Assembly (NCBI RefSeq): GCF_016903815.1
Contig: NZ_CP069973.1
Source: Escherichia coli
GTDB lineage: Bacteria; Pseudomonadota; Gammaproteobacteria; Enterobacterales; Enterobacteriaceae
DNA: 64,000 bases
Reading direction: 5' to 3' (one strand)
Part shown: positions 1 through 64,000 of the stretch, one piece after another
Position numbering within the stretch: the first letter of the stretch is position 1
Layout: each line of letters begins with the position of its first letter
Notes under the pieces: generated by a model
What the model was told of the DNA's origin: nothing
Database searches by the model: none
What the model saw: the letters and a program-made list of their open reading frames with translations, nothing else
Made by a program: the position numbers and the translations under genes

Positions 1-714
1 TGCGTAACTGTTTTTCCACTATGCTCATAAACCATACTGCCAGAAGCACGGGGAAAACCGTTCCCTGATAGCCAATCATGGCGATTTCAAAACCGAAGAA
101 GTTCATTGTCTGAAATCCCGCAGCAACGCCCCAGGCATTTGTGAGTGCCGGGTGAGTCAGAATCCCTCCTAATGTCGCGCCAAGATAAGGATTTCCACCA
201 AATTCACGAGCAGCAGTAAAGCCAATAAGGATGGGGAGAATAATAAATGCGGCTGAACTGCACATATCCAGCAGGATATAAATCGCATTATCGGTATTCA
301 CCCAGCCATATGTTTTCACCATTCCCAGAAGCCCCATTAATAAACCAGAAGCAACAATGGCTGGAATGATGGGGACAAAAATATTAGAAAGTAGCCGTGC
401 TATTCGCTGAAAAGGATTGAGTTTTTGAGCGGCGAGTCGAGCGATATCTGCTTTACTGGATTCGCTAATACCTGCAACCTGAATAAAGGCAGCATAGACT
501 TTATTAACCACGCCGGTGCCAAAGATAATTTGCATTTGCCCTGAATTACGAAAACAACCTTTCACTCCATCAATCTGGCCAATGGCATGTTGATCGGCAA
601 GTGTGTCGTCAACCAGTACCAGCCGTAGGCGAGTGGCGCAATGTGCTGCACTGGCGATGTTCTCCTTACCACCTAATAAAGGAAGCAACGATTGGGCGAT
701 TTTATCGAAATCCA
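1..714 (-). CDS. scrA: PTS sucrose-specific EIIBC component, N-terminal part (gene continues beyond window start)
   Basis: Minus-strand translation from ATG at 712-714 reads MDFDKIAQSLLPLLGGKENIASAAHCATRL..., a BglF/ScrA-type EIIB-EIIC N-terminus; sits directly downstream of scrK-scrY in the scr operon order. Confidence 0.8.
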
Positions 715-775
715 TATAACCCTCTAATTCATTGTTATTTCAGTAAAAACTTCACATCTGTGAGGTTGTCTGGTA

Positions 776-2317
<1,542 letters not shown>

Positions 2318-2460
2318 TTATAAAAATTGCTAAAATGCTAAACCGGTTTAGGTGTTGATAATAAAGCTGACTTTTTAGCCAAAGCAATTATTTTCGCTAA
2401 ACCGATTTAGTAAATGTGACAGGCACGACAAATCGGGTTACAGATACAACAGCAGGATCA

Positions 2461-3381
2461 CTATTGTGAAGGGAGATCGTGTTGTCGGGGTAAGGCGGTC
2501 ATCGCGCCTTTAGCCGTGGTCGCCAGAGCACCACAAATCTGAGCTTGTACAATGATTCGTTCAAGCTGTCTGGTATTTGTTGGTATTCCAGAATCAGCCA
2601 GACCGGCAAGTAATCCAGCGACAAAAGCATCTCCTGCCCCGGTCGTATCGACGACAGAAACAGGTTTGGCGGGATAGTGGATAAACTGCCCCTGAAAATA
2701 CACAAGTACGCCATTTTTTCCTTGTGTGATAAGCAATAAAGTCAACGAATAACGTTGTACTAATGAATATGCGCCTTGCTGAACCTGGCTTTCGCCACTG
2801 ATGAATAGCAACTCTTCTTCGGACAATTTAGCGATATTCGCCAGCGAAAGTGCGCGATCAAGGTATTTCCTTAATAGCGCTTCACTCTGCCAGAGATCGC
2901 TGCGGATATTGGGATCAAAACTGATGTTTCCGCCAGCCTGACGTATTTTCTCCATAGCCAGAAATGCGGTACTTCGGGAAGGTTCTGCACTGAGCGCAAT
3001 GGAACAAAGATGGAGCCATTCACCCGGCCCAAATGCAGGAAGGCCATCAGGTTGTAAAAAAAGATCGGCACTTGGGCGTACCATAAAGGTAAAGTTTCTT
3101 TCTCCTTGCTCATCAAGTCCTACAGCCACAATTGAGGTGCGATGTTGAGGATCAAGAGACATATAACGTGTATCAACATTTTCTGTACTCAGTGTCTGAT
3201 ACATAAAGCGACCGAAAGGATCATCGCCAACTTTGCCAATAAAGGCACTTTTCCCCCCCAGCCTTGCGATACCGACTGCAACATTAGCAGGCGCCCCGCC
3301 AGGACACTGTAGTAGTCTCCCCTGGCTTTCGGGTAATAAATCAACAACCGCATCACCAAGTACCCATACTCTTGTGCTCAT
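2461..3381 (-). CDS. scrK: Fructokinase (PfkB/ribokinase family)
   Basis: 306-aa ORF MSTRVWVLGDAVVDLLPE... with C-terminal TGAGDAF motif typical of PfkB sugar kinases; first gene of scrK-scrY-scrA. Confidence 0.88.
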   Translation of the reverse strand: MSTRVWVLGDAVVDLLPESQGRLLQCPGGAPANVAVGIARLGGKSAFIGKVGDDPFGRFMYQTLSTENVDTRYMSLDPQHRTSIVAVGLDEQGERNFTFMVRPSADLFLQPDGLPAFGPGEWLHLCSIALSAEPSRSTAFLAMEKIRQAGGNISFDPNIRSDLWQSEALLRKYLDRALSLANIAKLSEEELLFISGESQVQQGAYSLVQRYSLTLLLITQGKNGVLVYFQGQFIHYPAKPVSVVDTTGAGDAFVAGLLAGLADSGIPTNTRQLERIIVQAQICGALATTAKGAMTALPRQHDLPSQ

Positions 3382-3940
3382 AAAGGCTCCAATATACTAA
3401 TTGCTAAACTAATTAAATCGATTTAGCAATTAAAGCATAAACGCTGCTCAGGAGAGAACAATATTCATCAATAGTTACGTGGTATTTTGTTGTGAGAATA
3501 TGTCGGAAATATGGTAAGTGATGAGATAGTCTTCCCCCACCTTCACGACCGCTTTCAATTGCGCCATAGCGAATAAATTTTAACCACAAAAGTAAGAGAA
3601 AGGCCATGATTGAACAGAAAATTACCGACATCGCTCAGGCTAAAACGAACTTTTATCTTTTCAGTATCAATGCTCGTGGCAATCACGCGGGAAAGATCAA
3701 ACTTTCTCACAACCAACTGCTTAACTGGCTGGTATAACAGCCAAAATGACCGTTGCGATGAAGGCTTGCGGGACATCCCATCACTGCCCACAGGAAATAA
3801 GGGAACTCAACTATGATGTAATATTGCATCCAGCACAACATGTTAAATCTTATCAATGGCGTCAGAAAAATGATTATAACAACGCACAGCAATAGCTGAA
3901 ACCTATCAATATAGAACTATACGACTGGTACCAATAAAAA

Positions 3941-3971
3941 GTCTGGACCTACAGAACGTCCAGGCTTTTTT
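3941..3971 (+). terminator. Rho-independent terminator-like hairpin (GTCTGGAC...GTCCAGGC followed by T-run)
   Basis: Inverted repeat with 9-nt loop followed by TTTTTT, seen directly in sequence. Confidence 0.45.
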
Positions 3972-4214
3972 GAAAATGCATCGGTTGATCTCGATGGAAG
4001 GACACAACTGATAGATCATGTTCTTGGACTTCTTACTGAATACGGCATTGTGTTCAGTAAAAGCGCAACAGAATTACGCCCCAAATTACCGGCATTACTT
4101 GAGGATGCGGCGATGCTGTACCTGCGGATTGGTACATGCCGTCTGAACAATATGGCTCCAGAAAAATGGCTGTGAACCGCCCCGGGTTTCCTGGAGAGTG
4201 TTTTATCTGTGAAC

Positions 4215-5105
4215 TCAGGCTGCCAGATCATCGTTTCCGATGGAAGCATAATAAGCTTTTTCTGCTTCTGCCGGAGGAGTATGGCCCAGCCTTCCCAGCA
4301 ATCGTCGATTGTTATACCAGTCCACCCACGTTAGTGTGGCCAGTTCCACTTCTGCACGGTTTTTCCAGCTCTTACGGTGTATTACCTCCGCTTTGTAAAG
4401 ACCATTGATGCTCTCAGCCATCGCGTTGTCATACGAGTCGCCTGTACTCCCTGTTGATGCCAGTAATCCGGCTTCTTTTAGTCGCTCCGTATAGGCCAGT
4501 GACACATACTGAGAGCCTTTATCGCTGTGATGGATGGTGCCAGACGGACGACGGGCCCACAACGCCTGCTCCAGCGCATCCAGCACGAATGTCGTTTCCA
4601 TAGACGATGAGACCCGCCACCCCACGATGTATCCGGCAAACACATCAATGATAAACGCCACATAGACGAAGCCCTGCCATGTGCTGACGTAAGTAAAATC
4701 AGCCACCCACAGCTGGTCAGGTCGTTCTGCCACGAACTGACGGTTTACGCGGTCGCCTGCGGCAACGGCTTTCCGGCTGATGGTCGTACGGACCTTTTTA
4801 CCCCGGAGAACACCGGCAAGTCCCATAACCGCCATGAGACGTGCCACTGTACATCTGGCCACCCTGATTCCTTCCCGTAACAACTGACGCCAGACTTTAC
4901 GCACACCGTACACCTGATGATTTTCATCGTATACGCGCTGTATCTCTCTCTTCAGCCAGTCGTCGTGCTGCGCACGGGCACTGCGTTTATCCGGATGATG
5001 TCGCTGTTGCTGACAATGGTAATACGTTGACGGGGCAATATGCAGTTCGCTGCATACCGGTCCGACCCCGTACTGCTCACGCAGCTTATCCAGCAGTGGC
5101 ATCAT
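4215..5105 (-). CDS. IS629-type transposase OrfB (DDE integrase core)
   Basis: 296-aa ORF with IS3-family DDE catalytic core (e.g. [16 protein letters not shown]). Confidence 0.9.
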
Positions 5106-5428
5106 TTTTTCCAGAGGCGGTCGAACTCCGCCTTCGCAAAATAAGCGGAAGCCTGGCGAAGGATATCGTTACTGCGGCGCAGTTCACGATTTTCACGTTC
5201 CAGCTCTTTCAGACGCTGACGTTCAGCGCTGGTGAGCCCACCATCACCGCCCCCGGTATCCCGCTCATGCTGGCGAACCCAGACACGCAGAGTCTCCGGC
5301 GTACAGCCAATCTTTGGAGCAATGGAACAAATTGCCGCCCACTGTGAGTCATATTCATCCTGACTTTCCAGAACCATACGAATCGCCCGCTGACGGACTT
5401 CGGGGGAAAAACGAGTATTTTTAGTCAT
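5102..5428 (-). CDS. IS629-type transposase OrfA (helix-turn-helix)
   Basis: 108-aa [26 protein letters not shown]...; IS3-family orfA, overlaps orfB for programmed frameshift. Confidence 0.9.
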
Positions 5429-5453
5429 CCTGTTTACCTCTTTCTCAGGGAGT

Positions 5454-8400
5454 TTAGTCTCCAGGATTTCCGGGGCGGTTCAGCTGTTCATTAAAACGTT
5501 GTCCAGGCTGATCATAAAGTGCGCGTAATGTCTCCGCGGATGGCCGCGGTTGCATTTGCTGCATGCAGGGTTTCTGGTGGTAATCAAAATACTGTGGCAG
5601 ATGCTGGATCTCTGCTTTGTTTTCAATTACCCGTTGAAGGGCTCTTTGACGCAACTCTCTTGATGATTTGTCACGGATCGATTCCAATTGTAGCTGGCTG
5701 CCGCTACTAATTCGCTTACGAGCAGCATCAAAATCAAAGCGAATAGCCAATAGACTCGGCGTAGTCTCACTTAGCTGCAATTCCCCTAATTGCACTGATT
5801 CACGCTTATCTTTAATATAAACAATGATCTTATCATCAAGTTCAAAGCTGAGGTCAGCACCGGATTCCGTAGTATATGGGTAGAGTAAGCAACCACTCGG
5901 TGATTCCTGAAAGTCAGTAGAGTCGATGTTGACTATATCTCGTAGGTCTACTTCTGTATCAGATAATGCCTGCCATAACTCAATTGGGCTTGACTCACTA
6001 CTATCGAAGTCATCTTCATCCATCTCTTGATTAGGATTAGCTCGCTCAATGATGGCATCAATTACTGGCTCGAGGTTAAACAGTAGTTCAATAAAAGTAT
6101 TACGCTGATTAAGTGAGCCACGTTGTAATGAAAGTTGAGTATTAATTTTAGCCTGGGAATATTTACCAGCCTTTATACTTTCTTCGATCGATAATCCTTT
6201 TTCATACACTATTCTATTAATAGTGCGATTATCAGGATCTAAGTCTATCAATAGCCGCTCTCCTAGGCCAGTGATGTAACAACGCAATTCATGCGCAAAG
6301 CGTGGGTTAGATGACCAGTTACATTGAAAATAATAGATCCCATCATTTTGTTCTAGAAGCTTCACTTCTTGCGGCCAATCATCTGTGCCCCAGCAAACAG
6401 GAATTACCTTATCCTGTGACTCAGACGCCACAACTTGATTAATCTCAGCTTGTTCCGGTGCTCGAATTGACTGCAGCAAAGGATCGAGCGCGATAGGTAT
6501 ACCGTCAACGGTTTGTTTTGCGCGTTCTAGCTCAGCCTGCACCAGTACTGGCATATCTTCACTAAATAGCTCCTCCACCATACGATATACTGCAAAGCAA
6601 TCTCGCCCAAAAGCATCAGTACTTTCGGGATTCTCTGGCTGGTAGCGATTATCTGCAGTTAATTCATCACTGAATTCAAGCAATCCAATCAGAGTAATTA
6701 CTGTCTGCTCCCCGACTTGTACCAGCAGTTTCTCTGGGCAAAGATCTCCATGAGGTAACTGCTTTTCATGAAAAGCATGAATGGTGTTGATCAACTTTTC
6801 CGCAATTGTAAAACGTTGGGATTGTACTAACACGTTCTCAGCAATAAACTGTGACCACGGTAGGCCATCCACATACTCGCTCACTACATACAAGCCGCCT
6901 TGTCCTAATAGTCCATAGGACTGCACCTTAGGAGTTGGCAGATTTATATGCGTAAGCTTATCGATCCGTTGCTTAAAAGCGTGGATACGGCGGTTAACAC
7001 CAGGTTGTTGAGGGGTCAAAATAACACCATCCCACAATTTTACCTGCAGAGCTTTCCCACCTTGTTCACAGTGATAACTGATGCTGCCAGTCGTAGCAAT
7101 AGCAGCAAGAGCAGAGTAAACCATAGACAACTGTTCAGGAAGTGGAGGAAACTCAATTAACACACCAACGCTGTTCATCCCTTCGCGAAAGAATTTGTTT
7201 TGCTTTAATTCTTGATAAATCTGGTTAGCTTCATCAAATTCTTGGCTATGTTCCTTAGTAGCTGCATTAAACTCATTGAGCATTATGTCCGCACGTGGAA
7301 AGCGTTTACTTGGCTCAAGGTTAAGAGCTTGCTCAAACCAGCTATTTAGAATACCGCTAAAAGGATCAGTTAATGGAGCTCTCCATTCAGGCATCTGTCC
7401 AGGAGTCAGTAATGATTCACCTGCAAAACAAATACGATAAGCAATTACAGCCAACATGAATACATCTAGGCGATAGGGCTCAACTGCTTCTTCAAAAGCA
7501 TCTTCGGGCAAAATATATGGAGCACTTTGCAATGTCGGACGCAATGACTCTAGGCTATTATGTCCCTCCAGTGAGGCTGCGCCAAAGCCAGTAACGACAA
7601 TGCTCTTCTGATCCCCTGCGTACCATAGATTGTGCGGGTCAATATCACAATGACTGATACCCAAGCTATGTAATTCCGAGAATGGAGCTAATAATGCACG
7701 AACGCGATCAATACGCTCAGATTTACTCCATCCGTCAGCTTCGCTATCTAGAATCTCATCTAATCGGCTAAAACTACGGCGTAACTCATACAGCTCACGG
7801 GCATCATCAGTTATATCCTCCTCGGATAGTTCCCTTACAGCACGCAACATATAATCCTGCATAGTTGCGCTGCCATGACGAACTAGGCGACCGACTCGAG
7901 TCTCACGCAGAGCTATCTCAGCCCACAATGTTTGCATTGCGTTTGCTACACCCAAGGCATCAAAGTTCCACTGCCGTAGCAGACCTCTGTGTTGACTATT
8001 GTCTTTGTGGGTAGCCCTGAATTCGTTGTAGACCATGTGAGGGTGACTAAAGAATGGCTTATCGTTCGCAAGATAACCGCTTTCTTTTAGTGGCAAAGGC
8101 CTGACTTTTGGTCCTTCAAAGAAGGACTTAATTATAGGTAATGCCTCATCAGAATTTGGTCGAGGCTTTCCCCCTTCAAAAAGATGAAAAAAGTTAGTGT
8201 GTTGCACCAGCTTTTCGTAATTTTTTGGGTTACCTATAGTCAAGAATTCATCACGGGTATGAACATAGCGCCTCTCACTTAATGGCAAGTTTTCAGGACC
8301 AGCTGTGCCACACAGCACTACATGAGCCTCAACATGCAAAAAGTAACCCAGCTTACGAGATAACTCTTCCTGCAACAAATCTTTTAGTCGCAGTGCATGC

Positions 8401-8678
8401 TCACGCTTGATCTGATAGGGACTTTTGCCTCGTGACTTACCATTTTGCAGCCACTTCCCCCCTTCAAATGTGATGTTACCATTCCACTCTTTAAGCTCGA
8501 CTAATAGCAGACGGTCAGCAGTAATAATTAGCATATCGATTTCCATCGACCCTTGGCTATCAGTAACAACTAAGCCAGCATAGCCAAACCAACTATCTGG
8601 TAACTGCTTAACCATCATATCAACTGTTTTGGTTTCGCTGCGGTGCAGGCCAGCACCACCTACTATCTGATACTTCAC
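5454..8678 (-). CDS. Large uncharacterized protein: N-terminal NERD-like nuclease-related domain followed by two protein-kinase-like domains and a ~370-aa C-terminal region; native 3' end replaced by IS629 sequence
   Basis: 1074-aa ORF; NERD-like motif [22 protein letters not shown]; kinase catalytic-loop-like motifs [11 protein letters not shown]...GFG and [11 protein letters not shown]; last 9 codons (LNRPGNPGD) are encoded by the IS629 inverted repeat. Confidence 0.7.
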
Positions 8679-8888
8679 GTTTTCTCCTGCACCACTAAAT
8701 TTTTGTTGGTGGTAGTCCAGTAAAAATGGATGTAGTTATCTAAGACAGCGCATAGATTGTGCCTGCCTAACCCTAAAAAGTGTAATTATGAAAAGTAACG
8801 CTAGAAATTCTATACCGTTCGCAAAGAGAACACTTTTCAAAGATATATCATCATCTTGAACATGTCACTATAATGGTGAATCCATAAG

Positions 8889-9050
8889 ATGCGAACACCA
8901 CATCTTGTGCCACTCAGCAAACAGGCTGTAGCCATACTGATAAAACTTCAGACATGGGCAGTTGAAAATGGTCTGGTCTTTACGGGAGCACATGACCCGC
9001 GTAAACCAATCAGCGAAAACACCGTAAATAAGGCCCTTAGGTGCCCTTGA
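8889..9050 (+). pseudogene. Tyrosine-recombinase (P4-type integrase) C-terminal fragment
   Basis: Translation MRTPHLVPLSKQAVAILIKLQTWAVENGLVFTGAHDPRKPISENTVNKALRCP resembles an integrase catalytic-domain segment; only 53 codons. Confidence 0.5.
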
Positions 9051-9145
9051 ACCACTATATCCAGACAGCCGTTGAGCTTAAGTTAACGTTACCGAGTGAC
9101 GTTGATATTCCCTCGGTGAGAGATAACCAAGGCACCATGAGGATG

Positions 9146-9773
9146 CTATTCGTTATAGTGTTCGAACGCCTCCGCAAGGTTTTTTACTGCCGTTAACACG
9201 TCCGGTTTAGGTATGATACTGATGTAATCGCTCTTCATCGTTTTCACGAACCGTTCTCTCATTCCATTACTCTGAGGGCTACTGACTGCCGTCGTGCAGA
9301 GCTCCAGATTCAACTCTCTGGCGAACTGCCGTGTTTCATGAGTTGTATAAGCCGAACCGTTATCGGTCAGCCACTGGATGGGCCATCCCGGTCTATCGCC
9401 AAAGCGTTTTTCTATCGCTCCTGACATGACATCCTGCACCGTTGCTTTGCCATAACCTCCCGTGCTTGCGGCCCAGTCTATGGATTCAAGATCGCAACAG
9501 TCCAGTGCGAACGTGACACGCAGTTTTTCGTCATCATCACAACCGAACTCAAAGCCATCGGCACACCAGCGCGGGTCGCTTTCCTTCACCGATATTCGGG
9601 CCTTTATGTTCCCTCTGCGGTCGTGAAGGTTTGTCATGTAATAACAACAGGTTATTCTCGCTCATTATTCGATAAACGCGATTTGCATTCACGAACTGCA
9701 GTCCTTCGTTAAGACTGCCGTCTGAGAATAGCCCGGACACGACGATAGCCATCGAATCGCTGAACAGCGTCAT
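9146..9773 (-). pseudogene. IS3-family transposase orfB remnant (frameshifted, truncated)
   Basis: Two overlapping minus-strand ORFs (9146-9637, 9549-9773) with integrase-core-like sequence (e.g. [20 protein letters not shown]); no orfA or inverted repeats. Confidence 0.6.
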
Positions 9774-9879
9774 TCGGCAGGCGATAAAGAAGGTGTCGTT
9801 ACGGGGAAGTCATCTTCACAGAGATTTTCAGTCAGTTAGCATTACCGACATTCATTCACCAACTTACCGGAGATAATCA

Positions 9880-10209
9880 ATGTCAAAACCCCGATGGACC
9901 ATTGAACAGAAAAGGCAGCACGTTGCTGCCTGGCGCGCCAGTGGTCTTACACGTCAGCAATACTGTGAACTCAACGATATTCCCTTCACATCACTTCGCG
10001 AATGGCCGCAGGATGTCGCAAAAGCTGAACGCCGGGCAAATGAACCGACCGTTCTTCCCGTTCATATTGCGCCACCACTGCATGCTGATGTACCACAGCC
10101 CGTCACGAATGAGCCAGTCACGCTCTTCCTTCCCGGCGGAGTACGGATGTGCTGTCAGCCGTCACAACTTACCGATGTCTTCAGGGCGCTCAAATATGCT
10201 CAGTCCTGA
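9880..10209 (+). CDS. IS66-family TnpA-like small protein
   Basis: 109-aa ORF immediately upstream of and overlapping tnpB. Confidence 0.55.
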   Translation: MSKPRWTIEQKRQHVAAWRASGLTRQQYCELNDIPFTSLREWPQDVAKAERRANEPTVLPVHIAPPLHADVPQPVTNEPVTLFLPGGVRMCCQPSQLTDVFRALKYAQS

Positions 10210-10588
10210 TAATGTCTTCATCGCGATTAAACCTGTTGACATGCGCCGGGGCATCGACACACTGACGCAGTATATACAGGATGAACTCCGGTCGACATGG
10301 CATGAGGGAGCCGCCTTCGTCTTTGTTAACAAAGTCCGTTCGCGTATCAAAGTTCTCCGGTGGGATAAACACGGGGTGTGGTTGTGTACCCGCCGTCTGC
10401 ACAAAGGCAGCTTCCGCTGGCCACGTGCAAATGATGCTGCCTGGCACCTAACTCCCGACGAGTTTAACTGGCTGATTGCCGGTGTTGACTGGCAGCAGGT
10501 TAAGGGACATGACCTGACGAAATGGGGCTGGCAGAATGAACCTGAACTGCGCCCTGAAAACACGCAAAATACACTGCTAACTCAGTGA
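10196..10588 (+). CDS. IS66-family accessory protein TnpB (Orf2)
   Basis: MLSPDNVFIAIKPVDMRRGIDTLTQYIQDELR... matches the IS66 Orf2 pattern; ATG at 10196 is in frame within the longer 9902-10588 ORF. Confidence 0.8.
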   Translation: MLSPDNVFIAIKPVDMRRGIDTLTQYIQDELRSTWHEGAAFVFVNKVRSRIKVLRWDKHGVWLCTRRLHKGSFRWPRANDAAWHLTPDEFNWLIAGVDWQQVKGHDLTKWGWQNEPELRPENTQNTLLTQ

Positions 10589-10594
10589 AAAATA

Positions 10595-11472
10595 ATGAAT
10601 ATCCGTATCTGGAGTGGTATACTCCCCTGTATGGATATCTCCGCTCTCAACACCACGAATGACATCGAAAAACTGCGTGCTATGGCACTTACCATGGTAC
10701 AAAAAGTCATGTCGGAGAATGCCGAAAAAGAGCGGGAATTACTGGAGAAAAGCCGGCGCATCCAGCTTCTGGAAGAAATGCTGAAACTGGTTCGTCAACA
10801 GCGCTTCGGTAAAAAATGTGAAACGCTGGCTGGTATGCAACGCTCCCTGTTCGAAGAGGATGTTGATGTCGATATCGCCGCGCTTACCGCACATCTGGAT
10901 AAACTGCTCCCGCAATCCCCTGAAGAAGACGAAAAAGCGTCCCGTTCACGCCCGATACGCAAACCCTTACCGGCTCATCTTCCACGGGTGGAAAAAATTA
11001 TCCAGCCGGACACTGACCATTGCCCTGAATGTGACGAGCCGCTGCACTATATCCGTGATGCGGTGAGTGAAAAGCTGGAGTATATTCCCGTTCACTTCGT
11101 GGTGAACCGTTATGTCCGTCCGCAATACAGTTGTTCCTGTTGCCAGAAGGTGTTCAGCGGTGAAATGCCGGCACATATCCTCCCGAAAAGTGCCGTTGAG
11201 CCATCAGTCATCGCACAGGTGATCATCAATAAATACGGTGACCACCTGCCTCTGTATCGCCAGCAACAGGTCTTTGCCCGTTCAGTGTCGGGCTGCCCGT
11301 CAGTTCGATGGCTGACATGGTTGGCGCGGCGGGTGCCGCATTATCTCCCCTGGCGGCGTTACTCCATCGCGAGTTGATAAACCGTCCGGTGGTGCATGCA
11401 GATGAGACTACCCTGAAGATCCTGAACACTAAGAAAGGCGGTAAATCCTGCTCCGGTTATCTGTGGGCAACC
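10595..11472 (+). pseudogene. IS66-family transposase TnpC, frameshifted and truncated
   Basis: N-terminal leucine-zipper-like region and zinc-finger motif CPECDEPL...CSCC; continuation ADETTLKILNTKKGGKSCSGYLWA lies in another frame (11308 onward). Confidence 0.75.
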
Positions 11473-12274
11473 AGCCTTCCGCCTCGTCCGGATCCGCTGT
11501 TTCCAGTGTCATCAGGAGCCGGCTGCATGCTTCCCCTGCCGTTTTACCCAGCGTGGCCCGCTGCGAAAGACGGATGCGGTTTCCGGCACCCAGCCCACTG
11601 CGGTTATCGATATGGACCTTAACCGGATCGGGTTCGGTGATAAGTGCGCGGGTATCCGGTGCCAGCAGACTCACCAGAGCCCGGATGCCTTCAGCATTGC
11701 GGGTGGGTAATCGCATGGCACCCAGTAAGGCCAGGAAACGGGAAACCGGCGTTGCCACCTGTTCAGCGGTGCCGGGTATACCGAGTCCGACCAGTCCCAG
11801 CAGACACTGCGATGTGGCATCGCGCCCCCCCTCCTCGAAAGTGGCCGGATACGCATATTTTCGCCAGATCCGGTAGTACTGGGTGGTGATGCGGTGGCTG
11901 AAAATATCCAGAAATGAGGTGAGCGCCTCATGTCCTTCACGGCGCTGCGCAATATCATCCAGCCAGGACGTCGGCAGAGGTGAGTCCACCCCATACATTC
12001 CGAGAAATGTCGTGCGGATCGTTGGGGGTAATGTCGGACGGTCTTCGTCGATCTCCACCGCTTTCAGGGTGCTGACCGGGAATCCCATCCCGGGCCAGGG
12101 CCTGAATCGCACCGGGTCATCGCCCGGATGGCTGGTCGTGCCCAGTTTTGGCCCGTCCGGATTTTCCAGCTCCAGCAGCTGGCAGAAACGATAAAAACTG
12201 GCCCGCCAGATATCGTTGTTAAGGGCCAGGGCCTGCGTCAGCCCGGTACGTGCTGGCTGTGATTCTCTTTTCAT
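11429..12274 (-). CDS. tssG: Type VI secretion baseplate protein TssG, C-terminally truncated at the IS66 junction
   Basis: 281-aa ORF with TssG-like segments (FYRFCQLLELENPDGPKLGT, PVRFRPWPGMGFP, FLDIFSHRITTQYYRIWRKY); 3' end overlaps IS66-derived sequence. Confidence 0.7.
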   Translation of the reverse strand: MKRESQPARTGLTQALALNNDIWRASFYRFCQLLELENPDGPKLGTTSHPGDDPVRFRPWPGMGFPVSTLKAVEIDEDRPTLPPTIRTTFLGMYGVDSPLPTSWLDDIAQRREGHEALTSFLDIFSHRITTQYYRIWRKYAYPATFEEGGRDATSQCLLGLVGLGIPGTAEQVATPVSRFLALLGAMRLPTRNAEGIRALVSLLAPDTRALITEPDPVKVHIDNRSGLGAGNRIRLSQRATLGKTAGEACSRLLMTLETADPDEAEGWLPTDNRSRIYRLS

Positions 12275-13929
12275 CTCAGTCGTTTCCCTGTGGGTTGCAG
12301 TACCAGTGTGAGCTGGTTGAAAAGGTGAACATCAGCATAGAGCGCAAAGAAACGGTGCAGCATCTCCCCGAAGAGATTCACATCGCCCTCGCCGGCAAAA
12401 TTATCCATATTCAGCGTGACCTCAATGTCCACGCCACGGAGCATAAAGCCCTTTTCAAAACGGCGGATCAGGGTGTGCTTCACAGCAACGATGGCTTCAA
12501 GCCGGCGGCGGTTCATTTCATCGTCGGTCCAGTCATAGAGCGCCAGCGTCCCCCGCAGCACCTCCGGATTGTCCATCATGCTGAGAAAGTTTGATCCGAG
12601 GTGACTCATCACCCGCCAGTGAAACCGGTCATTTGCCGGGGGATACAGTGGCATCGTCGGTGCGGTCAGGTTCAGGACTCTGACGGGGACTTTGCCGGTT
12701 TTGACCACCCTGTCCAGGAGCGTACTTTCCAGCGCCCTGCGCGGAAGCTGCCCGTTGGTCGCGGTGATTCGCATCGAGAGGGACTCCGGTTTATCGGACA
12801 ACTGCTCCAGCTCGAACGAACGCCCCCCGAGAACTAACCATGTGTCATACAGGCCGGAGGGTCCCCGTTTCACACGGGTGTGGTAATAACGTTCAGGAGC
12901 ATCGTGGCGCATCATACCGCCCCGGTGCCGGAAGCTGGTGAACGGGACATAAGGGTGTCTGCCGTTCTTCACCGAGCCGTGAATGTTATCGACGCTGTAA
13001 ATTTCGGTGTGACCATCCTGAAGACGCAGCGGCCTGAGCAGGTACTCGTTATCCAGCGGGTTAAGGATCAGCGGGTCGGCTTCCAGGGTAAAGAGATTGA
13101 TAACCGGCGCACAGTGCAGGCGGAAGTTTTCTGTCTCAAAAGGCAAACCGGATGACCAGGCTTCACTGAGCACAATGTCGATTTCAAACCAGGTACTGGC
13201 CGCAGTGAGCCCAATGGTGTCGAGGCCGCGCAGTTCAACAAACATAAACTTCGGACGGAAGCTGAAATACTCCAGCAGCAACTGGTAACCACTGAAGGCT
13301 GTATCAGCTTTCTTCCACAGGCAGTCATTGTCGTCAAAGCCCATGGGTCTGCACCAGCCGTCAAACTGACGACGTCCGGTATATGTCCCGGCATGACGCG
13401 CATACATGGCATGTACACGCCGGGTCATTGCCAGATGTAGCGCAGCACTTACCGGCGCCTCTGCGTTAAGAAAAATGGCGACTTTGTCGATCCCGGCTTT
13501 ACTCCAGTCCACTTTTTCAGGGCATTCGAAGCGCAGACGGATAGCAGAGCGGCCATCGGATTCAGTATGGAGACGGGCATCTGCAAGGTGCAGCGGTTGT
13601 AGCAACACATCGCGGGTCGCCCGGTACTGGCAGGCGGTTTTATGCGGCCCGACAGGACGGGACAGAACGGAAAAGCCTTCAGCCAGTATTTCGGCCTGAC
13701 GCAGACTACGCCAGTCAGGCGAGAACTCAACGATGGCCAGCGACGGGATAGTCCGCATATAGTGCGGCCACAGCAGACTCACCAGACCTTCGGTGAGCTC
13801 CGGCAGGTCATCATCCAGCTTTTCACGCAAACGTCCCATCAGGAAGGCAAAGCCTTCAAACAGACGTTCCACACTGGGATCGCAGGCACCAGGCTTATCC
13901 AGATTCAGCATTGCTGACGTAATCCACAT
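12271..13929 (-). CDS. tssF: Type VI secretion baseplate protein TssF (N-terminal region possibly disrupted)
   Basis: 552-aa ORF with TssF-like N-terminal motif DPSVERLFEGFAFLMGRLREKL; a further TssF-like piece lies in another frame at 13895-14116. Confidence 0.7.
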   Translation of the reverse strand: MWITSAMLNLDKPGACDPSVERLFEGFAFLMGRLREKLDDDLPELTEGLVSLLWPHYMRTIPSLAIVEFSPDWRSLRQAEILAEGFSVLSRPVGPHKTACQYRATRDVLLQPLHLADARLHTESDGRSAIRLRFECPEKVDWSKAGIDKVAIFLNAEAPVSAALHLAMTRRVHAMYARHAGTYTGRRQFDGWCRPMGFDDNDCLWKKADTAFSGYQLLLEYFSFRPKFMFVELRGLDTIGLTAASTWFEIDIVLSEAWSSGLPFETENFRLHCAPVINLFTLEADPLILNPLDNEYLLRPLRLQDGHTEIYSVDNIHGSVKNGRHPYVPFTSFRHRGGMMRHDAPERYYHTRVKRGPSGLYDTWLVLGGRSFELEQLSDKPESLSMRITATNGQLPRRALESTLLDRVVKTGKVPVRVLNLTAPTMPLYPPANDRFHWRVMSHLGSNFLSMMDNPEVLRGTLALYDWTDDEMNRRRLEAIVAVKHTLIRRFEKGFMLRGVDIEVTLNMDNFAGEGDVNLFGEMLHRFFALYADVHLFNQLTLVLQPTGKRLR

Positions 13930-14936
13930 TCAACAGTGCAATACGCAACCGTTCTTCCGGCCCTGCCTCTGTCTGCCGGCACTCATCCAGGACATCCTGC
14001 CATTGCCGGCGAAGACGGGGCGATTCATTCAGTTCTGTAAAACAGTATTTATCCGCCAGATAATCAATTCGTGTACGCATACTGAAAAGAATTCCGTATA
14101 AAGATTCAGCAGACAAAACTTTATCAGTCTGTAAAAATTAACGGAAGAGTCGATATTTCTCCCGGTCATCACCGGATGATTGTTGCAATAACCAGTGGCA
14201 TCAGAGACTGAACAGCCGTTTTTAACGCAACGTATTGCTCTGATGTATCAGGCCGGGTAACCCGAAAACACCTTTCCACCCGACATTGTCCGCCCGTATC
14301 CATCCCCCGCCAGGTCTGCTGCAGTAAATCCACCACTTGCGAACATTGTTCATCAACTGTGACACTGGCTCGCGGGTGACAAATACTCGTCTGGCTGAGC
14401 AGCAACAGGCATCGCATTGTTGCTCCTCCATGTTGTTCCCGCAACCAGCGTAATACCACCGGCGATGATGGACTGGTCGTGTGATTACGCTCAGTAATAC
14501 GTTCATAAAAGGAAGTACAGAATGCATGAATCTGTTGCCCGTTGATGTTTCCTTCTGCCGAATGGAGCGTGAAGTGAAATGCCAGCAGACGCGGCCAGTG
14601 GTCCACCCCCTGCTGAACAAAACGCCGGATTTCCCCCGGCGCTGAAAGTAAGGCTTCGGTTATTTGCACTATTTTACCCCTGTGAATTTTGTTAAGCCGG
14701 TGCAGACACACGGAAAACGCACATCAACACCAGCACAGTACGATACAAACACCAGTGACTGACGGGACGAAAGGAATAACGAATCAGTCAGGAAAGAGCT
14801 ACAACCTGCTGGCTGACCGGAGAGGGTCAGCAGGAAAATGAACGGTAATGTCGCCAGCACCAGGGACAGAGCTGATTTCCGCAATACCAGCGCCGGCATT
14901 TTGCACATTGCCAGCGTACCGGCATCACAACTCGTT

Positions 14937-15170
14937 TCATGCTGCTCCTCGTGATTCCTCAATTCGCTGCTGCATCCACTGCTCTACTTCACTTTTGTAC
15001 CAGCGGCTGCTGCGCCCCAGTTTGATGGGTTTAGGGAAATGGCCTTCACTGATCAGCTTGTAAAACCATTTGTCGGTCATACCAGTGAAGCTGGTGATGT
15101 AGTTCATGTCGATCAGGGGATCGTCGGCACGCAGCAATACGCTGTCGTGACCTGTCATTGAGGTCAACAT
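14937..15170 (-). CDS. alpA: AlpA-family phage regulatory protein (DNA-binding)
   Basis: 77-aa ORF, ...FTGMTDKWFYKLISEGHFPKPIKLGRSSRWYKSEVEQWM matches the AlpA helix-turn-helix pattern. Confidence 0.75.
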   Translation of the reverse strand: MLTSMTGHDSVLLRADDPLIDMNYITSFTGMTDKWFYKLISEGHFPKPIKLGRSSRWYKSEVEQWMQQRIEESRGAA

Positions 15171-15238
15171 GGTCAGAATGTCCTCTGTGAGATTTATGAA
15201 TGTTGGGCAAATGCGGGTGAATCTGCTGAGCTGAGCTT

Positions 15239-15841
15239 TCAGAGCTGGCCTGCTACGGGATACCAGGGATTACCGGCGAGGTAACGGGCTTCCGGATCGC
15301 GCACACCACGACGATCGCGGGCGAAATCACTGAACGCCCATATCAGCTCTTTGAGTCTCTCTTCGCAGTCCGGTGAACAACTGTCCAGCACCACATCCCG
15401 GGTGATCTGCTTCTGGTACGGTGCTGCTTCACCCGGTGATGCGAAGCCCAGTACGTTGCTCCAGGCATCCAGAATCAGCCGATCCAGTTCAGGGCCGTCG
15501 AAATACTCCTGTCTGACGCACAGCACCACGTGGTATTCCGGTTTTTCAGGATGACGTGTCAGGAGCCAGCAGAGGTCACGTCCGGGTGTTGCATTCATCA
15601 GCGCACTGACGGTTTCGATAAAGGCCATACCGAACCAGGTTTTTCTGTCGCTGAAGATGTTGCCATGTTCCCCCGGCAGACGAAGCAGGATCCGCCGTAT
15701 TCGGGAGCAGGACTGCTCGCGCAACACACGGTTGAGAACGCCGATGATTTTGTTCTGATAAGATGGCCAGAAGGGGGCCAGGCTATAGTCGAAATAAGGG
15801 ATAGCATTCATAAGATATGCTCCGTTATGCGCAGCCCACAA
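15239..15841 (-). CDS. YagK/YfjJ-family (inovirus Gp2-like) protein
   Basis: 200-aa ORF; family assignment from recollection of E. coli cryptic-prophage YagK/YfjJ proteins. Confidence 0.55.
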   Translation of the reverse strand: MWAAHNGAYLMNAIPYFDYSLAPFWPSYQNKIIGVLNRVLREQSCSRIRRILLRLPGEHGNIFSDRKTWFGMAFIETVSALMNATPGRDLCWLLTRHPEKPEYHVVLCVRQEYFDGPELDRLILDAWSNVLGFASPGEAAPYQKQITRDVVLDSCSPDCEERLKELIWAFSDFARDRRGVRDPEARYLAGNPWYPVAGQL

Positions 15842-16068
15842 TGCGTCCTGCCCGTGAATAAGCTGACGTGTTATGGTTTGCGGATGGGGTTGATGGAATA
15901 AGTGAAGAACCGGGGCAGAACGGGAAGATCAGGTCACCGACAAGGGACAGAACACCGGATGTGGTTCAGAGTGAATGATCTCCGTTGACTTCAGTTCACA
16001 TCATTAAGCAAGGCGGTAAGGTTTTACCGACGGAATGTTTCCAGGACAGGAAGCTCAGGATTTAAGCT

Positions 16069-16635
16069 TCAGAAGTGAGGCTTACGAGGACGCCCTGCAG
16101 CAGGTCGTTCAGGAACTTCACTGCAACCGTATGCGCACAGTCCGTCTTTTTGCTCTTCTTTCGCCAGATAATGCAGGACACCGCGAATATTATCGATGCT
16201 CCCGGGATCGTTATGACGCACGGGAATGTTGATGTTGTATGTATAATGCGGCTGATATGTACAGCGGTGTGCCGAACCGCTGTTATGCGTAATAGACTGC
16301 CAGCATTCCGTAATCCGCTCCGCAAAGGGATATATTTTTTTAACCCTCTGACGATCGAGCCAGAAAACCGCATGCGCATGAAAACCATGATCAGCCGTCC
16401 ATTCAATCACCCAGAAGAAACCAACGATATTTTCAAATTGTTCCACCTGCTCCAGCAGCATACGCAACTGCAATTCAAGCCAGCGATGATCAGGTTGTAA
16501 GAAATCAGGCGTATCTTTCCTGTAGAAGAAATCCATGCGTAAGGCCCGCAGGCGGGAATAGCGTGCGACCAACTGATTGATGTGATTGTCAAGTAAAGCG
16601 GTAAAAAACCAGTTTGGTGTGTAAGATTTAGGCAT
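16069..16635 (-). CDS. YagK/YfjJ-family (inovirus Gp2-like) protein, paralog
   Basis: 188-aa ORF sharing motifs with the 15239-15841 and 19308-20039 ORFs (e.g. HAHAVFWLDRQ vs HYHVILLLNKD). Confidence 0.55.
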   Translation of the reverse strand: MPKSYTPNWFFTALLDNHINQLVARYSRLRALRMDFFYRKDTPDFLQPDHRWLELQLRMLLEQVEQFENIVGFFWVIEWTADHGFHAHAVFWLDRQRVKKIYPFAERITECWQSITHNSGSAHRCTYQPHYTYNINIPVRHNDPGSIDNIRGVLHYLAKEEQKDGLCAYGCSEVPERPAAGRPRKPHF

Positions 16636-18128
16636 GCTGATGACTCCTGAAAGTTAATGACGTTTTAAGTGCTGTAAACGAATTAATGCTTTCGCTCATA
16701 ATCAGATCTAAAACGGTAATAACTTACAGACGGTATTTATCAGGCATGCTGTAACAGAATGGATACGTCGGTTATTAACGACACACAGCGTTGTGCTGAA
16801 GGGTATGAGTTATCTGATGGCATTGTCTATAGAGATGAGATAAACGAGGTGCGAAGAAAATACAGATTCAATACAACACAGTGAAATACAGAAAAATACG
16901 AACTGTAATCCCGCTGCCAGGCGGTTAGGAAACATATTACAACTATAAGCTCATGGTTTGTAAATTTGCTCTCAGTGAGTCTGAAAAAACGTTTATAAGG
17001 TCACCACAATAAACTCACACGCGCTTATTCAATCTGTTCTCCAGGATATGAACGTTAACGACACACGATAGCATAAGACAACATACAATGGATGAATAAT
17101 TTTCACCCAGTACCTTAAACAATACAACCGGCAACAAATATAATCAGAAATTCACTCTGTTAATTCTGTTGTTTATCCTGCGCTGTTAAACATGACGGAA
17201 CCATGGATACCTTATCAAAGAGTAAGCATTCAGTTAATCAGTAATGACAGAGAAATTGATGTTCACCAGAATAGTTAAAACACTTCAGATAAACAATCAT
17301 TGTTAAGCAAATACGGTTCATAATGGATAAATTAGAATCAATTACTGTTTTACTGAAGATGAGAATAGATGAATATCAACAATAGCGTAGTAGAGAATAA
17401 CTTACCTGAACATCATATGAGTTACAGTAGTTATGATTGAGGGATGGAGTGAATACGATAACAAGAGTAATACTAATGGAATGTGTAAAGATTGAGAGTG
17501 AGTGAAGACAGGAAGTAAATAACAATAGAGATTGTATGAAAAAGGGAGTGAATAAAGAATATATAAAGAATAAATATAATTATAGTAATAAACCTAAATT
17601 AAAATCATCCTTGTTTGATGAGTAAAAATAATTCTAGAAAATGAATCTGTCTGAAAACTCTTTCTCAGAGATTAACCGATCAGATGCTCAACGGACTCAA
17701 TAAATTGGCTGAGTCAGGTTACCTCATCCACACTCTATTTGTTTCTAGAAGGATCTACCATTTTGTTCATCTACCGGAACACATCAATTTAGTAACTCGA
17801 TAATATCGGTTATGTAGATATTTATCGTTGCTACCAATGCCTAGATTATTATTCTCCAAGTATTTTCTTGACTTACAGGCTAATTTTGAAACAAATGTCA
17901 TGCTATTTTAGGAAAAGAACCTATGCAAAAGTCTGCTATGAGCGAGGAGCAGATATTCATCTGGTATACAAAGACAATATCGCTTAAGTCATCAGTGCTG
18001 CCACTTTAACCACTAGCTCTGCTCTTTTTGGACTTTTGAGCTAAAAATTAAATCTGACAGTGTGATAAGGTGCAAGTTTCTGAAAATACGCCAGTTGTTT
18101 TACACTCAAAAGCCCCCATTACTATCTG

Positions 18129-18884
18129 ATGTTAATGGCGCAGCAGTTATCTTTCAGATTATTAAGGGGAAACAAGAGTATGGCAAGATGTACAGCTCCT
18201 GTACGTGGACATAGCTCAGCAGCAGCTGCTGCTGCCTGTCCCGCATGTCGTAATCGCAGTGGTTATCGCCGCAGTAGCTACAGTTATGATAGTTACCCTT
18301 CTTACTCATCAGGCTCTAGCGGTGGCGGAAGTTATGGAGGCAGTAGCGGTGGTTCCAGCAGCAGCGCGAAGCCACGTTGGTCAAAATCAGGGTCTTCCGT
18401 TTCTTACACAACAGCCCAAGTACAATCACTCACACCAATTCGACAAGCGGTAGAGAAACTTGCCATTGAGCAACCTGATCTGCGTGATGTCTTTCTTTGC
18501 CATGCTTGGGATGACCGACAAGGTATTGCCAAAGAGTTACACGATTTGCTCGAAGCGGCAGGTGTCAAAGTATGGTTCAGCGAAAAGGATCTTGCCCTTG
18601 GTGTTCCGATGATGCGTGCCATTGATAAAGGATTAGCAAACTCTCGAATCGGCTTGGTTTTAGTGACACCTGCATTGTTAAACCGTCTTCCTAAAGAAGG
18701 CGTTGCTGATAAAGAACTTTCCGCCTTACTGGCAGGCAACCAACTCGTTCCCATCGTGCATAACACGACGTATGAAGCTCTCCGTAATGTCAGTCCTTTG
18801 CTTGCATCCCGAAGCGGCCTCGACACGGGAGAAGATACATTGGCAGTTGTTGCAACAAAAATTGCAGAGCTGATCACTGTTTAG
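18129..18884 (+). CDS. TIR-domain protein with Ser/Gly/Tyr-rich low-complexity N-terminal region
   Basis: C-terminal ~140 aa DVFLCHAWDDRQGIAKELHDLLEAAGVKVWFSEKDLALGVPMMRAIDKGLANSRIGLVLVTPALL fits the TIR pattern; start codon uncertain (18129, 18135 or 18180). Confidence 0.75.
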   Translation: MLMAQQLSFRLLRGNKSMARCTAPVRGHSSAAAAAACPACRNRSGYRRSSYSYDSYPSYSSGSSGGGSYGGSSGGSSSSAKPRWSKSGSSVSYTTAQVQSLTPIRQAVEKLAIEQPDLRDVFLCHAWDDRQGIAKELHDLLEAAGVKVWFSEKDLALGVPMMRAIDKGLANSRIGLVLVTPALLNRLPKEGVADKELSALLAGNQLVPIVHNTTYEALRNVSPLLASRSGLDTGEDTLAVVATKIAELITV

Positions 18885-19307
18885 TTTATCCAAGCCACCG
18901 TTAAATATTTCCAGCTCATGAATCTGGTCTGCTATTGCAGGCCAGATATCAGTCAATACTGAAAGGTTTGACCTGCTCCCCGTTGATTAACATAGACTGA
19001 TATAGCAACTTCCGCTTTTGGCACAAAGCAGACCATGAGAAGATAGACGCTATAACATTTGAGTCCTACCAATCGATCTGTTCATTTCCATAAATGGCAG
19101 TAAATGCAAATAACCAGAACAGCCAGGCGCTTTTCGACTTATGGTCGATGTTGCAAAGAGTGAGGAGTGGAAAGCAAGCGTGCGAACGAAAGTAGATGGC
19201 AATCCATTGCATTACTTCAGGACGACTTTTCAGAAAGCGAGCTAAGGGCGTCAGCCAACGCCCTTACCGTGGCATAAGCTCAGGCACCGGATGCCGTTTT
19301 ACAGGGC

Positions 19308-20039
19308 TCACCTGCCATCCAGTAAACGCCCCGGCCCACGACTGCAACCATAATTACGTTGACCAGAACCGTCATGCTGCTTCGTCTCATACTTCACGAG
19401 ATAACAGGCTCTCTCCATGGCTTTCTGCATCGCTTCCACATCACCACGCTTGACCCAGAGCACAGCGGATCCACCAGATTTTTTGTCAGAAGCTTTCCGG
19501 GTATCAGAACATCCACCCGACAAAGGCGTATCATCGGAAGAAGGGCGAGCATCAGATGATGCCGGTTTACGGAAAGGCGTCCGCCTGGAAAAATGAACCA
19601 GTCCATTACCCTGCCAGGGTTCAAGATGCAGAGCGCTACACCATGCCAGCTTGATCAGCGTCGCCAGCGAAGAAGGAACGGTGAAATCCCCTAGCGAGCA
19701 CCAGGTATCTTTGTTGAGCAGTAATATCACGTGATAATGTTTCCTGCCTTTTTCCTTGCCAAACTCCCGACACCAGAAATAACGCAGAGTGGTTGCACGC
19801 ACACGCTTGTTGGCACGTCGTTTATGTCGCTGGTAAGCCTGAATTTTTGCTTTCAGGGATTCGAAAAAACGAGAAATCACCGCTGAATCCGAATCGGGAT
19901 CCATGATGGTGACAGGCATATACTCAGGGAAACGTAAATCCATCCGGATTAACGAGACGACACGGTGTTGCGCCAGGGCACTGTTGAGAATACTTTCAAA
20001 ACGGGATAACCAGTAAGCATTGTGTATTGGTTGATTCAT
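19308..20039 (-). CDS. YagK/YfjJ-family (inovirus Gp2-like) protein, paralog
   Basis: 243-aa ORF MNQPIHNAYWLSRFESILNSALAQHRVVSLIRMDLRFPEY... parallel to the two other paralogs. Confidence 0.6.
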   Translation of the reverse strand: MNQPIHNAYWLSRFESILNSALAQHRVVSLIRMDLRFPEYMPVTIMDPDSDSAVISRFFESLKAKIQAYQRHKRRANKRVRATTLRYFWCREFGKEKGRKHYHVILLLNKDTWCSLGDFTVPSSLATLIKLAWCSALHLEPWQGNGLVHFSRRTPFRKPASSDARPSSDDTPLSGGCSDTRKASDKKSGGSAVLWVKRGDVEAMQKAMERACYLVKYETKQHDGSGQRNYGCSRGPGRLLDGR

Positions 20040-21682
20040 GATGAGAGATCTCCGTTGATTTGGATTGACTTCACATCATTAATCACCGCGGTAAAACTTT
20101 ACGGCATCCCGCCATTGAGCAACGCCAATGGCTCCTGATTAAAACAGAATGAATCCCCCACGAAGAAAAAATAAACCTACACGCAGAGTAAAACACACAA
20201 CAACGGCATAAATGGTTTTTAAAAACTACAAAGCCTGAAGGGAAACGGATCCACAGAACGTGCAAACAAAACACCAAAAACGCAATCAGAACGCTTTCTG
20301 CTGCTGTGAATCAACAACAATACCAAAACCTACAGCTTAACCACAAAACTCAATCACAGAGCCGAATAGCGTGTTTAAAACCTGTTTACAGATAACCCTG
20401 CCACAAGAACAAAGTTCACCAATATCAGAATCGATTTTCTCATCCTGAAAATGTTACGTTTCACTACACAGCATAAAAACGATTAACTATTGATAACGTA
20501 AACCTCATCTGAATCAAAACACCAGAACCAATCATCACGCTTTTCCTGAAAAGAGCCTTGCGCTGAGAAAAAACACCAGGGTCAGTTAATCATCTCATCA
20601 ATCTCATCGTTACAAAAACATCCATAAAACCATTTAACAAAATCATCGTAAGCACACAGTAAATCACGCCAGGTTATCTCAGCCAAATTTTCGTTTTACA
20701 TAAAGACACTTGTCTCAGGTTAACGACTAAAAACACAAAAACTCAGAAAAGGTTAAACGTAACTTCAGAAAAATAGAATATCATATTGATTGCTTAAACA
20801 GGAAAGATTGTTTTGTAGTAGCATTAAGCTGATTTTAGTTAACGTAAAAACAGGACTGACAGGTTTACTAAACTGGATGTGTATCAGACAAAGCAATGTG
20901 TATAACAATACTTAATGAAAACACTTGTAGAATTGTTTATGAAAATACGTGTATGTCTGGTAAAACACTTAGTAGAAAATACGTGTATAACACTTACTGA
21001 AATGCTTAGTAAAAATACTTAGTAAAATATGTGTAGAATTATCTATTTAAAAAGATATGTATATAACACTTAATAAAAACATGTGTATATAGTATCATAC
21101 CGACATTCTCAACATCTTCAGACTTCCATACATACTGGGTGTTGATTTCTCACTTTTACAGCCAGCATGGAGTTTTCTGTCCTAAAAACAGAGCAGATTT
21201 ACTCTGGAATTATTTTTCTACCCCCGTATTTCAGGCCCCAGAAAAGACAATCCGAAGCAAACCGTTTGTCAGCCTCCATATCATCTTTTACCCCCGGAAA
21301 GTGATCGCGTTTACAACCAGAATGACAGCCATACTGATTATGTCGTCTCCCGGCCCCCTTCACATATAACATGCATGTCTGTCATTGCTTACTGCTCCAC
21401 ATGACCGGATTTCACATACAGGATGCACATTCAGTGTTTTTATCGCTACTATAACAGACAGATTACTGTCGTCTTTACTCTTCAGATTGTTAATCTGACC
21501 ACAAGAACAGCCGAACGGCAAAACGCCCTCCACAAGGGGCACATGAACCATAGTTGATAGCATGTTTTTCCTAATCAAGGAATAGTTCAGGAATATTTTA
21601 TTGCATTAATAACTGGCGAATAATCGTTCTGTGAACACAAAATGCTTTTATTTGTAAATTTTATTGCATTGCACTCGTTTTA

Positions 21683-22522
21683 TTGATATGGGGTTTAATA
21701 ACAGATAACCCGGAAAGAAGGAGAAAACAGATGACATTACGGATTAACGATCAGGGGCGAGATAAACAGAATCAATTTTTATCGAAAAATGGAGAAAATC
21801 TGAATTCGTTAAAATCGCGTCATGTGCAGGATAGGCATTTACCTGAATGGCTTAAGGATAAAGTTGCAGCATTCTGGTTTTGTCTGGTGATAAAGGATAT
21901 GAAAGTGTCAGGGAGCAGTTACTATGAACTTACCATGCAACTTCCCACTTCTGAAGAATCTGTTTGCATCAGTAAGCTGTCATCCTCAACCCATGAGATT
22001 CGGCTGGAGATCATCAGGCGATGGATTGATAGTGTAGCGCAGATAGAAACGGAAGCTTTTACTAAAAATCTCGTTGATGCCATCTATAAAAACTGGAAGG
22101 AAATCGGGAACAAAAACCAGGCCACATGGCTTAAAAAAAATCCGGAACAACTCGAGTGGGCATGGAAATATATTAACATTCGTATTCCCGAGTCACATTT
22201 AACCTGGTTTTGCCCCGTCAATAACGAAGAGAAACGCATTGCCATCTTAGCATTGCTTAAAATACTGTATCCCGGAGATATACCATGCCAGTACAACGAC
22301 AAAGAGTTTCATGTCGGGATCTGCGCTGAAGAACATTTTTACAGAAGAATGCACGACGCTTTCAGAAAACAGTTTATCGACGGGAAAAAAGATAAACGGG
22401 TACAAATTAACGTAAAGATATCACCGTCCGCAAAAAGCGCTCTGGACAGACTGACCAGAGCGAGGAAAACAACACAGCAGGCTATTCTGGAACAACTGAT
22501 TCTGAACGGTAGACTGGATTAA
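21683..22522 (+). CDS. Hypothetical protein (no recognisable domain; possible ribbon-helix-helix-like C-terminus)
   Basis: 279-aa ORF; likely true start at MTLRINDQ (21731); function unknown. Confidence 0.5.
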   Translation: MIWGLITDNPERRRKQMTLRINDQGRDKQNQFLSKNGENLNSLKSRHVQDRHLPEWLKDKVAAFWFCLVIKDMKVSGSSYYELTMQLPTSEESVCISKLSSSTHEIRLEIIRRWIDSVAQIETEAFTKNLVDAIYKNWKEIGNKNQATWLKKNPEQLEWAWKYINIRIPESHLTWFCPVNNEEKRIAILALLKILYPGDIPCQYNDKEFHVGICAEEHFYRRMHDAFRKQFIDGKKDKRVQINVKISPSAKSALDRLTRARKTTQQAILEQLILNGRLD

Positions 22523-23520
22523 CTTTCACTACTTCCACTCCTGGCAGTTTTCCTCTTTTTGTAGTGTCTCCCGGCTGCAGGCATCAGGTACTTTTCCGTC
22601 ATTTCGTTGCAGAACTCTTCAATGTAGTTAATCAGCTTCTGGTGTGCTTTCACCTTTTCTTCCCCGGGGGACGCTTTCAGATAAATGTCCTCCTTTTCCA
22701 CAAGTGTATTTATAAACTCTCCCGGACATCCCTGGTTATAAAGCAACGTGAAAAACAACACATTCCCCAGTCTCTCCAGTAACTGCGATTTAACCCTGTA
22801 TTGTTGTTTGCTGAGGATTGATTGTTTTATAAAGCTTAGTCTTGTTAAAAGTTGTTCAAATCCCGGTTCCAGTTTAAAAACAGATTTTAATACCAGGGAC
22901 TGATACTCCTGATAAAAAAGTTCAAACGTCGGGGATGCAGACTGACGAACAGATTTGGCTACAACCCATGGACTAAATCCCATGATTGGGATTTCCTTCG
23001 CTCCCTCCAGCGCACTCAGAGGTAGTCCAGCAATCCATGCGTCCAGCTTAGCCGAATCAATATCCCCGCTCAAAACCTCATACAAACTGCCCGTGAACGG
23101 TTGAGTCGGTTTTTTTGTTGTTTTACCTTCTGATTGCCTGAATCCATCCACTTTTCTCCGGATATTACGCGGAATCAGCATAAAAGGCGGGACATTAAGT
23201 GATAAACGTTTACCCGTCATACGATACCAGTGGCCCACCTCAACCTTAATCCGTGTATCTGGCCTTGTATCTGGCCTTGTATCTGGCCTTAGCTCAAGTG
23301 CTATTATGTTAAGCAGGTACAGATAACGCACCGTATAACAGTCAAAATGTTTCTCCGGATCAAACGGCTCTGATCGTTCTCTGCACACAAGTCCGCTGCG
23401 CTTCAGTATTCGCTGGGTATCTTTCCAGGCCTTACTCTGAAGAATGGTGGTAACTCTGGCTTTATTAGCAATCTCACGCAGCGCATCACTTTGTTGTGCC
23501 GTCATCTCTTCCCTCCACAC
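22519..23520 (-). CDS. Hypothetical protein containing in-frame tandem repeat (RPDT)x3, divergent from GTPase gene
   Basis: 333-aa ORF; 12-bp tandem repeat at ~23255-23292; function unknown. Confidence 0.55.
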   Translation of the reverse strand: MWREEMTAQQSDALREIANKARVTTILQSKAWKDTQRILKRSGLVCRERSEPFDPEKHFDCYTVRYLYLLNIIALELRPDTRPDTRPDTRIKVEVGHWYRMTGKRLSLNVPPFMLIPRNIRRKVDGFRQSEGKTTKKPTQPFTGSLYEVLSGDIDSAKLDAWIAGLPLSALEGAKEIPIMGFSPWVVAKSVRQSASPTFELFYQEYQSLVLKSVFKLEPGFEQLLTRLSFIKQSILSKQQYRVKSQLLERLGNVLFFTLLYNQGCPGEFINTLVEKEDIYLKASPGEEKVKAHQKLINYIEEFCNEMTEKYLMPAAGRHYKKRKTARSGSSES

Positions 23521-23611
23521 TTTGTCACTCCAGATTTTTTCACGTCCATATTACCTGAATGATAAACCGGATTAGTGTGATCCGGTTCAGCGAAATCAAC
23601 AGGATACCGGT

Positions 23612-24496
23612 ATGTCATTCAGCCATTCTTCCCTCTCTGCACAAGTGAAATCATATCTGACGTTTCTTCCTGAAGAAATTCGCCAGAAAATCCTTGAACA
23701 TCTCCACGGTGTTATTCATTACGAGCCCGTGATTGGCATTATGGGTAAATCCGGCACAGGCAAAAGCAGCCTGTGTAATGCCATTTTTCAGTCCCGTATC
23801 TGCGCCACGCATCCCCTGAACGGCTGCACCCGCCAGGCTCATCGTCTTACCCTGCAGCTCGGTGAACGCAGAATGACGCTGGTCGATCTGCCCGGCATTG
23901 GTGAAACACCGCAGCATGATCAGGAATACCGGACACTTTATCGTCAGCTGCTACCGGAACTGGATCTGATTATCTGGATCCTACGGGCTGATGAACGTGC
24001 GTATGCTGCCGATATTGCCATGCATCAGTTTTTACTGAATGAAGGTGCAGATCCCTCGCGTTTTCTGTTTGTTCTCAGCCATGCCGATCGCGTGTTTCCT
24101 GCTGAAGAATGGAACGACACAGAAAAATGCCCGTCCCGTCAGCAGGCGCTCTCACTGGCGACGGTGACAGCCCGGGTGGCAACCCTGTTCCCTTCATCAT
24201 TTCCGGTACTCTCCGTTGCTGCACCTGTCGGCTGGAACCTTCCGGCGTTTGTGTCGCTGATGATCCACGCACTGCCACCACAGGCAACCAGCGCGGTGTA
24301 TTCACATATCCGGGGAGAAAACCGCTCTGAACAGGCCCAGAAACACGCACAACAGACTTTTGGTGACGCCATCGGGAAAAGCTTTGACGCTGCCGTTGTC
24401 CGGTTCAGTTTTCCGGCCTGGATGTTACAGCTTCTCCGTAAAGCCCGGGACCGCATTATCCACCTGCTGGTCACACTGTGGGATCGTCTGTTCTGA
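23612..24496 (+). CDS. YeeP/YkfA-family GTPase (cryptic-prophage type)
   Basis: 294-aa ORF with P-loop GIMGKSGTGKSS and G-domain motif DLPG. Confidence 0.8.
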   Translation: MSFSHSSLSAQVKSYLTFLPEEIRQKILEHLHGVIHYEPVIGIMGKSGTGKSSLCNAIFQSRICATHPLNGCTRQAHRLTLQLGERRMTLVDLPGIGETPQHDQEYRTLYRQLLPELDLIIWILRADERAYAADIAMHQFLLNEGADPSRFLFVLSHADRVFPAEEWNDTEKCPSRQQALSLATVTARVATLFPSSFPVLSVAAPVGWNLPAFVSLMIHALPPQATSAVYSHIRGENRSEQAQKHAQQTFGDAIGKSFDAAVVRFSFPAWMLQLLRKARDRIIHLLVTLWDRLF

Positions 24497-24614
24497 GCGC
24501 CCCGGAGTCCCCCGTGGCAACCGTATACCTTTACACGACAACGGATTACGGTAACCACTGCCGTATACCGTCTGTCATTATCAATAACACGCTCTTTAAT
24601 TTCAGAGGTCAGTC

Positions 24615-25292
24615 ATGAATACCAGAATTCTTTTTCCCCTGCTGTTCACTGTGGCATCCTTCTCCGCCTCCGCCGGCAACTGGGCTGTCAAAAACGGCTG
24701 GTGTCAGACCATGACGGAAGATGGTCAGGCACTGGTAATGCTGAAAAATGGCACGATTGGTATTACCGGCCTGATGCAGGAATGCCCGAATGGCGTACAG
24801 ACGCTCCTGGGCAGCCGTATCAGTATTAACGGTAACCTGATCCCCACATCACAAATGTGTAATCAGCAGACGGGATTCAGGGCTGTTGAGGTGGAAGTCG
24901 GACAGGCGCCGGAAATGGTCAAAAAAGCCGTTCACTCCATAGCAGAGCGTGATGTGTCCGTTTTACAGGCATTTGGTGTACGAATGGAATTCACCCGCGG
25001 TGATATGCTGAAGGTCTGTCCGAAATTTGTCACATCACTTGCCGGTTTTTCCCCGAAACAGACACCCGCCATTAATAAAGATTCCGTCCTGCAGGCTGCC
25101 CGGCAGGCATACGCCCGGGAATATGACGAGGAAACAACAGAAACCGCTGATTTTGGCTCTTACGAAGTAAAAGGCAATAAGGTTGAGTTTGAAGTGTTCA
25201 ATCCTGAAGACCGTGCGTACGACAAAGTGACCGTCACGGTTGGTGCTGACGGTAATGCCACCGGTGCCAGCGTTGAATTTATCGGAAAATAG
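24615..25292 (+). CDS. Secreted hypothetical protein (signal peptide)
   Basis: 225-aa ORF with N-terminal signal peptide [20 protein letters not shown]; no recognised domain. Confidence 0.5.
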
Positions 25293-25297
25293 CCGGT

Positions 25298-25531
25298 ATG
25301 TCGGACTGTCACCCTGTTTTATTGCCCGAAGGCCCTTTCTCACGCGAACAGGCGGTTGCCGTCACAACAGCTTACCGCAATGTGCTTATTGAAGATGACC
25401 AGGGAACGCATTTCCGGCTGGTTATCCGTAATGCTGAAGGTCAGTTGCGCTGGCGATACTGGAATTTTGAACCTGATGCCGGAAAACAGCTAAATCCGCA
25501 TCTCGCCAGTGAGGGAATTCTCAGGCAATAA
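25298..25531 (+). CDS. DUF905-family small protein
   Basis: 77-aa ORF in the position that DUF905 occupies in CP4-type islands. Confidence 0.5.
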
Positions 25532-25620
25532 ACGTCTTCATTTCATCCATCAGGCCGCGTCTTCTCCGGGAGACGCGGCCTTTTCATTTATACCGCTAAC
25601 TCATTCATAAGGAGCAAAGT

Positions 25621-26439
25621 ATGCAATTAGCCAGTCGTTTTGGTCATGTAAATCAGATCCGTCGGGAGCGCCCACTGACACGCGAAGAACTGATGTACCA
25701 CGTCCCGAGTATTTTTGGAGAAGACCGGCACACCTCCCGCAGTGAACGGTATGCGTACATTCCCACCATCACCGTCCTGGAAAATCTGCAGCGGGAAGGC
25801 TTTCAGCCGTTCTTCGCCTGCCAGACCCGTGTGCGCGACCAGAGCCGTCGGGAATATACCAAACACATGCTGCGTCTGCGGCGGAGCGGACAGATAACCG
25901 GCCAGCATGTGCCTGAAATTATTCTGCTCAACTCCCATGACGGTTCATCCAGCTACCAGATGTTACCCGGATATTTTCGTGCCATCTGCACCAATGGCCT
26001 GGTCTGCGGTCAGTCGCTGGGAGAAGTCCGGGTGCCACACCGGGGAAACGTGGTGGACAGGGTGATTGAAGGTGCTTACGAAGTGGTGGGCGTTTTTGAC
26101 CGGATTGAGGAAAAGCGTGATGCCATGCAGTCGCTGCTCTTACCGCCACCGGCACGTCAGGCACTGGCTCAGGCGGCACTGACTTACCGTTATGGTGACG
26201 AACATCAGCCCGTCACCACTGCCGACATTCTGACACCACGACGCCGGGAGGATTACGGTAAGGACCTGTGGAGTGCTTATCAGACCATCCAGGAGAATAT
26301 GCTGAAAGGCGGGATTTCCGGCCGCAGTGCAAAAGGAAAACGTATCCATACCCGGGCCATTCACAACATCGACACCGACATTAAGCTCAATCGCGCATTG
26401 TGGGTGATGGCGGAAACGCTGCTGGAGAACCTGCGCTGA
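25621..26439 (+). CDS. DUF932-family protein (YafZ-like)
   Basis: 272-aa ORF; size and position match yafZ-type genes of E. coli cryptic prophages. Confidence 0.6.
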   Translation: MQLASRFGHVNQIRRERPLTREELMYHVPSIFGEDRHTSRSERYAYIPTITVLENLQREGFQPFFACQTRVRDQSRREYTKHMLRLRRSGQITGQHVPEIILLNSHDGSSSYQMLPGYFRAICTNGLVCGQSLGEVRVPHRGNVVDRVIEGAYEVVGVFDRIEEKRDAMQSLLLPPPARQALAQAALTYRYGDEHQPVTTADILTPRRREDYGKDLWSAYQTIQENMLKGGISGRSAKGKRIHTRAIHNIDTDIKLNRALWVMAETLLENLR

Positions 26440-26491
26440 TGCCGTTTACCTGAATCACGTCTGTCCCTGCCCCCGAGCCTTCTTCATTCAT

Positions 26492-27001
26492 TTGCTTTTT
26501 ATAAGGAATAATATCATGACAACCTCTTCGCATAATTCCACCACACCTTCTGTTTCCGTAACTACTGCATCAGGGAATAACCAGTCTCAACTGGTTGCCA
26601 CTCCCGTCCCTGATGAACAGCGCATCAGCTTCTGGCCGCAGCACTTTGGCCTCATTCCACAGTGGGTGACCCTGGAGCCCCGCGTCTTCGGCTGGATGGA
26701 CCGTCTGTGCGAAGACTACTGCGGTGGTATCTGGAATCTGTACACCCTGAACAACGGCGGGGCATTTATGGCACCCGAACCGGATGACGATGATGACGAA
26801 ACATGGGTACTGTTCAATGCCATGAACGGTAACCGCGCTGAAATGAGCCCGGAAGCTGCCGGTATTGCCGCCTGTCTGATGACGTACAGTCATCATGCCT
26901 GTCGTACGGAGTGTTATGCCATGACGGTCCATTATTACCGGCTGCGGGATTACGCCCTGCAGCATCCGGAATGCAGCGCCATTATGCGCATCATCGACTG
27001 A
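26492..27001 (+). CDS. Antirestriction protein (KlcA/ArdB family, YfjX/YafX-like)
   Basis: 169-aa ORF (probable start MTTSSHNS at 26516); characteristic acidic stretch PEPDDDDDETW. Confidence 0.7.
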   Translation: MLFIRNNIMTTSSHNSTTPSVSVTTASGNNQSQLVATPVPDEQRISFWPQHFGLIPQWVTLEPRVFGWMDRLCEDYCGGIWNLYTLNNGGAFMAPEPDDDDDETWVLFNAMNGNRAEMSPEAAGIAACLMTYSHHACRTECYAMTVHYYRLRDYALQHPECSAIMRIID

Positions 27002-27493
27002 ATGGAGGCAGGGACAATGCAGCAGCTTTCCTTTCTGCCCGGAGAAATGACGCCCGGCGAGCGCAGTCTCATTCTGCGGGCTCTGAAAACCCTGGACCGC
27101 CATCTTCATGAACCCGGTGTGGCCTTCACCTCCACCCGTGCGGCACGGGAATGGCTGATTCTGAACATGGCGGGACTGGAGCGTGAAGAGTTCCGGGTGC
27201 TGTATCTGAATAACCAGAATCAGCTGATTGCCGGTGAAACCCTCTTCACCGGCACCATCAACCGCACGGAAGTCCATCCCCGGGAAGTGATTAAACGCGC
27301 CCTGTATCACAATGCCGCTGCCGTGGTGCTGGCACACAATCACCCGTCAGGTGAAGTCACACCCAGCAAGGCAGACCGCCTTATTACGGAACGTCTGGTA
27401 CAGGCACTGGCCCTGGTGGATATCCGGGTGCCGGACCATCTGATAATCGGTGGCAGCCAGGTTTTCTCCTTTGCGGAACACGGTCTGCTTTAA
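27002..27493 (+). CDS. RadC-like JAB-domain protein (YeeS/YkfG-like)
   Basis: 163-aa ORF with JAMM-like motif VVLAHNHPSGEVTPSKADRLIT. Confidence 0.8.
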   Translation: MEAGTMQQLSFLPGEMTPGERSLILRALKTLDRHLHEPGVAFTSTRAAREWLILNMAGLEREEFRVLYLNNQNQLIAGETLFTGTINRTEVHPREVIKRALYHNAAAVVLAHNHPSGEVTPSKADRLITERLVQALALVDIRVPDHLIIGGSQVFSFAEHGLL

Positions 27494-27561
27494 CCCGTCA
27501 CCGTCACAACCACATCACACCTGTTTTCACTTTTATCTTCTGTCTTCAGAGGTATCACACT

Positions 27562-27783
27562 ATGAAAATCATCACCCGTGGTGAAGCCATGCGTATTCAC
27601 CGTCAGCATCCTGCATCCCGTCTTTTTCCGTTCTGTACCGGCAAATACCGCTGGCATGGTGGCACTGAAGCGTATACCGGTCGTGAAGTGCAGGATATTC
27701 CCGGTGTGCTGGCTGTATTTGCAGAACGCCGTAAGGACAGTTTTGGCCCGTATGTCCGGCTGATGAGTGTCACCCTGAACTGA
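27562..27783 (+). CDS. DUF987-family protein (YeeT/YkfH-like)
   Basis: 73-aa ORF MKIITRGEAMRIHRQHPASRLFPFCTGKYRWHG..., near-identical to my recollection of YeeT. Confidence 0.8.
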   Translation: MKIITRGEAMRIHRQHPASRLFPFCTGKYRWHGGTEAYTGREVQDIPGVLAVFAERRKDSFGPYVRLMSVTLN

Positions 27784-27945
27784 TGTTCCGTCACCCGGGA
27801 AACGAGTACGACCAGATGACCTCAGACGCCGCTGTGGATGAGGCCATTCTCATCAACGAATACACCTTCACCGAAACCGGTCAGCGCGCCGGCTGACCTG
27901 TCATCATTAAACCATTCTTAACCACTTTTCAGAGAGGATTTTATC

Positions 27946-28314
27946 GTGTCAGACAAACTCTCCGGGATAACTCATCCCGACGACAATCACGACCGCCCCT
28001 GGTGGGGGCTTCCCTGCACAGTGAGGCCCTGTTTTGGCGCTCGTCTGGTGCAGGAGGGTAACCGCCTGCATTACCTTGCCGACCGCGCCGGTATCAGAGG
28101 CCGCTTCAGCGACGCAGATGCATACCATCTGGACCAGGCCTTTCCGCTGCTGATGAAACAACTGGAACTCATGCTCACCAGCGGTGAACTGAATCCCCGA
28201 CATCAGCATACCGTCACGCTGTATGCGAAAGGGCTGACCTGCGAAGCCGACACCCTCGGCTCCTGTGGTTACGTTTATCTGGCTGTTTATCCGACGCCCG
28301 AAACGAAAAAGTAA
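27946..28314 (+). CDS. cbeA: Type IV antitoxin CbeA (YeeU/YagB family)
   Basis: 122-aa ORF immediately upstream of cbtA; matches my recollection of YeeU-family antitoxins. Confidence 0.8.
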   Translation: MSDKLSGITHPDDNHDRPWWGLPCTVRPCFGARLVQEGNRLHYLADRAGIRGRFSDADAYHLDQAFPLLMKQLELMLTSGELNPRHQHTVTLYAKGLTCEADTLGSCGYVYLAVYPTPETKK

Positions 28315-28403
28315 ACCACCGGAATAACCTTCTGCTCCGGCCTGGTGCTTTCACCACGCCACTTTTCCATTTTTCATCTCTGCATATCAGGAAAACCTTC
28401 AGT

Positions 28404-28781
28404 ATGAAAACATTACCCGATACACACGTACGGGAGGCATCGAGCTGCCCGTCTCCCGTCACCATCTGGCAGACTCTGCTCTCCCGACTACTGGGCCAGC
28501 ATTACGGCCTTACACTGAATGACACACCGTTCGCCGATGAACGTGTGATTGAGCAGCATATTGAAGCTGGCATTTCACTGTGTGATGCGGTGAATTTTCT
28601 CGTGGAAAAATACGCGCTGGTGCGTACCGACCAGCCGGGATTCAGCACTTGTCCCCGCTCTCAGTTAATAAACAGTATTGATATCCTCCGGGCTCGCCGG
28701 GCGACCGGCCTGATGACCCGCGACAACTACAGAACGGTAAATAACATTACCCTGGGTAAACATCCGGGGGCGAAACAATGA
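28404..28781 (+). CDS. cbtA: Type IV toxin CbtA (YeeV family, cytoskeleton-targeting)
   Basis: 125-aa ORF MKTLPDTHVREASSCPSPVTIWQTLLSRLL..., YeeV-family pattern. Confidence 0.8.
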   Translation: MKTLPDTHVREASSCPSPVTIWQTLLSRLLGQHYGLTLNDTPFADERVIEQHIEAGISLCDAVNFLVEKYALVRTDQPGFSTCPRSQLINSIDILRARRATGLMTRDNYRTVNNITLGKHPGAKQ

Positions 28782-29200
28782 AACTGGCCCTGACGCTGGA
28801 AGCCGACAGCATTAATGCGCAGGCGCTGAACATGGGGCGCATTGTCGTTGACGTCGATGGTATTAAGCTCGCTGAACTGATTAACAAAGTCGCTGAAAAC
28901 GGTTATTCACTCCGCGTGGTGGATGAACATGACGCTACCGAAACACCGGCGACTTCTGCCAGCCCTCATCAGTTGCCGGAAGACAATACAGTGATACAGA
29001 GCGTGATGCCATTAACCACTGAAACAGCGCTGGATATCCTCATTGCGTGGCTGCAGGACAATATTGACTGCGAATCGGAAATTATCTTTGACAACGATGA
29101 GGACAAAACGGATTCGGCAGCACTGTTGCCCTGTATTGAACAGGCCAGGGAGGATATCCGTACCCTGCGCCAACTGCAGCTTCTGTACCAGAACCGGTGA
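28778..29200 (+). CDS. YeeW-like protein (DUF5983)
   Basis: 140-aa ORF overlapping the cbtA stop, as in yeeV-yeeW. Confidence 0.6.
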   Translation: MKLALTLEADSINAQALNMGRIVVDVDGIKLAELINKVAENGYSLRVVDEHDATETPATSASPHQLPEDNTVIQSVMPLTTETALDILIAWLQDNIDCESEIIFDNDEDKTDSAALLPCIEQAREDIRTLRQLQLLYQNR

Positions 29201-29284
29201 GTCTTACTCACCAGACTTCATTCCACTGACGCCAGCCTGAACAGGGCAGGCGTTTTCATTTATCTGCAAAAAGGAATATCGATT

Positions 29285-30127
29285 ATGTCTGAAATCACAG
29301 CCCCCCGTCCGGAAGTGGTCAACGGGCATACGGACGTTATCTGCTCAACCAGTATCCGCCACATTCTGGCTGTACGAAAGAGTACACTGCTGCAAATCGA
29401 CACACTTATCCGGCAACTGGCTGAAATATCAGCAATGACAGAAAGTATTGGCGGTAAAGCCGCCCCGGGCTGGGCCATGAAACAGGATTTTCGCTACGGC
29501 TGCTGGCTGATGGAGAAACCGGAAACCGCAATGAAAGCCATCACACGCAATCTCGATCGCGAAATCTGGCGTGACCTGATGCAACGTTCAGGGATGCTTT
29601 CCTTAATGGATGCACAGGCCCGTGATACATGGTACCGGTCACTGGAGTACGATAATTTTCCGGAAATCAGTGAAGCGAACATTCTGATCACATTTGAACA
29701 ACTACACCAGAATAAGGATGAGGTGTTTGAGCGAGGGGTGATCAACGTCTTCAGGGGACTGAGCTGGAATTACAAAACCAATTGCCCCTGCAAATTTGGC
29801 AGTAAAATTATCGTCAACAACCTGGTGAGGTGGGACCGGTGGGGGTTTCATCTTATCACCGGGCAACAGACTGACCGACTCGTCGACCTGGAAAGAATGC
29901 TACATCTGTTCAGCGGCAAACCGATCCCCGACAACCGGGAAAACATCACTATTCGTCTGGATGGTCACATCCAGTCCGTTCAGGGTAAAGAGCGCTATGA
30001 AGACGAGATGTTCATCATTAAATACTTTAAGAAGGGATCTGCACACATCACTTTCAAAAGGCTGGAACTGATTGACAGAATTAACGATATAATAGCCAAG
30101 TACTTTCCTTCTGTGCTCTCAGCCTGA
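29285..30127 (+). CDS. DUF4942-domain protein
   Basis: 280-aa ORF; last gene before the pheV 3'-end repeat, the usual position of DUF4942 genes. Confidence 0.6.
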   Translation: MSEITAPRPEVVNGHTDVICSTSIRHILAVRKSTLLQIDTLIRQLAEISAMTESIGGKAAPGWAMKQDFRYGCWLMEKPETAMKAITRNLDREIWRDLMQRSGMLSLMDAQARDTWYRSLEYDNFPEISEANILITFEQLHQNKDEVFERGVINVFRGLSWNYKTNCPCKFGSKIIVNNLVRWDRWGFHLITGQQTDRLVDLERMLHLFSGKPIPDNRENITIRLDGHIQSVQGKERYEDEMFIIKYFKKGSAHITFKRLELIDRINDIIAKYFPSVLSA

Positions 30128-30237
30128 TCCCGAGTGTGATTCCCTTTCGATATCAAAAGGGACTGCGGGTATAATTGAGGGTACATTTTTAATCAAACCA
30201 AATAAATTATATTAATATCAATATGATAAAAGAAATT

Positions 30238-30259
30238 TTCGATTCCGAGTCCGGCACCA
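30238..30259 (+). repeat. Partial tRNA-Phe 3' end (TTCGATTCCGAGTCCGGCACCA), island-boundary att-type direct repeat
   Basis: Matches the 3' end of E. coli tRNA-Phe (GGTTCGATTCCGAGTCCGGGCACCA) with one G missing; no complete tRNA upstream. Confidence 0.75.
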
Positions 30260-30274
30260 CTAATTCTTAAGAAC

Positions 30275-30296
30275 CCGCCCACAAGGCGGGTTTTTG
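30275..30296 (+). terminator. Rho-independent terminator hairpin (CCCGCC-ACAA-GGCGGG + T-run) downstream of the tRNA remnant
   Basis: Perfect 6-bp stem, 4-nt loop, TTTTT; seen directly. Confidence 0.7.
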
Positions 30297-30429
30297 CTTT
30301 TGGATCTTTATATAAAATAAACTTGGGAGCATAACGCCATCAGGTCTTAAACACTCCCGAATCATCAATAAACATCCCCCGTTAACAAAACACAGTTCAG
30401 TTCACATAACATCCCTGTTATCCCACACA

Positions 30430-30649
30430 TATCTGCTGGCCGAACGACGCCAGTGCGCGTACGGAGGCAAGAGCAGCCCTGCACATGGCAGCGCTTGTGG
30501 TAACCTGGTTTAATCCGGTGATAAAGGCGTTTTACATGCATCTGCCAGCAGCCGGAAAAACCAAAAAAGTGGCGCTGGTTGACTGTATGCGTAAATTGCT
30601 GACCATCCTGAACGCAATGCTCAGAAAAAACGAAGAGTGAAATGAATCG
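30430..30649 (+). pseudogene. IS110-family transposase C-terminal remnant
   Basis: Translation ...AALVVTWFNPVIKAFYMHLPAAGKTKKVALVDCMRKLLTILNAMLRKNEE* matches the conserved IS110-family C-terminus; no upstream catalytic domain. Confidence 0.6.
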
Positions 30650-30659
30650 TAGCATCATG

Positions 30660-31450
30660 TTGCTCCATAATTTTTACGTTCAAGACAGTTGATTATCGGC
30701 GCATATGACTCAAAAAGAGCCTGATGATTGCCTCTTTTCCATAGGCTCTTTCTCTGAAGTGAAGGAAGGCCCGGAAGAAAGCACTCGCTGGCATACGTGA
30801 CTCCAGCTCAACCGGAGATAATCACCATTGTTATTTTTCTATTTAATAATAATCTCCTGAAAAATAGATATAGCAAAAATACAATCCGGCCAGATTTAAT
30901 TCCGCATTCATTACCAGAAATAATCAACACCACAACTATCATATCATTCAATAGTCACCGCTAAAATTTTATTATTTTCCTCTTCTTTACATGGAAATTG
31001 TCAACCTGTTTATTATGCCGCACTTAAATAGTTAATCACAAAACAACATCACCATTATTTGCGTGTTTTATTTATTAATAACATAGTCATACGTTCTTTT
31101 TTTACAAGGAAATAATCAATTGATAAATTGTTTTTGGTCTTAATAGTCAAGTAGGAAACATTTTAATAAATGATAAAAATCCTAAATTCCTTGTTCATAA
31201 TGTAGGGGTGTGTTAAATAGGTGGGCAAAATTTGGTTCCCCTTCTCGCCTGTAATATTGCAGCATCTTCGCACCTCCATGAGACATTGCGACTTAATAAG
31301 AAGGTGATAAGTCCTGCATATAAGCATGGACTGACCATGGTTTTATATTCATTAAAAATTTTGTTACAACCCATTGATTTAGCATAAATAAATTATAGTG
31401 GGTTCGGGTTAGTTGTGACTGTGGCATTATTTCCGTGCAAAGGAGCTGAT
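30660..31450 (+). promoter_or_regulatory. AT-rich kps region 1 promoter/leader region upstream of kpsF
   Basis: ~790 bp AT-rich non-coding DNA upstream of kpsF; exact promoter elements not resolved. Confidence 0.35.
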
Positions 31451-32434
31451 ATGTCTGAAAGACATTTACCTGATGACCAGAGCAGTACTATCGATCCATA
31501 TCTAATTACCTCTGTTCGCCAGACTCTGGCAGAACAAGGCGCAGCATTACAAAACTTGTCTAAACAACTGGATTCCGGGCAGTACCAGCGTGTCCTTAAT
31601 TTGATAATGAACTGTAAAGGTCACGTTATTCTTTCGGGAATGGGTAAATCAGGGCATGTCGGTCGTAAAATGTCAGCGACGCTGGCCTCTACGGGTACGC
31701 CTAGTTTCTTTATTCATCCTGCAGAAGCTTTCCATGGCGATCTGGGCATGATTACGCCTTACGATCTTCTGATCCTTATTTCTGCCAGCGGTGAAACGGA
31801 TGAAATCCTCAAGCTAGTTCCTTCACTGAAAAATTTCGGCAACCGAATTATCGCCATTACCAATAATGGAAATTCCACGCTGGCGAAAAATGCTGATGCC
31901 GTGCTGGAACTCCACATGGCGAATGAAACCTGCCCGAATAATCTTGCACCAACAACGTCTACCACGCTGACGATGGCGATCGGCGATGCGCTGGCGATTG
32001 CCATGATCCACCAACGCAAATTTATGCCGAATGATTTTGCGCGCTATCACCCGGGCGGTTCATTAGGTCGTCGCCTGCTGACCCGCGTTGCTGATGTCAT
32101 GCAGCATGATGTTCCTGCGGTACAGCTGGATGCGTCATTTAAAACCGTGATTCAACGTATCACCAGCGGATGCCAGGGAATGGTGATGGTAGAAGACGCA
32201 GAAGGTGGGCTAGCGGGCATTATCACCGACGGTGACCTGCGTCGCTTTATGGAAAAAGAGGATTCTCTGACATCCGCCACGGCTGCGCAGATGATGACAC
32301 GTGAACCGCTGACGCTACCGGAAGACACCATGATCATTGAAGCGGAAGAAAAAATGCAAAAGCACCGCGTCTCAACGTTATTGGTGACCAACAAGGCAAA
32401 TAAAGTCACTGGCCTTGTGCGCATTTTCGACTAA
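31451..32434 (+). CDS. kpsF: Arabinose-5-phosphate isomerase KpsF (SIS + CBS domains)
   Basis: Starts MSERHLPDDQ...; SIS motif GMGKSGHVGRK; first gene of kps region 1. Confidence 0.9.
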   Translation: MSERHLPDDQSSTIDPYLITSVRQTLAEQGAALQNLSKQLDSGQYQRVLNLIMNCKGHVILSGMGKSGHVGRKMSATLASTGTPSFFIHPAEAFHGDLGMITPYDLLILISASGETDEILKLVPSLKNFGNRIIAITNNGNSTLAKNADAVLELHMANETCPNNLAPTTSTTLTMAIGDALAIAMIHQRKFMPNDFARYHPGGSLGRRLLTRVADVMQHDVPAVQLDASFKTVIQRITSGCQGMVMVEDAEGGLAGIITDGDLRRFMEKEDSLTSATAAQMMTREPLTLPEDTMIIEAEEKMQKHRVSTLLVTNKANKVTGLVRIFD

Positions 32435-32505
32435 TTAAGCAACGGGGTGCGAGAGGTTAGTCTCTCATTGAGTTTGCGCCCCACTGAAACTTTGATAATC
32501 GTTAC

Positions 32506-33654
32506 ATGTTGATAAAAGTGAAGTCTGCCGTATCCTGGATGCGTGCTCGTCTGTCTGCCATCTCACTGGCAGATATCCAAAAACACCTGGCGAAAATCAT
32601 CATTCTGGCACCGATGGCGGTGCTGCTGATCTATCTGGCTATCTTCAGCCAGCCTCGCTATATGAGCGAGTCGAAAGTCGCCATTAAACGCTCGGATGAT
32701 TTAAACAGCGGCAGCCTGAATTTTGGTCTGCTTCTGGGTGCCTCTAACCCCAGTTCCGCAGAAGATGCGTTGTATCTGAAAGAGTACATCAACTCGCCGG
32801 ATATGCTGGCGGCGCTGGATAAGCAACTAAATTTTCGTGAAGCGTTTAGCCACAGCGGGCTCGATTTTCTTAATCATCTTAGCAAGGATGAAACCGCAGA
32901 AGGCTTCCTGAAGTACTACAAGGACCGTATCAACGTCTCGTATGACGATAAAACCGGATTACTGAATATTCAGACGCAGGGCTTTAGCCCGGAATTTGCG
33001 CTTAAGTTTAACCAGACCGTGCTGAAAGAGTCAGAGCGCTTTATCAATGAGATGTCACATCGCATCGCGCGTGACCAGCTTGCCTTTGCAGAAACGGAGA
33101 TGGAAAAGGCACGCCAGCGTCTGGACGCCAGCAAAGCGGAATTGCTCTCTTATCAAGACAACAACAACGTTCTGGATCCACAGGCACAGGCACAGGCGGC
33201 GAGCACGTTAGTGAATACGCTGATGGGCCAGAAGATCCAGATGGAAGCGGATCTGCGTAACTTGCTGACGTATCTGCGTGAGGACGCCCCGCAAGTAGTG
33301 AGTGCGCGTAATGCGATTCAGTCATTGCAGGCACAAATCGATGAAGAACAAAGCAAAATCACAGCGCCGCAGGGTGACAAGCTAAACCGTATGGCGGTGG
33401 ATTTTGAAGAAATCAAATCAAAAGTAGAGTTCAACACCGAGCTGTACAAACTGACCCTGACCTCCATTGAAAAGACCCGTGTAGAAGCGGCTCGTAAGCT
33501 CAAGGTGCTGTCAGTGATCAGTTCGCCACAGTTGCCGCAGGAATCGTCTTTTCCAAATATCCCTTATTTGATCGCCTGCTGGTTACTGGTGTGCTGCCTG
33601 CTGTTCGGCACCCTGAAACTGTTGCTGGCTGTTATTGAAGATCACCGAGACTAA
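32506..33654 (+). CDS. kpsE: Capsule export inner-membrane protein KpsE
   Basis: 382-aa ORF with coiled-coil and terminal transmembrane segments; region 1 position. Confidence 0.9.
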   Translation: MLIKVKSAVSWMRARLSAISLADIQKHLAKIIILAPMAVLLIYLAIFSQPRYMSESKVAIKRSDDLNSGSLNFGLLLGASNPSSAEDALYLKEYINSPDMLAALDKQLNFREAFSHSGLDFLNHLSKDETAEGFLKYYKDRINVSYDDKTGLLNIQTQGFSPEFALKFNQTVLKESERFINEMSHRIARDQLAFAETEMEKARQRLDASKAELLSYQDNNNVLDPQAQAQAASTLVNTLMGQKIQMEADLRNLLTYLREDAPQVVSARNAIQSLQAQIDEEQSKITAPQGDKLNRMAVDFEEIKSKVEFNTELYKLTLTSIEKTRVEAARKLKVLSVISSPQLPQESSFPNIPYLIACWLLVCCLLFGTLKLLLAVIEDHRD

Positions 33655-33674
33655 CGCTGTCGCTGAATGAGTTT

Positions 33675-35354
33675 GTGATGAAATTATTTAAATCAATTTT
33701 ACTGATTGCCGCCTGTCACGCGGCGCAGGCCAGCGCGGCCATTGATATTAACGCTGACCCAAACCTTACAGGAGCCGCGCCGCTTACCGGTATTCTGAAC
33801 GGGCAACAGTCGGATACGCAAAACATGAGCGGCTTCGACAATACCCCGCCGCCCGCACCGCCGGTGGTAATGAGCCGTATGTTTGGTGCTCAACTTTTCA
33901 ACGGCACCAGCGCGGATAGCGGTGCGACGGTAGGATTCAACCCTGACTATATTCTGAATCCGGGTGATAGCATTCAGGTTCGCTTGTGGGGTGCGTTCAC
34001 CTTTGATGGTGCGTTACAGGTTGATCCCAAAGGTAATATTTTCCTGCCGAACGTTGGTCCGGTGAAAGTTGCTGGCGTCAGTAATAGTCAGCTAAATGCC
34101 CTGGTCACATCCAAAGTGAAGGAAGTATACCAGTCCAACGTCAACGTCTACGCCTCCTTATTACAGGCGCAGCCAGTAAAAGTGTACGTGACCGGATTTG
34201 TGCGTAATCCTGGTCTGTATGGCGGTGTGACGTCTGATTCGTTACTCAATTATCTGATCAAGGCTGGCGGCGTTGATCCAGAGCGCGGAAGTTACGTTGA
34301 TATTGTGGTCAAGCGCGGTAACCGCGTGCGCTCCAACGTCAACCTGTACGACTTCCTGCTGAACGGCAAACTGGGGCTTTCGCAGTTCGCCGATGGTGAC
34401 ACCATCATCGTCGGGCCGCGTCAGCATACTTTCAGCGTTCAGGGCGATGTCTTTAACAGCTACGACTTTGAGTTCCGCGAAAGCAGCATTCCCGTAACGG
34501 AAGCTTTGAGCTGGGCGCGCCCTAAGCCTGGCGCGACTCACATTACGATTATGCGTAAACAGGGGCTACAAAAACGCAGCGAATACTATCCGATCAGTTC
34601 TGCGCCAGGCCGTATGTTGCAAAATGGCGATACCTTAATCGTGAGCACTGACCGCTATGCCGGCACCATTCAGGTGCGGGTTGAAGGCGCACACTCCGGT
34701 GAACATGCCATGGTACTGCCTTATGGTTCCACTATGCGTGCGGTTCTGGAAAAAGTCCGCCCGAACAGCATGTCGCAGATGAACGCGGTTCAGCTTTATC
34801 GCCCATCAGTGGCTCAGCGTCAGAAAGAGATGCTGAATCTCTCGCTGCAAAAGCTGGAGGAAGCCTCACTTTCTGCCCAGTCATCCACCAAAGAAGAAGC
34901 CAGCCTGCGAATGCAGGAAGCACAACTGATCAGCCGCTTTGTGGCGAAAGCACGCACCGTGGTTCCGAAAGGTGAAGTGATCCTCAACGAATCCAATATT
35001 GATTCTGTTCTGCTTGAAGATGGCGACGTCATCAATATTCCGGAGAAAACATCGCTGGTTATGGTTCATGGCGAAGTGCTGTTCCCGAACGCGGTGAGCT
35101 GGCAGAAGGGTATGACCACCGAGGATTACATCGAGAAATGTGGTGGCCTGACGCAAAAATCGGGTAACGCCAGAATTATCGTCATTCGTCAGAACGGTGC
35201 TGCCGTCAACGCGGAAGACGTGGATTCACTCAAGCCGGGCGATGAGATTATGGTTCTACCGAAATATGAATCGAAAAATATTGAAGTTACCCGTGGTATT
35301 TCCACCATCCTCTATCAGCTGGCGGTGGGTGCAAAAGTGATTCTGTCTTTGTAA
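33675..35354 (+). CDS. kpsD: Capsule export periplasmic/outer-membrane protein KpsD
   Basis: 559-aa ORF with signal peptide; region 1 position. Confidence 0.9.
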   Translation: MMKLFKSILLIAACHAAQASAAIDINADPNLTGAAPLTGILNGQQSDTQNMSGFDNTPPPAPPVVMSRMFGAQLFNGTSADSGATVGFNPDYILNPGDSIQVRLWGAFTFDGALQVDPKGNIFLPNVGPVKVAGVSNSQLNALVTSKVKEVYQSNVNVYASLLQAQPVKVYVTGFVRNPGLYGGVTSDSLLNYLIKAGGVDPERGSYVDIVVKRGNRVRSNVNLYDFLLNGKLGLSQFADGDTIIVGPRQHTFSVQGDVFNSYDFEFRESSIPVTEALSWARPKPGATHITIMRKQGLQKRSEYYPISSAPGRMLQNGDTLIVSTDRYAGTIQVRVEGAHSGEHAMVLPYGSTMRAVLEKVRPNSMSQMNAVQLYRPSVAQRQKEMLNLSLQKLEEASLSAQSSTKEEASLRMQEAQLISRFVAKARTVVPKGEVILNESNIDSVLLEDGDVINIPEKTSLVMVHGEVLFPNAVSWQKGMTTEDYIEKCGGLTQKSGNARIIVIRQNGAAVNAEDVDSLKPGDEIMVLPKYESKNIEVTRGISTILYQLAVGAKVILSL

Positions 35355-35363
35355 GGAGTTGAA

Positions 35364-36104
35364 ATGAGCAAAGCTGTTATTGTCATCCCGGCTCGTTATG
35401 GCTCATCGCGTCTGCCGGGTAAGCCGCTACTCGATATTGTCGGCAAACCGATGATCCAGCATGTTTACGAGCGTGCGTTACAGGTGGCGGGCGTCGCAGA
35501 AGTTTGGGTGGCAACAGACGATCAGCGTGTTGAAAAGGCCGTGCAGGCATTTGGCGGGAAAGCCATTATGACGCGCAACGATCATGAATCCGGCACCGAT
35601 CGGCTGGTCGAGGTGATGCATAAAGTCGAGGCAGATATCTACATTAACCTGCAGGGCGACGAACCAATGATTCGCCCGCGGGATGTAGAAACGCTGCTAC
35701 AAGGAATGCGTGATGATCCTGCGTTGCCAGTGGCAACGCTATGCCACGCGATTTCTGCCGAAGAAGCGGCTGAGCCAAGCACGGTAAAAGTGGTGGTAAA
35801 TACCCGCCAGGATGCGCTTTATTTCAGCCGTTCGCCTATTCCGTATCCGCGTAATGCTGAAAAAGCGCGCTACCTGAAACACGTTGGTATTTACGCTTAT
35901 CGTCGCGATGTGCTGCAAAACTACAGCCAGTTACCGGAGTCCATGCCGGAGCAGGCGGAATCACTGGAGCAGCTGCGGTTGATGAGCGCGGGGATCAACA
36001 TCCGCACATTTGAGGTTGCCGCAACCGGTCCGGGCGTCGACACCCCAGCATGCCTGGAAAAAGTGCGCGCCCTGATGGCACAGGAACTGGCTGAAAACGC
36101 ATGA
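35364..36104 (+). CDS. kpsU: CMP-Kdo synthetase KpsU (KdsB paralog)
   Basis: 246-aa [41 protein letters not shown]..., CMP-Kdo synthetase pattern. Confidence 0.92.
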
Positions 36105-38128
36105 TTGGCATTTACTCGCCTGGCATCTGGCGTATTCCGCATCTGGAGAAATTTCTGGCGCAACCGTGCCAGAAACTTTCTCTGCTGCGCCCTGTTCCGC
36201 AAGAAGTTGATGCTATCGCCGTGTGGGGACATCGTCCCAGCGCGGCGAAACCAGTCGCCATCGCCAAAGCAGCGGGAAAACCCGTCATTCGTCTGGAAGA
36301 TGGATTTGTGCGTTCGCTGGATCTTGGCGTCAATGGCGAGCCGCCGCTTTCTCTGGTGGTGGATGATTGTGGCATTTACTACGATGCCAGCAAGCCTTCA
36401 GCACTGGAGAAACTGGTACAGGATAAAGCCGGAAATACAGCTCTGATAAGCCAGGCCAGAGAAGCGATGCACACCATCGTGACCGGGGATTTGTCGAAAT
36501 ATAACCTGGCACCTGCGTTTGTGGCTGATGAGTCAGAACGTTCAGACATCGTTCTGGTTGTCGATCAGACATTTAATGATATGTCAGTGACGTATGGCAA
36601 TGCTGGCCCGCATGAGTTTGCTGCCATGCTGGAAGCCGCGATGGCGGAAAATCCTCAAGCCGAAATTTGGGTGAAGGTGCATCCGGATGTCCTGGAAGGA
36701 AAGAAAACAGGTTATTTCGCTGATCTGTGCGCCACGCAACGAGTACGTTTGATTGCCGAGAATGTCAGCCCGCAGTCGCTGTTGCGACACGTTTCCCGGG
36801 TTTACGTCGTGACCTCCCAATATGGCTTTGAAGCCTTGCTGGCAGGAAAACCAGTAACATGCTTCGGCCAGCCCTGGTATGCAGGTTGGGGCTTAACCGA
36901 CGATCGTCATCCACAGTCCGCTTTGTTATCTGCCCGACGCGGTTCTGCCACGCTGGAGGAACTTTTTGCCGCTGCATACCTGCGTTACTGTCGCTATATC
37001 GATCTGCAAACGGGAGAAGTAAGCGATCTATTTACCGTGCTGCAATGGCTGCAATTACAACGTCGACATCTGCAACAGCGTAATGGTTATTTATGGGCGC
37101 CAGGCTTAACGCTGTGGAAGTCAGCGATCCTGAAACCTTTCTTGCAAACGGCAACAAACCGGCTGAGTTTTTCACGTCGTTGTACTGCGGCGAGCGCCTG
37201 CGTGGTATGGGGTGTAAAGGGAGAACAGCAATGGCGAGCCGAAGCGCAACGAAAATCACTGCCGTTATGGCGAATGGAAGATGGTTTTCTGCGTTCATCC
37301 GGACTTGGCTCTGACCTTTTGCCGCCGCTATCGTTGGTCCTGGATAAACGCGGGATCTACTATGACGCCACGCGCCCCAGCGACCTGGAAGTGCTGCTTA
37401 ATCACAGCCAGTTAACACTGGCGCAGCAGATGCGAGCTGAGAAGTTGCGGCAACGGGTGGTTGAAAGCAAACTGAGCAAATACAACCTGGGGGCCGATTT
37501 CTCTCTGCCTGCCGAAGCCCAAGATAAAAAAATCATCCTGGTGCCGGGTCAGGTAGAAGACGATGCCTCTATTAAAACAGGCACTGTCTCGATTAAGAGC
37601 AACCTTGAGTTATTACGCACAGTACGCGAGCGTAATCCGCACGCCTACATTGTTTATAAACCGCACCCGGATGTACTGGTGGGGAATCGCAAGGGCGATA
37701 TTCCGGCAGAACAGATTGCTGAACTTGCTGATTATCAGGCACTGGACGCCGATATTATTCAATGCATTCAGCGCGCAGATGAAGTGCATACCATGACGTC
37801 GCTGTCGGGGTTTGAAGCGTTATTACATGGCAAGCACGTACATTGTTACGGCCTGCCCTTCTATGCCGGTTGGGGTTTAACCGCTGATGAACATCGCTGC
37901 CCGCGTCGCGAGCGAAAATTAACGTTAGCGGATTTGATCTATCAGGCGCTGATTGTTTATCCAACCTATATCCACCCAACACGGCTACAACCTATTACGG
38001 TAGAAGAAGCTGCGGAATATTTAATCAAGACGCCGCGCAAGCCGATGTTTATTACCCGAAAAAAAGCGGGGCGAGTCATACGCTATTACCGCAAATTAAT
38101 TATGTTCTGCAAGGTCAGATTTGGCTAA
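36101..38128 (+). CDS. kpsC: Capsule Kdo-linker transferase KpsC
   Basis: 675-aa ORF with internal duplication (two similar halves); region 1 position. Confidence 0.9.
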
Positions 38129-38162
38129 ACAATTTCATGGTTGACTATTACGCAAATTATTT

Positions 38163-39395
38163 ATGCAAGACAACGCACTAACCATTTTATTATCGGGTAA
38201 AAAATATCTGCTATTGCAGGGACCGATGGGACCTTTTTTCAATGACGTCGCCGAATGGTTAGAGTCATTAGGCCGTAACGCTGTGAATGTTGTCTTCAAC
38301 GGCGGGGATCGTTTTTACTGCCGCCATCGACAATACCTGGCTTACTACCAAACGCCGAAAGAGTTTCCCGGTTGGCTGCGAGATCTCCAACGACAATATG
38401 ACTTTGATACCATCCTCTGTTTTGGTGACTGCCGCCCATTGCACAAAGAAGCAAAACGCTGGGCAAAGTCGAAAGGGATCCGCTTTCTGGCATTTGAAGA
38501 AGGATATTTACGCCCGCAATTTATAACCGTTGAAGAAGGCGGAGTGAACGCATATTCATCGCTACCGCGCGATCCGGATTTTTATCGTAAGTTGCCAGAT
38601 ATGCCTGCGCCGCACGTTGAGAACTTAAAACCTTCAACGATGAAACGTATAGGTCATGCGATGTGGTATTACCTGATGGGCTGGCATTACCGTCATGAGT
38701 TCCCTCGCTACCGCCACCACAAATCATTTTCCCCCTGGTATGAGGCTCGTTGCTGGGTTCGTGCATACTGGCGCAAACAACTTTACAAGGTAACACAGCG
38801 TAAGGTATTACCGAGGTTAATGAACGAGTTGGATCAACGTTATTATCTTGCCGTTTTGCAGGTATATAACGATAGCCAGATTCGTAACCACAGCAGTTAT
38901 AACGATGTACGTGACTATATTAATGAAGTCATGTACTCATTTTCGCGTAAAGCGCCGAAAGAAAGTTATTTGGTGATCAAACATCATCCGATGGATCGTG
39001 GTCACAGACTCTATCGACCATTAATTAAGCGGTTAAGTAAGGAATATGGCTTAGGTGAGCGAGTCATATACGTGCACGATCTCCCAATGCCGGAATTATT
39101 ACGCCACGCAAAAGCAGTAGTGACAATTAACAGTACGGCAGGGATCTCTGCGCTGATTCATAACAAACCACTCAAAGTGATGGGCAATGCCCTGTACGAC
39201 ATCAAGGGATTGACGTATCAAGGGCATTTGCACCAGTTCTGGCAGGCCGATTTTAAACCGGATATGAAACTGTTTAAGAAGTTTCGGGGGTATTTATTGG
39301 TGAAGACGCAGGTTAATGGGGTTTATTATGGGGAGATGGTTTTTAACAAGATAAAACTGGATGAATATTTTCAGAGCGTGTCGTGTCAAGTATGA
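38163..39395 (+). CDS. kpsS: Capsule Kdo-linker transferase KpsS
   Basis: 410-aa ORF following kpsC. Confidence 0.9.
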   Translation: MQDNALTILLSGKKYLLLQGPMGPFFNDVAEWLESLGRNAVNVVFNGGDRFYCRHRQYLAYYQTPKEFPGWLRDLQRQYDFDTILCFGDCRPLHKEAKRWAKSKGIRFLAFEEGYLRPQFITVEEGGVNAYSSLPRDPDFYRKLPDMPAPHVENLKPSTMKRIGHAMWYYLMGWHYRHEFPRYRHHKSFSPWYEARCWVRAYWRKQLYKVTQRKVLPRLMNELDQRYYLAVLQVYNDSQIRNHSSYNDVRDYINEVMYSFSRKAPKESYLVIKHHPMDRGHRLYRPLIKRLSKEYGLGERVIYVHDLPMPELLRHAKAVVTINSTAGISALIHNKPLKVMGNALYDIKGLTYQGHLHQFWQADFKPDMKLFKKFRGYLLVKTQVNGVYYGEMVFNKIKLDEYFQSVSCQV

Positions 39396-39656
39396 AATAT
39401 AATAATAAACAACACAAAACAATTATTAAAATGATGCCATTTTAATGTTACAAATATAAACAACACCCATCCACAAGCCAAGTTAAAAATCCAAGATATA
39501 ATTTTGTTATTATCTATAAATAATACAAGTATAATCTATACGCTAATCAATTATTTTTGTAGAAAATTTATTTTATTAGTATTTACACGAAAATATGACG
39601 AAGTTATTAGCATTACACATTTATAATCATCAAATATGAAAATATTGTTACTATCA

Positions 39657-40655
39657 TCACTCCTCAATAAGTTTATCTAAAGGAATATAATATAATTGAG
39701 CAAATCTTTTTTTATGATCCCCAAGAGCAAACATGATAACCAATGATTTTGATTTGCGATCAATAGCTAAACCTTCAGGTTCCCAATGTTTTTCTTTGCC
39801 ACTGTTAAGAGAATCTTTTTTCCCTACTGTTACATTATTAAACTTTCTTACAAGCTCTCCTTTTAACGTGTAAATATAGATTCTTTTGTTTTCTCTATTC
39901 CCTCCCCCACTCAACAAATATATATATTTATTATCAGCGGTAATGGCTTGCAATACATAATTATCATTGGTTAAACCTGCATCGATAAACCATTCTATAT
40001 TTTGTTCTGATGAAATATCACTCTCGATTCGAAAGTTAACTTCTTCACTATTATAGACTCTTAATAAGTCTCTACCATTCAACTTACTTCTTACTATTAA
40101 ATATTTAGCATCTAAGGTTAAAACAGGCATTGTACTAACACGAGTATTATATGGTCTATCGAATATTTTTATAATTTTCATCTCATAAGGAAAAGAAAAA
40201 TCATTGTATTTAAAATATGTAACAAACCATCCTTTGTTAGCAAAGGCATTTCCCGCAGACGTTATTACCCCCCCCTCAAAAGGATCAAACCCAATTCCTT
40301 GATGCCCAATAAATTCAGTGGGTTTTTGAAATGACAATGCTACAGCTTTTCTTTTTTTTGTTGTTAATGAGAATCTATTTATAACTCCTTTTTCGGGTTT
40401 CCCTGTGGTATGTAAAGTATAAATATCAGAACTAAATCTATCAATCACGACTCCTTGAACAATATTATTTTTACCCTCGCCATCCCTATATAATCTCACT
40501 TTTCTCGTAACAATATCATCATTTAAATGAGAAATAAAATTAGCCAAAGGTATATTTGTTGCAGATGATGAATTATGCAACAACATTAATATCAAAAAAA
40601 ATAAATTTATATACTTCAAACACATTGAAAATTTTTCATATGAACCGATTAGCAT
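39657..40655 (-). CDS. kps region 2 hypothetical protein (AT-rich, function unknown)
   Basis: 332-aa ORF in low-GC serotype-specific region. Confidence 0.5.
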   Translation of the reverse strand: MLIGSYEKFSMCLKYINLFFLILMLLHNSSSATNIPLANFISHLNDDIVTRKVRLYRDGEGKNNIVQGVVIDRFSSDIYTLHTTGKPEKGVINRFSLTTKKRKAVALSFQKPTEFIGHQGIGFDPFEGGVITSAGNAFANKGWFVTYFKYNDFSFPYEMKIIKIFDRPYNTRVSTMPVLTLDAKYLIVRSKLNGRDLLRVYNSEEVNFRIESDISSEQNIEWFIDAGLTNDNYVLQAITADNKYIYLLSGGGNRENKRIYIYTLKGELVRKFNNVTVGKKDSLNSGKEKHWEPEGLAIDRKSKSLVIMFALGDHKKRFAQLYYIPLDKLIEE

Positions 40656-41037
40656 AATATTAGATTATACCAAATAAACGCACTAACCAAACTTGAATTT
40701 AAAAACACAGTTCACAACTTAAGAAGCACTATTTTAAACACATTGATAAAACAATGAAAATCCCGCAAACACTCTAATTATTAAAATACATAAAAATAAA
40801 AATCGTTATAAAAAAAGTTATAATCCATCAAAAACAAAAAAATGCACATAAAATATTTCTGTTTAAGAAGATGTTATAAATACAATATTTAATTCATCAA
40901 ATGTTTTTCTATTGGCAATTTACTAAACTGTATTTACAGTATAAAAAATACTAAATACATTTCCACATCAGAGGTGATCACAAAACAACCACCTCTTGCA
41001 GTCATATTTTTTACATCTGCATGGTTTTTAATATTAA

Positions 41038-42204
41038 TTATGAAAAATAAGTTTCATACCTTTTTTTATATGTTTCACTTTCAGGGGATAGACTATATGC
41101 CATTTGGGCCATTTTTTTTGCATCTTCCAATAACCCTTTCCTTTCATATATTAGAGATAGATTATAATACGAGCCAGCAGATGAAGGCATTAAAGATATA
41201 TATTCATAGAAATGCTGTATTGCCTGATCATATTTTTTTGACATCCTTAATGACTTTGCCAAATTATATTTAGCTGTTGTAAAATGTGGCGAAATACCGG
41301 CAACAAAAGCAAACTGCTCTACAGCTAAAGTATAGTTCTTGAGCTCCATATTTACTAAAGCAGAAATAAATATAGCAGGTTCGAGTAAAGGTTCAGCCAA
41401 CAAAGCTTCCCTGATTAAAGATTGAGCAGTGGAAAAATCTTTGTTGACAAATGCCTGGTAAGACAGGAATATATTTTTTGATAAGATTTTATTATGGCAA
41501 AGATTATTAATCTCTTTAATTTCGGGAAGTGTGTTATTTTCCACAAAAAAGGTTATTATATTAGGCATTCCATATCTTTTATCTATAAACCGCCCCACAC
41601 CATGTGTTACTCCTCGAACGGAATACGCTTTAACATTTTTAAGATCTGAAATCCTACTCAATGAAAGTAAATCAGGAAAATCCATTTCCCCACTTAATGC
41701 TGTGATTCTACATTTAGAGTTTTTTATAATTGGGCGTAGATTCTTATATATAATTTTTGTCTTTTTAGGAATTCTTTTAGCACTACGGCTCAAGGGATAT
41801 TTTAGTACCGTGTCAAAGCTAAAGGCTAACACACGACAATCCAGAAGAGCGCCAAATAATGAAGCTGCATATCCTCCCATACTGACGCCTATTGTTATAA
41901 TCTCGTCACAACCTAGTTGTTCAGAAATATATTTTATTTTTTCTATTGTTTCTGATATTGAAGAACTAAACCCTGGAATACTATCTTGGTACCATTCATT
42001 TTTACCATTGTTAATTAACAAAATATTATATGGCAGTTCATCTGCTGATTTCCAAAAATCAAAGCGGCCATCTTTTTTATCTGTACCAGAAAAAAAGACG
42101 AGCAATTTATTAGACGTTTTTTTAATCAGTCTATGAGAAACCCCATGCTCATTTATATTTAATTGTAAATTCATATTTTTATTATCTAAAGTCATGATAT
42201 ACAT
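41038..42204 (-). CDS. kps region 2 protein: alpha/beta-hydrolase-like N-terminal part with C-terminal TPR-like repeats
   Basis: 388-aa ORF; GVSMGGYAAS nucleophile-elbow-like motif; helical repeats at C-terminus. Confidence 0.5.
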   Translation of the reverse strand: MYIMTLDNKNMNLQLNINEHGVSHRLIKKTSNKLLVFFSGTDKKDGRFDFWKSADELPYNILLINNGKNEWYQDSIPGFSSSISETIEKIKYISEQLGCDEIITIGVSMGGYAASLFGALLDCRVLAFSFDTVLKYPLSRSAKRIPKKTKIIYKNLRPIIKNSKCRITALSGEMDFPDLLSLSRISDLKNVKAYSVRGVTHGVGRFIDKRYGMPNIITFFVENNTLPEIKEINNLCHNKILSKNIFLSYQAFVNKDFSTAQSLIREALLAEPLLEPAIFISALVNMELKNYTLAVEQFAFVAGISPHFTTAKYNLAKSLRMSKKYDQAIQHFYEYISLMPSSAGSYYNLSLIYERKGLLEDAKKMAQMAYSLSPESETYKKRYETYFS

Positions 42205-42232
42205 CCATTTTTTTAAAAATTGATAAGTAACT

Positions 42233-43423
42233 TTACACTTTTAACTTTCTAGAAAATAAATTTTTCGCTTTTCTGTAAAATGGTAGTTTTTTATTCTTAA
42301 TGGATTTTTCAAGTTTATTCAGCTTTGGCTTACATGTTCGAAGCTCTTGCACAGTCTCTCTAACATAGAGCTGCGTTTGTGTTAGTGGCGGAATTAACCC
42401 ATTATATAGTTTTTTTATATAGTTAATACATAGCTGTGAAGCATTTACCTCTTTATCTACGTAAAAAAGACTTTCACGAAGATTTGATGCTCTTAATACA
42501 ATATCTTGACAGTTATTGAGACAGTGAATTATGGATGGTTCAAAATCAGAAAGACTAGTGCAAACATAACCTATCTCGTCTCTATGTTTAAACTCTAAAG
42601 ATGTAAGATCAAATTTTTGAATACCTATTTTGTTTTTCAATCCAGCTTGATATAGAAGAATAGGTTTTTCTGCATACATACCGTCAAATATAGCCCCAGA
42701 AAAATCACTTATAATCAAATCTGCCGCACAAAGCAATTTTAATTGGTCCGCAGAACCATCGTAAACATGTTTTAAGTTTGCTTTATTTGCAGAATCTACC
42801 CATTCAGGTATTTTTGCATCATTATTGTGATGCATCTTTAATATAAGATTATATTTTGATTGTAACCGAGATATTGTATCCAGAAGTTCAAAATATGAAC
42901 CCAACTCCCCCCAAGTAGGCATGTAAAGCAATGTCTTTTTGGTTATATCTAATTTTAATTCTTTATAAAGCTCTTCTCTATTTGAGTACTTTTGTTTGTA
43001 CTCTAACCAATTATCAAACTTTGGATTTCCAACAGGATAGGATGGCGCATAGTGAGAAACAATATTAGATGAATAGTCACCATACATTAAATTCATGTCA
43101 GCAAGAGAACGCCATTCACCATAATTATGGCGCTCCTTTGCTAAACCATATTGTATTGAAACTAATTTACTATTTTTAATTTTCTCAATACCAGGAAAAG
43201 CCGACTGAAAAAGTAAGATATCATGAGTCCCATCAATAACGGGAACATCATGGGGCTCAATATACACTACATTCCATGATTTGTTATTAATTAACTTCTT
43301 GGGAAACAAGGCAAGGTTATTGTTTTTCCTAATAATAAAAATAGTTGGTTTTTCTAATTTTAATGCAATAGATTTGAATTGAATCAACTGGAATGGATTC
43401 CAGATTATAAATCCTACTTTCAT
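42233..43423 (-). CDS. CDP-glycerol glycerophosphotransferase (TagF/TagB-like), capsule polymerase candidate
   Basis: 396-aa ORF with TagF-like C-terminal region (LLYMPTWGE..., ISDFSGAIFDG). Confidence 0.65.
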   Translation of the reverse strand: MKVGFIIWNPFQLIQFKSIALKLEKPTIFIIRKNNNLALFPKKLINNKSWNVVYIEPHDVPVIDGTHDILLFQSAFPGIEKIKNSKLVSIQYGLAKERHNYGEWRSLADMNLMYGDYSSNIVSHYAPSYPVGNPKFDNWLEYKQKYSNREELYKELKLDITKKTLLYMPTWGELGSYFELLDTISRLQSKYNLILKMHHNNDAKIPEWVDSANKANLKHVYDGSADQLKLLCAADLIISDFSGAIFDGMYAEKPILLYQAGLKNKIGIQKFDLTSLEFKHRDEIGYVCTSLSDFEPSIIHCLNNCQDIVLRASNLRESLFYVDKEVNASQLCINYIKKLYNGLIPPLTQTQLYVRETVQELRTCKPKLNKLEKSIKNKKLPFYRKAKNLFSRKLKV

Positions 43424-43429
43424 ATTTAT

Positions 43430-44689
43430 TCACTTTGTAATTTGTTCAAAAATTATTCTTTCTTTATCCCATTCATGCAGGTGGGTTCCCACTTCATTCT
43501 CATCAACAAAATAATGAGTATGAAAATCTTTATTGTTATGGAAATGAGTAAAACCGAACAAACATTCTTTGGGTATTTTACCAACTATAGAGTAAACCCA
43601 ATAGGCAACTGCTAGTCCTGTACTTGGTAGACCATCTAGTTTTTTTATAAGTGATTTGTACACATGATTTGGTATAACCGTATATTCCATTTCCATTAAT
43701 TGTGGAGCAAGAAAATATTTGTTTGCATCTCTTCTTTTTATTGTGAAATTATTCGCCGCAAAAATAACAAGTCTATTGTTTTTGAGATTATTATTGCTTA
43801 CTTCTTTATTTGCCACTCTAACCCATATATCCTGCTTTGTACCATAATCATCCGGATAGTCCAGGGTATAATTGTTTATTCTAATCACTGTTTTTTTAGA
43901 ATCAATCAACGCTCCATGACCGGTATTTATTTCTGTTGGTGCATTCCCAACAATACAAAAACTACCAGCGGAATTTCTAATTGATTTTATAAACTCATTT
44001 CGTGATTTTAAGATGTGAGAATATTGTTCACTTCCTCTTTGTATATATGGATCATTAAAAATCTTATTCTTTTTAATCTTGTTAAAAACATAAGGACTGC
44101 TTGTATATTTCAACAGAAACTTTTTCCCTATTTGCTTAATAATTTCATTAGCTTTAGCATCCTTATCATTTTGATATAACATTATTGCCAAGCGTAATTT
44201 TTGACTTTTATTTAAATTTCTCAATGATACATCAGAGCAAAGTCGTGATATTATTCTTTTAAGCCTGTCTGATTTATAGCCATATTTTTGTGAAATAAAA
44301 TCAGAATACCTAAGATTAATAGTTATTTCTTTATTTCTGTAATGCGCTGAAATAAAATGTTTTTCTGTAATATCGCTATAGTTACGATATCTTAGTAACC
44401 AATCAGCAATTGAGTAATGAATGTAACGTGATTTTACTTTATTGAATAAGTAAAAAGGTACTATCCCTACATTATCATGCGTTTTTTTTATCTTTATAAA
44501 CAGCAAAGAATTAATAAAATGAAAAAAATGAACTTTACGTATAAACCAAGAACCTTGTAACTTCACCACATTATCTTCACCTATAAAAATGAGTAATCTC
44601 ATTATTAGCTTGTCATAAATACTATATCTAGAAAAATAAACATCTTGCGCTTTTTTTATGAGTATTTTCTTTATTGACATATTATGCAA
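43430..44689 (-). CDS. Putative capsule glycosyltransferase
   Basis: 419-aa ORF in region 2 between the TagF-like and TagD-like genes; family not resolved. Confidence 0.45.
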   Translation of the reverse strand: MHNMSIKKILIKKAQDVYFSRYSIYDKLIMRLLIFIGEDNVVKLQGSWFIRKVHFFHFINSLLFIKIKKTHDNVGIVPFYLFNKVKSRYIHYSIADWLLRYRNYSDITEKHFISAHYRNKEITINLRYSDFISQKYGYKSDRLKRIISRLCSDVSLRNLNKSQKLRLAIMLYQNDKDAKANEIIKQIGKKFLLKYTSSPYVFNKIKKNKIFNDPYIQRGSEQYSHILKSRNEFIKSIRNSAGSFCIVGNAPTEINTGHGALIDSKKTVIRINNYTLDYPDDYGTKQDIWVRVANKEVSNNNLKNNRLVIFAANNFTIKRRDANKYFLAPQLMEMEYTVIPNHVYKSLIKKLDGLPSTGLAVAYWVYSIVGKIPKECLFGFTHFHNNKDFHTHYFVDENEVGTHLHEWDKERIIFEQITK

Positions 44690-44782
44690 GTTTCTTTTGT
44701 TAGTTCGCTCTAAGCCTCAACAGACATAGGTGTTCATTCCCTTTTCAAGGGGATGAACACCTACCTGAACATAAACATTAAT

Positions 44783-45190
44783 TTAACTGTATTTTTTAAT
44801 CTCCGTAATAAGTTTTGTAGTAGAAATGCCTTCCGTCCTTGGTAAATAAATAACCTCGCATAACTTTTTAAACATATCAAACTTTCCTTCCCAATCATTA
44901 CCCATAATAAGAATGTTAGCTTTATATTTTTTTATATACTCACCTTTTAATTCAAGTGACTCCTCAAGAAATACGTCATCAACATATTGTAGAGAACGAA
45001 TAATTTCACATCGCTCATTTTCTGGGTAAACTGGGTATCTTTGCTTTTTAGAGAAACTTAATGCATCGGATGACACGCCAACAATTAATCGATCACCATA
45101 TTTCTTTGCTCTTTCTAAAATTTTAATGTGGCCAATATGTAAAACATCAAATGTTCCAAAGGTTATGACTGTACGCATTGTATATTCCAA
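44783..45190 (-). CDS. Glycerol-3-phosphate cytidylyltransferase (TagD-like)
   Basis: 135-aa ORF with nucleotidyltransferase motif FGTFDVLHIGH. Confidence 0.85.
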   Translation of the reverse strand: MEYTMRTVITFGTFDVLHIGHIKILERAKKYGDRLIVGVSSDALSFSKKQRYPVYPENERCEIIRSLQYVDDVFLEESLELKGEYIKKYKANILIMGNDWEGKFDMFKKLCEVIYLPRTEGISTTKLITEIKKYS

Positions 45191-45347
45191 TTTATATAAA
45201 GAGAGATTTTTTGATAACGGAAATCAAGATTTAGCAAAATAAATACCATCGCCATCAACCTCACCTCATAAAGTCAGTAAATACAAATGAGAACAAGGTG
45301 ATTTCGTGATAATAATTGCATGAATTACACAACTTGAATGAAGATAA

Positions 45348-46022
45348 TCAATATGTATTAATTGTTATGTTGTTTTTATACTCCTCTATCCCCTCCTGAA
45401 CATCCTCATGAAAACTAACCGCATTATCATCCATAAACACAATGGCCACATCGCAAAACTCTTTCAATGAATTCAAACTATGTGAAACCATTAAAAAACT
45501 AGATTCTTTATGCCTTTCTTTAAACAATTGAGCGCACTTTTCTTTAAACCTGGCATCACCGACCGCCGTTACTTCATCGACGATATAATAATCAAACTTA
45601 AATGCCATGCTTAAACCAAAGCCCAGGCGAGATCGCATACCTGATGAGTAAGTTTTAATCGGCATATCAAAGTACTTACCGAGTTCGGCAAATTCTTCGA
45701 CAAACTCAATTTTCTCTTTCAGTTCTTCTTGCTTCGCGTATAACCGCGCAACAAATTTTACGTTTTCGCGTCCGGTTAAACTTCCCTGAAATCCACCTGC
45801 GAGGCCGACTGGCCATGATATTGTTTTATTAGTGATGATCTTTCCACTGTCGGGGCGGTCAATGCCGCCAATCATTCTCAGTAACGTTGATTTACCCGCT
45901 CCGTTGCGACCAATAAAGGCAACACTTTTTCCTGAAGGGATTTCAATATTTAAATCCTTAAAGACATAGTGTCGACCCGTTGGCGTGCGATAGGACTTCG
46001 TCAAATTCTCAATCTTAATCAT
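45348..46022 (-). CDS. kpsT: Capsule export ABC transporter ATP-binding protein KpsT
   Basis: 224-aa ORF MIKIENLTKSYRTPTGRHYVFK... with Walker A GRNGAGKST. Confidence 0.92.
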   Translation of the reverse strand: MIKIENLTKSYRTPTGRHYVFKDLNIEIPSGKSVAFIGRNGAGKSTLLRMIGGIDRPDSGKIITNKTISWPVGLAGGFQGSLTGRENVKFVARLYAKQEELKEKIEFVEEFAELGKYFDMPIKTYSSGMRSRLGFGLSMAFKFDYYIVDEVTAVGDARFKEKCAQLFKERHKESSFLMVSHSLNSLKEFCDVAIVFMDDNAVSFHEDVQEGIEEYKNNITINTY

Positions 46023-46795
46023 GATGTCAGCATTGCCTCTTCACGCGTTCGGTATAACGCCAGACCGATGAACAGGGTGACCAGAGTGAACATTGCCAGG
46101 TAGTTCAGACTTACGCCTTCGCTGATATAGCCAGGCATAACAGCCTCGCGGCTTAGCTCCACCACATGTACTAATGGGTTCCAGAGTAGATATGACCAGT
46201 ATTGCTTTGGAATCGAGTGTAGAGGGAACATGATGCAGGAGATGAAATACAGCGGCTTAAGCAGTATCGGCAGAACCTTTTGCATTTCGGGGAAGGTTTT
46301 ACCAACGACCATGAATATTAAGCCGACGCCACATGAAAGAATGATCAGCAGGCTCCAGGTAGCCACAAGTTGTAAAAAATTTGTTATCTCGAAATATTCG
46401 CCTGCCATCCAGACAATGAGCATAAGCAGAATATAAACAGCAACGTAAATCAGTGTCTCAAGCAGTGCGCGTGCAATGATCGTATCGATGGGTTTTACTG
46501 GTCGATAATTAAACAACCCCTGATTCGCTTCAATAGCACCTACAGAACGATTGCTGATACTGCTAAAGATAAAAAAGGGAATCAGGCCATTAAGTAAAAA
46601 CACCGGGAATGAGATGTCTGGCATCGTGCGGTGCATAATGTAACCAAAAATGCCCAACAGTATCAGCAAATGCGCAGAGGGTTCGAGAATCGCCCACAAA
46701 TATCCCAGACGGAACTTACCAAAGCGTGTTCGTATTTCTCGTAGAAATAATGCCTCTACGGTGACTTTCTGGACTTCAAATCCACTTCTTGCCAT
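46019..46795 (-). CDS. kpsM: Capsule export ABC transporter permease KpsM
   Basis: KpsM sequence begins MARSGFEVQKVT at codon 48 of the 305-aa ORF; upstream in-frame part is leader. Confidence 0.88.
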   Translation of the reverse strand: MARSGFEVQKVTVEALFLREIRTRFGKFRLGYLWAILEPSAHLLILLGIFGYIMHRTMPDISFPVFLLNGLIPFFIFSSISNRSVGAIEANQGLFNYRPVKPIDTIIARALLETLIYVAVYILLMLIVWMAGEYFEITNFLQLVATWSLLIILSCGVGLIFMVVGKTFPEMQKVLPILLKPLYFISCIMFPLHSIPKQYWSYLLWNPLVHVVELSREAVMPGYISEGVSLNYLAMFTLVTLFIGLALYRTREEAMLTS

Positions 46796-46823
46796 TTGAT
46801 GATGTGATCCTAATCTCTTCAGG

Positions 46824-46835
46824 TACGCTACCGCC
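46824..46835 (-). promoter_or_regulatory. ops (operon polarity suppressor) element GGCGGTAGCGTA in kpsM leader (RfaH-dependent antitermination)
   Basis: Minus-strand GGCGGTAGCGTA is the reverse complement of plus-strand tacgctaccgcc, just upstream of the kpsM start. Confidence 0.7.
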
Positions 46836-47855
46836 CCTGGCTTAACAGCTACCAATACACTGGAGGTAATACTTGACTTGTTTGTAACTGGATAAAATTC
46901 ATTCGGACGGCTTGACCTTTTAATAGCCAAAAACAATTTCAGCAGAAATTATTTCCGCAGGGATAAATAGATCTATTTCCGTCTCGTTTCTTCTAATCCA
47001 TTCTTCAGGCATGAATGTATTCGGTCTTCTGGTAATTTCAGAAAACTGGCCGTTTTAGAATGCAGAGTTAATTTCTCAGGAAATTATTTTTTGTGATTAC
47101 TGTTAACTACTTGATTATAATATCCCCTATGGATTTTATGCGTAACAATACCTACAATCTGTTTCAAACCAGAACGCACGCGATTGATTACCAATAAATT
47201 GTTCACCGAGAAACTATTTCCCTATTTAAAATTCACTCGTGTACTTCTTATTTATATCTACAGCCCCCTCTTTACAGCCATATTTGTGATTCATATCACA
47301 TTTAAATGGTGTTATTTAAGTCGCATCAATAATCCCGAAGGTAATTATTTTCGTCGATTAAAATATACATCTTGATTATTTTGTGTGTTTATTTTAACCA
47401 GTGTTACAACCAACACCATCCCTCAGTAGATATACCTGAGCAGACATTTCTTAAAATCAACGAATAGTTTCACTGGAAATTATTATGCTTATTTGAAATT
47501 CCCTTTCTGATTATCTCCAGGAATTTTACTAATTTCCAAGCTACACAAAATACAGATCACACAAGAATTATCCTATATGTTTTGGCCTATCAATTGTTAC
47601 TCAATGATTTATTGCAACTATTAATAATCATAATGTGTCAAAACACTTAAGCAACTTTACAGTCTGAGAAAGGTGTCGATTAACGAAGGCTACATGGTGA
47701 AAAACAGGTTCCTTCAGTGTTACCGAATATTCCGTGGTGGTCTGGAGGGAGATAATTCTTGCTACATCGAAACTCAGCCCGGTAAGCGGGTTTGACAGTT
47801 CCGCACTCACCATTGGGCTAAGGGTTATCAGGTGGGGTTAAGGAAATGGCAATAC

Positions 47856-48392
47856 CTACCCCCGTCCAAATTCCAGTCGCTGCACATTCACCATCCCAGG
47901 CTTCTCACCCGCACTGACATCAATTTGTGTCACCCGCAGCGCATATTTTTCATCCAGTGCGTTTAACCATTTCAGCAGGTCATTAAACACCACAGGTTCT
48001 ATCCAGACCTGAATATTCTCCCCACGCTCGGCTATTCGCTTGATGACCACAGAGTGCACGGAAGCACTATCGCTGATGACCCGCGATACCTGCGCAGGCG
48101 TTGTTGTGGCAGATTTTCGCGCTGCAATAATATCCGGCGCGGCGCTCTTCAGTCGCGCGTTCATCGCCACCAGCTGCTGCAACATCGTCTCCTGTTGCTC
48201 AATCCGTTCGCTCAACGGCTGCCAGATGAGAACGTAATATCCGGCGCTAAACAGGAACACTACCGCTGCCAGTAACATGCCTTTTTCACGCGGAGAACGC
48301 CCCGCCAGGTGTTGTGTCAGCCAGTGTTCGCCACGGCTTAACTGGCGTTCACGCCATTGCTGAAAATAGTGAATAAATTTATCGCGTAACAT
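47856..48392 (-). CDS. gspM: Type II secretion protein GspM (YghD)
   Basis: 178-aa ORF, last gene of gsp operon. Confidence 0.85.
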   Translation of the reverse strand: MLRDKFIHYFQQWRERQLSRGEHWLTQHLAGRSPREKGMLLAAVVFLFSAGYYVLIWQPLSERIEQQETMLQQLVAMNARLKSAAPDIIAARKSATTTPAQVSRVISDSASVHSVVIKRIAERGENIQVWIEPVVFNDLLKWLNALDEKYALRVTQIDVSAGEKPGMVNVQRLEFGRG

Positions 48393-48393
48393 G

Positions 48394-49572
48394 TTATTTC
48401 CTCCGCAACGTTACGCCGCCGGAAACCGCATCACCATCTTTCTGTAACGCGTCCTGTTGCACAACATAATCTGCCGCCAGTGCGCTACGCAGTTTGTCGA
48501 AGCTGGCAAAGTTCGCAGCCCGTAGCTGGAGGTGAAGCGTCTGGCGTTTTTGATCAAAGGTGAAACCACGCATTTCGATGTCGGTAAGTGACGCTGATTT
48601 CAGGGTACTGGCGATCGCTGACAATTCTGCGAGCAGCCGGGTATCGTCGGCCTGTGGGCGATATTTTTTCAGCGCCATCGTCACCTGAGAGCGTAAATTC
48701 ACAATCCGCTTCTGCTCCGGGAATAGCGTTAAGAACTGTTTCTCCGCCTGGGTGCGGCTTTGCGCCACCTGTTCGCTGACGCTCCATAACGTCACGCCCC
48801 GTTCCACTACCAGCGCAACCAGAATCAGCAATATCGGCAGAATCATCACCCGCCAGCGCGCCCACTGTTTTCGGTAGCTGACACGAGGCTGCCACGGCCC
48901 TGTTAGCAGGTTCCCTTCCGGTTCGCCATAAGTGGTAATGGCTGGCAGAGCCGTAACGGTCAGGCGTTCGGCGTCCGCACCAGCCCATGCAGATAGTTCT
49001 TCCGGTGCAATGCCGACCACGGTTAGCGAAAGCGGTAAATTCTGCTCATTGAGCTGTGCGCGGAACATGACCGGAGCCAGCGCCCGCCCGGCGCTCCATC
49101 CCCGGCATTCATCGATGCGGCAGATAACCCGTTGCGCATCGCCAGCCATAAACCCACAAGGAATGGACATCCAGTCCGGCGCGACGGTAGCGTGGGTGAT
49201 GCCGTTTGCCTGCAACCATTGCGCAATGTTGCGCATATGCTGCTGGTGAATCACAGCTACGGTTGCCAGTTGCTGGTCGATTTTCAACGGGGCGAAATGC
49301 AGTTCATCGATATCCTGGTTCAGCTCTTCTTCCAGCAAGGCGGGCAGAATCGTCGGTATCTGCTTACGGGGCACATCAGGCAGTTCAACCTGCCAGACGC
49401 TGATCCATTCGCCGGGAATATAGAGTCGAATCGCATCAGTTTGCAGCCATTGCTGGAGACATTCATCAGCAACGTCAGGCCAGATGCCGCACTCCACGTC
49501 GGCGGTACGACGCTGCCAACGGATGGGAGCGGAAGCGCAAAGCGGGAAAAAAATCTCAAGGATGGAACTCAC
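48394..49572 (-). CDS. gspL: Type II secretion protein GspL
   Basis: 392-aa ORF, operon position. Confidence 0.85.
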   Translation of the reverse strand: MSSILEIFFPLCASAPIRWQRRTADVECGIWPDVADECLQQWLQTDAIRLYIPGEWISVWQVELPDVPRKQIPTILPALLEEELNQDIDELHFAPLKIDQQLATVAVIHQQHMRNIAQWLQANGITHATVAPDWMSIPCGFMAGDAQRVICRIDECRGWSAGRALAPVMFRAQLNEQNLPLSLTVVGIAPEELSAWAGADAERLTVTALPAITTYGEPEGNLLTGPWQPRVSYRKQWARWRVMILPILLILVALVVERGVTLWSVSEQVAQSRTQAEKQFLTLFPEQKRIVNLRSQVTMALKKYRPQADDTRLLAELSAIASTLKSASLTDIEMRGFTFDQKRQTLHLQLRAANFASFDKLRSALAADYVVQQDALQKDGDAVSGGVTLRRK

Positions 49573-50546
49573 TCACTTTCTCCTGTCTGATGCCAGAGAA
49601 CAGAAAAGTGTTGTGGGCCCATGCGGACAATTAACGAATTCATCGTCAGTTCAATCTCATTCACGGTGATATCTGAACGCAGCCAGAAGTAATTGCTGTC
49701 CACGCTCAGGACGGTTTTTAGCTGTTTTTTAGTACGCTCATCGACGTCAGCGAGTAGCGGCTGTGCAAGAAACTGATCGACATCTTCCCAGCCCTTCGCC
49801 GGACGTTGTTGTAATAACACCCGCGCCTGAACAGGGCTTAACCACGGGTCAAACAGCGCCTCAAGAATCACACTTTGCGTGACGTCTAAGGTATTGATGT
49901 TGATTTGCTGGCGGGTCATCGGCAGCGCACAGACCAGCGGTTTCAGTTTTTGATAAAGCCCGGCGTCCATTCCCTGTACCACGCGCATCTCACTGATATC
50001 GGCCAGCGGTTGATTGGCGGCGTAGAACGGCACCGAGCGGGCGAGATACTCGCTGTCTTCACGCCCCAGACGCGTCTGCACGCTGCGGTCTTCGTCAATA
50101 AACTCCCACAGGCTTTCGGCTATCAGTTCGGCCCGATAAGCAGGCACATCCAGGCGCGTGATCAGGGCAATCAGTTGTTGTACCGCGATAGGACGCGACG
50201 CCGTCGTCGGCTGAGCGAGAGCATTCAGGTTAAAGCAGGCCTGTGCGTCACGCAGAGTGACGGCGATTTGCCCCTGCGGCAGTGGGAAAAAACGAGGGCC
50301 GGAAGCCCACGGCTGCGCCAGATGCACGCGCTTTTCATTTTTCAGGCTCAGACTGAGTGCGCTCAACGCCAGGCTTTCCGCACTGGCGCTGTACCACAGC
50401 GCCTGCTGGTACTCCTGCTGGCTGCGCGTTCGCCCAAGTTGTTGCTGCATTCGCCCGGAAAGCGTGATGGTCACCAGCATCATAACCGCCAGCAATACCA
50501 GCACCACGACCAGTGCCATTCCGCGTTTTGGTGGTGAGGTGATCAT
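49569..50546 (-). CDS. gspK: Type II secretion minor pseudopilin GspK
   Basis: 325-aa ORF, operon position. Confidence 0.85.
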   Translation of the reverse strand: MITSPPKRGMALVVVLVLLAVMMLVTITLSGRMQQQLGRTRSQQEYQQALWYSASAESLALSALSLSLKNEKRVHLAQPWASGPRFFPLPQGQIAVTLRDAQACFNLNALAQPTTASRPIAVQQLIALITRLDVPAYRAELIAESLWEFIDEDRSVQTRLGREDSEYLARSVPFYAANQPLADISEMRVVQGMDAGLYQKLKPLVCALPMTRQQININTLDVTQSVILEALFDPWLSPVQARVLLQQRPAKGWEDVDQFLAQPLLADVDERTKKQLKTVLSVDSNYFWLRSDITVNEIELTMNSLIVRMGPQHFSVLWHQTGESE

Positions 50547-51148
50547 GATAATTGCGGCCCGCGTAACAACCAGATGCGTTCAATTTCGCCCCATTGCGGC
50601 GAATGCAGGGTTATGCGTACCGCCACAGGGATCGCCTGTACTGACGACCAGCTCTCCTGCCAGCGCGTGCCGTCGTAGAACTGCAAACGGAGCGAATCCG
50701 CCGGAATCAACTTTTGCATTGTCGGCTTCACGCTGCCTGCTGCGTCGGTCAGCGGCCAGGCTAACCGTTCGAGATAGCCGTCATGAATGCGGTAACCGAC
50801 GGTGAGCAGATTACTGCGTGGCAGACGCATCAACGGGTTAACCACACCGCCGCGCACAAAGCGCATCCCTTCACTCTCAGACGCCAGCACGCCAGCGCCA
50901 GCCAGTAACGCTGGTTCACGCTGGCCCTGATCGTCTCTTACCGGACGCGGCATCATTTGTGTCAGATCGTGGGTCAGAAAACTCATCGTTTGCTGCATGA
51001 GGTTTAGTTTTTGATCGTGTCCGGCGACGGCGCTATTCACGCGCGTGACGCCGTTAGTCACCTGCTGCGCCATCAGTGCCAGCGAGGCAAAAATGGCAAT
51101 TGCCACCAGCATTTCCAGTAACGTGAAACCAGCGCGAGCCCTTCTCAC
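50543..51148 (-). CDS. gspJ: Type II secretion minor pseudopilin GspJ
   Basis: Prepilin leader MRRARAGFTLLEM. Confidence 0.88.
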   Translation of the reverse strand: MRRARAGFTLLEMLVAIAIFASLALMAQQVTNGVTRVNSAVAGHDQKLNLMQQTMSFLTHDLTQMMPRPVRDDQGQREPALLAGAGVLASESEGMRFVRGGVVNPLMRLPRSNLLTVGYRIHDGYLERLAWPLTDAAGSVKPTMQKLIPADSLRLQFYDGTRWQESWSSVQAIPVAVRITLHSPQWGEIERIWLLRGPQLS

Positions 51149-51516
51149 TGTTGGCCTCCCACGGCGCTAAACCAGGCGCGTCGTGACTGAATCACCGGCG
51201 AAAAGTCTTCGTGAAGGCTGACTTCAATATCCACCGCCTGGAGCAGCGCGTTGCCTGTACTCAGCGGTGTGGTTCGCCAGTACCAGCGGCTTCCTGCCAT
51301 ATCGCTCTCGCCCTGATGCCTGACCGCCCGCTGCTCGCGGGTCATCAGGTAGAGCAGCGCGGTCTGGTTTTCAGCCACCCACCCCGCTACCGTTTTTTCC
51401 TCAAGAACGTGCTGATTACTCAGCGCGCCGCTGGCAATCTGTAACACCGCCGTGGCAGCCAGCGCAAAAATCGCCAGCGCGAGCATCACTTCCAGCAAGG
51501 TAAATCCGCGCTTCAT
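51145..51516 (-). CDS. gspI: Type II secretion minor pseudopilin GspI
   Basis: Prepilin leader MKRGFTLLEV. Confidence 0.88.
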   Translation of the reverse strand: MKRGFTLLEVMLALAIFALAATAVLQIASGALSNQHVLEEKTVAGWVAENQTALLYLMTREQRAVRHQGESDMAGSRWYWRTTPLSTGNALLQAVDIEVSLHEDFSPVIQSRRAWFSAVGGQQ

Positions 51517-52076
51517 CGCATCCTCTCATCACATTGATTGAGGGATAACGCGCCATCGTGTGCCAGTTTTACCGCCCAACATGCGTTTTGCGCCGCCGAG
51601 TAGAAGCGCAGCGTAAACGGCGTGGCGGGTTCAAAAGGCGAAAAACGGATCTGCGGCGTCTTCTTTTTCGCCTCTTTTTGCAGCTCCAGTTCAATATCGT
51701 GCAGCGTCAGGCGACGACGCTGCAGCTCCAGCGCATATTCCTTCTGCCAGATATCACTTCCGGGTTGTAACAGCATCTGCACCTGTTTCGGCACCGTAAC
51801 CTGTGCCGATAACCGGGTCGCAGAAACGGGCAACCACTGCCCCTGACGACGCTGCATAAACTGGTATCCCGGCGGGTCGATTAGTACACCGAGTGTCTGC
51901 CCTTCGATCACTGCCCTGTCTTTAAACTGCGCAAAGCGAGTCAGAAAATCCTGCGCCGCTTTTTTCGCGGGCGATTCAGAATCGGTCGCAAAAGTCTGCA
52001 CCACGCCCGCACTGGCAAGGCCGATAAGGAAAATCACCAGCATGATTTCCAGAAGTGTGAATCCGCGTTCAGGCAC
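51513..52076 (-). CDS. gspH: Type II secretion minor pseudopilin GspH
   Basis: Prepilin leader MPERGFTLLEI. Confidence 0.88.
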   Translation of the reverse strand: MPERGFTLLEIMLVIFLIGLASAGVVQTFATDSESPAKKAAQDFLTRFAQFKDRAVIEGQTLGVLIDPPGYQFMQRRQGQWLPVSATRLSAQVTVPKQVQMLLQPGSDIWQKEYALELQRRRLTLHDIELELQKEAKKKTPQIRFSPFEPATPFTLRFYSAAQNACWAVKLAHDGALSLNQCDERMR

Positions 52077-52079
52077 TGA

Positions 52080-52562
52080 TTACTGAAACTCCTGCAAATT
52101 CCAGTTACCGATATCTGCGCCAGCGCCCTCCCCGTTTTCCTGACCATCTGCCCCCAGGGTATAAACATCAAACAGTCCTTTTTCACCCGGGCTGAGATAC
52201 TGATAATCATTGCCCCACGGATCTTTTGGCAGTCGTTTAATGTATCCACCGGTACGGTAGTTGCGGGAGTCCGCCATATTGGCCGGTTGCTGGATCAGCG
52301 CCTCAAGCCCCTGCTCGGTAGTCGGATAACGCCCGTTATCCAGTCGGTACATATCCAGCGCATTCTCCAGCGCCACGATATCGCTGATGGCTTTTTGCCG
52401 ATCGGCTTTCTCTTTGTTGCCCAGCAGGTTAGGCACCACCAGACTTGCCAGGACGCCAAGAATAACAATCACCACCATCACTTCCAGCAGGGTAAAACCT
52501 GCCCGTGGTTTTTGTGTGCGGGATAACGAATTCATGTGATAACTCCGTAAATTACATTCCAA
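52080..52562 (-). CDS. gspG: Type II secretion major pseudopilin GspG (start probably at internal Met, ~52535)
   Basis: Prepilin leader ...QKPRAGFTLLEVMVV. Confidence 0.88.
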   Translation of the reverse strand: MECNLRSYHMNSLSRTQKPRAGFTLLEVMVVIVILGVLASLVVPNLLGNKEKADRQKAISDIVALENALDMYRLDNGRYPTTEQGLEALIQQPANMADSRNYRTGGYIKRLPKDPWGNDYQYLSPGEKGLFDVYTLGADGQENGEGAGADIGNWNLQEFQ

Positions 52563-53775
52563 CCATATTGTTCAGTTGCAGCATCGGCTCGAGGATGGCG
52601 ATGACGATAAACAGCACCACGCCCGCCATCATCACCACCAGCGCCGGTTCAAACAGCCCTAACGCCAGCCCCACCTGGGTATCAAATTCCCGTTCCTGGT
52701 TGACTGCGGCCTGCTCAAGCATGGTTTCCAGTTCGCCGCTCTGTTCGCCGGAGGCGATCATGTACAGCATCATCGGCGGGAACAGGCGCAACTCCGCCAG
52801 CGCAGCGCGCAGACTGCTTCCTTCGCGGACGCGATCTGCCGCCAGCAGCAGTTGTTGTTCGACATAACGATTTGCCGACACGGCGGCGGCGGTCTGAATG
52901 CCTTCCAGCAGCGGAACACTGCTGGCGGTGAGGATGCTTAATGTGCGGGAAAAACGCGCCGTATTCAGTCCGCGCGCAACACGCCCCGTCACGGGCAAAC
53001 GCAGCAAGGTTTTATCCCAGCGCAGGCGCATCGCAGGATTTTTGAGTAGCCGTTGCCCCAGCACCAGAAGCCCCAGCAAACCCGCCAGCCAGTACACGCC
53101 GCTGGCCTGTAACGCGTCGCTCATGGCGATGAGCGTGCGGGTGGAGGCAGGCAGCGCGTGTCCGAGATGATCAAACTGTTCGATGATTTTCGGCACCACT
53201 GACGTCAGCAAAATAGTGACTACGCCCGTTGCCACCACCAGCAATACCAGCGGATAAAGCATGGCCTGCAGCAGGCGAGATTTCAGGCGCTGTCGCTGTT
53301 CGGTGTAATCCGCCAGGCGATTGAGCACCACGTCGAGATGCCCGGATTTTTCACCGGCAGCAACCATCGAACAAAACAGAGAATCAAAGACGCGGGGATG
53401 TTCGCGCAGGCTGTCCGACAGGGTGTAACCTTCCTGAATCCGGCTGCGCAGCGCCATTCCGAGGCTTTTTACATGCAGTTTTTCACTTTGCTCACTGACC
53501 GCCTGTAAGCAGGTTTCCAGCGGCATTGCTGCCTGTACTAATGTTGCCAGTTGGCGTGTGAACAGCGCCAGATCTGCCGCCGCCACGCGACGATGTGCGT
53601 GCCGCCGACGCTGCAACATCCCCCCTGCCGATGCATTCATCCGGGCTTCAATGTGCACGGGAATGAGGTCTTTACCACGCAACAATTGACGGGCATGACG
53701 CGCGGAATCCGCCTCAATCATGCCTTTGGTTTTGCGACCATTACGCTCCAGCGCCTGATAGTAAAACAGTGCCAT
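52552..53775 (-). CDS. gspF: Type II secretion inner-membrane platform protein GspF
   Basis: 407-aa polytopic membrane protein, operon position. Confidence 0.88.
   Translation of the reverse strand: MALFYYQALERNGRKTKGMIEADSARHARQLLRGKDLIPVHIEARMNASAGGMLQRRRHAHRRVAAADLALFTRQLATLVQAAMPLETCLQAVSEQSEKLHVKSLGMALRSRIQEGYTLSDSLREHPRVFDSLFCSMVAAGEKSGHLDVVLNRLADYTEQRQRLKSRLLQAMLYPLVLLVVATGVVTILLTSVVPKIIEQFDHLGHALPASTRTLIAMSDALQASGVYWLAGLLGLLVLGQRLLKNPAMRLRWDKTLLRLPVTGRVARGLNTARFSRTLSILTASSVPLLEGIQTAAAVSANRYVEQQLLLAADRVREGSSLRAALAELRLFPPMMLYMIASGEQSGELETMLEQAAVNQEREFDTQVGLALGLFEPALVVMMAGVVLFIVIAILEPMLQLNNMVGM

Positions 53776-64000: not shown

Follow-up and report, generated by a model that had tools for sequence, protein, structure and literature searches.

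What purpose is served by 1.6 kb of DNA that lies between two divergent genes of an Escherichia coli genomic island and encodes no recognisable protein? The question is raised by positions 20040-21680 (hereafter the gap) of the window, the whole 64,000-nt stretch of DNA that was analysed (RefSeq assembly GCF_016903815.1, contig NZ_CP069973.1). The initial annotation had found no convincing ORF there, and this was borne out: the largest is at most 76 aa, no ORF inside the gap is conserved, and RefSeq annotates no feature in 20040-21680 of the identical strain 222 record. An 82-aa ORF, annotated in the A/C-rich part of some relatives, was rejected as a gene because its frame is not conserved in the window, where it is broken by indels of 11 and 12 nt and an early stop. 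The covariance models of Rfam 15 gave no match to 20040-21680 at E≤1, and the sole match in 17000-25000 was a sub-threshold PhotoRC-I inside the Rep-like gene. Of 5426 complete E. coli genomes, 1878 contain DNA homologous to the gap region, some at as many as 8 places, and only 4 E. coli plasmid records match it; a search of 50,697 phage records gave no match, and a phage origin or satellite was rejected. From the features collected in Table 1 we consider the chances about even that the gap acts in cis as origin and control region for a rolling-circle-plasmid-like module of these genomic islands.

Table 1 Features of the gap and of the adjoining genes, in window coordinates.
Feature	Position	Strand	Remarks
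YagK/YfjJ ('inovirus Gp2 family') gene, 243 aa	19308..20039	-	candidate HUH Rep-type nickase
Proximal block	20040..20111	.	directly upstream of the Rep-like start; best conserved among E. coli variants
A/C-rich strand-asymmetric stretch	20100..20760	+	dispersed AAAACAC(C) units, repeat families D4 and D10
Direct-repeat array	20877..21091	+	about 14-17 degenerate units, period 12-13 nt
A-type units AYACTTAGTA	starts 20908, 20921, 20965, 20990, 21002, 21015, 21066		
B-type units ATRYGTGTAT	starts 20877, 20896, 20945, 20979, 21027, 21055, 21079		
Box TATAGTATCATACCGACA	21088..21105	+	abuts array; E. coli version of cross-genus ATATTACTATACCGACA
Spacer	21106..21200	.	95 nt here; length conserved, sequence not
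Motif ii ACTCTGGAATTA (consensus ACTCTGRWRTTA)	21201..21212	+	candidate nick or recognition sequence
Variable leader/promoter region of the ribbon-helix-helix gene	21220..21730	+	co-varies with the downstream gene type
Divergent 263-aa gene	21731..22522	+	C-terminal ~40 residues are a CopG-like ribbon-helix-helix domain (RVQINVKISPSAKSALDRLTRARKTTQQAILEQLIL)
YfjP/YeeP-type GTPase	23612..24496	+	syntenic with the ribbon-helix-helix gene across genera

Imperfect copies of short motifs had been noted at about 20860-21100, and these were mapped as A-type (AAAAYACTTAGTA) and B-type (AAATRYGTGTAT) units that alternate to form a composite unit of 24-25 nt. Their enrichment goes beyond what AT-rich DNA would yield: with 300 dinucleotide-preserving shuffles of the same 226 nt as reference, and 11-mer pairs counted at up to 2 mismatches, 186 direct pairs were obtained against 24.7±9.4 in the shuffles (about 17 SD; shuffle maximum 57). 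Inverted pairs are not enriched (20 vs 37.7 in shuffles), all units sharing one orientation, and a regular expression for the B type matched 8 times over the 64 kb, every time within the array. The spacing, described earlier as irregular, is in fact periodic at 12-13 nt, with autocorrelation peaks at lags of 12, 24 and 37 (z = 2.4, 4.7 and 2.9) and a 13-nt period of 5.2 copies detected by TRF at 20962-21027 (67% matches). The array is thus statistically real and periodic; at 29% GC, it is the most AT-rich segment of the region. CRISPR arrays differ in having near-identical repeats of 23-50 nt with unique spacers, whereas the units here are 12-13 nt long, degenerate and contiguous, and the initial annotation was right to set a CRISPR aside. 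All 12 E. coli variants examined have kept the array, at lengths of 130-247 nt; the window holds the longest copy, with an extra block of 52 nt (21025-21076). Retained array columns are 82-97% identical between variants, neighbouring non-coding DNA 78-90%.

Homologous units occur outside E. coli at loci where the surrounding sequence cannot be aligned. In Providencia, Proteus, Morganella, Brenneria and Tolumonas, the ribbon-helix-helix gene is immediately preceded by arrays of AAAAYACTNNGT, which abut its ribosome-binding site and have a period of 11-12 nt (about 10 of 24 loci with z = 2.4-9.6). In betaproteobacterial loci both the repeat, (T)ATAGTT(C), and the ribbon strand differ (TNISLS vs LNTYIS); a pairing of LNTYIS with AAAAYACT and of TNISLS with ATAGTT hints, from two groups of sequences, at covariation of repeat and ribbon strand. 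Direct repeats adjoining the box are not general across genera (13 box half-site matches vs 9.8 expected), and the idea that the array consists of iterated box half-sites in all genera was rejected on this count. In Limnobaculum (L019), direct repeats near the core measure 36 nt and occur five times. The array of E. coli is a lineage-specific expansion and not a universal part of the system.

The motifs listed by the initial annotation are real direct repeats; the list stopped just short of the most conserved and most telling feature, the box and ACTCTGRWRTTA of 21088-21212, which we refer to as the core. Few blocks are as well conserved among the E. coli variants as the surroundings of the box (21083-21115) and motif ii, and in the cross-genus alignment Beta- and Gammaproteobacteria have about 18 nt of the box in common, ACCGACA among them. 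In most genera ~80-105 nt separate box and motif ii. In 57 of 75 loci, which span Enterobacterales, Vibrio, Aeromonas, Tolumonas, Marinomonas and Alcaligenaceae, motif ii is found within 150-1300 nt upstream of a Rep-like (YagK/YfjJ) gene and always on the same strand, usually at 200-600 nt (1162 nt in this window); matches with one mismatch elsewhere number only ~20 in the remaining ~1.1 Mb. Both elements are also present upstream of yfjJ and yagK of K-12, with a shorter spacer, and a scan of IMG/VR with the DNA pattern alone returned three matches, all three adjoining a Rep-like gene. The orientation of the core is fixed relative to the nickase gene, be the neighbour a divergent ribbon-helix-helix gene or a co-directional gene of the yfjI type, and the core therefore belongs to the nickase gene and not to the neighbour. 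The core is conserved, and its position and orientation are strictly linked to the nickase gene. Upstream of the second YagK paralog of the window (16636-18179), only weak look-alikes and no clear homologue of array or core were seen.

Two further observations bear on motif ii. Homology between the islands of E. coli variants stops 3-10 nt past it (megablast matches end at query 1176-1183), and recombination at nick sites is known to produce mosaic replicons (PMC5714925). Motif ii also resembles the gene-A cleavage region of phiX174, whose origin CAACTTGATATTAATAAC was checked at phiX174 4299-4328. DNA folding against shuffles across loci gave no consistent hairpin at motif ii (mean z -0.2) or at the box (mean z 0.06); hairpins such as GGTATAT-TAC-ATATACC are present only in subgroups, and a nick site in a hairpin loop was therefore rejected. 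Many HUH nick sites sit in hairpins, which is typical of double-strand origins and not universal. A structured RNA between box and motif ii was likewise rejected, RNAalifold having found 0 conserved pairs in 14 diverse sequences. A weak hairpin with a T-run (21189-21217, + strand) was discarded as intrinsic terminator: its stem is weak and not conserved in L003 (E1), and other genera have no T-run. Promoter prediction, proposed in the initial annotation, yielded a single sigma-70-like site in 19900-21800, which overlaps the box (-35 at 21070-21075, -10 at 21093-21098, + strand); in most genera the box holds TATAAT-like hexamers, and judged by its letters it is a plausible -10 element on either strand.

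The remainder of the gap is arranged around these elements. Column conservation of the proximal block reaches 0.95-0.98 (12 E. coli variants), and this block is presumably the 5'UTR or proximal control region of the Rep-like gene. In the A/C-rich stretch, the GC skew falls to -0.39 and the AT skew rises to +0.42, and conserved islands are located at 20501-20544 and 20742-20803. Exact AAAAYAC occurs 10 times on the + strand and 0 times on the - strand of 20190-21018, and 45 times vs 24 expected over the whole 64-kb window; the dispersed AAAACAC(C) units can be read as decayed copies of the array unit. In the leader of the ribbon-helix-helix gene, two copies of ATTTTATTGCATT stand at 21595 and 21658.

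The nickase gene has intact HUH and YxxK motifs (I, RMDLRFP; II, HYHVILLLN; III, YLVK(YETK)) in Rep-type order, the HUH preceding the tyrosine, and its predicted fold is that of a HUH nuclease of the Rep or parvovirus-NS1-like kind, not of a MOB relaxase. In the YLVKY motif of the YagK/YfjJ family only the first tyrosine is conserved, and the family is thus Y1-like. It is tied to initiators through Pfam REP_ORF2-G2P; searches with the protein gave no relative by sequence in the PDB and no match in NCBIfam, and those for Rep families near the gap matched the HUH class only. In the literature searched, the Gp2-like protein is listed solely as an uncharacterised 'core' gene. Many of the E. coli copies are frameshifted, which counts against an origin.

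The gene on the other side of the gap had been called unknown; it encodes a CopG-like ribbon-helix-helix tail. Among 20 such tails, 12 match Pfam RHH_1 (best 1e-5) and 12 match RepB-RCR_reg (best 7.5e-6); PDB profile matches are SIRV 56B, CopG and the MatP RHH, and in other genera, too, the syntenic gene has kept this tail. In the AF2 model of the 263-aa protein, residues 220-259 form an extended segment and two helices with pLDDT >90, and the protein is a predicted CopG-like DNA-binding protein; for its N-terminal helical domain no known relatives were found. After the GTPase follow DUF905, DUF932, antirestriction, RadC and CbeA/CbtA genes, a content that resembles a plasmid leading region. 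The antirestriction and RadC genes lie on the side of the gap opposite the nickase gene, a placement that agrees with how leading regions of plasmids and islands are defined (10.64898/2026.01.13.699239).

The module that we propose would comprise a HUH nickase, a divergent ribbon-helix-helix protein, a bipartite core (box ATATTACTATACCGACA, a spacer of ~95 nt, then ACTCTGRWRTTA) and arrays of direct repeats, 11-13 nt long and built on AAAAYAC(T)NNGT. The nickase would recognise the core as bind and nick site and cut one strand, in the manner of plasmid double-strand origins, which combine a bind and a nick site (PMC5714925), or of an oriT. The array would be coated cooperatively by about one dimer per helical turn, most likely of the ribbon-helix-helix protein and alternatively of the nickase, and this coating would set the expression of the divergent genes, help to melt and present the adjacent AT-rich core, or both. 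In the E. coli 243-aa subfamily, slippage may have expanded the repeats to an array of 130-247 bp and to ~700 bp of decayed A/C-rich copies, so that 1.16 kb now lie between the core and the nickase gene. Nicking itself, the motif that is cut, the binder of the array and the outcome (replication of the excised island versus mobilisation) are what we infer. Besides the want of a consistent hairpin at either motif and of direct repeats by the box in genera at large, three observations on the arrays count against this reading: E. coli variants lacking the ribbon-helix-helix gene (042 type, L084-L087) retain the array; the two E. coli types of ribbon-helix-helix protein differ in their ribbon strands and have the array in common; and the AAAAYACT arrays of other genera lie on the ribbon-helix-helix-gene side of the core, while that of E. 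coli lies on the nickase side, ~640 nt from the ribbon-helix-helix gene.

Known systems share parts of this arrangement. The pMV158-type double-strand origin with its CopG/RepB cassette likewise has a HUH initiator gene beside a cis site split in two, direct repeats spaced by about one helical turn, and a regulator of the CopG ribbon-helix-helix family (RHH_1, RepB-RCR_reg and PDB CopG). The nic and bind loci of pMV158 are ~84 bp apart. The module here differs in being carried by chromosomal islands of 20-100 kb and not by small plasmids, in that the ribbon-helix-helix is the tail of a divergent protein of 260-330 aa with no copG-repB operon, in candidate nick sites without a consistent hairpin, and in a much larger (14-17 units), lineage-specific array; nor was a single-strand origin identified. 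As at double-strand origins of HUH Reps in general, an initiator gene with intact motifs I-III is adjacent and the nick-region sequence is linked to the rep gene, but there is no consistently stable inverted repeat whose loop or flank would expose the nick sequence. Between the ACTCTGATATTA/ACTCTGGAATTA motif and the cleavage region of the phiX174/G4 gene A origin (CAACTTG^ATATTAATAAC) there is a likeness of short motifs, not an established homology; no hairpin is needed at the phage origin, and the initiators are linked by Pfam REP_ORF2-G2P. The phage origin lies within gene A, whereas the element here is intergenic, 0.2-1.2 kb upstream, and gpA uses two tyrosines, whereas YagK/YfjJ is Y1-like.

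With oriTs that have ribbon-helix-helix accessory proteins (TraY, TrwA, NikA, MbeC), the gap has several traits in common: it is AT-rich and separates divergent genes, one encoding the nickase and the other the ribbon-helix-helix partner, it has repeats near a conserved short sequence, and antirestriction/RadC genes lie on the far side; Rep proteins can act as relaxases, and ICEs can replicate from oriT (PMC5714925). It differs in the Rep-type motif order and fold of its nickase, which are not those of a MOB relaxase (tyrosine N-terminal to the His motif), and in having no consistent inverted repeat beside the nic candidate; the annotation of the island part covered includes neither a coupling protein nor T4SS genes. 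Ribbon-helix-helix centromere and operator arrays (ParR parC, omega heptads, CopG operator) resemble the array in their tandem repeats of one orientation and about one helical turn, variable copy number and nearby ribbon-helix-helix gene, but no ParM/ParA-type ATPase is encoded here, the syntenic NTPase being a YfjP/Era-like GTPase, and the E. coli array is distant from the ribbon-helix-helix gene and persists without it. The likeness to iteron or regulator-binding arrays seen in the initial annotation stands in part: HUH nickase and ribbon-helix-helix genes and a conserved core adjoin the array, but theta iterons (RepA/pi/TrfA) are well-conserved 17-22-bp repeats at ~22 bp served by a winged-helix initiator, in contrast to degenerate units of 12-13 nt (67% matches) and a HUH Rep. 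The module described in the PIME preprint differs from the one here.

Other explanations account for some of these features. The gap might be a purely transcriptional divergent promoter/operator region with no DNA cleavage, which we regard as a serious though less probable rival: the box would be the -10 or start for the rightward operon or the nickase gene, motif ii an upstream operator, and the array would serve the ribbon-helix-helix protein as operators for autoregulation, with H-NS perhaps silencing AT-rich island DNA. The coincidence of the sole sigma-70-like site with the box on the + strand, the TATAAT-like hexamers in most genera, the low GC of the array and the position of other-genus arrays at the ribosome-binding site, classic for CopG-/omega-type autorepression, all fit this. 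Yet the conservation of ~18 box nt, with ACCGACA outside the hexamers, from Beta- to Gammaproteobacteria exceeds usual promoter retention; the core is not the neighbour's promoter, since its orientation tracks the nickase gene even beside a co-directional yfjI-type gene; in E. coli more than 1 kb separates it from the nickase start, next to which another block, of 72 nt, is conserved best; and the homology breakpoint past motif ii is left unexplained. Transcriptional control is, moreover, compatible with an origin overlapping a promoter and hence not exclusive. Functionless minisatellite DNA, slippage-prone and AT-rich, that grew beside the core and was tolerated would explain the variable length of the array, its degenerate units, its absence from this position in most other genera and ~700 flanking nt resembling decayed copies; it is unlikely in view of the higher identity of array columns than of adjacent non-coding DNA, the recurrence of the unit in arrays of distant genera amid unalignable sequence and the single orientation of all units.

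Use in trans as an oriT mimic is improbable as well: here a helper ICE or plasmid would supply the relaxase that recognises the core, or some other stretch of the gap ('iOriT' type), and the local HUH protein would be irrelevant or decayed. Many E. coli pathogenicity islands are reported to have relaxase-less oriTs near anti-defence genes (2026 preprint, 10.64898/2026.01.13.699239), antirestriction genes lie downstream of the gap and the local HUH genes are often frameshifted; against this stand the strict co-location and co-orientation of the core with YagK/YfjJ across genera, which point to a cognate cis-encoded partner, and the few plasmid and absent phage matches of the region. A small or counter-transcript RNA gene, in which a ~100-nt RNA from the box promoter to motif ii would control the nickase gene like the ctRNAs of rolling-circle plasmids, is very unlikely: the promoter-like site (21070-21098) and the weak T-run hairpin share the + strand, and the transcript would be antisense to any long leader of the nickase gene, but there is no Rfam family match, RNAalifold found no conserved pairs, most genera have no T-run after motif ii and folding energies near it are no better than those of shuffles. 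Primer and probe sequences of the UPEC sRNAs PapR and C271 (PMC4546395) are absent from the window at up to 4 mismatches, and these two RNAs were rejected. Equally remote is a theta-type origin or DnaA-titrating site, with DnaA-box-like B units (minus strand) and A units as 13-mer unwinding repeats. The 13-nt tandem period fits, and six TTWTNCACA matches (at most 1 mismatch; one perfect, TTATACACA) occur on the minus strand of 20878-21090, where ~0.24 are predicted from the window-wide density, but the cluster arises only from the B units being mutual copies. Both these 9-mers and the low GC follow from the repeat unit and are absent from homologous arrays elsewhere, whose units (AAAATACTACGT) are not DnaA boxes. 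The Rep encoded here is a HUH protein, the vicinity has no gene for a winged-helix initiator of the iteron type, and the likeness was spotted post hoc among several motifs considered.

Returning to a rolling-circle origin and control region, we tentatively suggest a wider picture that goes beyond the gap itself: CP4-57/pheV-type islands, including the yfjJ/yagK elements of K-12, and their relatives in Gamma- and Betaproteobacteria might share an undescribed rolling-circle module, in which YagK/YfjJ would nick at box/ACTCTGRWRTTA and the ribbon-helix-helix protein, with the YfjP-type GTPase, would coat the AAAAYACT arrays. The excised island might then replicate as a circle that generates single strands, pass to a conjugative or filamentous-phage helper, or both, and the antirestriction, RadC and toxin-antitoxin genes would be the first to enter.

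Among the cargo of these islands are capsule, adhesin, toxin-antitoxin and defence genes, and the pair of protein and cis element reaches many genera as well as yfjJ and yagK of K-12. A candidate nickase, a candidate bind/nick core of ~125 bp and a candidate DNA-binding partner with its array make direct experiments possible, and core and array offer annotators a concrete non-coding feature in thousands of genomes. If true, the proposal would assign a mechanism of mobility or maintenance to a very large group of pathogenicity and defence islands for which there is none at present, and the module could account for the copying or movement of such pathogenicity islands in E. coli.

The gap (20040-21680) separates the gene for a 243-aa YagK/YfjJ protein, a candidate HUH Rep-type nicking enzyme (hereafter nickase), from a gene for a 263-aa protein. 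RefSeq annotates no feature between the two genes, and the lack of a convincing ORF reported in the initial annotation was borne out (longest ORF, 76 aa or less). In the window, indels of 11 and 12 nt interrupt an 82-aa ORF of some relatives; because its product is low-complexity and the frame is lost in the window, this annotation is probably a spurious gene call.

The short motifs quoted in the initial annotation from ~20860-21100 are present there. Direct 11-mer pairs with two mismatches or fewer within 20870-21095 number 186, versus 24.7±9.4 (maximum 57) in 300 dinucleotide-preserving shuffles, so the enrichment is not that expected of AT-rich DNA; inverted 11-mer pairs in the array showed no enrichment over the shuffles. 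The spacing, described as irregular, proved periodic, with autocorrelation peaks at 12, 24, and 37 nt. TRF gave a 13-nt unit (AAAATACTTAGTA), with units of two kinds, A (AAAAYACTTAGTA) and B (AAATRYGTGTAT), in alternation. The array is kept in 12/12 E. coli variants at lengths of 130 to 247 nt (longest in the window), the differences being blocks of 12, 24, 35, and 52 nt gained or lost. Six DnaA-box-like 9-mers (TTWTNCACA, one mismatch or less; TTATACACA is a perfect match) lie in one orientation on the minus strand of 20878-21090, versus ~0.24 expected from window-wide density. They are reverse complements of B units, and homologous arrays elsewhere lack the resemblance, which is real as a pattern but a consequence of the repeat itself. 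On its plus strand, 20100-20760 is strikingly rich in A and C, and the AAAACAC units dispersed there all point the same way (exact AAAAYAC across 20190-21018: 10 on the plus strand, 0 on the minus strand); we infer that this stretch consists of decayed array units.

Features of the gap, its flanks, and compared loci
Feature	Position	Strand	Remarks
'Inovirus Gp2 family' (YagK/YfjJ) gene, 243 aa	19308-20039	minus	left flank
Hypothetical gene, 263 aa	21731-22522	plus	right flank; 279-aa ORF when started at upstream TTG
Box TATAGTATCATACCGACA	21088-21105		first core element
Motif ii ACTCTGGAATTA	21201-21212		second core element
Best conserved block	20040-20111		E. coli variant comparison
Best conserved block	20501-20544		E. 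coli variant comparison
Best conserved block	20742-20803		E. coli variant comparison
Best conserved block	20864-20881		E. coli variant comparison
Best conserved block	21083-21115		E. coli variant comparison
Best conserved block	21194-21216		E. coli variant comparison
82-aa 'hypothetical protein' (WP_000573217.1 and relatives)	L002/L003/L086 2605-2853 = window ~20144-20392		inside A/C-rich, putatively repeat-derived DNA
CP4-57, K-12 yfjI-yfjJ gap (L088)	-117 of yfjJ		ACTCTTAAATTA
CP4-6, K-12 yagK-yagL gap (L089)	-250 of yagK		ACTCTGCAATTA
Providencia array	ahead of ribbon-helix-helix gene		AAACACTACGT AAAATACTATGT ... AAAAAATACTACGT-GGAG-ATG
Tolumonas array	ahead of ribbon-helix-helix gene		AAAACACTTGA x3-5
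Limnobaculum eriocheiris array (L019)	~281-470 upstream of Rep-like gene		36-nt unit x5, TTAATACTAACACTCTATTTATTAGTATTAATATTA, abuts box
L081 array	near ribbon-helix-helix gene		GGTCGTA x4

Among 75 loci with nickase relatives, drawn from one-genome-per-species collections, a 12-nt motif, ACTCTG[AG]W[AG]TTA (motif ii), lies upstream of the nickase-family gene in 57, on a constant strand relative to that gene and mostly 200-600 nt away; one-mismatch matches in the remaining ~1.1 Mb number ~20 and are scattered. A second conserved element, the box (ATATTACTATACCGACA), stands ~80-105 nt ahead of motif ii, across a spacer whose length is conserved and whose sequence is not. In the window this core lies 1162 nt from the nickase gene; the array stops exactly at the box, which its last B unit overlaps. 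Both elements also occur upstream of yfjJ and yagK in the cryptic prophages of K-12, with a shorter spacer (~45-60 nt), and a scan of IMG/VR by DNA pattern alone returned three loci, 3/3 adjoining a nickase homologue. Since its orientation to the nickase gene is fixed whatever gene adjoins, the core belongs with the nickase gene. From 20040 to ~21218 the gap is a backbone common to the E. coli variants, and 21220-21680 varies with the downstream gene; mutual homology of the island variants ends 3-10 nt past motif ii.

No family match was found for the 263-aa protein as a whole. Its tail (RVQINVKISPSAKSALDRLTRARKTTQQAILEQLIL) recurs in the divergent gene at the syntenic position across many genera; 20 such tails matched Pfam RHH_1 (12/20) and RepB-RCR_reg (12/20), the latter a family of CopG-type rolling-circle plasmid regulators. 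Combined into a profile, the tails matched CopG and other ribbon-helix-helix proteins in PDB, and the predicted structure of the 263-aa protein's tail is an extended segment and two helices (pLDDT above 90). Providencia, Proteus, and Morganella share the order nickase, intergenic region, ribbon-helix-helix protein, YfjP-type GTPase. Other genera carry arrays of the unit family AAAAYACTNNGT (3-6 copies, 11-12-nt period, same orientation) directly upstream of the ribbon-helix-helix gene, unlike the E. coli array, which lies between the core and the nickase gene, ~640 nt from the ribbon-helix-helix gene. Direct repeats upstream of the ribbon-helix-helix gene are significant in ~10/24 loci; in two betaproteobacterial loci both the repeat, (T)ATAGTT(C), and the ribbon strand differ, a small hint of protein-DNA co-variation. 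Independent tandem expansions occur at the E. coli array position in Limnobaculum and Proteus (a 27-nt duplication in the latter), and repeats beside the box were not supported as a general feature across genera.

A short way ahead of the ribbon-helix-helix gene, 13 nt (ATTTTATTGCATT) are repeated exactly and directly at 21595-21607 and 21658-21670, 63 nt apart, and may be a proximal operator separate from the big array; the TTATTGCA motif also precedes a 25%-identical ribbon-helix-helix gene in another locus (L003). A 333-aa ORF (22519-23520, minus) and the stop end of the ribbon-helix-helix gene overlap by 4 nt. The ORF encodes the peptide RPDT three times in tandem and gave no family match in Pfam, PHROGs, or NCBIfam; variants without the ribbon-helix-helix gene carry distantly similar 376-407-aa ORFs where the 333-aa ORF lies here.

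The simplest model covering array, core, and flanking proteins is a rolling-circle-plasmid-like module with the gap as its origin/control region; we give this model as a whole about even chances. The module would comprise an HUH nickase, a bipartite recognition and cleavage region of the nickase's own, with box and motif ii, in either order, as bind and nick sites, and a ribbon-helix-helix partner of CopG type, to which the arrays would offer binding sites in tandem. Motif ii is similar to CAACTTG^ATATTAATAAC, the region cleaved by the phiX174 gene A protein (phage sequence verified in phiX174 and G4), and the box looks similar to the CRESS-DNA virus nonanucleotide TAATATT^AC; either could be the cleaved motif. 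A double-strand origin or oriT has a bind site and a nick site, ICEs can undergo rolling-circle replication from oriT, and plasmid Reps can act as relaxases (PMC5714925), so replication and mobilisation are both conceivable.

Against the origin model, a consistent hairpin was looked for at the box and at motif ii and found at neither. A promoter/operator region, alone or combined with an origin, stays a strong rival because the box overlaps the only sigma-70-like match in 19900-21800 (1 versus 6.2±1.9 in shuffles, a depletion despite low G+C) and holds TATAAT-like hexamers in most genera. An sRNA gene in the box/motif ii region is a weak rival, with no Rfam match, conserved structure, or terminator there; the UPEC sRNAs PapR and C271, considered as gap content, are both located elsewhere in the genome. 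Also counting against the model, the E. coli array lies ~640 nt from the ribbon-helix-helix gene, persists in variants without that gene, and is the same beside two ribbon-helix-helix types that differ in the ribbon strand. The initial 'iteron or regulator-binding array' is supported in part: the array itself stood, and its context would fit a binding role.

The window DNA matches that of strain 222 (NZ_CP020516.1) at 100% identity and is part of an E. coli pathogenicity island in which the kps capsule genes are also found. DNA resembling the gap occurs in 1878/5426 complete E. coli genomes, nearly always chromosomal and at up to eight places per genome; only 4 E. coli plasmid records matched, and phage records searched with the gap DNA gave no match. 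The right-hand genes (GTPase, DUF905, DUF932, antirestriction, RadC, CbeA/CbtA) lie on the far side from the nickase gene; the antirestriction/RadC side matches a preprint definition of plasmid and island leading regions, which uses the same side criterion, opposite the nickase (10.64898/2026.01.13.699239).

A large proportion of the YagK/YfjJ homologues of E. coli (among them proteins P0044 and P0068 and many cluster representatives of 214 aa) carry a frameshift past a low-complexity insert and are without the catalytic YxxK motif, so the nickase is probably dead in many of its island copies. A second AT-rich, ORF-poor stretch of ~1.5 kb (16636-18179) lies upstream of a YagK/YfjJ paralog (16069-16635, minus); the array/core architecture may recur there in degenerate form, because it holds a small AAATAC-type repeat cluster (16857-16905) and, ~85 nt apart, weak counterparts of the box (17581) and of motif ii (~17664). 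Between two Rep-like genes, a candidate defence gene in a cargo slot (18180-18884, plus) encodes a TIR-domain protein (Pfam TIR_2, 3e-15) whose N-terminus is rich in Ser and Gly. Literature searches returned no account of the box/motif ii cis element or of YagK/YfjJ protein function; in a study of jumbo-phage transduction, an 'inovirus Gp2-like protein' is counted as a core gene of Pseudomonas islands, with no role assigned. The array observation leads to a broader object, a conserved origin-like core with a ribbon-helix-helix/HUH module.

Follow-up and report, generated by a model that had tools for sequence, protein, structure and literature searches.

Convergent genes A and B of CP4-57/CP4-44-like islands: a conserved pair with a possible role in island control

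Two adjacent convergent genes, here termed A and B, lie within a CP4-like island in a 64,000-nucleotide stretch of Escherichia coli DNA (contig NZ_CP069973.1; hereafter the window). Judged by comparison of loci across genera, the pair, or at least B, appears to be conserved backbone that co-diverges with the AlpA/YfjJ module on one side and the GTPase-DUF932-ArdB-RadC-CbtA module on the other. We tentatively favour the reading that A and B together form a central control region of CP4-57/CP4-44-like integrative islands of Enterobacterales.

Gene calls and conservation across islands

An earlier note on this DNA had described an open reading frame of 279 aa on the plus strand and another of 333 aa on the minus strand, convergent and overlapping at their 3' ends, the latter divergent from a GTPase gene across a gap of about 90 bp. 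This arrangement was confirmed: the maximal frames run from TTG (21683..22522, plus strand) and from GTG (22519..23520, minus strand), they overlap by 4 bp (TTAA, 22519-22522) with both stop codons inside the overlap, and 91 bp separate the maximal B frame from the GTPase ATG (23612). The same two genes are called by RefSeq/PGAP (WP_000175256.1 and WP_029396404.1, both 'hypothetical protein'). The true starts are likely to be internal ATGs with Shine-Dalgarno sites upstream, namely AAGGAG at 21718-21723, 7 nt 5' of the ATG at 21731, for A, and GGAGG preceding the ATG at 23505 for B; measured from the latter, the gap to the GTPase is 106 bp. With these starts, the genes and their neighbours are:

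19308..20039, minus strand: YagK/YfjJ gene (inovirus Gp2/G2P Rep-like), first gene of the operon faced by A
21731..22522, plus strand: gene A, 263 aa from ATG, with a W-rich helical N-terminal region and a probable C-terminal ribbon-helix-helix (RHH); pI 9.25
22519..23505, minus strand: gene B, 328 aa from ATG, basic (pI 9.55), predicted to be mostly helical with a small sheet
22519..22522: TTAA common to the stop codons of A and B, without terminator-like structure
23612..24496, plus strand: YeeP/YfjP-type GTPase gene (MMR_HSR1), first gene of the operon faced by B

Both frames are intact in homologues down to 22-35% identity and dN/dS was below 1 (0.27-0.57 for A and 0.38-0.65 for B, with 0.11-0.33 for the GTPase); on these grounds we regard A and B as real genes rather than chance ORFs. 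The A and B proteins are basic (pI 9.0-9.8), and the GC content of the two genes is low (40-44%). Homologues are annotated as 'hypothetical' everywhere, and literature searches by accession and gene name returned nothing on the A or B proteins, neither experiment nor expression data.

The order B→←A was found in all of the approximately 18 distinct contexts examined, which included E. coli types, metagenomic relatives at 22-31% identity, Citrobacter amalonaticus, Serratia and Lelliottia. B always faced the GTPase-DUF932-ArdB-RadC-CbeA/CbtA operon and A always faced the AlpA/YfjJ operon; at the Lelliottia locus (L031) the GTPase was absent, and B and A still stood at the operon head. Identities to the window at locus L013 were 51% for the GTPase, 33% for B and 26% for A. 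An exception is CP4-57 of K-12, which is without the A/B pair and whose yfjJ-yfjP interval holds AbpAB, YfjM and RnlAB; no sequence relationship was seen between these genes and A or B. The GTPase subtype was present in 1870 of 5426 complete E. coli genomes. A scan of the genome collection gave two loci only, since the family is strain-variable and rare in species representatives.

These comparisons do not bear out the suggestion in the earlier note that A and B are island cargo. Both are present in all sampled contexts and diverge in step with the GTPase, contrary to what cargo would do, and the conservation across islands that had been proposed as a check extends, for the pair or at least for B, over E. 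coli, Citrobacter, Serratia and Lelliottia. What defence cargo can be recognised in the window's island sits elsewhere, namely ThsB (18180-18884) and a truncated MkoA (5454-8678).

Protein families and candidate control sequences

Remote-homology HMM searches and structure prediction had also been proposed for the two proteins, in neither of which a domain had been recognised. For B that assessment holds. Scans of B and diverse homologues matched no family in Pfam, NCBIfam, PADLOC or PHROG, sequence-profile searches against solved structures produced chance-level matches only, and the confident predicted structure (pLDDT 84.6, pTM 0.83) had no similar fold over most of the chain among PDB (solved) or BFVD (viral predicted) structures, nor any recognisable DNA-binding fold. 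Members share the motifs SKAWxxTQRxLKRSG, IRRKVDxFxQ and GSLY, and from these searches and the model B appears to be a protein family without known relative or fold. For A the assessment needs correcting, as a weak but family-consistent RHH signal was found at the C-terminus. The corresponding features are:

22394..22507, plus strand: probable RHH DNA-binding domain of A (residues ~222-259), an RVQINVKIS strand followed by two helices
23254..23290, minus strand: 12-bp tandem repeat (×3.1) in B, encoding (RPDT)3 in a loop; 1-3 copies among homologues

Seven of the 13 A-family members matched PF10723 (RepB-RCR_reg; best E 2e-5) and six of 13 matched PF01402 (RHH_1; best 7e-4), the matches all falling in one C-terminal stretch; precomputed PF10723 matches were present on P0077-P0082, and three members matched an Arc-like repressor PHROG. 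The window's own A scored 13.7 bits against Pfam RHH, below the cut-off of 20.5 (E 0.065). In Pfam, NCBIfam, PADLOC and PHROGs scans of A and diverse homologues, RHH was the sole family signal, and a profile of the C-terminal domain found no solved RHH structure by sequence. The AF2 monomer of A, a weak model (pLDDT 62), has helices at 232-245 and 249-258 after an unstructured segment (223-231) and no strand, as would be expected of an RHH monomer. Family members are 243-320 aa long, and a W-rich helical region of ~200 aa precedes the RHH. Taken at the family level, A is probably an RHH DNA-binding regulator with a fast-evolving front half.

Repeats and conserved blocks were found both upstream of A and between B and the GTPase:

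21579..21598, plus strand: GAATAG/GAATAT, two repeats phased at 11 bp, a candidate operator of A; a third GAATA lies at 21618-21622
21595..21670, plus strand: span, in the promoter region of A, of two identical direct copies of the 13-nt ATTTTATTGCATT, at 21595-21607 and 21658-21670
23506..23611: divergent B-GTPase intergenic region, holding a conserved block and a dyad
23565..23587: intergenic dyad AACCGGAT-N7-ATCCGGTT before the GTPase gene

The phased GAATAG/GAATAT pattern is unique in the window (one match, 0.03 expected) and stands in AT-rich DNA; the island has one more GAATA-N6-GAATA match at another place. Repeats of GAATAG phased at 11 bp (2 to ~5 copies) were located 120-195 bp upstream of A at all six loci whose RHH strand reads RVQINVKIS, including loci with dissimilar promoter DNA around them. 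Where the strand reads RVQISALIS, tandem GAATAG was absent and an inverted GAATAT pair was seen instead. TTATTGCA is also present upstream of type-II A alleles, and 650-850 bp upstream of A there is an iteron-like array.

Some further observations concern the DNA around these repeats. Both TTATTGCAT repeats and GAATAG repeats occur within 21540-21730. The 1.7-kb gene-free stretch was considered as a pseudogene of a 176-aa gene found in some islands, and this was rejected: tblastn gave no match and only a dubious 114-aa ORF call could be aligned. Divergence of the noncoding stretch is 14-18%, near the dS of the flanking genes, and so gives no sign of constraint beyond neutrality. An Rfam scan of 19000-24600 returned one sub-threshold PhotoRC-I match, inside the YfjJ-like gene, which we judged to be due to chance.

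Between B and the GTPase, the block at 23538-23555 (TTTCACGTCCATATTACC) was kept out to distant loci; its minus strand offers B a -10-like TAATAT, and its plus strand offers the GTPase TTCACG as a candidate -35. Dyads in the same place, their arms changed yet complementary, were seen in Serratia (CCGGA-N9-TCCGG) and at L013 (GCCG-N14-CGGC), the B promoter block and a dyad being kept in loci whose GTPase is only 51% identical. A partial Hafnia locus (L021) was used for this intergenic sequence only. The dyad of the window may serve as an operator; otherwise it would be a hairpin in the 5'-UTR of the GTPase mRNA.

Allelic variation of A and the C-terminus of B

Variation between islands is concentrated in two segments of the pair:

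21731..22090, plus strand: hypervariable N-terminal ~120 residues of A, 16-56% identical to other alleles, in flanking DNA of 82-88% identity
22519..22716, minus strand: C-terminal ~66 residues of B (two long predicted helices), of two types, travelling with the A allele and not with the rest of B

From these alignments A appears to behave as an allelic cassette. The block comprises A together with its promoter and may also take in the final ~63 codons of B; on both sides of it, other islands are 82-88% identical. When the A N-terminus was compared with the B C-terminus, the Spearman coefficient was 0.92; for A compared with the B N-terminus it was about -0.1 (nine non-independent loci in two main classes). 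At L027 and L028 the breakpoint falls inside B, and the C-terminus of B stays with A. As the 3' ends of the two genes adjoin, physical linkage can account for this co-variation.

In an alternative allele A is missing altogether. A 407-aa protein (WP_001107221.1; E. coli 536, ATCC 8739, UM146 and NU14) occupies the position and orientation of B beside the same GTPase, without an A partner; it is remotely homologous to B (hhalign probability 96.2%, E 2.5e-9, 238 columns) and has an additional Cys-rich N-terminal extension of ~100 aa (motif C-x4-C...C-x2-H). Among complete E. coli genomes, 975 carry this long allele, at 1068 places in all. The possibility that it is a fusion of B with an RHH domain was discarded, as hhalign against the A family gave a probability of 0.4%.

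Possible roles and comparison with known systems

If A and B do form a control region, the backbone would consist of two outward-facing gene sets with the inward-facing pair in between, one set being the AlpA/YfjJ (G2P-like) excision-replication genes and the other a long 'establishment' operon of GTPase, WYL/HTH, DUF932, ArdB antirestriction, RadC and CbeA/CbtA genes. As a sequence-specific RHH protein, A would probably recognise the GAATAG repeats phased at 11 bp that precede its gene, which are candidate sites, and would thereby control the promoter of A, the divergent AlpA/YfjJ side or both. What sets one allele apart from another may be the specificity of the hypervariable N-domain, directed at a signal, at a partner protein or at the C-terminal helices of the matching B, much as in SaPI Stl and the heteroimmune phage repressors. 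B would act on or with the divergent GTPase-led operon via the conserved promoter and dyad region, and in the alternative island allele would do so without A, carrying its own Cys-rich N-terminal extension. Because the genes are convergent, their stop codons overlap and no terminator was found at the junction by terminator scan or RNA folding, we propose that A and B transcripts may read antisense into each other, so that expression of the two is possibly mutually antagonistic.

The earlier note had allowed for defence or regulatory genes. The regulatory half of that suggestion is favoured by the RHH of A, the phased repeats upstream of it and the B promoter with its dyad, while the defence half gained no support (no PADLOC match). 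The extreme allelic divergence of A inside conserved flanks, together with dN/dS of 0.3-0.65, would nevertheless also fit a conflict role, in which A and B, with or without the GTPase, would be an unrecognised anti-phage defence or an anti-defence/helper-sensing system and the A N-domain its arms-race surface. We consider such a role rather unlikely. It would agree with dN/dS values of A and B above that of the GTPase, with the defence systems AbpAB and RnlAB in the corresponding interval of K-12 CP4-57, with ThsB and MkoA in the same island, with a weak, partial PADLOC LeoBC match of the GTPase (E 1.6e-6) and with the antirestriction and RadC functions of the neighbouring operon. However, PADLOC-DB v2 matched neither A, B nor the long B allele (22 B-family members gave two single, chance-level matches), no enzymatic or effector domain was recognisable, the pair co-diverges with the backbone unlike patchy cargo, and in Lelliottia both genes are kept although the GTPase is missing. 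Alternatively, the locus might be a replication or partition module of the excised island, with A as a ParR/ParG/CopG-like protein on centromere or copy-control repeats, B as adaptor and the GTPase as motor or switch. PF10723 covers replication regulators of rolling-circle plasmids, a G2P Rep-like domain is present in the neighbouring YagK/YfjJ, the PHROG 'replication initiation protein' is weakly matched by A (E 0.015), and both the 11-bp phasing, which resembles that of ParR/parC of plasmid R1, and the iteron-like array point the same way. We nonetheless consider this decidedly improbable: the GTPase is of the TRAFAC MMR_HSR1 class, unlike the known partition NTPases ParA, ParM and TubZ, and is missing at one locus; A is not in an operon with it, the convergent B lying between; the RHH is C-terminal in a 263-aa protein, unlike that of ParR or ParG; the window has two repeats only; and the long B allele does without A in about 1000 genomes.

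A toxin-antitoxin or addiction pair, B being the toxin and A an autoregulating RHH antitoxin, seems very improbable, even though RHH domains are common in antitoxins, A varies more than B and the two are tightly linked. A and B converge rather than share an operon, the RHH is not N-terminal, B matches no toxin family, B-family genes occur without A in about 975 E. coli genomes, and the island already has CbeA/CbtA. That A and B are decaying or functionless ORFs kept by backbone linkage alone is scarcely credible. Relaxed purifying selection (dN/dS up to 0.65), low GC and the uniform 'hypothetical' annotation would suit it, whereas the persistence of open frames and of motifs in several genera at identities as low as 22%, conserved Shine-Dalgarno sites and promoter block, and the confident model of B argue against it. 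The conflict, toxin-antitoxin and partition readings are weaker than that of a control module.

CP4-like islands occupy tRNA and other hotspots in at least one third of complete E. coli genomes and carry virulence, capsule-adjacent and defence cargo; the known part of their control is essentially AlpA. A two-gene module between the excision/replication genes and the antirestriction/toxin-antitoxin operon, with a probable DNA-binding protein, candidate operators and an allele-specific cassette, would offer a testable handle on island switching and 'heteroimmune' behaviour, and B, a widespread family with a confident model unlike anything solved, is a target for structure and function study. Carried further, the control reading would make B a new fold and family which, with its hypervariable RHH partner (or fused Cys-rich domain) and usually a YeeP-type GTPase, would be the master switch of very common Enterobacterales islands, the variable domain of A sensing a helper phage, plasmid or host signal. 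We hold this extension to be unlikely; if true, 'cryptic prophages' would be inducible, mobilisable satellites and not fossils.

Among known systems, CopG and RepB-RCR_reg repressors (PF01402, PF10723) share with the C-terminal ~40 residues of A a probable strand-helix-turn-helix pattern, matched in six to seven of the 13 members, and likewise have phased repeats upstream of the gene; they are, however, ~45-90 aa long and essentially RHH alone, compared with 243-320 aa for the A family, and the window's A falls below the Pfam cut-off. The defence cargo of K-12 CP4-57 (AbpAB, YfjM and RnlAB) fills the same interval between a YfjJ-type gene and a YfjP-type GTPase, but is recognised defence or toxin-antitoxin and patchy, whereas A and B have diverged along with the backbone and found no match among PADLOC models. 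In ParR-parC of R1 and ParG an RHH protein, as A probably is, likewise stands beside 11-bp (one-turn) direct repeats with an NTPase gene nearby; here, in contrast, the RHH is C-terminal, the repeats number only 2-5, the MMR_HSR1 GTPase is sometimes absent and the element is chromosomally integrated. SaPI Stl and lambdoid cI share with A the position of a regulator divergent from excision/replication genes (here AlpA/YfjJ) and the form of a heterologous cassette in conserved flanks, highly divergent between similar elements. They differ in using a helix-turn-helix where A would use an RHH, and the A/B module has in B an extra convergent gene.

Genes and products of the convergent pair

The two ORFs that the earlier note had placed upstream of a YeeP-type GTPase gene were confirmed at their coordinates in the window, with probable internal starts at ATG 21731 (AAGGAG Shine-Dalgarno 7 nt upstream) for gene A and at ATG 23505 (preceded by a GGAGG Shine-Dalgarno) for gene B. 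Their convergence with a 3' overlap was borne out by the sequence TTAA at 22519–22522, which contains both stop codons, as was the divergence of B from the MMR_HSR1-type GTPase gene, whose start lies 106 bp from the B ATG. E. coli strain 222 has identical DNA here, in which RefSeq names the products WP_000175256.1 (A) and WP_029396404.1 (B), both 'hypothetical protein'.

Features of the pair and its spacer in the window
21731–22522, plus strand: gene A, 263 aa
22519–23505, minus strand: gene B, 328 aa
23254–23290, within B: 12-bp in-frame tandem repeat TGTATCTGGCCT, 3.1 copies, encoding (RPDT)3 in a low-confidence loop
23565–23587: dyad, with a dyad at the equivalent place in comparison loci L013, L019 and L021
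23612–24496, plus strand: GTPase gene

Both reading frames are intact in homologues as far as 22–35% identity, and dN/dS was 0.27–0.57 for A, 0.38–0.65 for B and 0.11–0.33 for the GTPase. These comparisons indicate that A and B are genuine genes, on which purifying selection is somewhat relaxed.

An initial impression that neither protein has recognisable domains stood for B and not for A, in which a C-terminal ribbon-helix-helix (RHH) domain is probable across the family. A-family members have in common a helical region rich in tryptophan and, at the C-terminus, the stretch RVQINVKISPSAKxALDRLxxxxxxTQQxILExLIL. Of 13 members, seven matched PF10723 (RepB-RCR_reg; best 2e-5) and six PF01402 (RHH_1; best 7e-4) over this stretch; an Arc-like repressor PHROG was matched by three members. 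The domain is probable rather than proven, since A of the window by itself scores under the RHH threshold, its AF2 model is weak (pLDDT 62; no fold match found) and a sequence search with a profile of the C-terminal domain found no solved RHH structures. A would probably be a new, unusually long RHH member.

B is basic (pI 9.3–9.8), with conserved motifs SKAWxxTQRxLKRSG, IRRKVDxFxQ, GSLY and LExLGxxLFF, and its homologues carry one, two or three RPDT copies. A confident AF2 model built from a 22-sequence alignment (pLDDT 84.6, pTM 0.83) consists of helices and a small sheet; no fold match was found in PDB or BFVD, and B represents an uncharacterised protein family. The papers searched contained no mention of either protein.

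Position of the pair in the island

The island, adjoined in E. coli of the window by the kps capsule locus, has a CP4-like backbone with AlpA and YagK/YfjJ (G2P Rep-like) genes on one side and the operon GTPase-DUF905-DUF932-ArdB-RadC-DUF987-CbeA-CbtA-DUF5983-DUF957-DUF4942 on the other. The pair had been regarded as cargo, a label that recurrence of the same layout across islands and genera does not support; judged by this gene order, A/B is island backbone. B homologues at 57–95% identity in many E. coli islands were always followed by a convergent 243–289-aa gene with a 4-bp overlap, always lay 105–106 bp from the GTPase gene, and showed the identical arrangement in 5/5 of an evenly spaced sample down the ranking of matches. 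Searching 1.84 billion representative proteins with a B profile produced about 17 full-length relatives (22–31% identity), from sources including Citrobacter, Hafnia, Serratia, Lelliottia and Enterobacter. Their convergent partners were A homologues (20–26% identity), and the layout operon ← GTPase / B → ← A / AlpA → YfjJ → was repeated wherever the available DNA sufficed.

Lelliottia sp. SL45 (L031) keeps B and a convergent A-like gene, and lacks the GTPase; tblastn found no remnant of it. A WYL gene heads the operon, after an 800-bp gene-free gap (L031 9198–10001). B thus belongs with the operon head rather than strictly with the GTPase. In K-12 CP4-57, exceptionally, the interval is occupied by AbpAB, YfjM and RnlAB. 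A single gene replaces the pair in many E. coli, among them 536 and ATCC 8739:

L023 (E. coli 536) 7753–8976, also in L024: long B allele, 407 aa, remotely homologous to B (hhalign 96.2%, E 2.5e-9)

This allele has an additional N-terminal C-x4-C...C-x2-H motif and no A partner. Megablast against 5426 complete E. coli genomes placed the GTPase at 2507 places (1870 genomes), short B at 810 (741 genomes) and long B at 1068 (975 genomes), so that a B-family gene is detectable at about three quarters of GTPase loci.

Recognisable defence cargo of the same island sits away from A/B:

5454–8678, minus strand: MkoA (Mokosh) homologue, 1074 aa (PADLOC E 2e-188, ~1030/1607 profile positions)
18180–18884, plus strand: full-length ThsB1-type Thoeris TIR protein (PADLOC E 2.7e-128)

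The MkoA gene encodes 1652 aa in strain 222 (L001), so the window copy appears truncated or disrupted. The ThsB1 gene lies in very AT-rich surroundings between two YagK/YfjJ paralogues, with no adjoining ThsA evident. The GTPase matched LeoBC of the Eleos system weakly over residues 181–285, its C-terminal third (PADLOC E 1.6e-6), and its G domain weakly matched the AIG1 and IIGP-type immunity GTPases of Pfam. A PhotoRC-I Rfam match within the YfjJ-like CDS (19549–19616, minus strand; 24.3 bits; gathering score 45) was judged to be chance.

Cassette behaviour and candidate control sites

A behaves like an allelic cassette. Identity of the window to L002-type islands is 86–88% on either flank of 21568–22086 (the A promoter and N-terminal half), while against L006-type islands the divergent block (21425–22711) spans the whole of A and the last ~63 codons of B. 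Between alleles, A residues 1–120 are 16–56% identical and the RHH 38–93%. The C-terminal ~66 residues of B fall into two types tracking the A allele (Spearman 0.92 with the A N-terminus), and the B N-terminus is uncorrelated with A; in L027 and L028 the breakpoint lies within B, whose C-terminus stays with A. Such co-variation would fit contact between A and B or, equally, linkage of neighbouring 3' ends.

Alleles with the RHH strand RVQINVKIS had GAATAG repeats at 11-bp phasing 120–195 bp upstream of the ATG at 6/6 loci (two copies in the window and L025, four in L002, L027 and L028, about five in L026), even amid unrelated surrounding DNA. RVQISALIS-strand alleles were without tandem GAATAG and had an inverted GAATAT pair in its place. 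The 20-nt repeat pattern is unique in the window (one match against 0.03 expected). That repeat form follows RHH type gives the strongest grounds for inferring that A binds DNA sequence-specifically. Another GAATA-N6-GAATA match, at L001 16058–16073 (about window 17557–17572), precedes the ThsB gene; A may bind there as well, or the match may have arisen by chance in this AT-rich DNA.

The interval 20040–21730 comprises 1.7 kb without a RefSeq-annotated gene (31–40% GC, strong C/A skew over 20100–20760). Its counterparts in E. coli variants are of similar length and 74–89% identical, which is close to neutral divergence; the corresponding stretch in Citrobacter/Serratia-type islands is only 0.4–0.7 kb. 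Between the YfjJ-like gene and A it holds an iteron-like array (20890–21095) of about six AYAYGTGTATA alternating with about seven ACTTAnTRAAA (TRF period 13 at 20962–21027). Other island variants share this stretch, the 536 type among them, with a different copy number suggested there by the alignment. The array might serve as an origin or as a site for protein binding.

The B-GTPase spacer is near-invariant in E. coli, and the long B allele shares it up to 23536. Two elements are kept in the distant loci L013, L019 and L021: a promoter-like block, TCAC..GGTAATATGGnCGTGAAA, with a -10-like TAATAT for B and TTCACG on the opposite strand, and the dyad, fixed in position between this block and the GTPase start, with arms that vary across genera yet remain complementary. 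The window dyad folds into a 10-bp hairpin that did not significantly outscore shuffled sequences (z -1.0); it may be an operator or else a hairpin in the 5'-UTR. No terminator was predicted at the A/B junction, so antisense read-through is likely unless Rho intervenes.

Candidate roles of the pair

We tentatively favour a central control module of the island, the simplest model that accounts together for gene layout and RHH domain, for phased repeats and cassette-like alleles, and for conservation of the promoter region. A, facing AlpA/YfjJ, would be an RHH regulator with allele-specific action, and B, a new basic protein, would act at the establishment operon's head; convergent transcription and perhaps also direct contact would couple them. 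The main rival, a role in conflict (defence, anti-defence or helper sensing), draws on hypervariability and neighbourhood, but inheritance resembles that of backbone and no defence signature was found; we consider it unlikely. A replication or partition role seems less probable still. Gene orientation, domain order and the occurrence of B without A, and of B with A without the GTPase, speak against a toxin-antitoxin pair, which is very improbable, and that the ORFs are functionless is barely credible. As a whole, the A/B module would be a common and testable new version of the familiar control region of mobile elements.

Follow-up and report, generated by a model that had tools for sequence, protein, structure and literature searches.

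A variable in-frame 12-bp tandem repeat in a hypothetical gene of an Escherichia coli chromosomal island

The repeat described here lies in a chromosomal genomic island of E. coli, and the gene that carries it (the host gene below), together with its surroundings, matches the chromosome of E. coli strain 222 at 100% identity. Positions in the text and in Table 1 are those of the window, by which we mean the whole 64,000-nucleotide stretch of DNA that was analyzed. Upstream, the island contains IS remnants, T6SS gene fragments, a TIR-domain gene and YagK/YfjJ (“inovirus Gp2”) genes; downstream lies a CP4-like block with GTPase, DUF905, DUF932, antirestriction, RadC, DUF987, and YeeU/CbtA genes, which is followed by the kps capsule cluster. 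The cargo upstream of the repeat gene suggests a defense-island-like setting. Between this cargo and the genes of interest there is a stretch of ∼1.7 kb for which the identical RefSeq record annotates no gene; it has short open reading frames only, and a second, degenerate tandem array lies within it.

Table 1 Positions of the features discussed, in order along the window
Feature	Position	Strand	Description
ALIL pseudoknot	5031-5147		IS3-family frameshift element; Rfam, above gathering score, 121.5 bits
Upstream cargo	18180-18884 and upstream		Annotation of locus L001 (offset +2518): TIR-domain protein, 1652-aa AAA-domain protein, truncated T6SS genes (tssF, tssG), IS66/IS3 remnants
Stretch with short ORFs	20040-21730		∼1.7 kb
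Degenerate tandem array	20962-21027		13-nt unit, 5.2 copies, 67% matches
Convergent gene	21731-22522	plus	263 aa, WP_000175256.1, “hypothetical protein”
Shared TTAA	22519-22522	both	Overlapping TAA stops of the 263-aa and 328-aa genes
Host gene	22519-23505	minus	328 aa, WP_029396404.1, RefSeq “hypothetical protein”
Host gene ORF from GTG	22519-23520	minus	333 aa
Full period-12 tract	23254-23290		37 nt; TRF period 12, 3.1 copies, 100% matches, score 74
12-nt tandem repeat	23255-23290	in minus-strand gene	Plus-strand GTATCTGGCCTT, three perfect copies, head to tail
Divergent intergenic region	23506-23611		106 bp
Direct repeats	23509-23552		Three imperfect 15-nt repeats, TRF score 44
Palindrome	23565-23587		AACCGGAT-N7-ATCCGGTT, perfect
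GTPase gene	23612-24496	plus	294 aa, MMR_HSR1, YeeP/YfjP-like; divergent from host gene
JUMPstart element	46824-46862	minus	Rfam, above gathering score, 57.1 bits; capsule/polysaccharide region

The preliminary description of this DNA had placed the repeat in a 333-aa reading frame. That frame exists and reaches a GTG codon; the 328-aa protein is the more likely product, because a GGAGG Shine-Dalgarno sequence precedes the ATG at 23505. Judged by its sequence the host gene is a real gene, with dN/dS values of 0.41-0.62 against its diverged alleles. A HMMER scan of 1.84 billion representatives recovered 17 full-length homologs that are 22-32% identical to it, and several motifs (SKAW.NTQ..LKRSG, IRRK..F.Q, GSLY, and LGNALFF.LLY) are conserved across these distant relatives. 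The host protein had no significant match in Pfam, NCBIfam, PHROGs, or PADLOC, and its predicted fold had no relative in the PDB or BFVD. Family assignment of the 263-aa protein was attempted in the same four collections, likewise without a significant match.

The TAA stop codons of the host gene and the convergent gene overlap on opposite strands within a shared TTAA (Table 1). This 4-nt overlap is present in all E. coli alleles examined, and at locus L031, that of a distant homolog, 15 nt separate the two genes. The 263-aa protein gives a weak PHROG match to a replication initiation protein (E = 0.015), and a distant counterpart of its gene gives a weak match to RepB-RCR_reg. A convergent gene of ∼260-290 aa was retained in all three of the distant homolog loci examined, where the host family is only 22-32% identical. 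An MMR_HSR1 GTPase gene is adjacent and divergent in L031 and L032 (the same 293-aa homolog), and in L034 it lies ∼1.4 kb from the host homolog, behind two small genes; the distant pairing with the GTPase thus stands at two of the three loci examined, the third contig being too short to show the neighbor. The host, convergent, and GTPase genes look like a conserved module in CP4-like islands of Enterobacteriaceae, and since these neighbors, the GTPase wherever the flank is long enough, stay beside the host family even where it is 22-32% identical, the three genes constitute a testable functional module of such islands. The intergenic region between the host and GTPase genes contains a perfect palindrome and three imperfect direct repeats, which are candidate operator sites.

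The repeat itself lies ∼215 nt inside the coding sequence, counted from the start codon, and occupies residues 73-84 of the 328-aa product. On the coding strand the unit is AAGGCCAGATAC, read as AGG CCA GAT ACA and hence RPDT; the three units are followed directly by CGG, and the peptide, in the minus-strand reading, is RPDTRPDTRPDTR. Beyond the array the coding strand continues with a degenerate partial fourth unit (ACGG vs. AAGG), and on the plus strand the periodicity extends by 1 base on the 5′ side, to 23254. By TRF score it is the strongest tandem array in the 64-kb window. Its longest perfect period-12 self-match covers 25 positions, whereas 200 shuffles gave 7.8 on average and never more than 12, so the repeat is not a product of chance. 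The three tandem, in-frame, 12-bp RPDT copies claimed in the preliminary description are therefore confirmed by the sequence, by TRF, and by the shuffles; the start given there (23255) is correct, but its end (23292) lies 2 nt too far. Rfam, promoter, and terminator scans turned up nothing tied to the repeat. A hairpin or other secondary-structure role for the repeat DNA was considered and dropped (z = -1.07 for the single strand).

An alignment limited to close alleles was shallow and yielded no usable model of the host protein (pLDDT 46). With the distant homologs added, AlphaFold2 gave a confident model, for the most part helical, with pLDDT 79.3 and pTM 0.81, in which residues 73-87 form a coil between a helix (56-72) and a strand (88-92), pLDDT falling below 50 at residues 80-83; this placement of the loop comes from a prediction that is least confident precisely over the repeat. 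The repeat is thus predicted to lengthen a loop that already tolerates variation, and the suggestion that it might act as a linker fits this low-confidence coil in the model.

Variation in repeat number was assessed with designed variants of the protein carrying one to seven RPDT units, each of which was looked up by exact sequence in a large assembly collection. Matches were found on five contigs for one unit, in 574 index blocks for two, 2935 for three, and 57 for four, on four contigs for five units, and on one contig (five samples) for six, where a block does not stand for a strain and clonal sampling swells some of the classes; seven units had no exact match in this public collection. By this look-up three units is the most frequent form and two the next. 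A cluster table lists the exact 328-aa, three-copy protein as absent, against the 2935 blocks above, and it was not used for frequencies; because the encoding-contig index holds those blocks, absence from the table does not mean absence from public data. In the DNA of the one- to six-copy loci the units are perfect copies of AAGGCCAGATAC, the junctions are identical, and the loci differ by exact multiples of 12 nt. All six variants found are full-length and in frame, as anticipated from a unit that is a multiple of 3 and can change protein length with no frameshift.

Complete genomes present a narrower range. Of 5426 complete E. coli genomes, 742 (∼14%) carry the gene family, with matches at up to three places per genome. 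All 47 alleles with at least 99.9% identity are 1002 bp long, that is, they have three copies, and three more alleles of 990 bp prove on alignment to be shorter by exactly one RPDT unit. A synthetic two-copy query matched four complete-genome records at 100%, including a second locus of strain CS5L (NZ_CP158311.1, at 1203780-1203943), whose genome also has, at L004, a three-copy version annotated as frameshifted. A synthetic four-copy query had no exact match in the complete genomes, none of which has four or more copies, and a synthetic one-copy query matched only diverged alleles there, at no more than 97.4%. Since 47 of 47 near-identical complete-genome alleles have three copies, the locus is not hypervariable; it is moderately variable. 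The preliminary description had named identical copy number in all homologs as the result that would overturn its reading; copy number is not identical, and so that reading stands.

Whether these differences arose once or repeatedly was read from the flanking DNA (2460 bp with 77 variable sites) of 21 loci chosen by copy-number class. The haplotype table omits L003 and L004, which are not colinear with the rest owing to indels (an IS481 insertion and frameshifts). A single haplotype with zero SNPs carries three copies at six loci and in the window, four copies at four loci, and one copy at one locus. In a second group, whose flanks are no more than 5 SNPs apart, the counts are 2, 1, 1, 5, and 6, and two further flank haplotypes carry one copy and two copies, respectively. 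Because identical flanks carry different counts, copy number has changed several times with no point substitution over 2.5 kb. The distribution implies at least six apparently independent whole-unit changes among these 21 loci, selected as they were by class. The far flanks of the four-copy loci are mosaic, so the sharing of a copy number across backgrounds could in part reflect recombination and not new slippage.

The locus therefore shows defining features of a VNTR: the units are tandem beyond chance, isolates differ in their number, and the changes recur in whole units. Diverged alleles (63-91% identity) have a single unit, KPDT, REDT, KSDT, or RSVS, and each of the 17 distant homologs has one unit's worth of sequence, which is not conserved; the expansion into an array is therefore recent. 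In the single-copy ancestor the sequence is CTA AAG CCA GAT ACA CGG. Expansion probably began from an ancestral quartet AAG/AGG CCA GAT ACA (K/RPDT) followed by CGG, AAG having changed to AGG in this allele lineage. The ACGG after the unit and the AAGG at its start form a short direct homology with 12-nt spacing, from which the first duplication could have arisen. Once two perfect units were present, strand slippage at replication could add or drop whole copies, in single or multiple steps, and the outcome would be no different if the units recombined unequally. Each 12-nt step puts one RPDT tetrapeptide in or takes one out, leaving the remainder of the protein unchanged, and such length changes in the predicted flexible loop would be tolerated and are probably near-neutral. 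Published E. coli VNTRs gain and lose whole units in single and multiple steps (PMC3777172), and the pattern at this locus, including an apparent three-to-one change, agrees with them. The array is thus very probably an in-frame VNTR that gains and loses whole units, most likely by replication slippage, within a loop that tolerates the changes, with probably near-neutral effect. The earlier proposal of a slipped-strand variable locus is well supported, in that one to six units occur on an otherwise identical protein; slippage itself we infer.

The most serious alternative is functional tuning of the loop, in which a change in RPDT number would alter activity or the interaction with a partner (for example the neighboring GTPase, the 263-aa product of the convergent gene, or a target in a phage or the host), so that the variants are held by selection and not by drift. 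No other short segment varies as much between alleles as the repeat position (KPDT, REDT, KSDT, RSVSKFSCW), the gene belongs to a conserved three-gene module in an island that also has TIR-domain, large AAA-domain, and antirestriction genes, and both two and three copies are common; E. coli NeuO moreover provides a precedent for a protein altered by repeat number (PMC3046976). However, the family and fold searches found no function for the protein, its distant homologs do with one unit and a non-conserved loop, and dN/dS of 0.4-0.6 indicates only relaxed purifying selection. The counts are also unimodal, centered near three on one haplotype and near two on another, as stepwise drift predicts. 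Tuning of the loop is accordingly unlikely. A more specific version, in which the RPDT loop would be a rapidly adjustable contact surface that works with the YeeP-like GTPase and whose slippage-driven lengths are selected, is a long shot; were it true, changes in length would adjust or evade contact with a partner, for example a factor of a phage, a plasmid, or the host, and the array would be a small in-frame diversity generator in a defense or anti-defense gene.

The repeat might instead act as DNA, its units being protein-binding sites or iterons within the coding sequence, perhaps bound by the product of a neighboring gene; the weak matches of the 263-aa protein (to replication initiation, E = 0.015) and of its distant counterpart (to RepB-RCR_reg) would suit such a role. 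Most alleles and all distant homologs have a single unit, though, and copy number drifts from one to six, no other match to the unit was noticed around the genes, and the single strand is without notable structure (z = -1.07), which together make a DNA-level element highly improbable. We give as little credence to the possibility that the length variation is an artefact of assembly or sequencing. Assemblers do sometimes collapse or expand tandem repeats, and the three-copy locus of CS5L carries frameshift errors, but a tract of 12-72 nt is shorter than one sequencing read, finished genomes hold both the two- and three-copy forms, the four-copy form occurs on contigs of up to >1 Mb, and several independent samples represent each copy-number class. 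Least credible of all is an on/off contingency locus, switched through the reading frame or through the spacing of a promoter: such loci are generally found where, as here, a gene gained by horizontal transfer contains perfect tandem units, but a 12-nt unit is four codons and makes a frameshift impossible, all six observed copy-number variants are full-length and in frame, and the array is inside the coding sequence and not in the 106-bp promoter region, where it would alter spacing, so that the switching which defines a phase-variable contingency locus is absent here.

As an in-frame VNTR the array is real but ordinary, such whole-unit loci being already well known in E. coli, and to our knowledge the published MLVA schemes use loci other than this one. 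It resembles the E. coli MLVA and O157 VNTR loci in its perfect head-to-tail units, in whole-unit changes of single and multiple steps, and in the recurrence of these changes on otherwise identical backgrounds (PMC3777172). It is unlike them in being short (1-6 units of 12 nt) and in lying in an accessory island gene, and compared with the hypervariable O157 loci (PMC3777172) the RPDT array appears much less mutable. A literature search with the unit and peptide sequences gave unrelated primer matches only, and no paper with the unit in this context.

Repeat units divisible by three are also found in bacterial surface and secreted proteins, where they give length variants with the frame kept; these are usually exported antigens with long arrays. 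In the host protein neither a signal nor a family match was detected, and the array there amounts to 24 residues at most, inside an internal loop. Along with the MLVA loci, the nearest E. coli example is the heptanucleotide repeat of NeuO. NeuO, the polysialate O-acetyltransferase of the E. coli K1 prophage CUS-3, likewise has a tandem repeat near the 5′ end of a mobile-element gene that alters protein length, and O-acetylation is phase-variable (PMC3046976). In NeuO the in-frame repeat number reportedly also affects enzyme activity. The NeuO unit is 7 nt long, so that most changes shift the frame and turn expression on or off, whereas none can do so with the 12-nt RPDT unit.

The practical value of the array is modest: it offers a cheap length marker that separates otherwise identical copies of a widespread island module, and it is a warning that island alleles taken as “identical” can be 12-nt steps apart. 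Of greater interest, as a by-product, is the host gene, which represents a conserved family with no detectable relatives in sequence or fold. Away from the module, two Rfam elements scored above their gathering thresholds in the window, an ALIL pseudoknot far upstream and a JUMPstart element on the downstream side, in the capsule/polysaccharide region (Table 1).

Follow-up and report, generated by a model that had tools for sequence, protein, structure and literature searches.

The open reading frame at 24615-25292 of the window (the whole stretch of DNA analysed here, 64,000 nucleotides of the Escherichia coli contig NZ_CP069973.1) encodes a member of an unnamed new family with familiar features, those of a small exported accessory protein of CP4-type islands. 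Comparative analysis strongly supports the view that this 225-aa protein defines a family found only in CP4-type integrative islands of Enterobacterales. The new definition combines export, a four-cysteine N-terminal domain, a C-terminal domain with a predicted PepSY/cystatin-like fold, and a place between a YfjR-type regulator gene and a DUF905 gene. About one third of complete E. coli genomes, and many genomes of Klebsiella, Citrobacter and Enterobacter, carry the gene without a family name, and its position ties the product to YfjS/YfjT and YafY/YkfB of K-12, which brings several exported proteins of the y-ome into one testable framework. The finding opens no long-standing question by itself, and a further hypothetical periplasmic protein in an island will not surprise a specialist. 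Our confidence in the anatomical statements made below on the gene and the protein is high.

The gene and its transcription unit

That the frame is a functional gene is strongly supported. Its limits were given exactly by the first-pass annotation, on the + strand from the ATG to the TAG, and its product is identical to WP_001097362.1, which is labelled 'hypothetical protein' in the RefSeq annotation of strain 222; the sequence is already in the databases thousands of times under that designation. The features of the gene, its product and its surroundings are as follows.

23612..24496, + strand: YeeP/YfjP/YkfA-type GTPase gene (MMR_HSR1, E=7.5e-15; Dynamin_N, E=2.9e-10)
24478..24618, + strand: out-of-frame relic of an upstream leader peptide (ORF listing, frame comparison)
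24575..24614, + strand: conserved 5' leader (TCATTATCAATAAC...CAGAGGTCAGTC), common to the GTPase-direct and WYL-type arrangements
24604..24609, + strand: Shine-Dalgarno-like AGAGGT, 5 nt 5' of the ATG
24615..25292, + strand: gene for the 225-aa exported protein (ORF listing: ATG, 225 codons, TAG)
24615..24674, + strand: predicted signal peptide, aa 1-20, MNTR followed by 12 residues and SASA (hydropathy, A-x-A rule)
24675..25019, + strand: predicted N-terminal beta-rich domain, aa 21-135, with W23, C30, C57, C82 and C135
25020..25076, + strand: variable linker, aa 136-154 (alignments; pLDDT down to 72)
25077..25289, + strand: predicted C-terminal domain, aa 155-225, cystatin/PepSY-like
25298..25531, + strand: DUF905 gene, YkfF family (PF06006, E=4.2e-30), 5 nt downstream
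25552..25591, + strand: intrinsic-terminator-like hairpin with T-rich tail (TTTCATTTAT), closing the unit
25621..26439, + strand: DUF932 gene, YfjQ/YafZ family (PF06067, E=2.1e-49)

In the window, as in the orthologues from Klebsiella and Citrobacter and in L022, a copy on a plasmid, stop codons block the frame 5' of the ATG, and position 24615 is thus a conserved start. The AGAGGT preceding it is unchanged in five E. coli alleles. In a DNA alignment covering both arrangements of the locus, conservation peaks in the final ~45 nt 5' of the ATG, which hold the invariant TCATTATCAATAAC block; beyond that distance the alignment of GTPase-direct with WYL-type loci becomes patchy, with large gaps. 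The leader peptide of WYL-type loci is in frame with the gene and reads MLNRKLNIRLRHSLNSHCIPSIIINN..., and its relic in the window is similar to the N-terminal ends of homologues of the lipoprotein type, for example P0093.

The GTPase gene and the ORF are separated by a 118-nt gap (24497-24614) in which no terminator-like site was found, and a promoter scan of the + strand returned no sigma-70-like site upstream; a weak stem of 6 pairs lies within the GTPase gene, at 24231-24246. On the other side, the DUF905 gene is probably co-transcribed with the ORF. Of the five E. coli copies compared, four (those in the window and at L019-L021) have it 5 nt past the stop codon and one (L022) has no such annotation; Klebsiella and Citrobacter lack it. 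The terminator-like hairpin beyond it (25552-25581) has a 13-bp stem with 9 G-C pairs. An Rfam scan of 19000-31000 found no IsrC-like sRNA and yielded one sub-threshold chance match.

Strain 222 and many others match the segment 24400-25600 with 100% identity, and in the island of strain 222 the neighbourhood of the ORF includes the kps capsule cluster, IS elements and remnants of T6SS genes. In all chromosomal contexts recovered, a family member is located between the GTPase and DUF932 genes in the same orientation. The order is GTPase, an optional WYL gene, the family member, an optional DUF905 or DUF4234 gene, DUF932, RadC and CbeA/CbtA, and it is shared by loci encoding the 225-aa forms (Klebsiella, Citrobacter), the 336-aa forms (Enterobacter, E. 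coli) and a 491-aa lipoprotein (metagenome). The island backbone from DUF932 on comprises antirestriction, RadC, DUF987, CbeA/CbtA, DUF5983 and DUF4942 genes, and downstream of the recovered loci the same RadC, DUF987 and CbeA/CbtA genes are found, joined in some of them by the antirestriction gene.

The optional regulator accounts for the main difference between the window and other E. coli loci. Three of the E. coli alleles sampled (L019-L021) encode a 226-aa WYL/HTH regulator between the GTPase gene and the ORF, 43% identical to YfjR of K-12 and 50-58% identical to the regulators ahead of the 336- and 491-aa forms; WYL genes also stand 5' of the family members at L006 and L008. The first-pass annotation had assigned the gene to the slot directly after the GTPase gene, which is correct for the window but describes the minority arrangement, as junction-specific searches found the GTPase-to-gene junction in 397 genomes and the WYL-to-gene junction in 1603. 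By sequence comparison the window has lost the WYL gene, of which tblastn found no trace there. With the regulator missing, the gene abuts the GTPase gene and is therefore probably transcribed by read-through from it, in a unit that would end at the terminator after DUF905.

Distribution, selection and the K-12 counterparts

Of 5426 complete E. coli genomes, 1833 contain the ORF at 95-100% nucleotide identity, with as many as five copies in one genome; the copies are nearly always chromosomal, and the carriers come from human, animal, food and water sources alike. Five of the 72,556 records in the plasmid collection carry it, and one of these, CP125156.1, is probably a mislabelled chromosome because it is 5.37 Mb long. 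No tblastn match was found in 50,697 phage records (INPHARED), and an IMG/VR scan with an alignment of close sequences gave one locus (contig). Orthologues of 225-229 aa with 55-66% identity, or 61-66% for those of 225 aa, are found full-length and at the equivalent genomic position in Klebsiella, Citrobacter, Enterobacter and Lelliottia; all are labelled hypothetical. Literature searches found nothing on WP_001097362, and nothing relevant when YeeP, DUF932 and DUF905 were combined.

One reading that the first-pass annotation had wished to see checked makes the ORF the remnant of a larger gene that has been disrupted. Derivation from Ag43 or from another larger gene was rejected, because full-length proteins of 225-229 aa with the same ends occur across five genera. 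The longer relatives (271-491 aa) differ in having insertions in the linker and an additional, third domain, of which no trace was found 3' of the stop codon, where the DUF905 gene starts 5 nt on.

Estimates of dN/dS by the method of Nei and Gojobori, in which dS is near saturation for the between-genus comparisons, are 0.12-0.13 for the gene and 0.10-0.12 for DUF932 when the window is compared with Klebsiella and Citrobacter, and 0.06 and 0.07, respectively, when Klebsiella is compared with Citrobacter. Among five E. coli alleles the corresponding values are 0.14-0.26 and 0.08-0.16. These ratios indicate that the gene is under purifying selection, and neither the comparisons between genera nor those among the five E. 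coli alleles revealed a signature of diversifying selection. Identity to the Klebsiella counterpart is 62% for this gene, 52% for the GTPase and 72% for DUF932, and it is a strongly supported reading of the sequences that the gene diverges together with the island backbone, faster than DUF932 and more slowly than the GTPase.

It is hardly credible that the ORF is a decaying passenger with no current function. Such a view could draw on the lack of a known family or phenotype, and on the loss of the regulator and the relic leader upstream in the window variant, but it is contradicted by the selection analysis (dN/dS 0.06-0.26), by a length that is intact in five genera, and by a cysteine pattern that is invariant out to 17-25% identity. 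Furthermore, a sample of 30 records spanning the range of identities in 1841 E. coli genomes contains 29 full-length matches annotated as 'hypothetical protein', and none with a pseudogene mark.

In the K-12 islands the equivalent position, which the first-pass annotation had suggested for comparison, is filled by unrelated exported proteins. The order in CP4-57 is yfjP (GTPase), yfjQ (DUF932), yfjR (WYL), ypjK, yfjS, yfjT, other genes and ypjI, and in CP4-6 it is ykfA, yafZ, ykfK, yafY, ykfB and ykfF (DUF905); in CP4-44, flu (Ag43) follows yeeP. Tblastn identified ypjI as a DUF905 relic and ykfK as the relic of a WYL gene, 66% identical over 62 aa. From these relics and gene orders it follows that a cassette of WYL regulator, exported protein or proteins, and DUF905 is recurrent, and in terms of gene order the 225-aa protein is the positional counterpart of YpjK-YfjS-YfjT in CP4-57 and of YafY-YkfB in CP4-6. 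YfjT/YkfB and YfjS/YafY (PF20494) are likewise small, exported, and encoded between a YfjR-type WYL gene and DUF905, and the K-12 set pairs a Sec-secreted protein (YfjT) with an Asp+2 inner-membrane lipoprotein (YfjS). The cassette lies 5' of DUF932 here, whereas it lies 3' of DUF932 in K-12. No homology to YkfB, YfjT, YafY, YfjS, YpjK, YfjR or YfjW was detected in a search with the family HMM (hmmsearch, E>0.2), nor any to YfjT with hhalign (probability 0.3%, the template being a single sequence), and the Pfam model YfjS_YafY (PF20494) does not match the 225-aa protein.

This positional equivalence, between a YfjR-type regulator and DUF905, would be expected of a functional analogue of YpjK/YfjS/YfjT that modulates envelope physiology or biofilm formation upon induction of the island regulator. 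YfjR is reported to be a single-target regulator of its own operon, which has been classed as biofilm-related (PMC8249747). However, ChIP-exo found no binding by YfjR, and a part for it in biofilm formation has been proposed but not validated (PMC8464067). Together with the lack of any sequence relationship to YfjT, YkfB, YfjS or YafY, this leads us to regard a role as envelope or biofilm modulator as improbable.

The exported protein and its family

A Sec signal peptide lacking a lipobox had been proposed in the first pass, and both parts of that claim stand. The call for the 225-aa protein is a rule-based reading (hydropathy and the A-x-A rule) in which n-region, core and cleavage site are all present and are kept in the orthologues: a single basic residue (R4) is followed by 12 residues (I5-F16) that form the hydrophobic core, an A-S-A site precedes G21 (GNW), and at the equivalent place orthologues have SAQA or SAEA followed by G. 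The best 19-aa Kyte-Doolittle windows all fall within residues 3-25, with a hydropathy peak at residues 3-16, and windows of this size found no second hydrophobic segment in the 225-aa protein. Cleavage by SPase I is predicted, with strong support, after A20. No match to the lipobox pattern L-[AS]-[GA]-C was found, and since no cysteine precedes residue 30 the 225-aa protein has no lipobox. The mature protein is computed to have 205 aa, 22.2 kDa and a pI of 5.0. Its predicted solubility is strongly supported, as is the prediction that the product is exported via the Sec pathway and is not a lipoprotein.

Searching 1.84 billion representative proteins with a profile produced 60 matches, which include fragments and relatives of 230-237 aa and of 271-491 aa, and a second profile search of a large protein set added almost none. 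An N-terminal domain common to all family members was found. Across 27 diverse members, with identity down to 17%, the only invariant residues are M1, W23, C30, C57, C82 and C135, and G66, N72 and G121 are near-invariant. No conserved set of His, Asp, Glu or Ser residues of a catalytic type was found among these 27 members, which favours a role in binding or as a scaffold, and the pattern of conservation lends strong support to the prediction that the protein is non-enzymatic.

The additions that lengthen the long forms include a low-complexity linker with a MGYxK..G.W.K.S motif. Long forms usually keep the C-terminal domain of the 225-aa protein, and many have a third domain (CTLDNGK...) that matched nothing in Pfam or PDB sequences and, in a set of 5.8 billion proteins, only three hypothetical proteins. 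Eight long forms (P0086, P0088, P0089, P0093, P0098, P0099, P0101 and P0106) carry a lipobox (LTGC, LTAC or LSGC), and seven of these eight lipoprotein-type homologues have Asp at +2, the signal for inner-membrane retention in the Lol sorting of E. coli. These tethered relatives suggest periplasmic action at the inner membrane. Because some members have an SPase-I signal and others a lipobox, export is conserved while the type of signal changes, and the rule-based signal call is backed by this family-wide retention of an export signal of one type or the other. P0068, a cadherin protein of 7945 aa, matches the C-terminal domain weakly at 53 places, which was judged to be a repeat artefact.

The first-pass annotation had seen no recognisable domain in the protein, and this is borne out for Pfam, NCBIfam, PHROGs, PADLOC and PDB sequences. 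No model of the first four collections matches the 225-aa protein, and scanning the distant homologues against them assigned no family either; in PADLOC-DB 2.0 the 225-aa protein, P0067 and P0098 are all without a match, and no PHROG membership was found for the 225-aa protein. Neither the single protein nor the family profile matched PDB sequences beyond chance; the single protein had two such chance matches, at E about 1.4.

Structure models offer a view of the fold. A first AlphaFold2 model, based on 18 close sequences, has a mean pLDDT of 76.9, with low values for residues 1-15, and a second model, of the mature protein, based on a curated alignment of 26 rows that includes distant relatives, has a mean of 88.4 and no residue below 50. 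A two-domain architecture is strongly supported by the modelling, with a relative orientation of the two domains that is uncertain because the pTM of the second model is 0.61. The modelled N-terminal domain (21-135) consists of some ten beta strands together with a long helix at 99-111, and the linker that follows grows to 50-200 aa in distant homologues. The four invariant cysteines lie in the exported part of the 27 diverse members, with a pairing that is not readable from the model. In the modelled C-terminal domain a helix (155-170) is set against a four-stranded antiparallel sheet, and the predicted fold is thus of PepSY/cystatin-like type, defined as a helix across a 4-5-stranded antiparallel sheet.

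Fold comparison of the C-terminal domain scored 8.3 against a designed cystatin fold (4r80), 6.7 and 6.2 against the PepSY domains of YpeB and YpmB, 6.3 against both a cystatin (6i1m) and the fungalysin propeptide, 5.6 against the vibriolysin propeptide, 5.5 against the colicin M immunity protein, and 5-6 against many NTF2/VirB8-like domains. The sequence has 5-16% identity to PepSY/cystatin-like inhibitors (YpeB, YpmB, M4/M36 propeptides, cystatins and Cmi), and differs from cystatins in having no QxVxG inhibitor-loop motif. Pfam PepSY (PF03413) does not match the 225-aa protein at E<=1; the best score in the family, that of P0058, is E=0.03, with 15 bits against a cut-off of 24. For the N-terminal domain, Foldseek comparison with viral models found the fold in three unnamed phage proteins of 141-152 aa (E=4e-5 to 1e-3), and a weak fold similarity links it to the Bartonella invasion-associated protein B, IalB (3dtd). 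Identity to IalB (PF06776/COG5342) is 4-9% with no sequence match: Pfam gave none to PF06776, and the PDB profile search does not recover 3dtd. Unlike the 225-aa protein, the IalB family is alphaproteobacterial and not linked to islands. As far as the models go, the likenesses to IalB, PepSY/cystatin and phage proteins are likenesses of fold only.

The similarity to IalB is one of several observations that would fit a secreted or surface factor of virulence or adhesion, for instance one released by a T2SS, or one that promotes aggregation as Ag43 does. Others are the pathogenicity-island setting, near kps capsule genes, T2SS-like genes and an SslE-like gene, and the adhesin gene flu after yeeP in CP4-44; Ag43 is likewise exported and encoded directly 3' of an island GTPase gene. 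We nevertheless consider such a role very unlikely. Ag43 is a 1039-aa autotransporter, whereas the 225-aa protein has no autotransporter or passenger domain, and Pfam detected no beta-barrel, autotransporter or repeat-adhesin domain in it. IalB itself has been described as inner-membrane or periplasmic, in papers that give no mechanism. One in three E. coli genomes has the gene, whatever the source of the isolate, it is also found in Klebsiella, Citrobacter and Enterobacter, and homologues carry a lipobox of inner-membrane type. The proposal in the first-pass annotation of an exported effector or surface factor is accordingly not upheld: no outer-membrane or secretion-system signal was found, and the cysteine pattern, the Asp+2 homologues and the occurrence in all sources count against it.

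Possible roles in the periplasm

We tentatively put forward, as a possible role, that of a non-enzymatic periplasmic binding or inhibitor-like accessory protein that would modulate or neutralise an envelope-acting protein. The four invariant cysteines point to a disulfide-bonded periplasmic protein, in which they would probably form two disulfide bonds. After export the protein may remain in the periplasm and act near the inner membrane by binding another protein. The target would most plausibly be an envelope-acting hydrolase or protease, neutralised or modulated in a mode analogous to that of PepSY propeptides, cystatins, and periplasmic immunity or inhibitor proteins, and the benefit would go to the island-carrying cell. 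Such a mechanism is suggested by the PepSY/cystatin-type C-terminal domain, by the lack of catalytic residues, and by analogy with periplasmic inhibitor and immunity proteins, which occur in soluble and lipoprotein versions. It is held tentatively because the folds are generic and no cognate enzyme is linked to the gene, a linked toxin or hydrolase gene having been seen in none of the contexts examined.

A different reading takes the surroundings of the gene as its starting point. Related loci carry defence-type cargo (TIR, AbiGi, SymE and HNH/McrA genes), the C-terminus of the GTPase matches the PADLOC Eleos/LeoBC model (E=1.6e-6), and a WYL regulator, of a class whose CapW/BrxR-type members are commonly encoded 5' of defence operons, adjoins the gene in most E. 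coli loci. Furthermore, the distant homologues are lipoproteins of inner-membrane type, as are many exclusion proteins, and the fold of the N-terminal domain recurs in the unnamed phage proteins. The protein could then be a component of envelope-level exclusion or defence that blocks entry of phage or foreign DNA or limits damage to the inner membrane, much as superinfection-exclusion or entry-exclusion lipoproteins do, possibly in concert with the dynamin-like GTPase and controlled by the WYL regulator. This we find unlikely, given that PADLOC has no model for the protein, that many islands have the GTPase without it, including CP4-6, CP4-57 and CP4-44 of K-12, that the WYL gene is absent in the window, Klebsiella and Citrobacter, and that there is no sign of diversifying selection.

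Beyond the inhibitor-like role that we favour for the protein itself, the family as a whole could be the periplasmic arm of an envelope-acting module of CP4 islands, regulated by a YfjR-type WYL protein and coupled to the dynamin-like GTPase, that blunts phages, conjugative DNA or envelope toxins, with YpjK-YfjS-YfjT and YafY-YkfB as interchangeable alternatives; we judge this broader scheme distinctly unlikely.

As a separate observation, one distant member of the family (P0062, 230 aa) is encoded on a 49-kb phage-like contig that also carries an endolysin-like gene.

Junction and divergence of the 225-aa gene

The gene for the 225-aa exported protein (window 24615-25292, + strand) is found behind two types of junction. 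In the majority form, seen in 1603 E. coli genomes, the GTPase gene and the 225-aa gene are separated by a YfjR-type WYL/HTH regulator; the minority form, seen in 397 E. coli genomes, is the regulator-less GTPase-to-gene junction of the window. In L019-L021, three sampled E. coli loci of the WYL type that carry other alleles of the gene, the regulator interval occupies 2170-2853, and its counterpart in the window is 24497-24614. In aligned examples, the best homology between the two junction types lies in the final ~45 nt 5' of the ATG. Between the window and L019-L021, dS of the 225-aa gene is 0.01-0.09, whereas that of the adjacent DUF932 gene is 0.18-0.51; because the former is so far below the latter, the sequence comparison suggests that the segment with the 225-aa gene spread recently between islands by recombination.

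The K-12 pseudogene ykfK (8783-8968 of L002, the CP4-6 island) is a remnant of a YfjR-type WYL regulator, and ypjI (14636-14793 of L003, the CP4-57 island) is a remnant of a DUF905 gene. Thus, a cassette with the order WYL regulator, exported proteins, DUF905 is common to CP4-6, CP4-57 and the window island.

Leader relic and distant homologues

WYL-type loci possess an upstream ATG in frame with the 225-aa gene that would add a 35-aa extension (MLNRKLNIRLRHSLNSHCIPSIIINNTVRSFQRSV).

L020 2896-3000: upstream leader stretch, in frame with the 225-aa gene
Window 24478-24618, + strand: leader relic, out of frame with the 225-aa gene

The 35-aa stretch is similar to the N-termini of lipoprotein-type distant homologues, such as P0093 (MLNKKLNMRVLRHSLMIASAISVLTGC), and the relic may record a switch of signal-peptide type in the evolution of the family.

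A Cys-bracketed third domain (CTLDNGK...YIRFNKG.YDYVLL...SHEC) is restricted, within the family, to long homologues, forming the C-terminal ~125 aa of P0078, P0085, P0086, P0088, P0089, P0098, P0101 and P0106. Salmonella and E. coli also encode it on its own, as hypothetical proteins of 160-217 aa; neither Pfam nor PDB gives a match for it.

The sole non-island setting among the contexts recovered for the family is L009, a 49-kb metagenomic contig that looks like a novel phage. Its family member, the 230-aa P0062 (8001-8693), is part of a dense one-directional array of small unannotated ORFs that also holds an endolysin-like gene.

Other genes of the window

18129-18884, + strand: TIR-domain protein (TIR_2, E=3.7e-15)
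19308-20039, - strand: adjacent YagK/YfjJ-REP_ORF2/G2P-like gene
21683-22522, + strand: 279-aa ORF
22519-23520, - strand: 333-aa ORF
31415-47000: kps group-2 capsule cluster
48394-58317: putative T2SS ORFs
59784-63968, - strand: SslE/YghJ-like gene

The island GTPase (23612-24496, + strand) matches Pfam Dynamin_N (E=2.9e-10), and its C-terminal third matches the PADLOC model LeoBC (E=1.6e-6), which describes an Eleos/dynamin-like defence system; GTPases of the YeeP/YfjP type may act on membranes as dynamin-like proteins. The TIR-domain protein may be part of the island's cargo for defence or virulence.

Some ORFs in the capsule-to-SslE region are read as putative type II secretion genes, from their size and position, and would bear on the 225-aa protein solely as a theoretical export route. 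The SslE/YghJ-like M60 peptidase gene (Peptidase_M60, E=7e-37) extends past the window end.

The 279-aa and 333-aa ORFs, a pair directly upstream of the GTPase gene, have no match in Pfam or PADLOC. They are convergent, their 3' ends overlapping by 4 nt, and PDTR recurs as a short tandem repeat in the 333-aa product (RPDTRPDTRPDTR).

Follow-up and report, generated by a model that had tools for sequence, protein, structure and literature searches.

Downstream of a CP4-like gene module, a stretch of Escherichia coli DNA of 64,000 nucleotides (contig NZ_CP069973.1; the window) carries a short copy of the 3' end of a tRNA-Phe gene, and a capsule (kps) locus lies beyond it. Does this copy bound a genomic island, and is the capsule locus part of that island or a unit of its own? 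A first-pass annotation, made from the sequence alone, had read the repeat and the terminator behind it as an attachment-site-type boundary and had placed kps outside. Our analysis supports this reading with a probability of about 0.95: a genomic island of the P4-integrase type, inserted in the 3' end of pheV, has its right-hand junction (attR) at positions 30238-30307, and kps is a separate unit beyond it.

A pheV remnant and its native flank

The 22-mer TTCGATTCCGAGTCCGGCACCA occurs once in the 64-kb window, on the + strand at 30238-30259; no further copy with up to three mismatches was found there, and 100 shuffles yielded none. We aligned it to the last 23 nt of K-12 pheV (TTCGATTCCGAGTCCGGGCACCA), the 3' terminus of which reads ...GGTTCGATTCCGAGTCCGGGCACCA, and found 22 of these 23 nt in the window, the GGG run being shorter there by one G. 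The earlier description of the 22-mer as a tRNA-Phe 3' end minus one G is thus accurate. A sequencing error could be ruled out, as published tables and many assemblies made independently show the one-G deletion too. ARAGORN and Rfam detected no tRNA gene in the whole 64-kb window (the only Rfam hits were ALIL and JUMPstart), and the sequence 5' of 30238 does not resemble tRNA-Phe. The 22-mer hence belongs to tRNA-Phe, and neither a complete tRNA nor, in particular, an intact pheV immediately upstream precedes it, in line with the first-pass annotation.

The sequence that follows the remnant is identical to the K-12 DNA 3' of pheV over 48 of 48 nt (30260-30307). A terminator scan located a 12-pair hairpin and then a T-tract at 30268-30296, and the hairpin folds with a minimum free energy of -19.5 kcal/mol (z = -4.8). 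The identity of the flank to K-12 indicates that this is the displaced native terminator of pheV, a predicted intrinsic (rho-independent) terminator kept as at the empty site. The perfect hairpin that had been noted after the repeat is thus pheV's own. The coordinates given for repeat and hairpin, 30238-30296, are correct as well; we refine them in that the K-12-identical flank runs 11 nt further, to 30307. The coordinates of all features are collected in Table 1.

Table 1. Features at the right end of the pheV island and in the adjoining capsule segment
Feature	Position in window	Strand	Basis or remark
GI-pheV interior and right part	1..30237	.	RefSeq annotation of strain 222; pheV/int end outside window
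DUF4942 gene, last island gene	29285..30127	+	WP_001290171.1, RefSeq annotation; ORF
Island-side arm (P arm)	30128..30237	+	two GNGGGTAYA copies; arm conserved at pheU-located island ends
attR core, pheV' remnant	30238..30259	+	equals attR tabulated for 16 reference strains (PMC11537424, Table 1)
pheV chromosomal flank with predicted intrinsic terminator	30260..30307	+	K-12 identity, terminator scan, fold
Separate 17.5-kb insertion, IS110 remnant and kps	30308..47856	.	blastn breakpoints against K-12, annotation
IS110-family transposase remnant, 60 C-terminal codons	30458-30640		NF033542 positions 282-342 of 343
kps region 1	kpsF starts 31451		annotation
kps region 2	39657-45178	-	annotation
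kps region 3, kpsT/kpsM	to 46795		annotation
JUMPstart element	46824-46862	-	RF01707, 57 bits
yghD (gspM), K-12-type backbone resumes	47857..48392	-	96.4% identity to K-12 from 47857

Contents and left end of the island

Within the window, the island carries sucrose genes, IS1203, a truncated mkoA, IS66, type VI secretion (T6SS) remnants, thsB and a CP4-like yee/yfj module. This right-hand module comprises genes for a GTPase, DUF905, DUF932, antirestriction, RadC, DUF987, YeeU/CbtA, DUF957 and DUF4942 proteins. The DUF4942 gene ends at 30127 and the repeat begins at 30238, so that the repeat does bound a CP4-like module ending with DUF4942, as proposed earlier; the name of this last gene comes from the RefSeq annotation, an NCBIfam search with its protein having returned no hit.

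Several cargo genes deserve separate mention. The Mokosh gene mkoA (4173-8678, - strand; PADLOC PDLC03921, E = 2e-188) breaks off near residue 1030 of 1607 and adjoins the IS1203 copy, with its ALIL frameshift pseudoknot (5031-5147); mkoA of strain 222 (see below) is intact, with 1,652 aa. The Thoeris TIR protein ThsB (18180-18884, + strand) gives a full-length match to PADLOC PDLC00424 (E = 2.7e-128), and about 1.5 kb without an annotated gene precedes it. The truncated T6SS baseplate genes tssG and tssF (11429-13929, - strand) lie between IS66 fragments and are remnants of a degraded T6SS cluster.

The left end of the island lies outside the window, and we examined it in E. coli strain 222 (NZ_CP020516.1, a urine isolate), a near-identical reference: window positions 9700-50900 differ from it by 2 mismatches in 41,201 positions. 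In this genome, an intact 76-nt pheV is found downstream of yqgA (record positions 881232-881307), 59 kb left of the repeat. Next come a terminator hairpin that differs from the native one, GGACCTCC-ACGG-GGAGGTCC plus Ts, and an integrase of 420 aa (record positions 879772-881034) with Arm-DNA-bind_3, Phage_int_M and Phage_integrase domains, a predicted architecture typical of P4-type integrases. The intact pheV and the integrase that the earlier reading implied at the far end are thus both located in strain 222. Position 1 of the window maps 13.1 kb right of pheV in strain 222, and by collinearity pheV and int would lie about 13 kb beyond the left edge of the window, as seen in strain 222 only. 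We had to infer this distance from strain 222 because no complete genome searched has the first 12 kb of the window contiguously; the best, strain 98224, has them in three pieces, and strain 2779 is 100% identical to window positions 4173-12000. The two islands differ, the window having no counterpart of about 15.9 kb beside the IS1203 copy. If its unseen left part is collinear with strain 222, the island in the source genome measures about 43 kb.

These findings bear on whether the 22-mer could match tRNA-Phe by coincidence, or be the decayed remainder of another tRNA-Phe gene, lost by deletion. The one observation that fits such an origin is the absence of the 5' part of a tRNA from the window. 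The shuffles, the 48-nt K-12 flank, and the intact pheV with a matching repeat and an integrase at the other end of the island all speak against it, as does the recurrence of this junction at pheU and in over 1,200 genomes. We consider this explanation refuted by the left end in strain 222, the flank identity and the pheU copies, and give it next to no credence.

The capsule locus is a separate unit

We compared the region right of the repeat with the K-12 pheV-yghD junction by blastn. Homology covers 30238-30307 and restarts at 47857 in the end of yghD; 17,549 bp (30308-47856) stand in place of a 101-bp K-12 spacer, which is absent from the rest of the window. The IS110 remnant and the capsule locus indeed lie between the repeat and gspM, where the first-pass annotation had put them. 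The two ends of this segment share no direct or inverted repeat of more than 8 bp, and no integrase was found within it. We also looked for a second pheV-like repeat bounding kps, with the 22-mer (up to three mismatches) and with 11-14-nt cores (up to two substitutions), and obtained scattered chance hits only.

To count the four possible arrangements, we used junction-specific queries of about 1.2-1.3 kb against 5,426 complete E. coli genomes, requiring at least 80% coverage in one place. Island and kps together (DUF4942 end, attR, IS110/kps side) were present in 550 genomes; kps only (yqgA, intact pheV, terminator, IS110/kps side) in 209; the island only (DUF4942 end, attR, K-12 spacer, yghD) in 706; and neither (yqgA, pheV, K-12 spacer, yghD) in 1,488, the remaining genomes having other junction types. 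The unoccupied alleles, both the K-12-like and the kps-positive ones, break exactly at the repeat and have the same flank. Each of the four combinations thus occurs, and the breakpoints do not change between them, which indicates that gain and loss of the island are separate from those of kps; the genome counts support the earlier proposal that kps was acquired apart from the island. On this sequence evidence, the group 2 kps locus is an independent, integrase-less unit between pheV and yghD.

An older view, reflected in the names PAI V536 and PAI-pheV, would make island and kps one composite pathogenicity island and the pheV' repeat an internal relic. Island and kps do lie side by side, the capsule counts as PAI-pheV cargo in reviews (PMC7545054; PMC7387560), and across genomes their association is positive, with an odds ratio of about 5.5 from genome counts not corrected for phylogeny. 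Yet a composite island is hard to reconcile with the four presence/absence combinations and their identical junction sequences, with the native pheV terminator between island and kps, with a far end of kps that has neither repeat nor integrase, and with the different dates assigned to the arrivals of the PAI and of K1-cps (PMC10272209). We thus regard it as very improbable: despite some reviews, the data argue against capsule plus PAI-pheV as the unit of acquisition. With kps as a separate unit, attR delimits the pheV island precisely from the capsule locus in this genome, which matters for annotation and for tracing the movement of virulence and defence cargo.

The capsule locus itself has the features of its group. 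A JUMPstart element in a long AT-rich leader upstream of kpsM is as expected for a group 2 capsule region 3 promoter. The annotated products of region 2 are a CDP-glycerol glycerophosphotransferase, a glycosyltransferase of family GT29, a TPR protein, a hypothetical protein and a small protein resembling cytidylyltransferases, the last of which carries the annotation 'pantoate--beta-alanine ligase'. This predicted gene set points to a glycerol-phosphate-containing K antigen.

Comparison with described elements

This boundary is an ordinary, known one: its exact sequence, its role as attR and the position of kps outside have all been described. Nhu et al. (2024, PLoS Genet; PMC11537424) list TTCGATTCCGAGTCCGG-CACCA in their Table 1 as the attR of GI-pheV in 16 reference strains, among them APEC O1, S88, ED1a, H10407, 55989, 042, 536 and REL606. 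The same attR, with kps outside GI-pheV, is in print elsewhere too (PMC10272209, PMC7387560). Our comparison with other pheV islands accordingly returned an identical repeat, of their 23-bp imperfect type, at the same right-end position at pheV in a P4-integrase island, with a yee (CP4-like) module at the right end and kps outside the island, as here (PMC11537424). We see no material difference from GI-pheV; the cargo in our window (sucrose operon, Mokosh, Thoeris, T6SS remnants) makes it another mosaic variant.

Arredondo-Alonso et al. (2023, Nat Commun; PMC10272209) described a PAI between kpsF and pheV with 22-bp repeats and a P4-like integrase, intB. Its presence or absence was independent of the K1 capsule locus, at least 14 losses were inferred within CC95, and the arrivals of PAI and K1-cps were dated to different times (PMC10272209). 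The PAI-V beside K1-cps in CC95 shares the pheV-kpsF placement, the 22-bp repeats, a P4-like integrase and the independence from the capsule locus with our island; PAI V536 and the Shigella flexneri She PAI, which that paper cites, belong here as well. Our window has a capsule other than K1, region 2 encoding the CDP-glycerol glycerophosphotransferase, GT29 protein and cytidylyltransferase-like protein named above, and the virulence cargo is also different.

A one-base indel in the core is expected to lower integrase-mediated recombination, as discussed by Nhu et al. (PMC11537424). This attR is present in the CC95 strains APEC O1 and S88, and the PAI is inferred to have been lost at least 14 times within CC95; the imperfect repeat is thus evidently no bar to loss.

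We also considered two wider groups of elements. The pheV site of K-12 is empty. The cryptic prophage-like elements of the CP4 type in this strain, CP4-6, CP4-44 and CP4-57, resemble our island in having a P4-type integrase at the 3' end of a tRNA or tmRNA gene and share a conserved right-hand module with a YeeP-like GTPase, DUF932, antirestriction, RadC, YeeU/CbtA and DUF4942 proteins, but they use other attachment genes. Integrative conjugative elements (ICEs) of the ICEEc2/SPI-7 type at pheV or pheU use the same tRNA gene and place a tRNA-Phe 3' repeat at the same native flank, also with GG. They differ in their 49-50-nt repeat, which starts from the anticodon stem, in their ParA/DnaB-PI conjugative genes and in their right end.

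Proposed integration and candidate integrase sites

We propose that the island carried a copy of the last ~23 nt of tRNA-Phe and integrated when a tyrosine integrase recombined this copy site-specifically with chromosomal pheV. The resulting attL would consist of the native 5' part of pheV and the island copy of the 3' end, followed by the island-borne terminator and int, and attR of the island arm, the orphaned tRNA 3' end and the original terminator with its downstream flank. The pheV' remnant would have no tRNA function and would serve as a partner for excision recombination, for which the losses inferred in CC95 and the island-free alleles are indirect evidence. The IS110 remnant and the kps locus, starting 48 nt past the remnant and beyond the terminator, represent a distinct insertion. 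The observed arrangement of attL and attR corresponds, by sequence, to the classical product of such recombination at a tRNA 3' end.

The P arm contains the motif GNGGGTAYA at 30165-30173 and 30177-30185 (+ strand). The motif recurs between pheV and int in strain 222, as GTGGGTATAATTGCGGGTATA and as an inverted TGTACCCTC. Moreover, the 11-mer GGGTATAATTG is common to the P arm and to the pheV-int arm (P' arm) of strain 222, with an estimated chance expectation of about 0.03 at such sequence sizes. The GNGGGTAYA copies are plausible candidates for integrase arm-type sites.

The other published type of attR, TTTCATTCCGATTCCGGGCACCA (PMC11537424), allows the strand exchange to be placed more narrowly. 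Every difference between it and the tRNA sits left of the last 11 nt, and strand exchange thus probably takes place within TCCGGGCACCA. The missing G most probably lies in this likeliest strand-exchange region, being within the last 11 nt of the repeat; a 7-bp overlap anywhere in TCCGGGCACCA would take in most of the G-run.

Recurrence of the missing G

We asked where the forms with two and three Gs (GG and GGG) occur. Identity bands were unusable as counts of the two forms, being confounded by partial matches to pheU and attL, and exact full-length matches were used. The island end with GG adjoins three right flanks, a K-12-type pheV flank, a diverged pheV-type flank and the pheU/cadC flank; this island end thus occupies pheU, the other tRNA-Phe gene, as well. 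It also exists with a perfect GGG repeat. Conversely, GG next to the native pheV flank is also the attR of an SPI-7/ICEEc2-type ICE and of a DUF6387-ended island. Both forms are thus found on the island side as well as on the chromosome side, which agrees with a strand exchange in the last 11 nt.

The same G is missing from a full-length pheV without an island in at least 11 of the 5,426 complete genomes (100% identity over 141 nt, including leader and native flank). This 75-nt gene (e.g. L008:2475-2549; also L011-L015) is still annotated as tRNA-Phe by PGAP. The 11 genomes represent at least four flank backgrounds: M9682-C1 is kps-positive, EC2, Z1323CEC0015, HCP5S3_I2 and MINF_8D are K-12-like with different SpeC/YghD alleles, and TOK-001 has a gsp deletion. 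In another two genomes, this deletion affects a tRNA-Phe copy at about 4.4 Mb, near pheU by map position, with a flank common to pheU and to island-occupied pheV. A control deletion of one C on the opposite strand of the same stem was found in none of the genomes. When folded, the one-G-deleted sequence keeps the cloverleaf, with C4 of the acceptor stem bulged at a cost of about 7 kcal/mol, and ARAGORN calls the 75-nt pheV only with a shifted frame.

These island-free one-G-deleted genes are probably scars of island loss, in which the defect of the remnant was passed to the tRNA gene; it is possible that such alleles arose by independent slippage. Two accounts of the missing G were weighed. 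One takes it for a neutral slip after integration, fixed in the orphan remnant, which would stay at pheV and immobilise the island. A run of three Gs can slip, the remnant is unconstrained, and a core indel should cut recombination, as argued in PMC11537424. We nonetheless think this account unlikely, as it sits poorly with the GG form next to the same island end at three right flanks, including pheU/cadC, and at the pheV flank with other elements, the SPI-7/ICEEc2-like ICE and the DUF6387-ended island. Nor does it easily accommodate the GG form in island-free pheV genes (at least 11 genomes, at least four flank haplotypes) and in two tRNA-Phe genes that map near pheU, the existence of a GGG version of the same attR, the empty one-C control, or the repeated loss, at least 14 times, of CC95 islands bearing this attR (PMC11537424, PMC10272209).

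The other account, to which we give somewhat more weight and which we still offer tentatively, at less than even odds, is that the missing G belongs to the stretch in which strands are exchanged, so that GG and GGG forms can move among the orphan 3' end, the island and the working tRNA gene. If this is true, loss of the island would sometimes leave a 75-nt pheV or pheU with a bulged acceptor stem, which would probably be impaired as a tRNA-Phe gene, and the cost of excision would be inherited. A later element, such as an ICEEc2-type ICE with its own 50-nt tRNA 3' half, would repair the scar. The recurrence of the defect in island-free tRNA-Phe genes suggests that island loss can damage the host tRNA gene. 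We found no description of the 75-nt scar allele in the literature searched, and this recurrence of the remnant's one-G deletion is the sole element of our analysis that is potentially, and modestly, new.

Two observations on neighbouring elements were made in the course of these comparisons. At pheV, an SPI-7/ICEEc2-type ICE (ParA, DnaB-PI) has as its attR a 49-nt tRNA-Phe 3' fragment with GG (L009:2501-2549, L010). By subtraction (72 - 11), about 61 genomes have the GG attR of such an ICE. The GG form next to the native flank suggests that the ICE integrated into a scarred pheV allele. At pheU, the K-12 DNA downstream of the gene (terminator and yjdQ integrase remnant, locus L007:392-751) is homologous to the left arm of the strain 222 island (L004), and the 'native' pheU flank is thus itself a relic of an older island.

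Follow-up and report, generated by a model that had tools for sequence, protein, structure and literature searches.

In the pheV region of extra-intestinal type E. coli, a piece of an insertion sequence lies between a genomic island and the genes of the group 2 capsule, and its position raises the question whether it marks the way in which the capsule locus was joined to the tRNA site. We addressed this in a stretch of 64,000 nucleotides (the window), for which an earlier note had pointed to a decayed IS110-type transposase. Over the 701 bp around this remnant, strain 222 and others match the window with 100% identity. According to the RefSeq annotation of strain 222, the gene order is the right part of the island (encoding an antirestriction protein, RadC, a YeeU/CbtA toxin-antitoxin system and a DUF4942 protein), an IS110 pseudogene, kpsFEDUCS, the serotype-specific region 2, kpsTM, yghD/gsp and sslE. 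We confirm here that the feature in front of kpsF is the real 3' end of an IS110-family insertion sequence. An intact 322-residue IS110-family transposase from ECONIH5 (WP_028016388.1), compared with positions 29900-31000 by tblastn, gave a single strong match, in which residues 253-322 align with 30458-30667 (54/70 identities, 77%, E=1e-31). A transposase match at this very place is far beyond chance. The NCBIfam model NF033542 (transpos_IS110) matches the fragment over profile positions 281-342 of 343 (E=2.1e-8), and the Pfam model Transposase_20 (PF02371) matches weakly over positions 60-86 of 87 (E=0.013, 16.3 bits against a cut-off of 21.3); both scores are below the curated cut-offs, as expected because the query is a fragment. 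For the DNA of 30469-30691, the identity amounts to 86.1% with the ECONIH5 copy and to 87.8% with the copy in CAVP761, which is pseudogenised. The IS110 assignment is thus upheld by the tblastn and NCBIfam results, and the database comparison returned transposase matches instead of a lack of similarity.

The pseudogene is located on the forward strand at 30458-30670 (tblastn, NCBIfam, PGAP) and comprises codons 253-322, the last 70 of the 322-codon transposase. It contains two in-frame stops, a TGA at 30638-30640 at the position of W313 of the relative and a TAG at 30650-30652 at Y317, in front of the original TAA stop at 30668-30670. Together with the right end of the element that follows, the whole remnant covers 30458-30691. 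The earlier note had put it at 30430-30649 and counted about 50 residues; the place and the C-terminal nature of the piece stand, while the limits had to be corrected and the count reflects only an open reading frame within the pseudogene (30485-30640). PGAP/RefSeq labels 30458-30640 as 'IS110 family transposase, incomplete, missing N-terminus'. Upstream of about 30458-30468, neither nucleotide nor protein comparison (permissive tblastn, codon-by-codon comparison) revealed transposase-like sequence, and the left side of the remnant is, as far as these comparisons indicate, an abrupt truncation. The open reading frame of 51 amino acids at 30485-30640 (forward strand, from a mechanical ORF list) starts with ATG and is predicted by gene callers in many assemblies, and one might see in it a domesticated small protein. 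We regard this as highly improbable: the frame is a piece of a larger one that is cut by stops, the nearest GGAGG lies 17 nt 5' of the ATG and is not a well-spaced ribosome-binding site, substitutions among the copies are mostly non-synonymous, and in the ST131 strain 18044 the frame is interrupted by an IS66 element.

On the right side, the element is preserved to its terminus. The complete 21-bp non-coding right end (TTTTTACGTTCAAGACAGTTG, 30671-30691, forward strand), recognised by its identity to the right ends of the relatives, agrees with the CAVP761 copy at 21/21 positions and with the ECONIH5 copy at 20/21. The termini of the relatives were set by comparison of an occupied with an empty site and by two independent contexts. 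The ECONIH5 copy lies within an IS3-family element, and the uninterrupted target is known in another strain; the empty site reads ...CCTTC-CT-GATATTGC... and the occupied site ...CCTTC-CT-[TGTATCTTG...ACAGTTG]-CT-GATATTGC. The CAVP761 copy is found in another context and has the same ends and cores. By comparison of empty and occupied site, the parent element measures about 1,166 bp: the left end takes up 174 bp, the transposase gene 969 bp (322 codons) and the right end 21 bp, and each junction has a CT core. The terminus of the remnant coincides exactly with the end placed by the empty-site comparison and is free of terminal inverted repeats; the right boundary 30691/30692 is thereby an authentic junction of element and target. 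The bases behind it are AT (30692-30693), where the intact copies have the CT core, and the junction was either mutated or slightly rearranged.

The closest relatives, the ECONIH5 element (L004:1560-2725) and the pseudogenised CAVP761 copy (L002), which adjoins a zinc-ribbon gene, share 86-88% DNA and 77% protein identity with the window over the surviving 223-234 bp, and their right ends are equal in length (21 bp) and near-identical in sequence. In contrast to the window, which keeps the last fifth only, they are full length (~1,166 bp), with a whole transposase gene and the 174-bp left end, and their CT core corresponds to AT in the window. The ECONIH5 protein carries both Pfam domains, DEDD_Tnp_IS110 and Transposase_20. 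IS110-group elements carry their bridge RNA 5' of tnp, IS1111-group elements 3' of it (PMC12288879). By family description, the layout of the presumed parent resembles that of IS621 and other RNA-guided elements of the IS110 group (PMC12288879), with a long left end before tnp, a very short right end, no terminal inverted repeats, a CT core duplicated at both junctions and site-specific insertion. Unlike in these elements, neither a bridge RNA nor the DEDD domain nor any catalytic region has survived in the window. ISEc32, an IS110-like element of E. coli plasmids, belongs to the same family, but its nucleotide identity is only ~75% across 173 bp that code for the C-terminal part; it is more distant than the unnamed chromosomal relatives and is a different element. 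A protein search for a closer intact relative that might hint at a donor returned mainly the fragment itself and partial proteins, with identities up to about 85%.

Two further observations concern the lineage of the parent element. The 174-bp left ends of the two relatives (ECONIH5 L004:1560-1733; CAVP761 L002:3057-3231) are conserved better than the transposase gene itself, and their folding gives a long hairpin with interruptions, two sequences being too few to prove a structure; no Rfam 15 family matches the left end. It contains ACAGTTG, the terminal heptamer of the right end, and this may be the donor-binding guide of a bridge RNA. Furthermore, right-end-only pieces of 87-89 bp of the same IS lineage are present in another island near ykgL (L013:5001-5089 and L014:5001-5087). 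They are independent, unannotated and ~93% identical to window 30607-30695, and right-end stubs of this IS family seem to have been left behind repeatedly.

Several parts of the parent are missing from the remnant. For the N-terminal DEDD/RuvC-like domain (PF01548), tblastn gave no match to residues 1-252 between 29900 and 31000. A 19-residue match to the transposase N-terminus at 30117-30173 (tblastn, E=0.006 in a tiny search space) falls within the island, where the DUF4942 gene ends and still to the left of the pheV repeat described below, and was judged to be chance. Pfam detects only the tail of PF02371 on the fragment; the C-terminal Transposase_20 domain is incomplete, and the fragment begins at residue 253, 3' of the DSG motif (around residue 240 in the relative). 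The serine of this conserved DSG region is what we take, from structural work on IS621, to be the catalytic residue. The 174-bp left end of the relatives has no homology anywhere in the 64-kb window. Having lost its catalytic domains along with the left end and the region for the guide (bridge) RNA, the remnant is immobile. We rejected a seek-RNA of the IS1111 type 3' of the transposase: the intact relatives have only 21 bp behind the stop codon and a 174-bp left end, Rfam gave no match over the remnant, and RNA folding downstream of the remnant is nothing unusual (z=-0.19). The right ends of IS110-family elements supply the -35 half of a circle-junction promoter (PMC12288879). An outward hybrid promoter built on this half was rejected likewise, since a scan of the right end and its neighbourhood (30660-30750) detected nothing promoter-like and TTGATT at 30689-94 has, by eye, no -10 partner at a distance of 16-18 nt.

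Whether the remnant is a seam depends on what lies to its left. The last gene of the upstream island encodes DUF4942 and ends at 30127. At 30238-30259 (forward strand) there is a 22-nt repeat of the 3' end of the pheV tRNA-Phe gene, which the homology limits identify as the right attachment-site copy of the island; it has one G fewer than K-12 pheV. It is exactly at this repeat that the window becomes homologous to K-12 and to E1654, a strain without the island, and no tRNA gene was called in the window. The intrinsic terminator of pheV follows at 30268-30296 (forward strand, terminator scan). K-12 DNA (L009:2501-2571) aligns with window 30238-30307 and the shared sequence stops at 30307, where the kps-specific segment (30308-47856) begins; K-12 identity resumes at 47857, in yghD. 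The left edge of the kps-specific segment is a 150-bp orphan spacer (30308-30457) that is defined by its occurrence at this single locus. It has no similarity to transposase or decayed IS sequence in permissive tblastn and codon-by-codon comparison, and the idea that it is more decayed IS sequence was rejected on these comparisons. Searches of phages gave no match to the spacer, and in a plasmid collection one record only was found, a 29-kb 'Klebsiella oxytoca plasmid', which appears E. coli-derived. In K-12, 101 bp between the pheV terminator and yghD (L009:2572-2672) have no counterpart in the kps-positive window; the kps segment therefore replaces a stretch of DNA and is not a simple insertion.

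This anatomy contradicts the proposal that the remnant sits at the junction of two accessory segments: the seams are the pheV repeat and 30307/30308, and the remnant begins 150 bp further in. The accompanying suggestion, that it hints at how the capsule locus was joined to the tRNA site, is not supported either, as a partner piece is missing, the orientation is wrong and the remnant is found in E1654. That the IS linked the kps segment with the intergenic region of pheV and yghD would fit the distance of only 150 bp from the left breakpoint of the kps-specific segment, the age of the remnant, which is as old as the kps locus itself in E. coli, and the fact that integration of circular DNA is possible for IS110-family recombinases. 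We nevertheless consider it very unlikely, because the K-12 breakpoint at 30307/30308 is not an IS end and the truncated side adjoins 150 bp of orphan DNA and not backbone. Moreover, the intact right end faces kps, so that kps lies outside the element and is not its cargo, and other pieces of this IS were found nowhere in the 64-kb window, including the far kps end at ~47857. A composite or cargo structure with a second IS fragment at that far end was rejected for the same lack of a second piece in the window.

A transposase at this position has been noted before. In CFT073, c3684 was described between the toxin-antitoxin system and kps region 1, and a role in the recombination of capsule genes was speculated (PMC12488582, 2025). 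By its described position c3684 is the same feature, an equivalence taken from the description and not from sequence; it was not recognised there as a truncated, inactive IS110 fragment that is set off from the island by the pheV repeat. In the same paper, toxin-antitoxin system, transposase and kps are regarded as a single co-acquired island; the remnant would then be the right-hand end of a pheV pathogenicity island that brought in the toxin-antitoxin and the capsule genes together. Its place between DUF4942 and kpsF agrees with such a reading. However, the pheV repeat and ~50 further bp of K-12-shared DNA with the terminator (30238-30307 in all) separate the island from the remnant. In addition, E1654 has pheV, the remnant and kpsF and lacks the island, and in strains with an AbiEii-type island homology to the window is found only from 30237 on, so that different islands adjoin the same repeat. 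These strains indicate that the remnant is independent of the upstream island; its association with the kps flank is constant, whatever island lies 5'. Both the pheV repeat and the strains that lack an island speak against co-acquisition, and the repeat and the K-12-shared terminator between island and remnant point to the toxin-antitoxin island and the capsule genes as separate acquisitions. On this comparative evidence we would call acquisition as one island refuted, with practically no probability left to it.

How widespread the remnant is was determined in 5,426 complete E. coli RefSeq genomes, a clinically biased set. The PR1 upstream region (30692-31450) is present in 1,698 of these genomes. 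The remnant was found with at least 95% identity in 1,669 records and with at least 80% coverage in 1,672 genomes, as a single copy and in about 98% (~1,670/1,698) of the genomes that carry PR1. The spacer (query 30300-30475) occurs in 1,631 E. coli genomes, in single copy and at this locus only, and its junction with the remnant is contiguous in three sampled loci with full remnant; the total of such genomes is 1,554. These three loci (3/3) have the truncation point and both stops in common. The comparison of the junction across group 2 kps loci that the earlier note had proposed thus shows a near-universal remnant with the same truncation point and stops in the sampled loci, and this shared state argues for a single origin of the group 2 kps loci in E. 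coli. Differences among the sampled loci (five non-synonymous, one synonymous, one non-coding) have the pattern of neutral drift, and the sequence diversity of the remnant is similar to that of its flanks. Outside E. coli, exact-pattern scans of limited sensitivity found no copy in 100,044 species-representative genomes, among which the E. coli representative is one without kps.

Several strains carry a damaged version of this region. In strain 18044, a complete IS66-family element (tnpA/B/C; L010:796-3501) is inserted inside the remnant at 30508-30515, with an 8-bp target duplication (GTTTAATC). In another strain (L012), ISEc10 is inserted at a position corresponding to window 30889-30896, ~330 bp upstream of PR1-1, and an insertion so near to the promoter might have an effect on capsule expression in K100-type strains. 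In a third strain, an IS5-associated deletion has removed everything 5' of 31028, including the remnant, and left kpsF intact. These variants indicate that the remnant is dispensable for maintenance of the locus.

The near-universal presence in front of a promoter also raises the question of a regulatory function. PR1 is located 225 bp upstream of kpsF, with an IHF site (TTACAACCCATTG) at +140 (PMC5738388). The IHF motif is found at window position 31364 and kpsF starts at 31451 (PGAP), from which we infer the +1 of PR1-1 at about 31226; the remnant accordingly spans -768 to -535. The region from 30692 to 31225 (forward strand; PR1 geometry, GC profile) is the upstream region of the kps region 1 promoter and would originally have flanked the inserted IS on its right side. 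The sequence turns AT-rich at about 30800, with a GC content of 25-33% over 30800-31300, while the remnant forms a block of ~50% GC; its position in front of the AT-rich promoter of kps region 1, at a distance of 535-768 bp 5' of PR1-1, is therefore upheld. Mapped H-NS and SlyA sites extend from -224 to +32 and the IHF site lies at +140 (PMC8960920), and the remnant is outside all of them. The standard PR1 reporter covers -646 to +227, and its authors mention possible cis-acting sequences past -646 (Jia et al., 2017). This commonly used boundary falls within the remnant, which is of practical importance for the design of PR1 reporters.

It is conceivable that PR1 has co-opted the remnant as a distal cis-regulatory element or an insulator, which would act as an H-NS boundary or as a buffer against read-through from pheV and the island. 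Its retention in about 98% of the PR1-bearing genomes, the suggestion of regulatory sequences past -646 by Jia et al. and the transition from a ~50% GC block to an AT-rich, H-NS-bound region would be in line with such a role. Yet the spacer is kept equally well, so that linkage suffices, the natural IS66 and ISEc10 insertions and the IS5-associated deletion are tolerated, neither promoter nor terminator nor structured RNA was detected in the remnant, and its diversity does not stand out from that of the flanks. Co-option is very unlikely in our view. The specific version, that the ~50% GC block at -768 to -535 sets the chromosomal-context repression of PR1-1, for example as boundary of an H-NS filament, is a long shot, which, if true, would explain the effect of sequences beyond -646 (Jia et al., 2017).

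The explanation we favour, with a probability of roughly 0.85, is that we see here an inert fossil, left by an insertion sequence of the IS110 group (RNA-guided, DEDD-type) and carried along with the group 2 capsule locus of E. coli. An active element would have inserted site-specifically ~535 bp 5' of the PR1-1 start site, either in the ancestor that the group 2 kps loci of E. coli have in common or in the donor of these loci, and the junction 30691/30692 would be the trace of this event. A later deletion presumably took the left ~940 bp, including guide RNA and catalytic domains, plus some DNA to the left of it, and fused codon ~253 to the present 150-bp spacer. Since then, the fragment would have drifted neutrally, kept only by its linkage to kps and probably devoid of present function, a view based on the sequence comparisons above. 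Linkage would explain its retention, given that the flanking spacer is kept equally well. The order of insertion, deletion and arrival next to pheV is what we infer from the anatomy.

The remnant is already known as an annotation of the NCBI pipeline in well over 1,000 genomes and by the mention of a transposase there in CFT073 in 2025; our literature search found no paper linking IS110 to kpsF. What can be added is its convenience as a marker: it identifies the left flank in nearly all group 2 capsule loci of E. coli. As a by-product, the acquisition history is corrected: the toxin-antitoxin island and the capsule genes were apparently acquired separately, and the IS fragment is not their seam.

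Some minor observations concern the surrounding region. In a record labelled Klebsiella oxytoca 'plasmid 4' of 29 kb (NZ_LR890315.1, L005), the end of an E. coli-type island is present together with the pheV repeat, the remnant and kps region 1, at 95-99% identity and with E. coli protein accessions; this represents either contamination or mis-binning, or a genuine transfer of kps into Klebsiella. The pheV gene of E1654 (L003:2947-3022) has a one-G deletion in the 3' acceptor strand (GTCCGGGCACCA to GTCCGGCACCA), the same as in the attR repeat of the window, and PGAP calls a 75-nt tRNA there, while ARAGORN places the gene shifted by one base. The loss of this G could be damage from island excision or a homopolymer sequencing error. 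Finally, Rfam detects two elements in the window at gathering level, both on the reverse strand. An ALIL pseudoknot, the frameshift signal of the IS3 family, lies inside the island (5031-5147), and a JUMPstart element (46824-46862) is located upstream of kpsM, where we would expect the RfaH/ops region of PR3.

Follow-up and report, generated by a model that had tools for sequence, protein, structure and literature searches.

Positions 39657-45190 of the window (the 64,000-nt stretch of Escherichia coli contig NZ_CP069973.1 analysed here) lie between kpsS and kpsT and contain five minus-strand genes, all intact, an arrangement read from the letters in the first-pass annotation and confirmed by the ORFs and the mapped annotation. 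The five ORFs (39657-40655, 41038-42204, 42233-43423, 43430-44689 and 44783-45190) fill this interval exactly; their listed starts are slightly longer than those of RefSeq, in which the products are 322, 385, 396, 416 and 131 aa, respectively. The AT-richness noticed at first sight is real, the GC content of region 2 being 0.302 (about 30%) against 0.503 (50%) in kps region 1, 0.428 in kpsTM and 0.477 in the whole window. The block is already catalogued as K24 (see the last section) and is ordinary, except that its three enzymes and its accessory proteins are known from sequence and structural models.

The coordinates of the kps flanks were transferred from strain 7/2, which is 100% identical and annotated in RefSeq (window coordinate = locus coordinate + 27399), in combination with the ORFs for region 1. 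Region 1 (kpsF, kpsE, kpsD, kpsU, kpsC and kpsS; 31451..39395, plus strand, with kpsS at 38163-39395) provides the context of CMP-Kdo supply, poly-Kdo lipid linker synthesis and export machinery; kpsU is a kdsB paralogue. Region 3 (45348..46795, minus strand) encodes the ABC exporter (kpsT, 45348-46022; kpsM, 46019-46795) and is 93-97% identical to other K loci. An ops element, GGCGGTAG (46828..46835, minus strand), lies 33 nt upstream of the kpsM start codon. The window contains two ops matches where about one is expected, thus it is the position that matters and not the count. We take the ops element upstream of kpsM to be the RfaH loading site, with transcripts of region 3 reading through into region 2 as in the K1 and K5 loci; region 2 would then be expressed from the region 3 promoter via this element.

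The propeller and hydrolase-TPR proteins

The gene beside kpsS (39657..40625, minus strand, ORF to 40655; 322 aa from the RefSeq start) had been listed as a 332-aa unknown. The gene is there, and its product can now be placed in the P68 RBP/TagC-like family as a five-bladed beta-propeller (Pfam PF21311, E=1.8e-13), with a PDB sequence match to the tail fibre of phage P68 (E=2e-4). Its N-terminus, MCLKYINLFFLILMLLHNSSSA, is a Sec-type signal peptide, and the protein is probably periplasmic or surface-exposed. The five-bladed propeller is shared with the platform domain of the phage P68/phi11 receptor-binding proteins (RBPs) and with TagC of B. subtilis. The phage versions recognise wall teichoic acid, and the K24 propeller is encoded in teichoic-acid-like capsule loci; unlike its counterparts it is a stand-alone protein of ~320 aa with a Sec signal peptide, encoded on the chromosome in a Gram-negative capsule locus. 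We propose that it binds or processes a polyol-phosphate polymer.

RefSeq names this protein 'phage baseplate protein', in line with an alternative by which the gene is a phage remnant without a capsule role. Among proteins of known structure, only the receptor-binding proteins of staphylococcal phages are recognisably related to the propeller, the homologues in Acinetobacter are encoded away from capsule loci, the gene is flipped in two capsule-locus contigs (L010 and L012), and recombination junctions fall within it. However, no further phage genes lie nearby, the signal peptide stands in place of the phage stem and tower domains, and at least five capsule loci of different organisms have a propeller gene next to kpsS, the proteins being 40-80% identical where measured. 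The same-position protein of the ribitol-phosphate-type locus of E. coli B/BL21 is 80% identical and that of Rahnella 40%, and the gene adjoins kpsS in Rahnella as well as in L010 and L012. The Rahnella locus also has a CDP-ribitol-type synthase gene, and the others have one for a polyol-phosphate transferase of the TagF type (PF04464). We consider a phage remnant rather unlikely and retain the proposed action on the polymer.

The next gene (41038..42195, minus strand; 385 aa in RefSeq) encodes a cytoplasmic alpha/beta-hydrolase with a C-terminal TPR domain, as the first reading of the sequence had it; the AF2 model (pLDDT 91.9) and the invariant Ser, Asp and His residues uphold this. In the numbering of the 388-aa ORF translation, the hydrolase domain covers about residues 20-230 and the TPR domain about 235-388, and S108 (in GVSMGG), D175, D178 and H201 are invariant across 16 homologues. 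Foldseek matched the model to TPR proteins, Gap2/Asp2 (6oyc_B) and esterases; a weak XcbB/CpsF match surrounds the nucleophile elbow, and the K122_8 homologue matches Pfam Asp2. Asp2/Gap2 of the accessory Sec system is, like the K24 protein, cytoplasmic and has the alpha/beta-hydrolase fold with a Ser-Asp-His triad, and CsaC and OatWY of Neisseria capsules, to which the K24 hydrolase may be likened, are O-acetyltransferases of this fold. The K24 protein differs from Asp2/Gap2, CsaC, OatWY and XcbB/CpsF in its fused C-terminal TPR domain, and shows no significant direct sequence match to them. In contig L011 a hexapeptide O-acetyltransferase gene lies between the TagF-like gene and KdsA, and no hydrolase-TPR gene was seen there. 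The hydrolase-TPR protein may be an O-acyl(acetyl)transferase or an esterase, may serve as an assembly scaffold, or may do both; an O-acyltransferase or a scaffold is probable, but the role of the hydrolase domain is a guess.

Glycerol-phosphate enzymes and a candidate alpha-Kdo transferase

The TagD-like glycerol-3-phosphate cytidylyltransferase (44783..45178, minus strand; 131 aa) matches TIGR01518 with E=9e-38 and 129 bits, below the 165-bit equivalog cut-off, carries the motifs HIGH (at residue 18) and RTEGIS (at residue 118), and is predicted to make CDP-glycerol. It shares 78% identity with TagD of the K2 strain CFT073 and 98.5% with TagD of strain E4. The TagF-like CDP-glycerol glycerophosphotransferase (42233..43423, minus strand; 396 aa) is a stand-alone enzyme that matches Pfam PF04464 (E=5e-16) and, weakly, the NCBIfam TarF/TarB models; six orthologues share its motifs YxPTW, KxHH and SDxSGAIFD without change. 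From its sequence we propose that it adds glycerol-3-phosphate to Kdo. Both enzymes had been assigned by eye and both pass the profile searches, hence the glycerol-phosphate chemistry is right; the prediction of a glycerol-phosphate-containing K antigen is supported by these profiles and by the K24 type of the locus, which we do not count as a capsule lacking glycerol phosphate.

Between these two genes lies the sole candidate glycosyltransferase of region 2 (43430..44680, minus strand; 416 aa from the RefSeq start). It had been called a putative glycosyltransferase, which stands, and can be described further as an all-helical, TPR-like N-terminal domain (about residues 1-240) fused to a GT29 sialyltransferase-like C-terminal domain with all four sialyl motifs. 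The domain matches Pfam PF00777 (E=6.6e-4); the best 24 PDB matches of its AF2 model (pLDDT 85.7) in Foldseek are all GT29 sialyltransferases (E about 1e-2), and a profile of the family finds in the PDB only GT29 structures, aligning motifs L, S, III and VS. The order of the motifs, L (C-x-VGN...IRINN), S (PSTG...FGF), III (HY[FY]) and VS (H-x4-E), and the fold are those of the GT29 sialyltransferases ST3Gal-I, ST6GalNAc2, ST8SiaIII and ST6Gal1; the invariant motifs include H392, Y393 and H405, the last of which aligns with the motif VS His of ST8SiaIII. It differs from these enzymes, with which it shares 13-18% identity, in being bacterial and cytoplasmic, in having no membrane-anchor/stem architecture, in its extra 240-residue helical domain, and in its predicted donor (CMP-Kdo, not CMP-Neu5Ac) and acceptor (a glycerol hydroxyl). 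A search of 5.8 billion proteins gave no more than 20 homologues; CAZy assigns the protein to no family, and one of three tools in kTYPr returns 'GT0'.

GT29 enzymes are inverting and use a CMP-beta-ulosonic acid donor. On the sequence and the model, we infer that the GT29-like protein and the TagF-like enzyme act alternately, the former as an inverting alpha-Kdo transferase. In each of the four non-E. coli capsule-locus contigs examined (L010-L013) the GT29-like gene is directly followed by the TagF-like gene, and TagD precedes the pair in three of them (L010, L011 and L013). KdsA and a KdsB-KdsC fusion directly follow the pair in L011 and L012; as CMP-Kdo is required for the linker in any kps locus, this is no more than suggestive. 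Among known Kdo transferases, WaaA (GT30) is inverting and forms alpha-Kdo, while KpsS/KpsC (GT99/GT107) and KrkA (GT140) are retaining beta-Kdo enzymes. The GT29-like protein would have in common with them a CMP-beta-Kdo donor and a role in group 2 capsule assembly; it shows no detectable similarity to WaaA, KpsS/KpsC or KrkA and belongs to a different fold class, its predicted alpha product setting it apart from the KpsC/KrkA type and its not being GT-B/GT30 from WaaA. K24 is not among the K types for which kTYPr lists GT99/GT107-like Kdo-transferase domains (PMC13171606).

The capsule Kdo transferases characterised so far are retaining enzymes of the GT99/GT107/GT140 type, the GT29 scores are weak, and Kdo transfer by a GT29-like protein is a prediction from sequence and model; Kdo might instead be added by a KpsC/KpsS-type enzyme or one encoded elsewhere, the GT29-like protein using another CMP-sugar or being structural. 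This is unlikely in our view. Forming the alpha-Kdo of K24 from CMP-beta-Kdo takes an inverting enzyme, whereas KpsC/KpsS, which transfer beta-Kdo, are retaining; genes for nonulosonic-acid synthesis are absent from the locus; the His of motif VS and the motifs that bind CMP do not vary; and both the pairing with the TagF-like gene and, in two loci, the adjacent KdsA/KdsB-KdsC argue for Kdo.

With the GT29-like protein as alpha-Kdo transferase, assembly could proceed as follows. The TagD-like enzyme would supply CDP-glycerol, and KpsF/KpsU with the housekeeping KdsA/KdsC would supply CMP-beta-Kdo. On a poly-Kdo lipid primer made by KpsS/KpsC, two separate enzymes would alternate, the TagF-like enzyme transferring glycerol-3-phosphate from CDP-glycerol to Kdo and the GT29-like enzyme transferring Kdo from CMP-beta-Kdo to glycerol in an inverting reaction, which would yield the alpha-Kdop linkage that K24 is reported to have. 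The helical domain of the latter and the TPR domain of the hydrolase probably tether the enzymes, by analogy with the TPR of fused TagF-like polymerases. O-acylation or de-acylation of the polymer is the probable task of the alpha/beta-hydrolase domain; KpsMT and KpsED would export the polymer, and the propeller would act on or with it outside the cytoplasm. The product, we infer, is a Kdo-glycerol-phosphate polymer in which the sugar partner is Kdo and not galactose.

K24 identity, alleles and the comparison with K2

The block is 99.94% identical over 6,718 bp to the K24 reference NZ_CP074024.1 of the kTYPr catalogue (Miravet-Verde et al. 2026, PMC13171606; cluster NZ_CP074024.1:777049-793732), and all five proteins have the same WP accessions as those of the reference cluster. 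The lengths and domains of K24_8 to K24_12 agree with those of the window proteins, and the flanking kpsFEDUCS and kpsTM are shared too; the reference strain, PK5, has ISVsa5 between the propeller gene and kpsS, which the window lacks. We are about 85% confident that the stretch is the serotype-determining region 2 of an E. coli group 2 (lineage 2A) K24 locus with Kdo-glycerol-phosphate assembly as proposed. Going by its title, a 1990 study by Lenter, Jann and Jann reportedly found glycerol phosphate in the K24 polymer. Alpha-Kdop is also a constituent of this polymer (PMC12887879).

The block is present in 60 of 5,426 complete E. coli genomes, as two alleles. The window type is found in 49 genomes at ≥99.9%, and a 97% allele occurs in LF82, NRG 857C and A0 34/86, the last a probiotic (marketed as Colinfant) of serotype O83:K24:H31. 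The window allele is thus ~3% divergent from that of a serotyped O83:K24 strain. Across the three central genes the O83-type allele is 97.2-97.3% identical to the window, and its GT29-like protein 95%; with its threshold of ≥90% identity for grouping proteins, kTYPr would not tell the two apart. The window allele could accordingly have K24-type gene content and yet specify a serologically or chemically distinct variant of the classical O83:K24 antigen (differing in O-acylation or linkage, for example), but the two alleles share their genes and gene order, no ORF is broken, the catalytic motifs do not vary, and divergence of 3-5% in E. coli K loci usually leaves the backbone the same; the chance of such a variant is small.

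The suggestion that the locus is K2-like and makes a galactosyl-glycerol-phosphate polymer is refuted at the level of sequence and hardly deserves credence: TagD (78% to CFT073), glycerol-phosphate chemistry and a layout of five minus-strand genes with a signal-peptide protein adjoining kpsS are common to both, but the 1,266-aa fused TagF-like polymerase, the separate 411-aa TPR protein and the XcbB/CpsF protein of K2 have no true counterpart here, and the K24 reference has this same block. With CFT073 region 2, TagD is the one protein clearly in common; the TagF-like enzyme shares 22% identity over 136 aa with the K2 polymerase (E=5e-6), and for the remaining three proteins any CFT073 counterpart is limited to TPR repeats. 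Megablast of the block returned no K2 genome among its matches, and no hexose-type GT-A or GT-B transferase is encoded between kpsS and kpsT. K24 resembles K2 and the systems with the fused polymerases Cps1B, Cps3D, Cps7D and CslB (Litschko et al. 2018, PMC5974469) in building a teichoic-acid-like polymer from CDP-glycerol, and in its TagD-like synthase, TagF-like catalytic motifs and polymerase-associated TPR modules. In those systems a hexosyltransferase of the GT-A or GT-B type is fused with a TagF-like domain and TPR in one protein of 850-1,270 aa, whereas in K24 the TagF-like enzyme is separate, a GT29-like protein, presumably with CMP-Kdo as donor, is the glycosyltransferase, and the TPR-type modules are attached to this transferase and to the alpha/beta-hydrolase.

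Layout and K type of region 2

Between kpsS (38163-39395, plus strand) and kpsT (45348-46022, minus strand), the window contains exactly five minus-strand ORFs (39657-45190) of 332, 388, 396, 419 and 135 amino acids, for which the RefSeq start codons yield products of 322, 385, 396, 416 and 131 amino acids. Over 5,951 bp, the window has 100% identity to numerous complete E. coli chromosomes, thus the RefSeq annotation of strain 7/2 could be mapped onto it (window coordinate = locus coordinate + 27399), and the borders of kpsS and kpsT derive from that annotation. kpsFEDUC is located upstream of kpsS, and kpsM, followed by the yghD-gsp type II secretion operon, downstream of region 2. This is the group 2 (2A) ABC-transporter-dependent kps architecture, with conserved regions 1 and 3 around a variable region 2; the kps flanks share 93-99.8% DNA identity with other kps loci. 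The GC content is 0.302 in the five-gene block, 0.503 in region 1, 0.428 in kpsTM and 0.477 in the window. The first-pass annotation, which described five minus-strand genes, AT-rich compared to their flanks, between kpsS and kpsT, was accurate in every descriptive point.

The kTYPr catalogue, for which the WHO K-antigen reference strains were sequenced, comprises 85 transporter-dependent K types (Nat Microbiol 2026, PMC13171606) and takes NZ_CP074024.1:777049-793732 of strain PK5 as its K24 reference locus (PMC13171606). Its region 2 ORFs are K24_8 (309 aa, beta-propeller superfamily), K24_9 (385 aa, TPR), K24_10 (396 aa, teichoic-acid glycerol-phosphate primase family), K24_11 ("GT0", called by one of three tools) and K24_12 (157 aa, cytidylyltransferase) (PMC13171606). 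The lengths and domains of these ORFs match the region 2 proteins, the five WP accessions are identical in the reference and in strain 7/2, and window positions 39383-46100 align to the reference with 99.94% identity over 6,718 bp, so that the gene content is that of K24 as kTYPr defines it. This alignment is interrupted solely by an ISVsa5 that the reference carries between kpsS and the propeller gene. This IS4-like element of PK5 (7521-8729 in the extracted reference locus L002) corresponds to the gap at 39396-39656 of the window, which does not carry it, and overlaps the annotated 3' end of kpsS.

Of 5,426 complete genomes, 60 carry the three central genes (41038-44689), in each case on the chromosome. 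Forty-nine carriers have an allele at least 99.9% identical to that of the window, one stands at 98.6% and ten at 97.2-97.3%, the latter group including LF82, NRG 857C (O83:H1) and A0 34/86. A0 34/86, the Colinfant probiotic with the published serotype O83:K24:H31, thus links the 97% allele to a serotyped K24 strain. Because of this link and of the identity to the kTYPr reference, the block is, by its sequence, K24 region 2 in the commoner of its two alleles; the serological and chemical K24 type of the window is predicted indirectly, through the 97% allele of A0 34/86. The practical value lies in correct typing: the window is from an E. coli of the K24 type, which about 1% of complete genomes have, among them those of the AIEC strains LF82 and NRG 857C and of A0 34/86, a probiotic for infants. 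In SCU-313, the carrier of the 98.6% allele, four "hypothetical protein" calls suggest disruption, and OZ546938 has an IS1B insertion.

The first-pass annotation had also proposed a "K2-like" capsule. Comparison with the K2 locus of CFT073 by BLASTP, family HMMs and megablast shows this to be wrong at the level of sequence. The K2 region 2 encodes a 131-aa TagD-like enzyme, a 411-aa TPR protein, a 1,266-aa "CDP-glycerol glycerophosphotransferase family" polymerase, a 342-aa XcbB/CpsF protein and a 331-aa protein with a signal peptide. TagD, with 78% identity, is the sole clear overlap; the TagF-like protein of K24 shares 22% identity with the K2 polymerase over 136 residues (E=5e-6), and for the remaining proteins BLASTP and family HMMs detected TPR-repeat similarity or nothing. 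K2 genomes are absent from the megablast matches of the whole block, and K24 has neither the fused TagF-like/glycosyltransferase polymerase nor the XcbB/CpsF protein that characterize K2.

Domain assignments of the five products

The TagD-like enzyme (44783-45178, minus strand) matches TIGR01518 (E=9e-38) as its best family by a wide margin, at 129.2 bits, below the equivalog cut-off of 165.4 bits, and has the nucleotidyltransferase motifs HIGH (HxGH, residues 18-21) and RTEGISTT (118-125). Its RefSeq names, "pantoate--beta-alanine ligase" or "FAD synthase family protein", are misleading. The TagF-like protein (42233-43423, minus strand) matches PF04464 (E=5e-16) over residues 128-262, and its motifs YxPTW, KxHH and SDxSGAIFD are invariant in six orthologues. 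Since it scores far below the cut-off of the TarF/TarB equivalog models (23.6 vs 550), it is assigned at the family level and not as a TarF or TarB orthologue. Both original assignments pass the profile searches, which argues, at the level of sequence, for the predicted teichoic-acid-like K antigen containing glycerol phosphate.

The third product (43430-44680, minus strand) had been called a putative glycosyltransferase. A glycosyltransferase-type domain is indeed supported, and it can be narrowed down to a GT29-like one by PF00777, AF2 modelling (which covered this protein and the hydrolase-TPR protein) and Foldseek. PF00777 matches residues 217-412 (E=6.6e-4); NCBIfam has no family for the protein, and a search of 5.8 billion clustered proteins yielded only 20 homologues. 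The alignment shows invariant G248, N249, R270-I271-N272, P355-S356-T357-G358, F378-G379-F380, H392-Y393 and H405. A PDB search with the single sequence yielded nothing, however, the family profile matched GT29 sialyltransferases only and aligned to ST3Gal-I and ST8SiaIII, so that the invariant residues fall in sialyl motifs L, S and III, and H405 coincides with the motif VS His of ST8SiaIII. The motifs are invariant in 18 homologues and keep the order L, S, III, VS. In the AF2 model (pLDDT 85.7) the N-terminal half is entirely helical and the C-terminal half Rossmann-like; the best 24 Foldseek matches of the model in the PDB are all GT29 (probability 1.0, with weak E-values of about 1e-2), and those in AFDB are uncharacterised bacterial "GT29 family" proteins, some with fused KpsS/KpsC-like modules. 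These scores are individually weak, and it is their consistency that argues for GT29 membership by sequence and by modelled fold. Membership at the level of function is doubtful, because the predicted donor is CMP-Kdo and not CMP-Neu5Ac. Sialic-acid synthesis genes are absent from the locus according to the RefSeq annotation. For GT29-like proteins of plants, a role as Kdo/Dha transferases for rhamnogalacturonan II has been suggested.

Two products had been left unassigned. For the first of them, the hydrolase-TPR protein (41038-42195, minus strand), the suggested combination of an alpha/beta-hydrolase and a TPR fold is supported by an AF2 model (pLDDT 91.9) and by a nucleophile elbow of the GxSxG type with an acid and a His: S108 (in GVSMGG), D175, D178 and H201 are strictly conserved across 16 homologues. 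Foldseek matches comprise TPR proteins, the Gap2/Asp2 chain of 6oyc and esterases, and K122_8, 35% identical to the protein, matches Pfam Asp2. The NCBIfam XcbB/CpsF model scores below its cut-off (22.6 vs 125 bits), and no signal peptide is apparent in the sequence. The name "M48 family metallopeptidase" in some RefSeq records is misleading.

The second, a 332-aa ORF whose 322-aa product (39657-40625, minus strand) was formerly without any assignment, matches the propeller family PF21311 (Phage_RBD_prop, E=1.8e-13) and the tail fibre of phage P68 (E=2e-4); NCBIfam has no family for it, and UniRef labels its relatives "P68 RBP/TagC-like beta-propeller". Its N-terminus, MCLKYINLFFLILMLLHNSSSA, looks by eye like a Sec signal. 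These matches could be taken to indicate a phage baseplate or tail-fibre part, an identity discarded on account of the chromosomal capsule locus, the absence of phage genes around it, the putative signal peptide and the stand-alone domain. The RefSeq name "phage baseplate protein" is likewise misleading.

Related loci and mosaic structure

Five contigs encoding GT29-like homologues were compared, four of them (L010-L013) metagenome or read-archive assemblies. All four carry kps-type capsule loci in which the GT29-like and TagF-like genes are adjacent (4/4), the pair being preceded by a TagD-like gene in L010, L011 and L013; the fifth, L014, encodes the most distant homologue (P0019) in a different gene context. 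L010 has the entire K24 set, including the hydrolase-TPR and propeller proteins, at about 54-66% protein identity. The pair is followed in L011 by a hexapeptide O-acetyltransferase, KdsA and a KdsB-KdsC fusion (12594-15281), and in L012 by KdsA, a KdsB-KdsC fusion and KpsF (12520-15698), all these Kdo-pathway assignments exceeding the NCBIfam cut-offs. The fusion of CMP-Kdo synthetase to Kdo-8-P phosphatase is unusual.

The propeller gene also adjoins kpsS in the E. coli B/BL21 locus (80% identity), in a Rahnella locus with an IspD-SDR fusion and, in inverted orientation, in L010 and L012; Acinetobacter homologues lie outside capsule loci. The inverted orientation, together with the AT-rich non-coding gap of 382 bp (40656-41037, GC about 0.24) that parts the gene from the other four of region 2, suggests that it is a separate transcription unit. 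A propeller adjacent to kpsS is not universal, because the propeller-family HMM does not detect (E<=1) the 331-aa signal-peptide protein that adjoins kpsS in K2. The BL21(DE3) locus (9250-15477 in L003) encodes the propeller, a 379-aa protein, an SDR, IS1A, a TarI-type cytidylyltransferase and a 450-aa TagF-like protein; the 379-aa protein has no NCBIfam family and matches none of the K24 proteins. It looks like a ribitol-phosphate-type locus with IS1A between the SDR and TarI genes, and the kps locus of Rahnella woolbedingensis has an analogous set that includes the IspD-SDR fusion.

The end of kpsS and the 3' half of the propeller gene (39400-40193) are 97.5% identical to the E. coli B/BL21/C locus, a similarity which fades by about 40475. 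TagD and kpsT (44790-46100) are 97-98.9% identical to a different K locus, that of strain E4, which carries a GT8, a 701-aa KpsS-like protein and a 369-aa TagF-like protein. Judging from these mosaic junctions (39400-40475 and 44790-46100), region 2 was evidently assembled through recombination of modules. Upstream of kpsF (about 27400-31450, strain 7/2 annotation) lie a YeeU/CbtA type IV toxin-antitoxin pair, DUF5983, DUF957 and DUF4942 genes and an IS110 transposase remnant, island-type cargo arranged as it is upstream of the CFT073 K2 locus.

Proposed polymer assembly and expression

Besides Kdo, the K24 polymer reportedly contains glycerol phosphate (Lenter, Jann and Jann), in a structure that dates from 1990; the locus, the K type and the predicted domain content are published too. 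GT29 enzymes act on CMP-beta-ulosonic acid donors with inversion. As CMP-Kdo is the beta anomer, alpha-linked Kdo has to be made by an inverting enzyme. K24 contains alpha-Kdop (PMC12887879) and is not among the kTYPr K types with GT99/GT107-like Kdo-transferase domains (PMC13171606). Because of these facts, and because the GT29-like protein is the sole glycosyltransferase candidate in region 2, we propose that it alternates with the TagF-like protein in chain extension. While the K24 identity, the domain assignments and the gene neighbourhoods are observed, the following scheme is inferred: TagD would supply CDP-glycerol and KpsF/KpsU CMP-Kdo, the TagF-like protein would add glycerol-3-phosphate onto Kdo, and the GT29-like protein would add alpha-Kdo onto glycerol. 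Fused TagF-like polymerases oligomerise through a TPR domain, which may also serve as a docking site for partners (PMC5974469); its likely equivalents in K24 would be the TPR of the hydrolase and the helical N-domain of the GT29-like protein. The K24 locus is a compact, unfused version of a teichoic-acid-like capsule machinery.

The Ser/Asp/His triad suggests O-acyl transfer or removal as the predicted role of the hydrolase, and the O-acetyltransferase gene after the TagF-like gene of L011 points the same way. That the propeller binds or trims the polyol-phosphate polymer outside the cytoplasm is the favoured, but tentative and rather doubtful, prediction. In the overall proposal, to which we assign a probability of about one half, the GT29-like protein would be an inverting, CMP-Kdo-dependent enzyme, the first characterised bacterial alpha-Kdo transferase with a GT29 fold, and would alternate with a free-standing TagF-like enzyme in making a polymer of Kdo and glycerol phosphate; the exported propeller would serve polyol-phosphate capsules as a dedicated accessory factor in the periplasm or at the surface. 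If it is true, the propeller would be a component absent from the current model of ABC-transporter-dependent capsule assembly. According to a 2026 JBC paper, enzymes placing Kdo in variable capsule regions had gone uninvestigated until its authors studied a retaining beta-Kdo enzyme. Should the GT29-like protein be shown to transfer Kdo, it would fill a gap noted in the 2026 literature, where alpha-Kdo-forming capsule enzymes lack identification, and would provide a new enzyme for making Kdo-containing glycans by chemo-enzymatic synthesis. As an addition to what is known, a Kdo transferase that inverts and has the GT29 fold would be modest but real.

In the AT-rich DNA of region 2, promoter-like sites are marginally above the shuffled expectation (54 vs 41.9, sd 6.1), and terminators show no excess (4 vs 4.0). 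In the K1 and K5 loci, transcripts of region 3 are known to read through into region 2 in an RfaH-dependent manner. A 12-mer ops pattern, GGCGGTAGNNTG, has no match in the window, however, an 8-mer search located the putative ops core of a JUMPStart-type leader, GGCGGTAG, at the expected place (46828-46835, minus strand), 33 nt upstream of the kpsM ATG (start 46795). This fits RfaH-dependent read-through from region 3 into region 2, and the position of the core implies that the 305-aa ORF at 46019-46936 over-extends kpsM into its leader.
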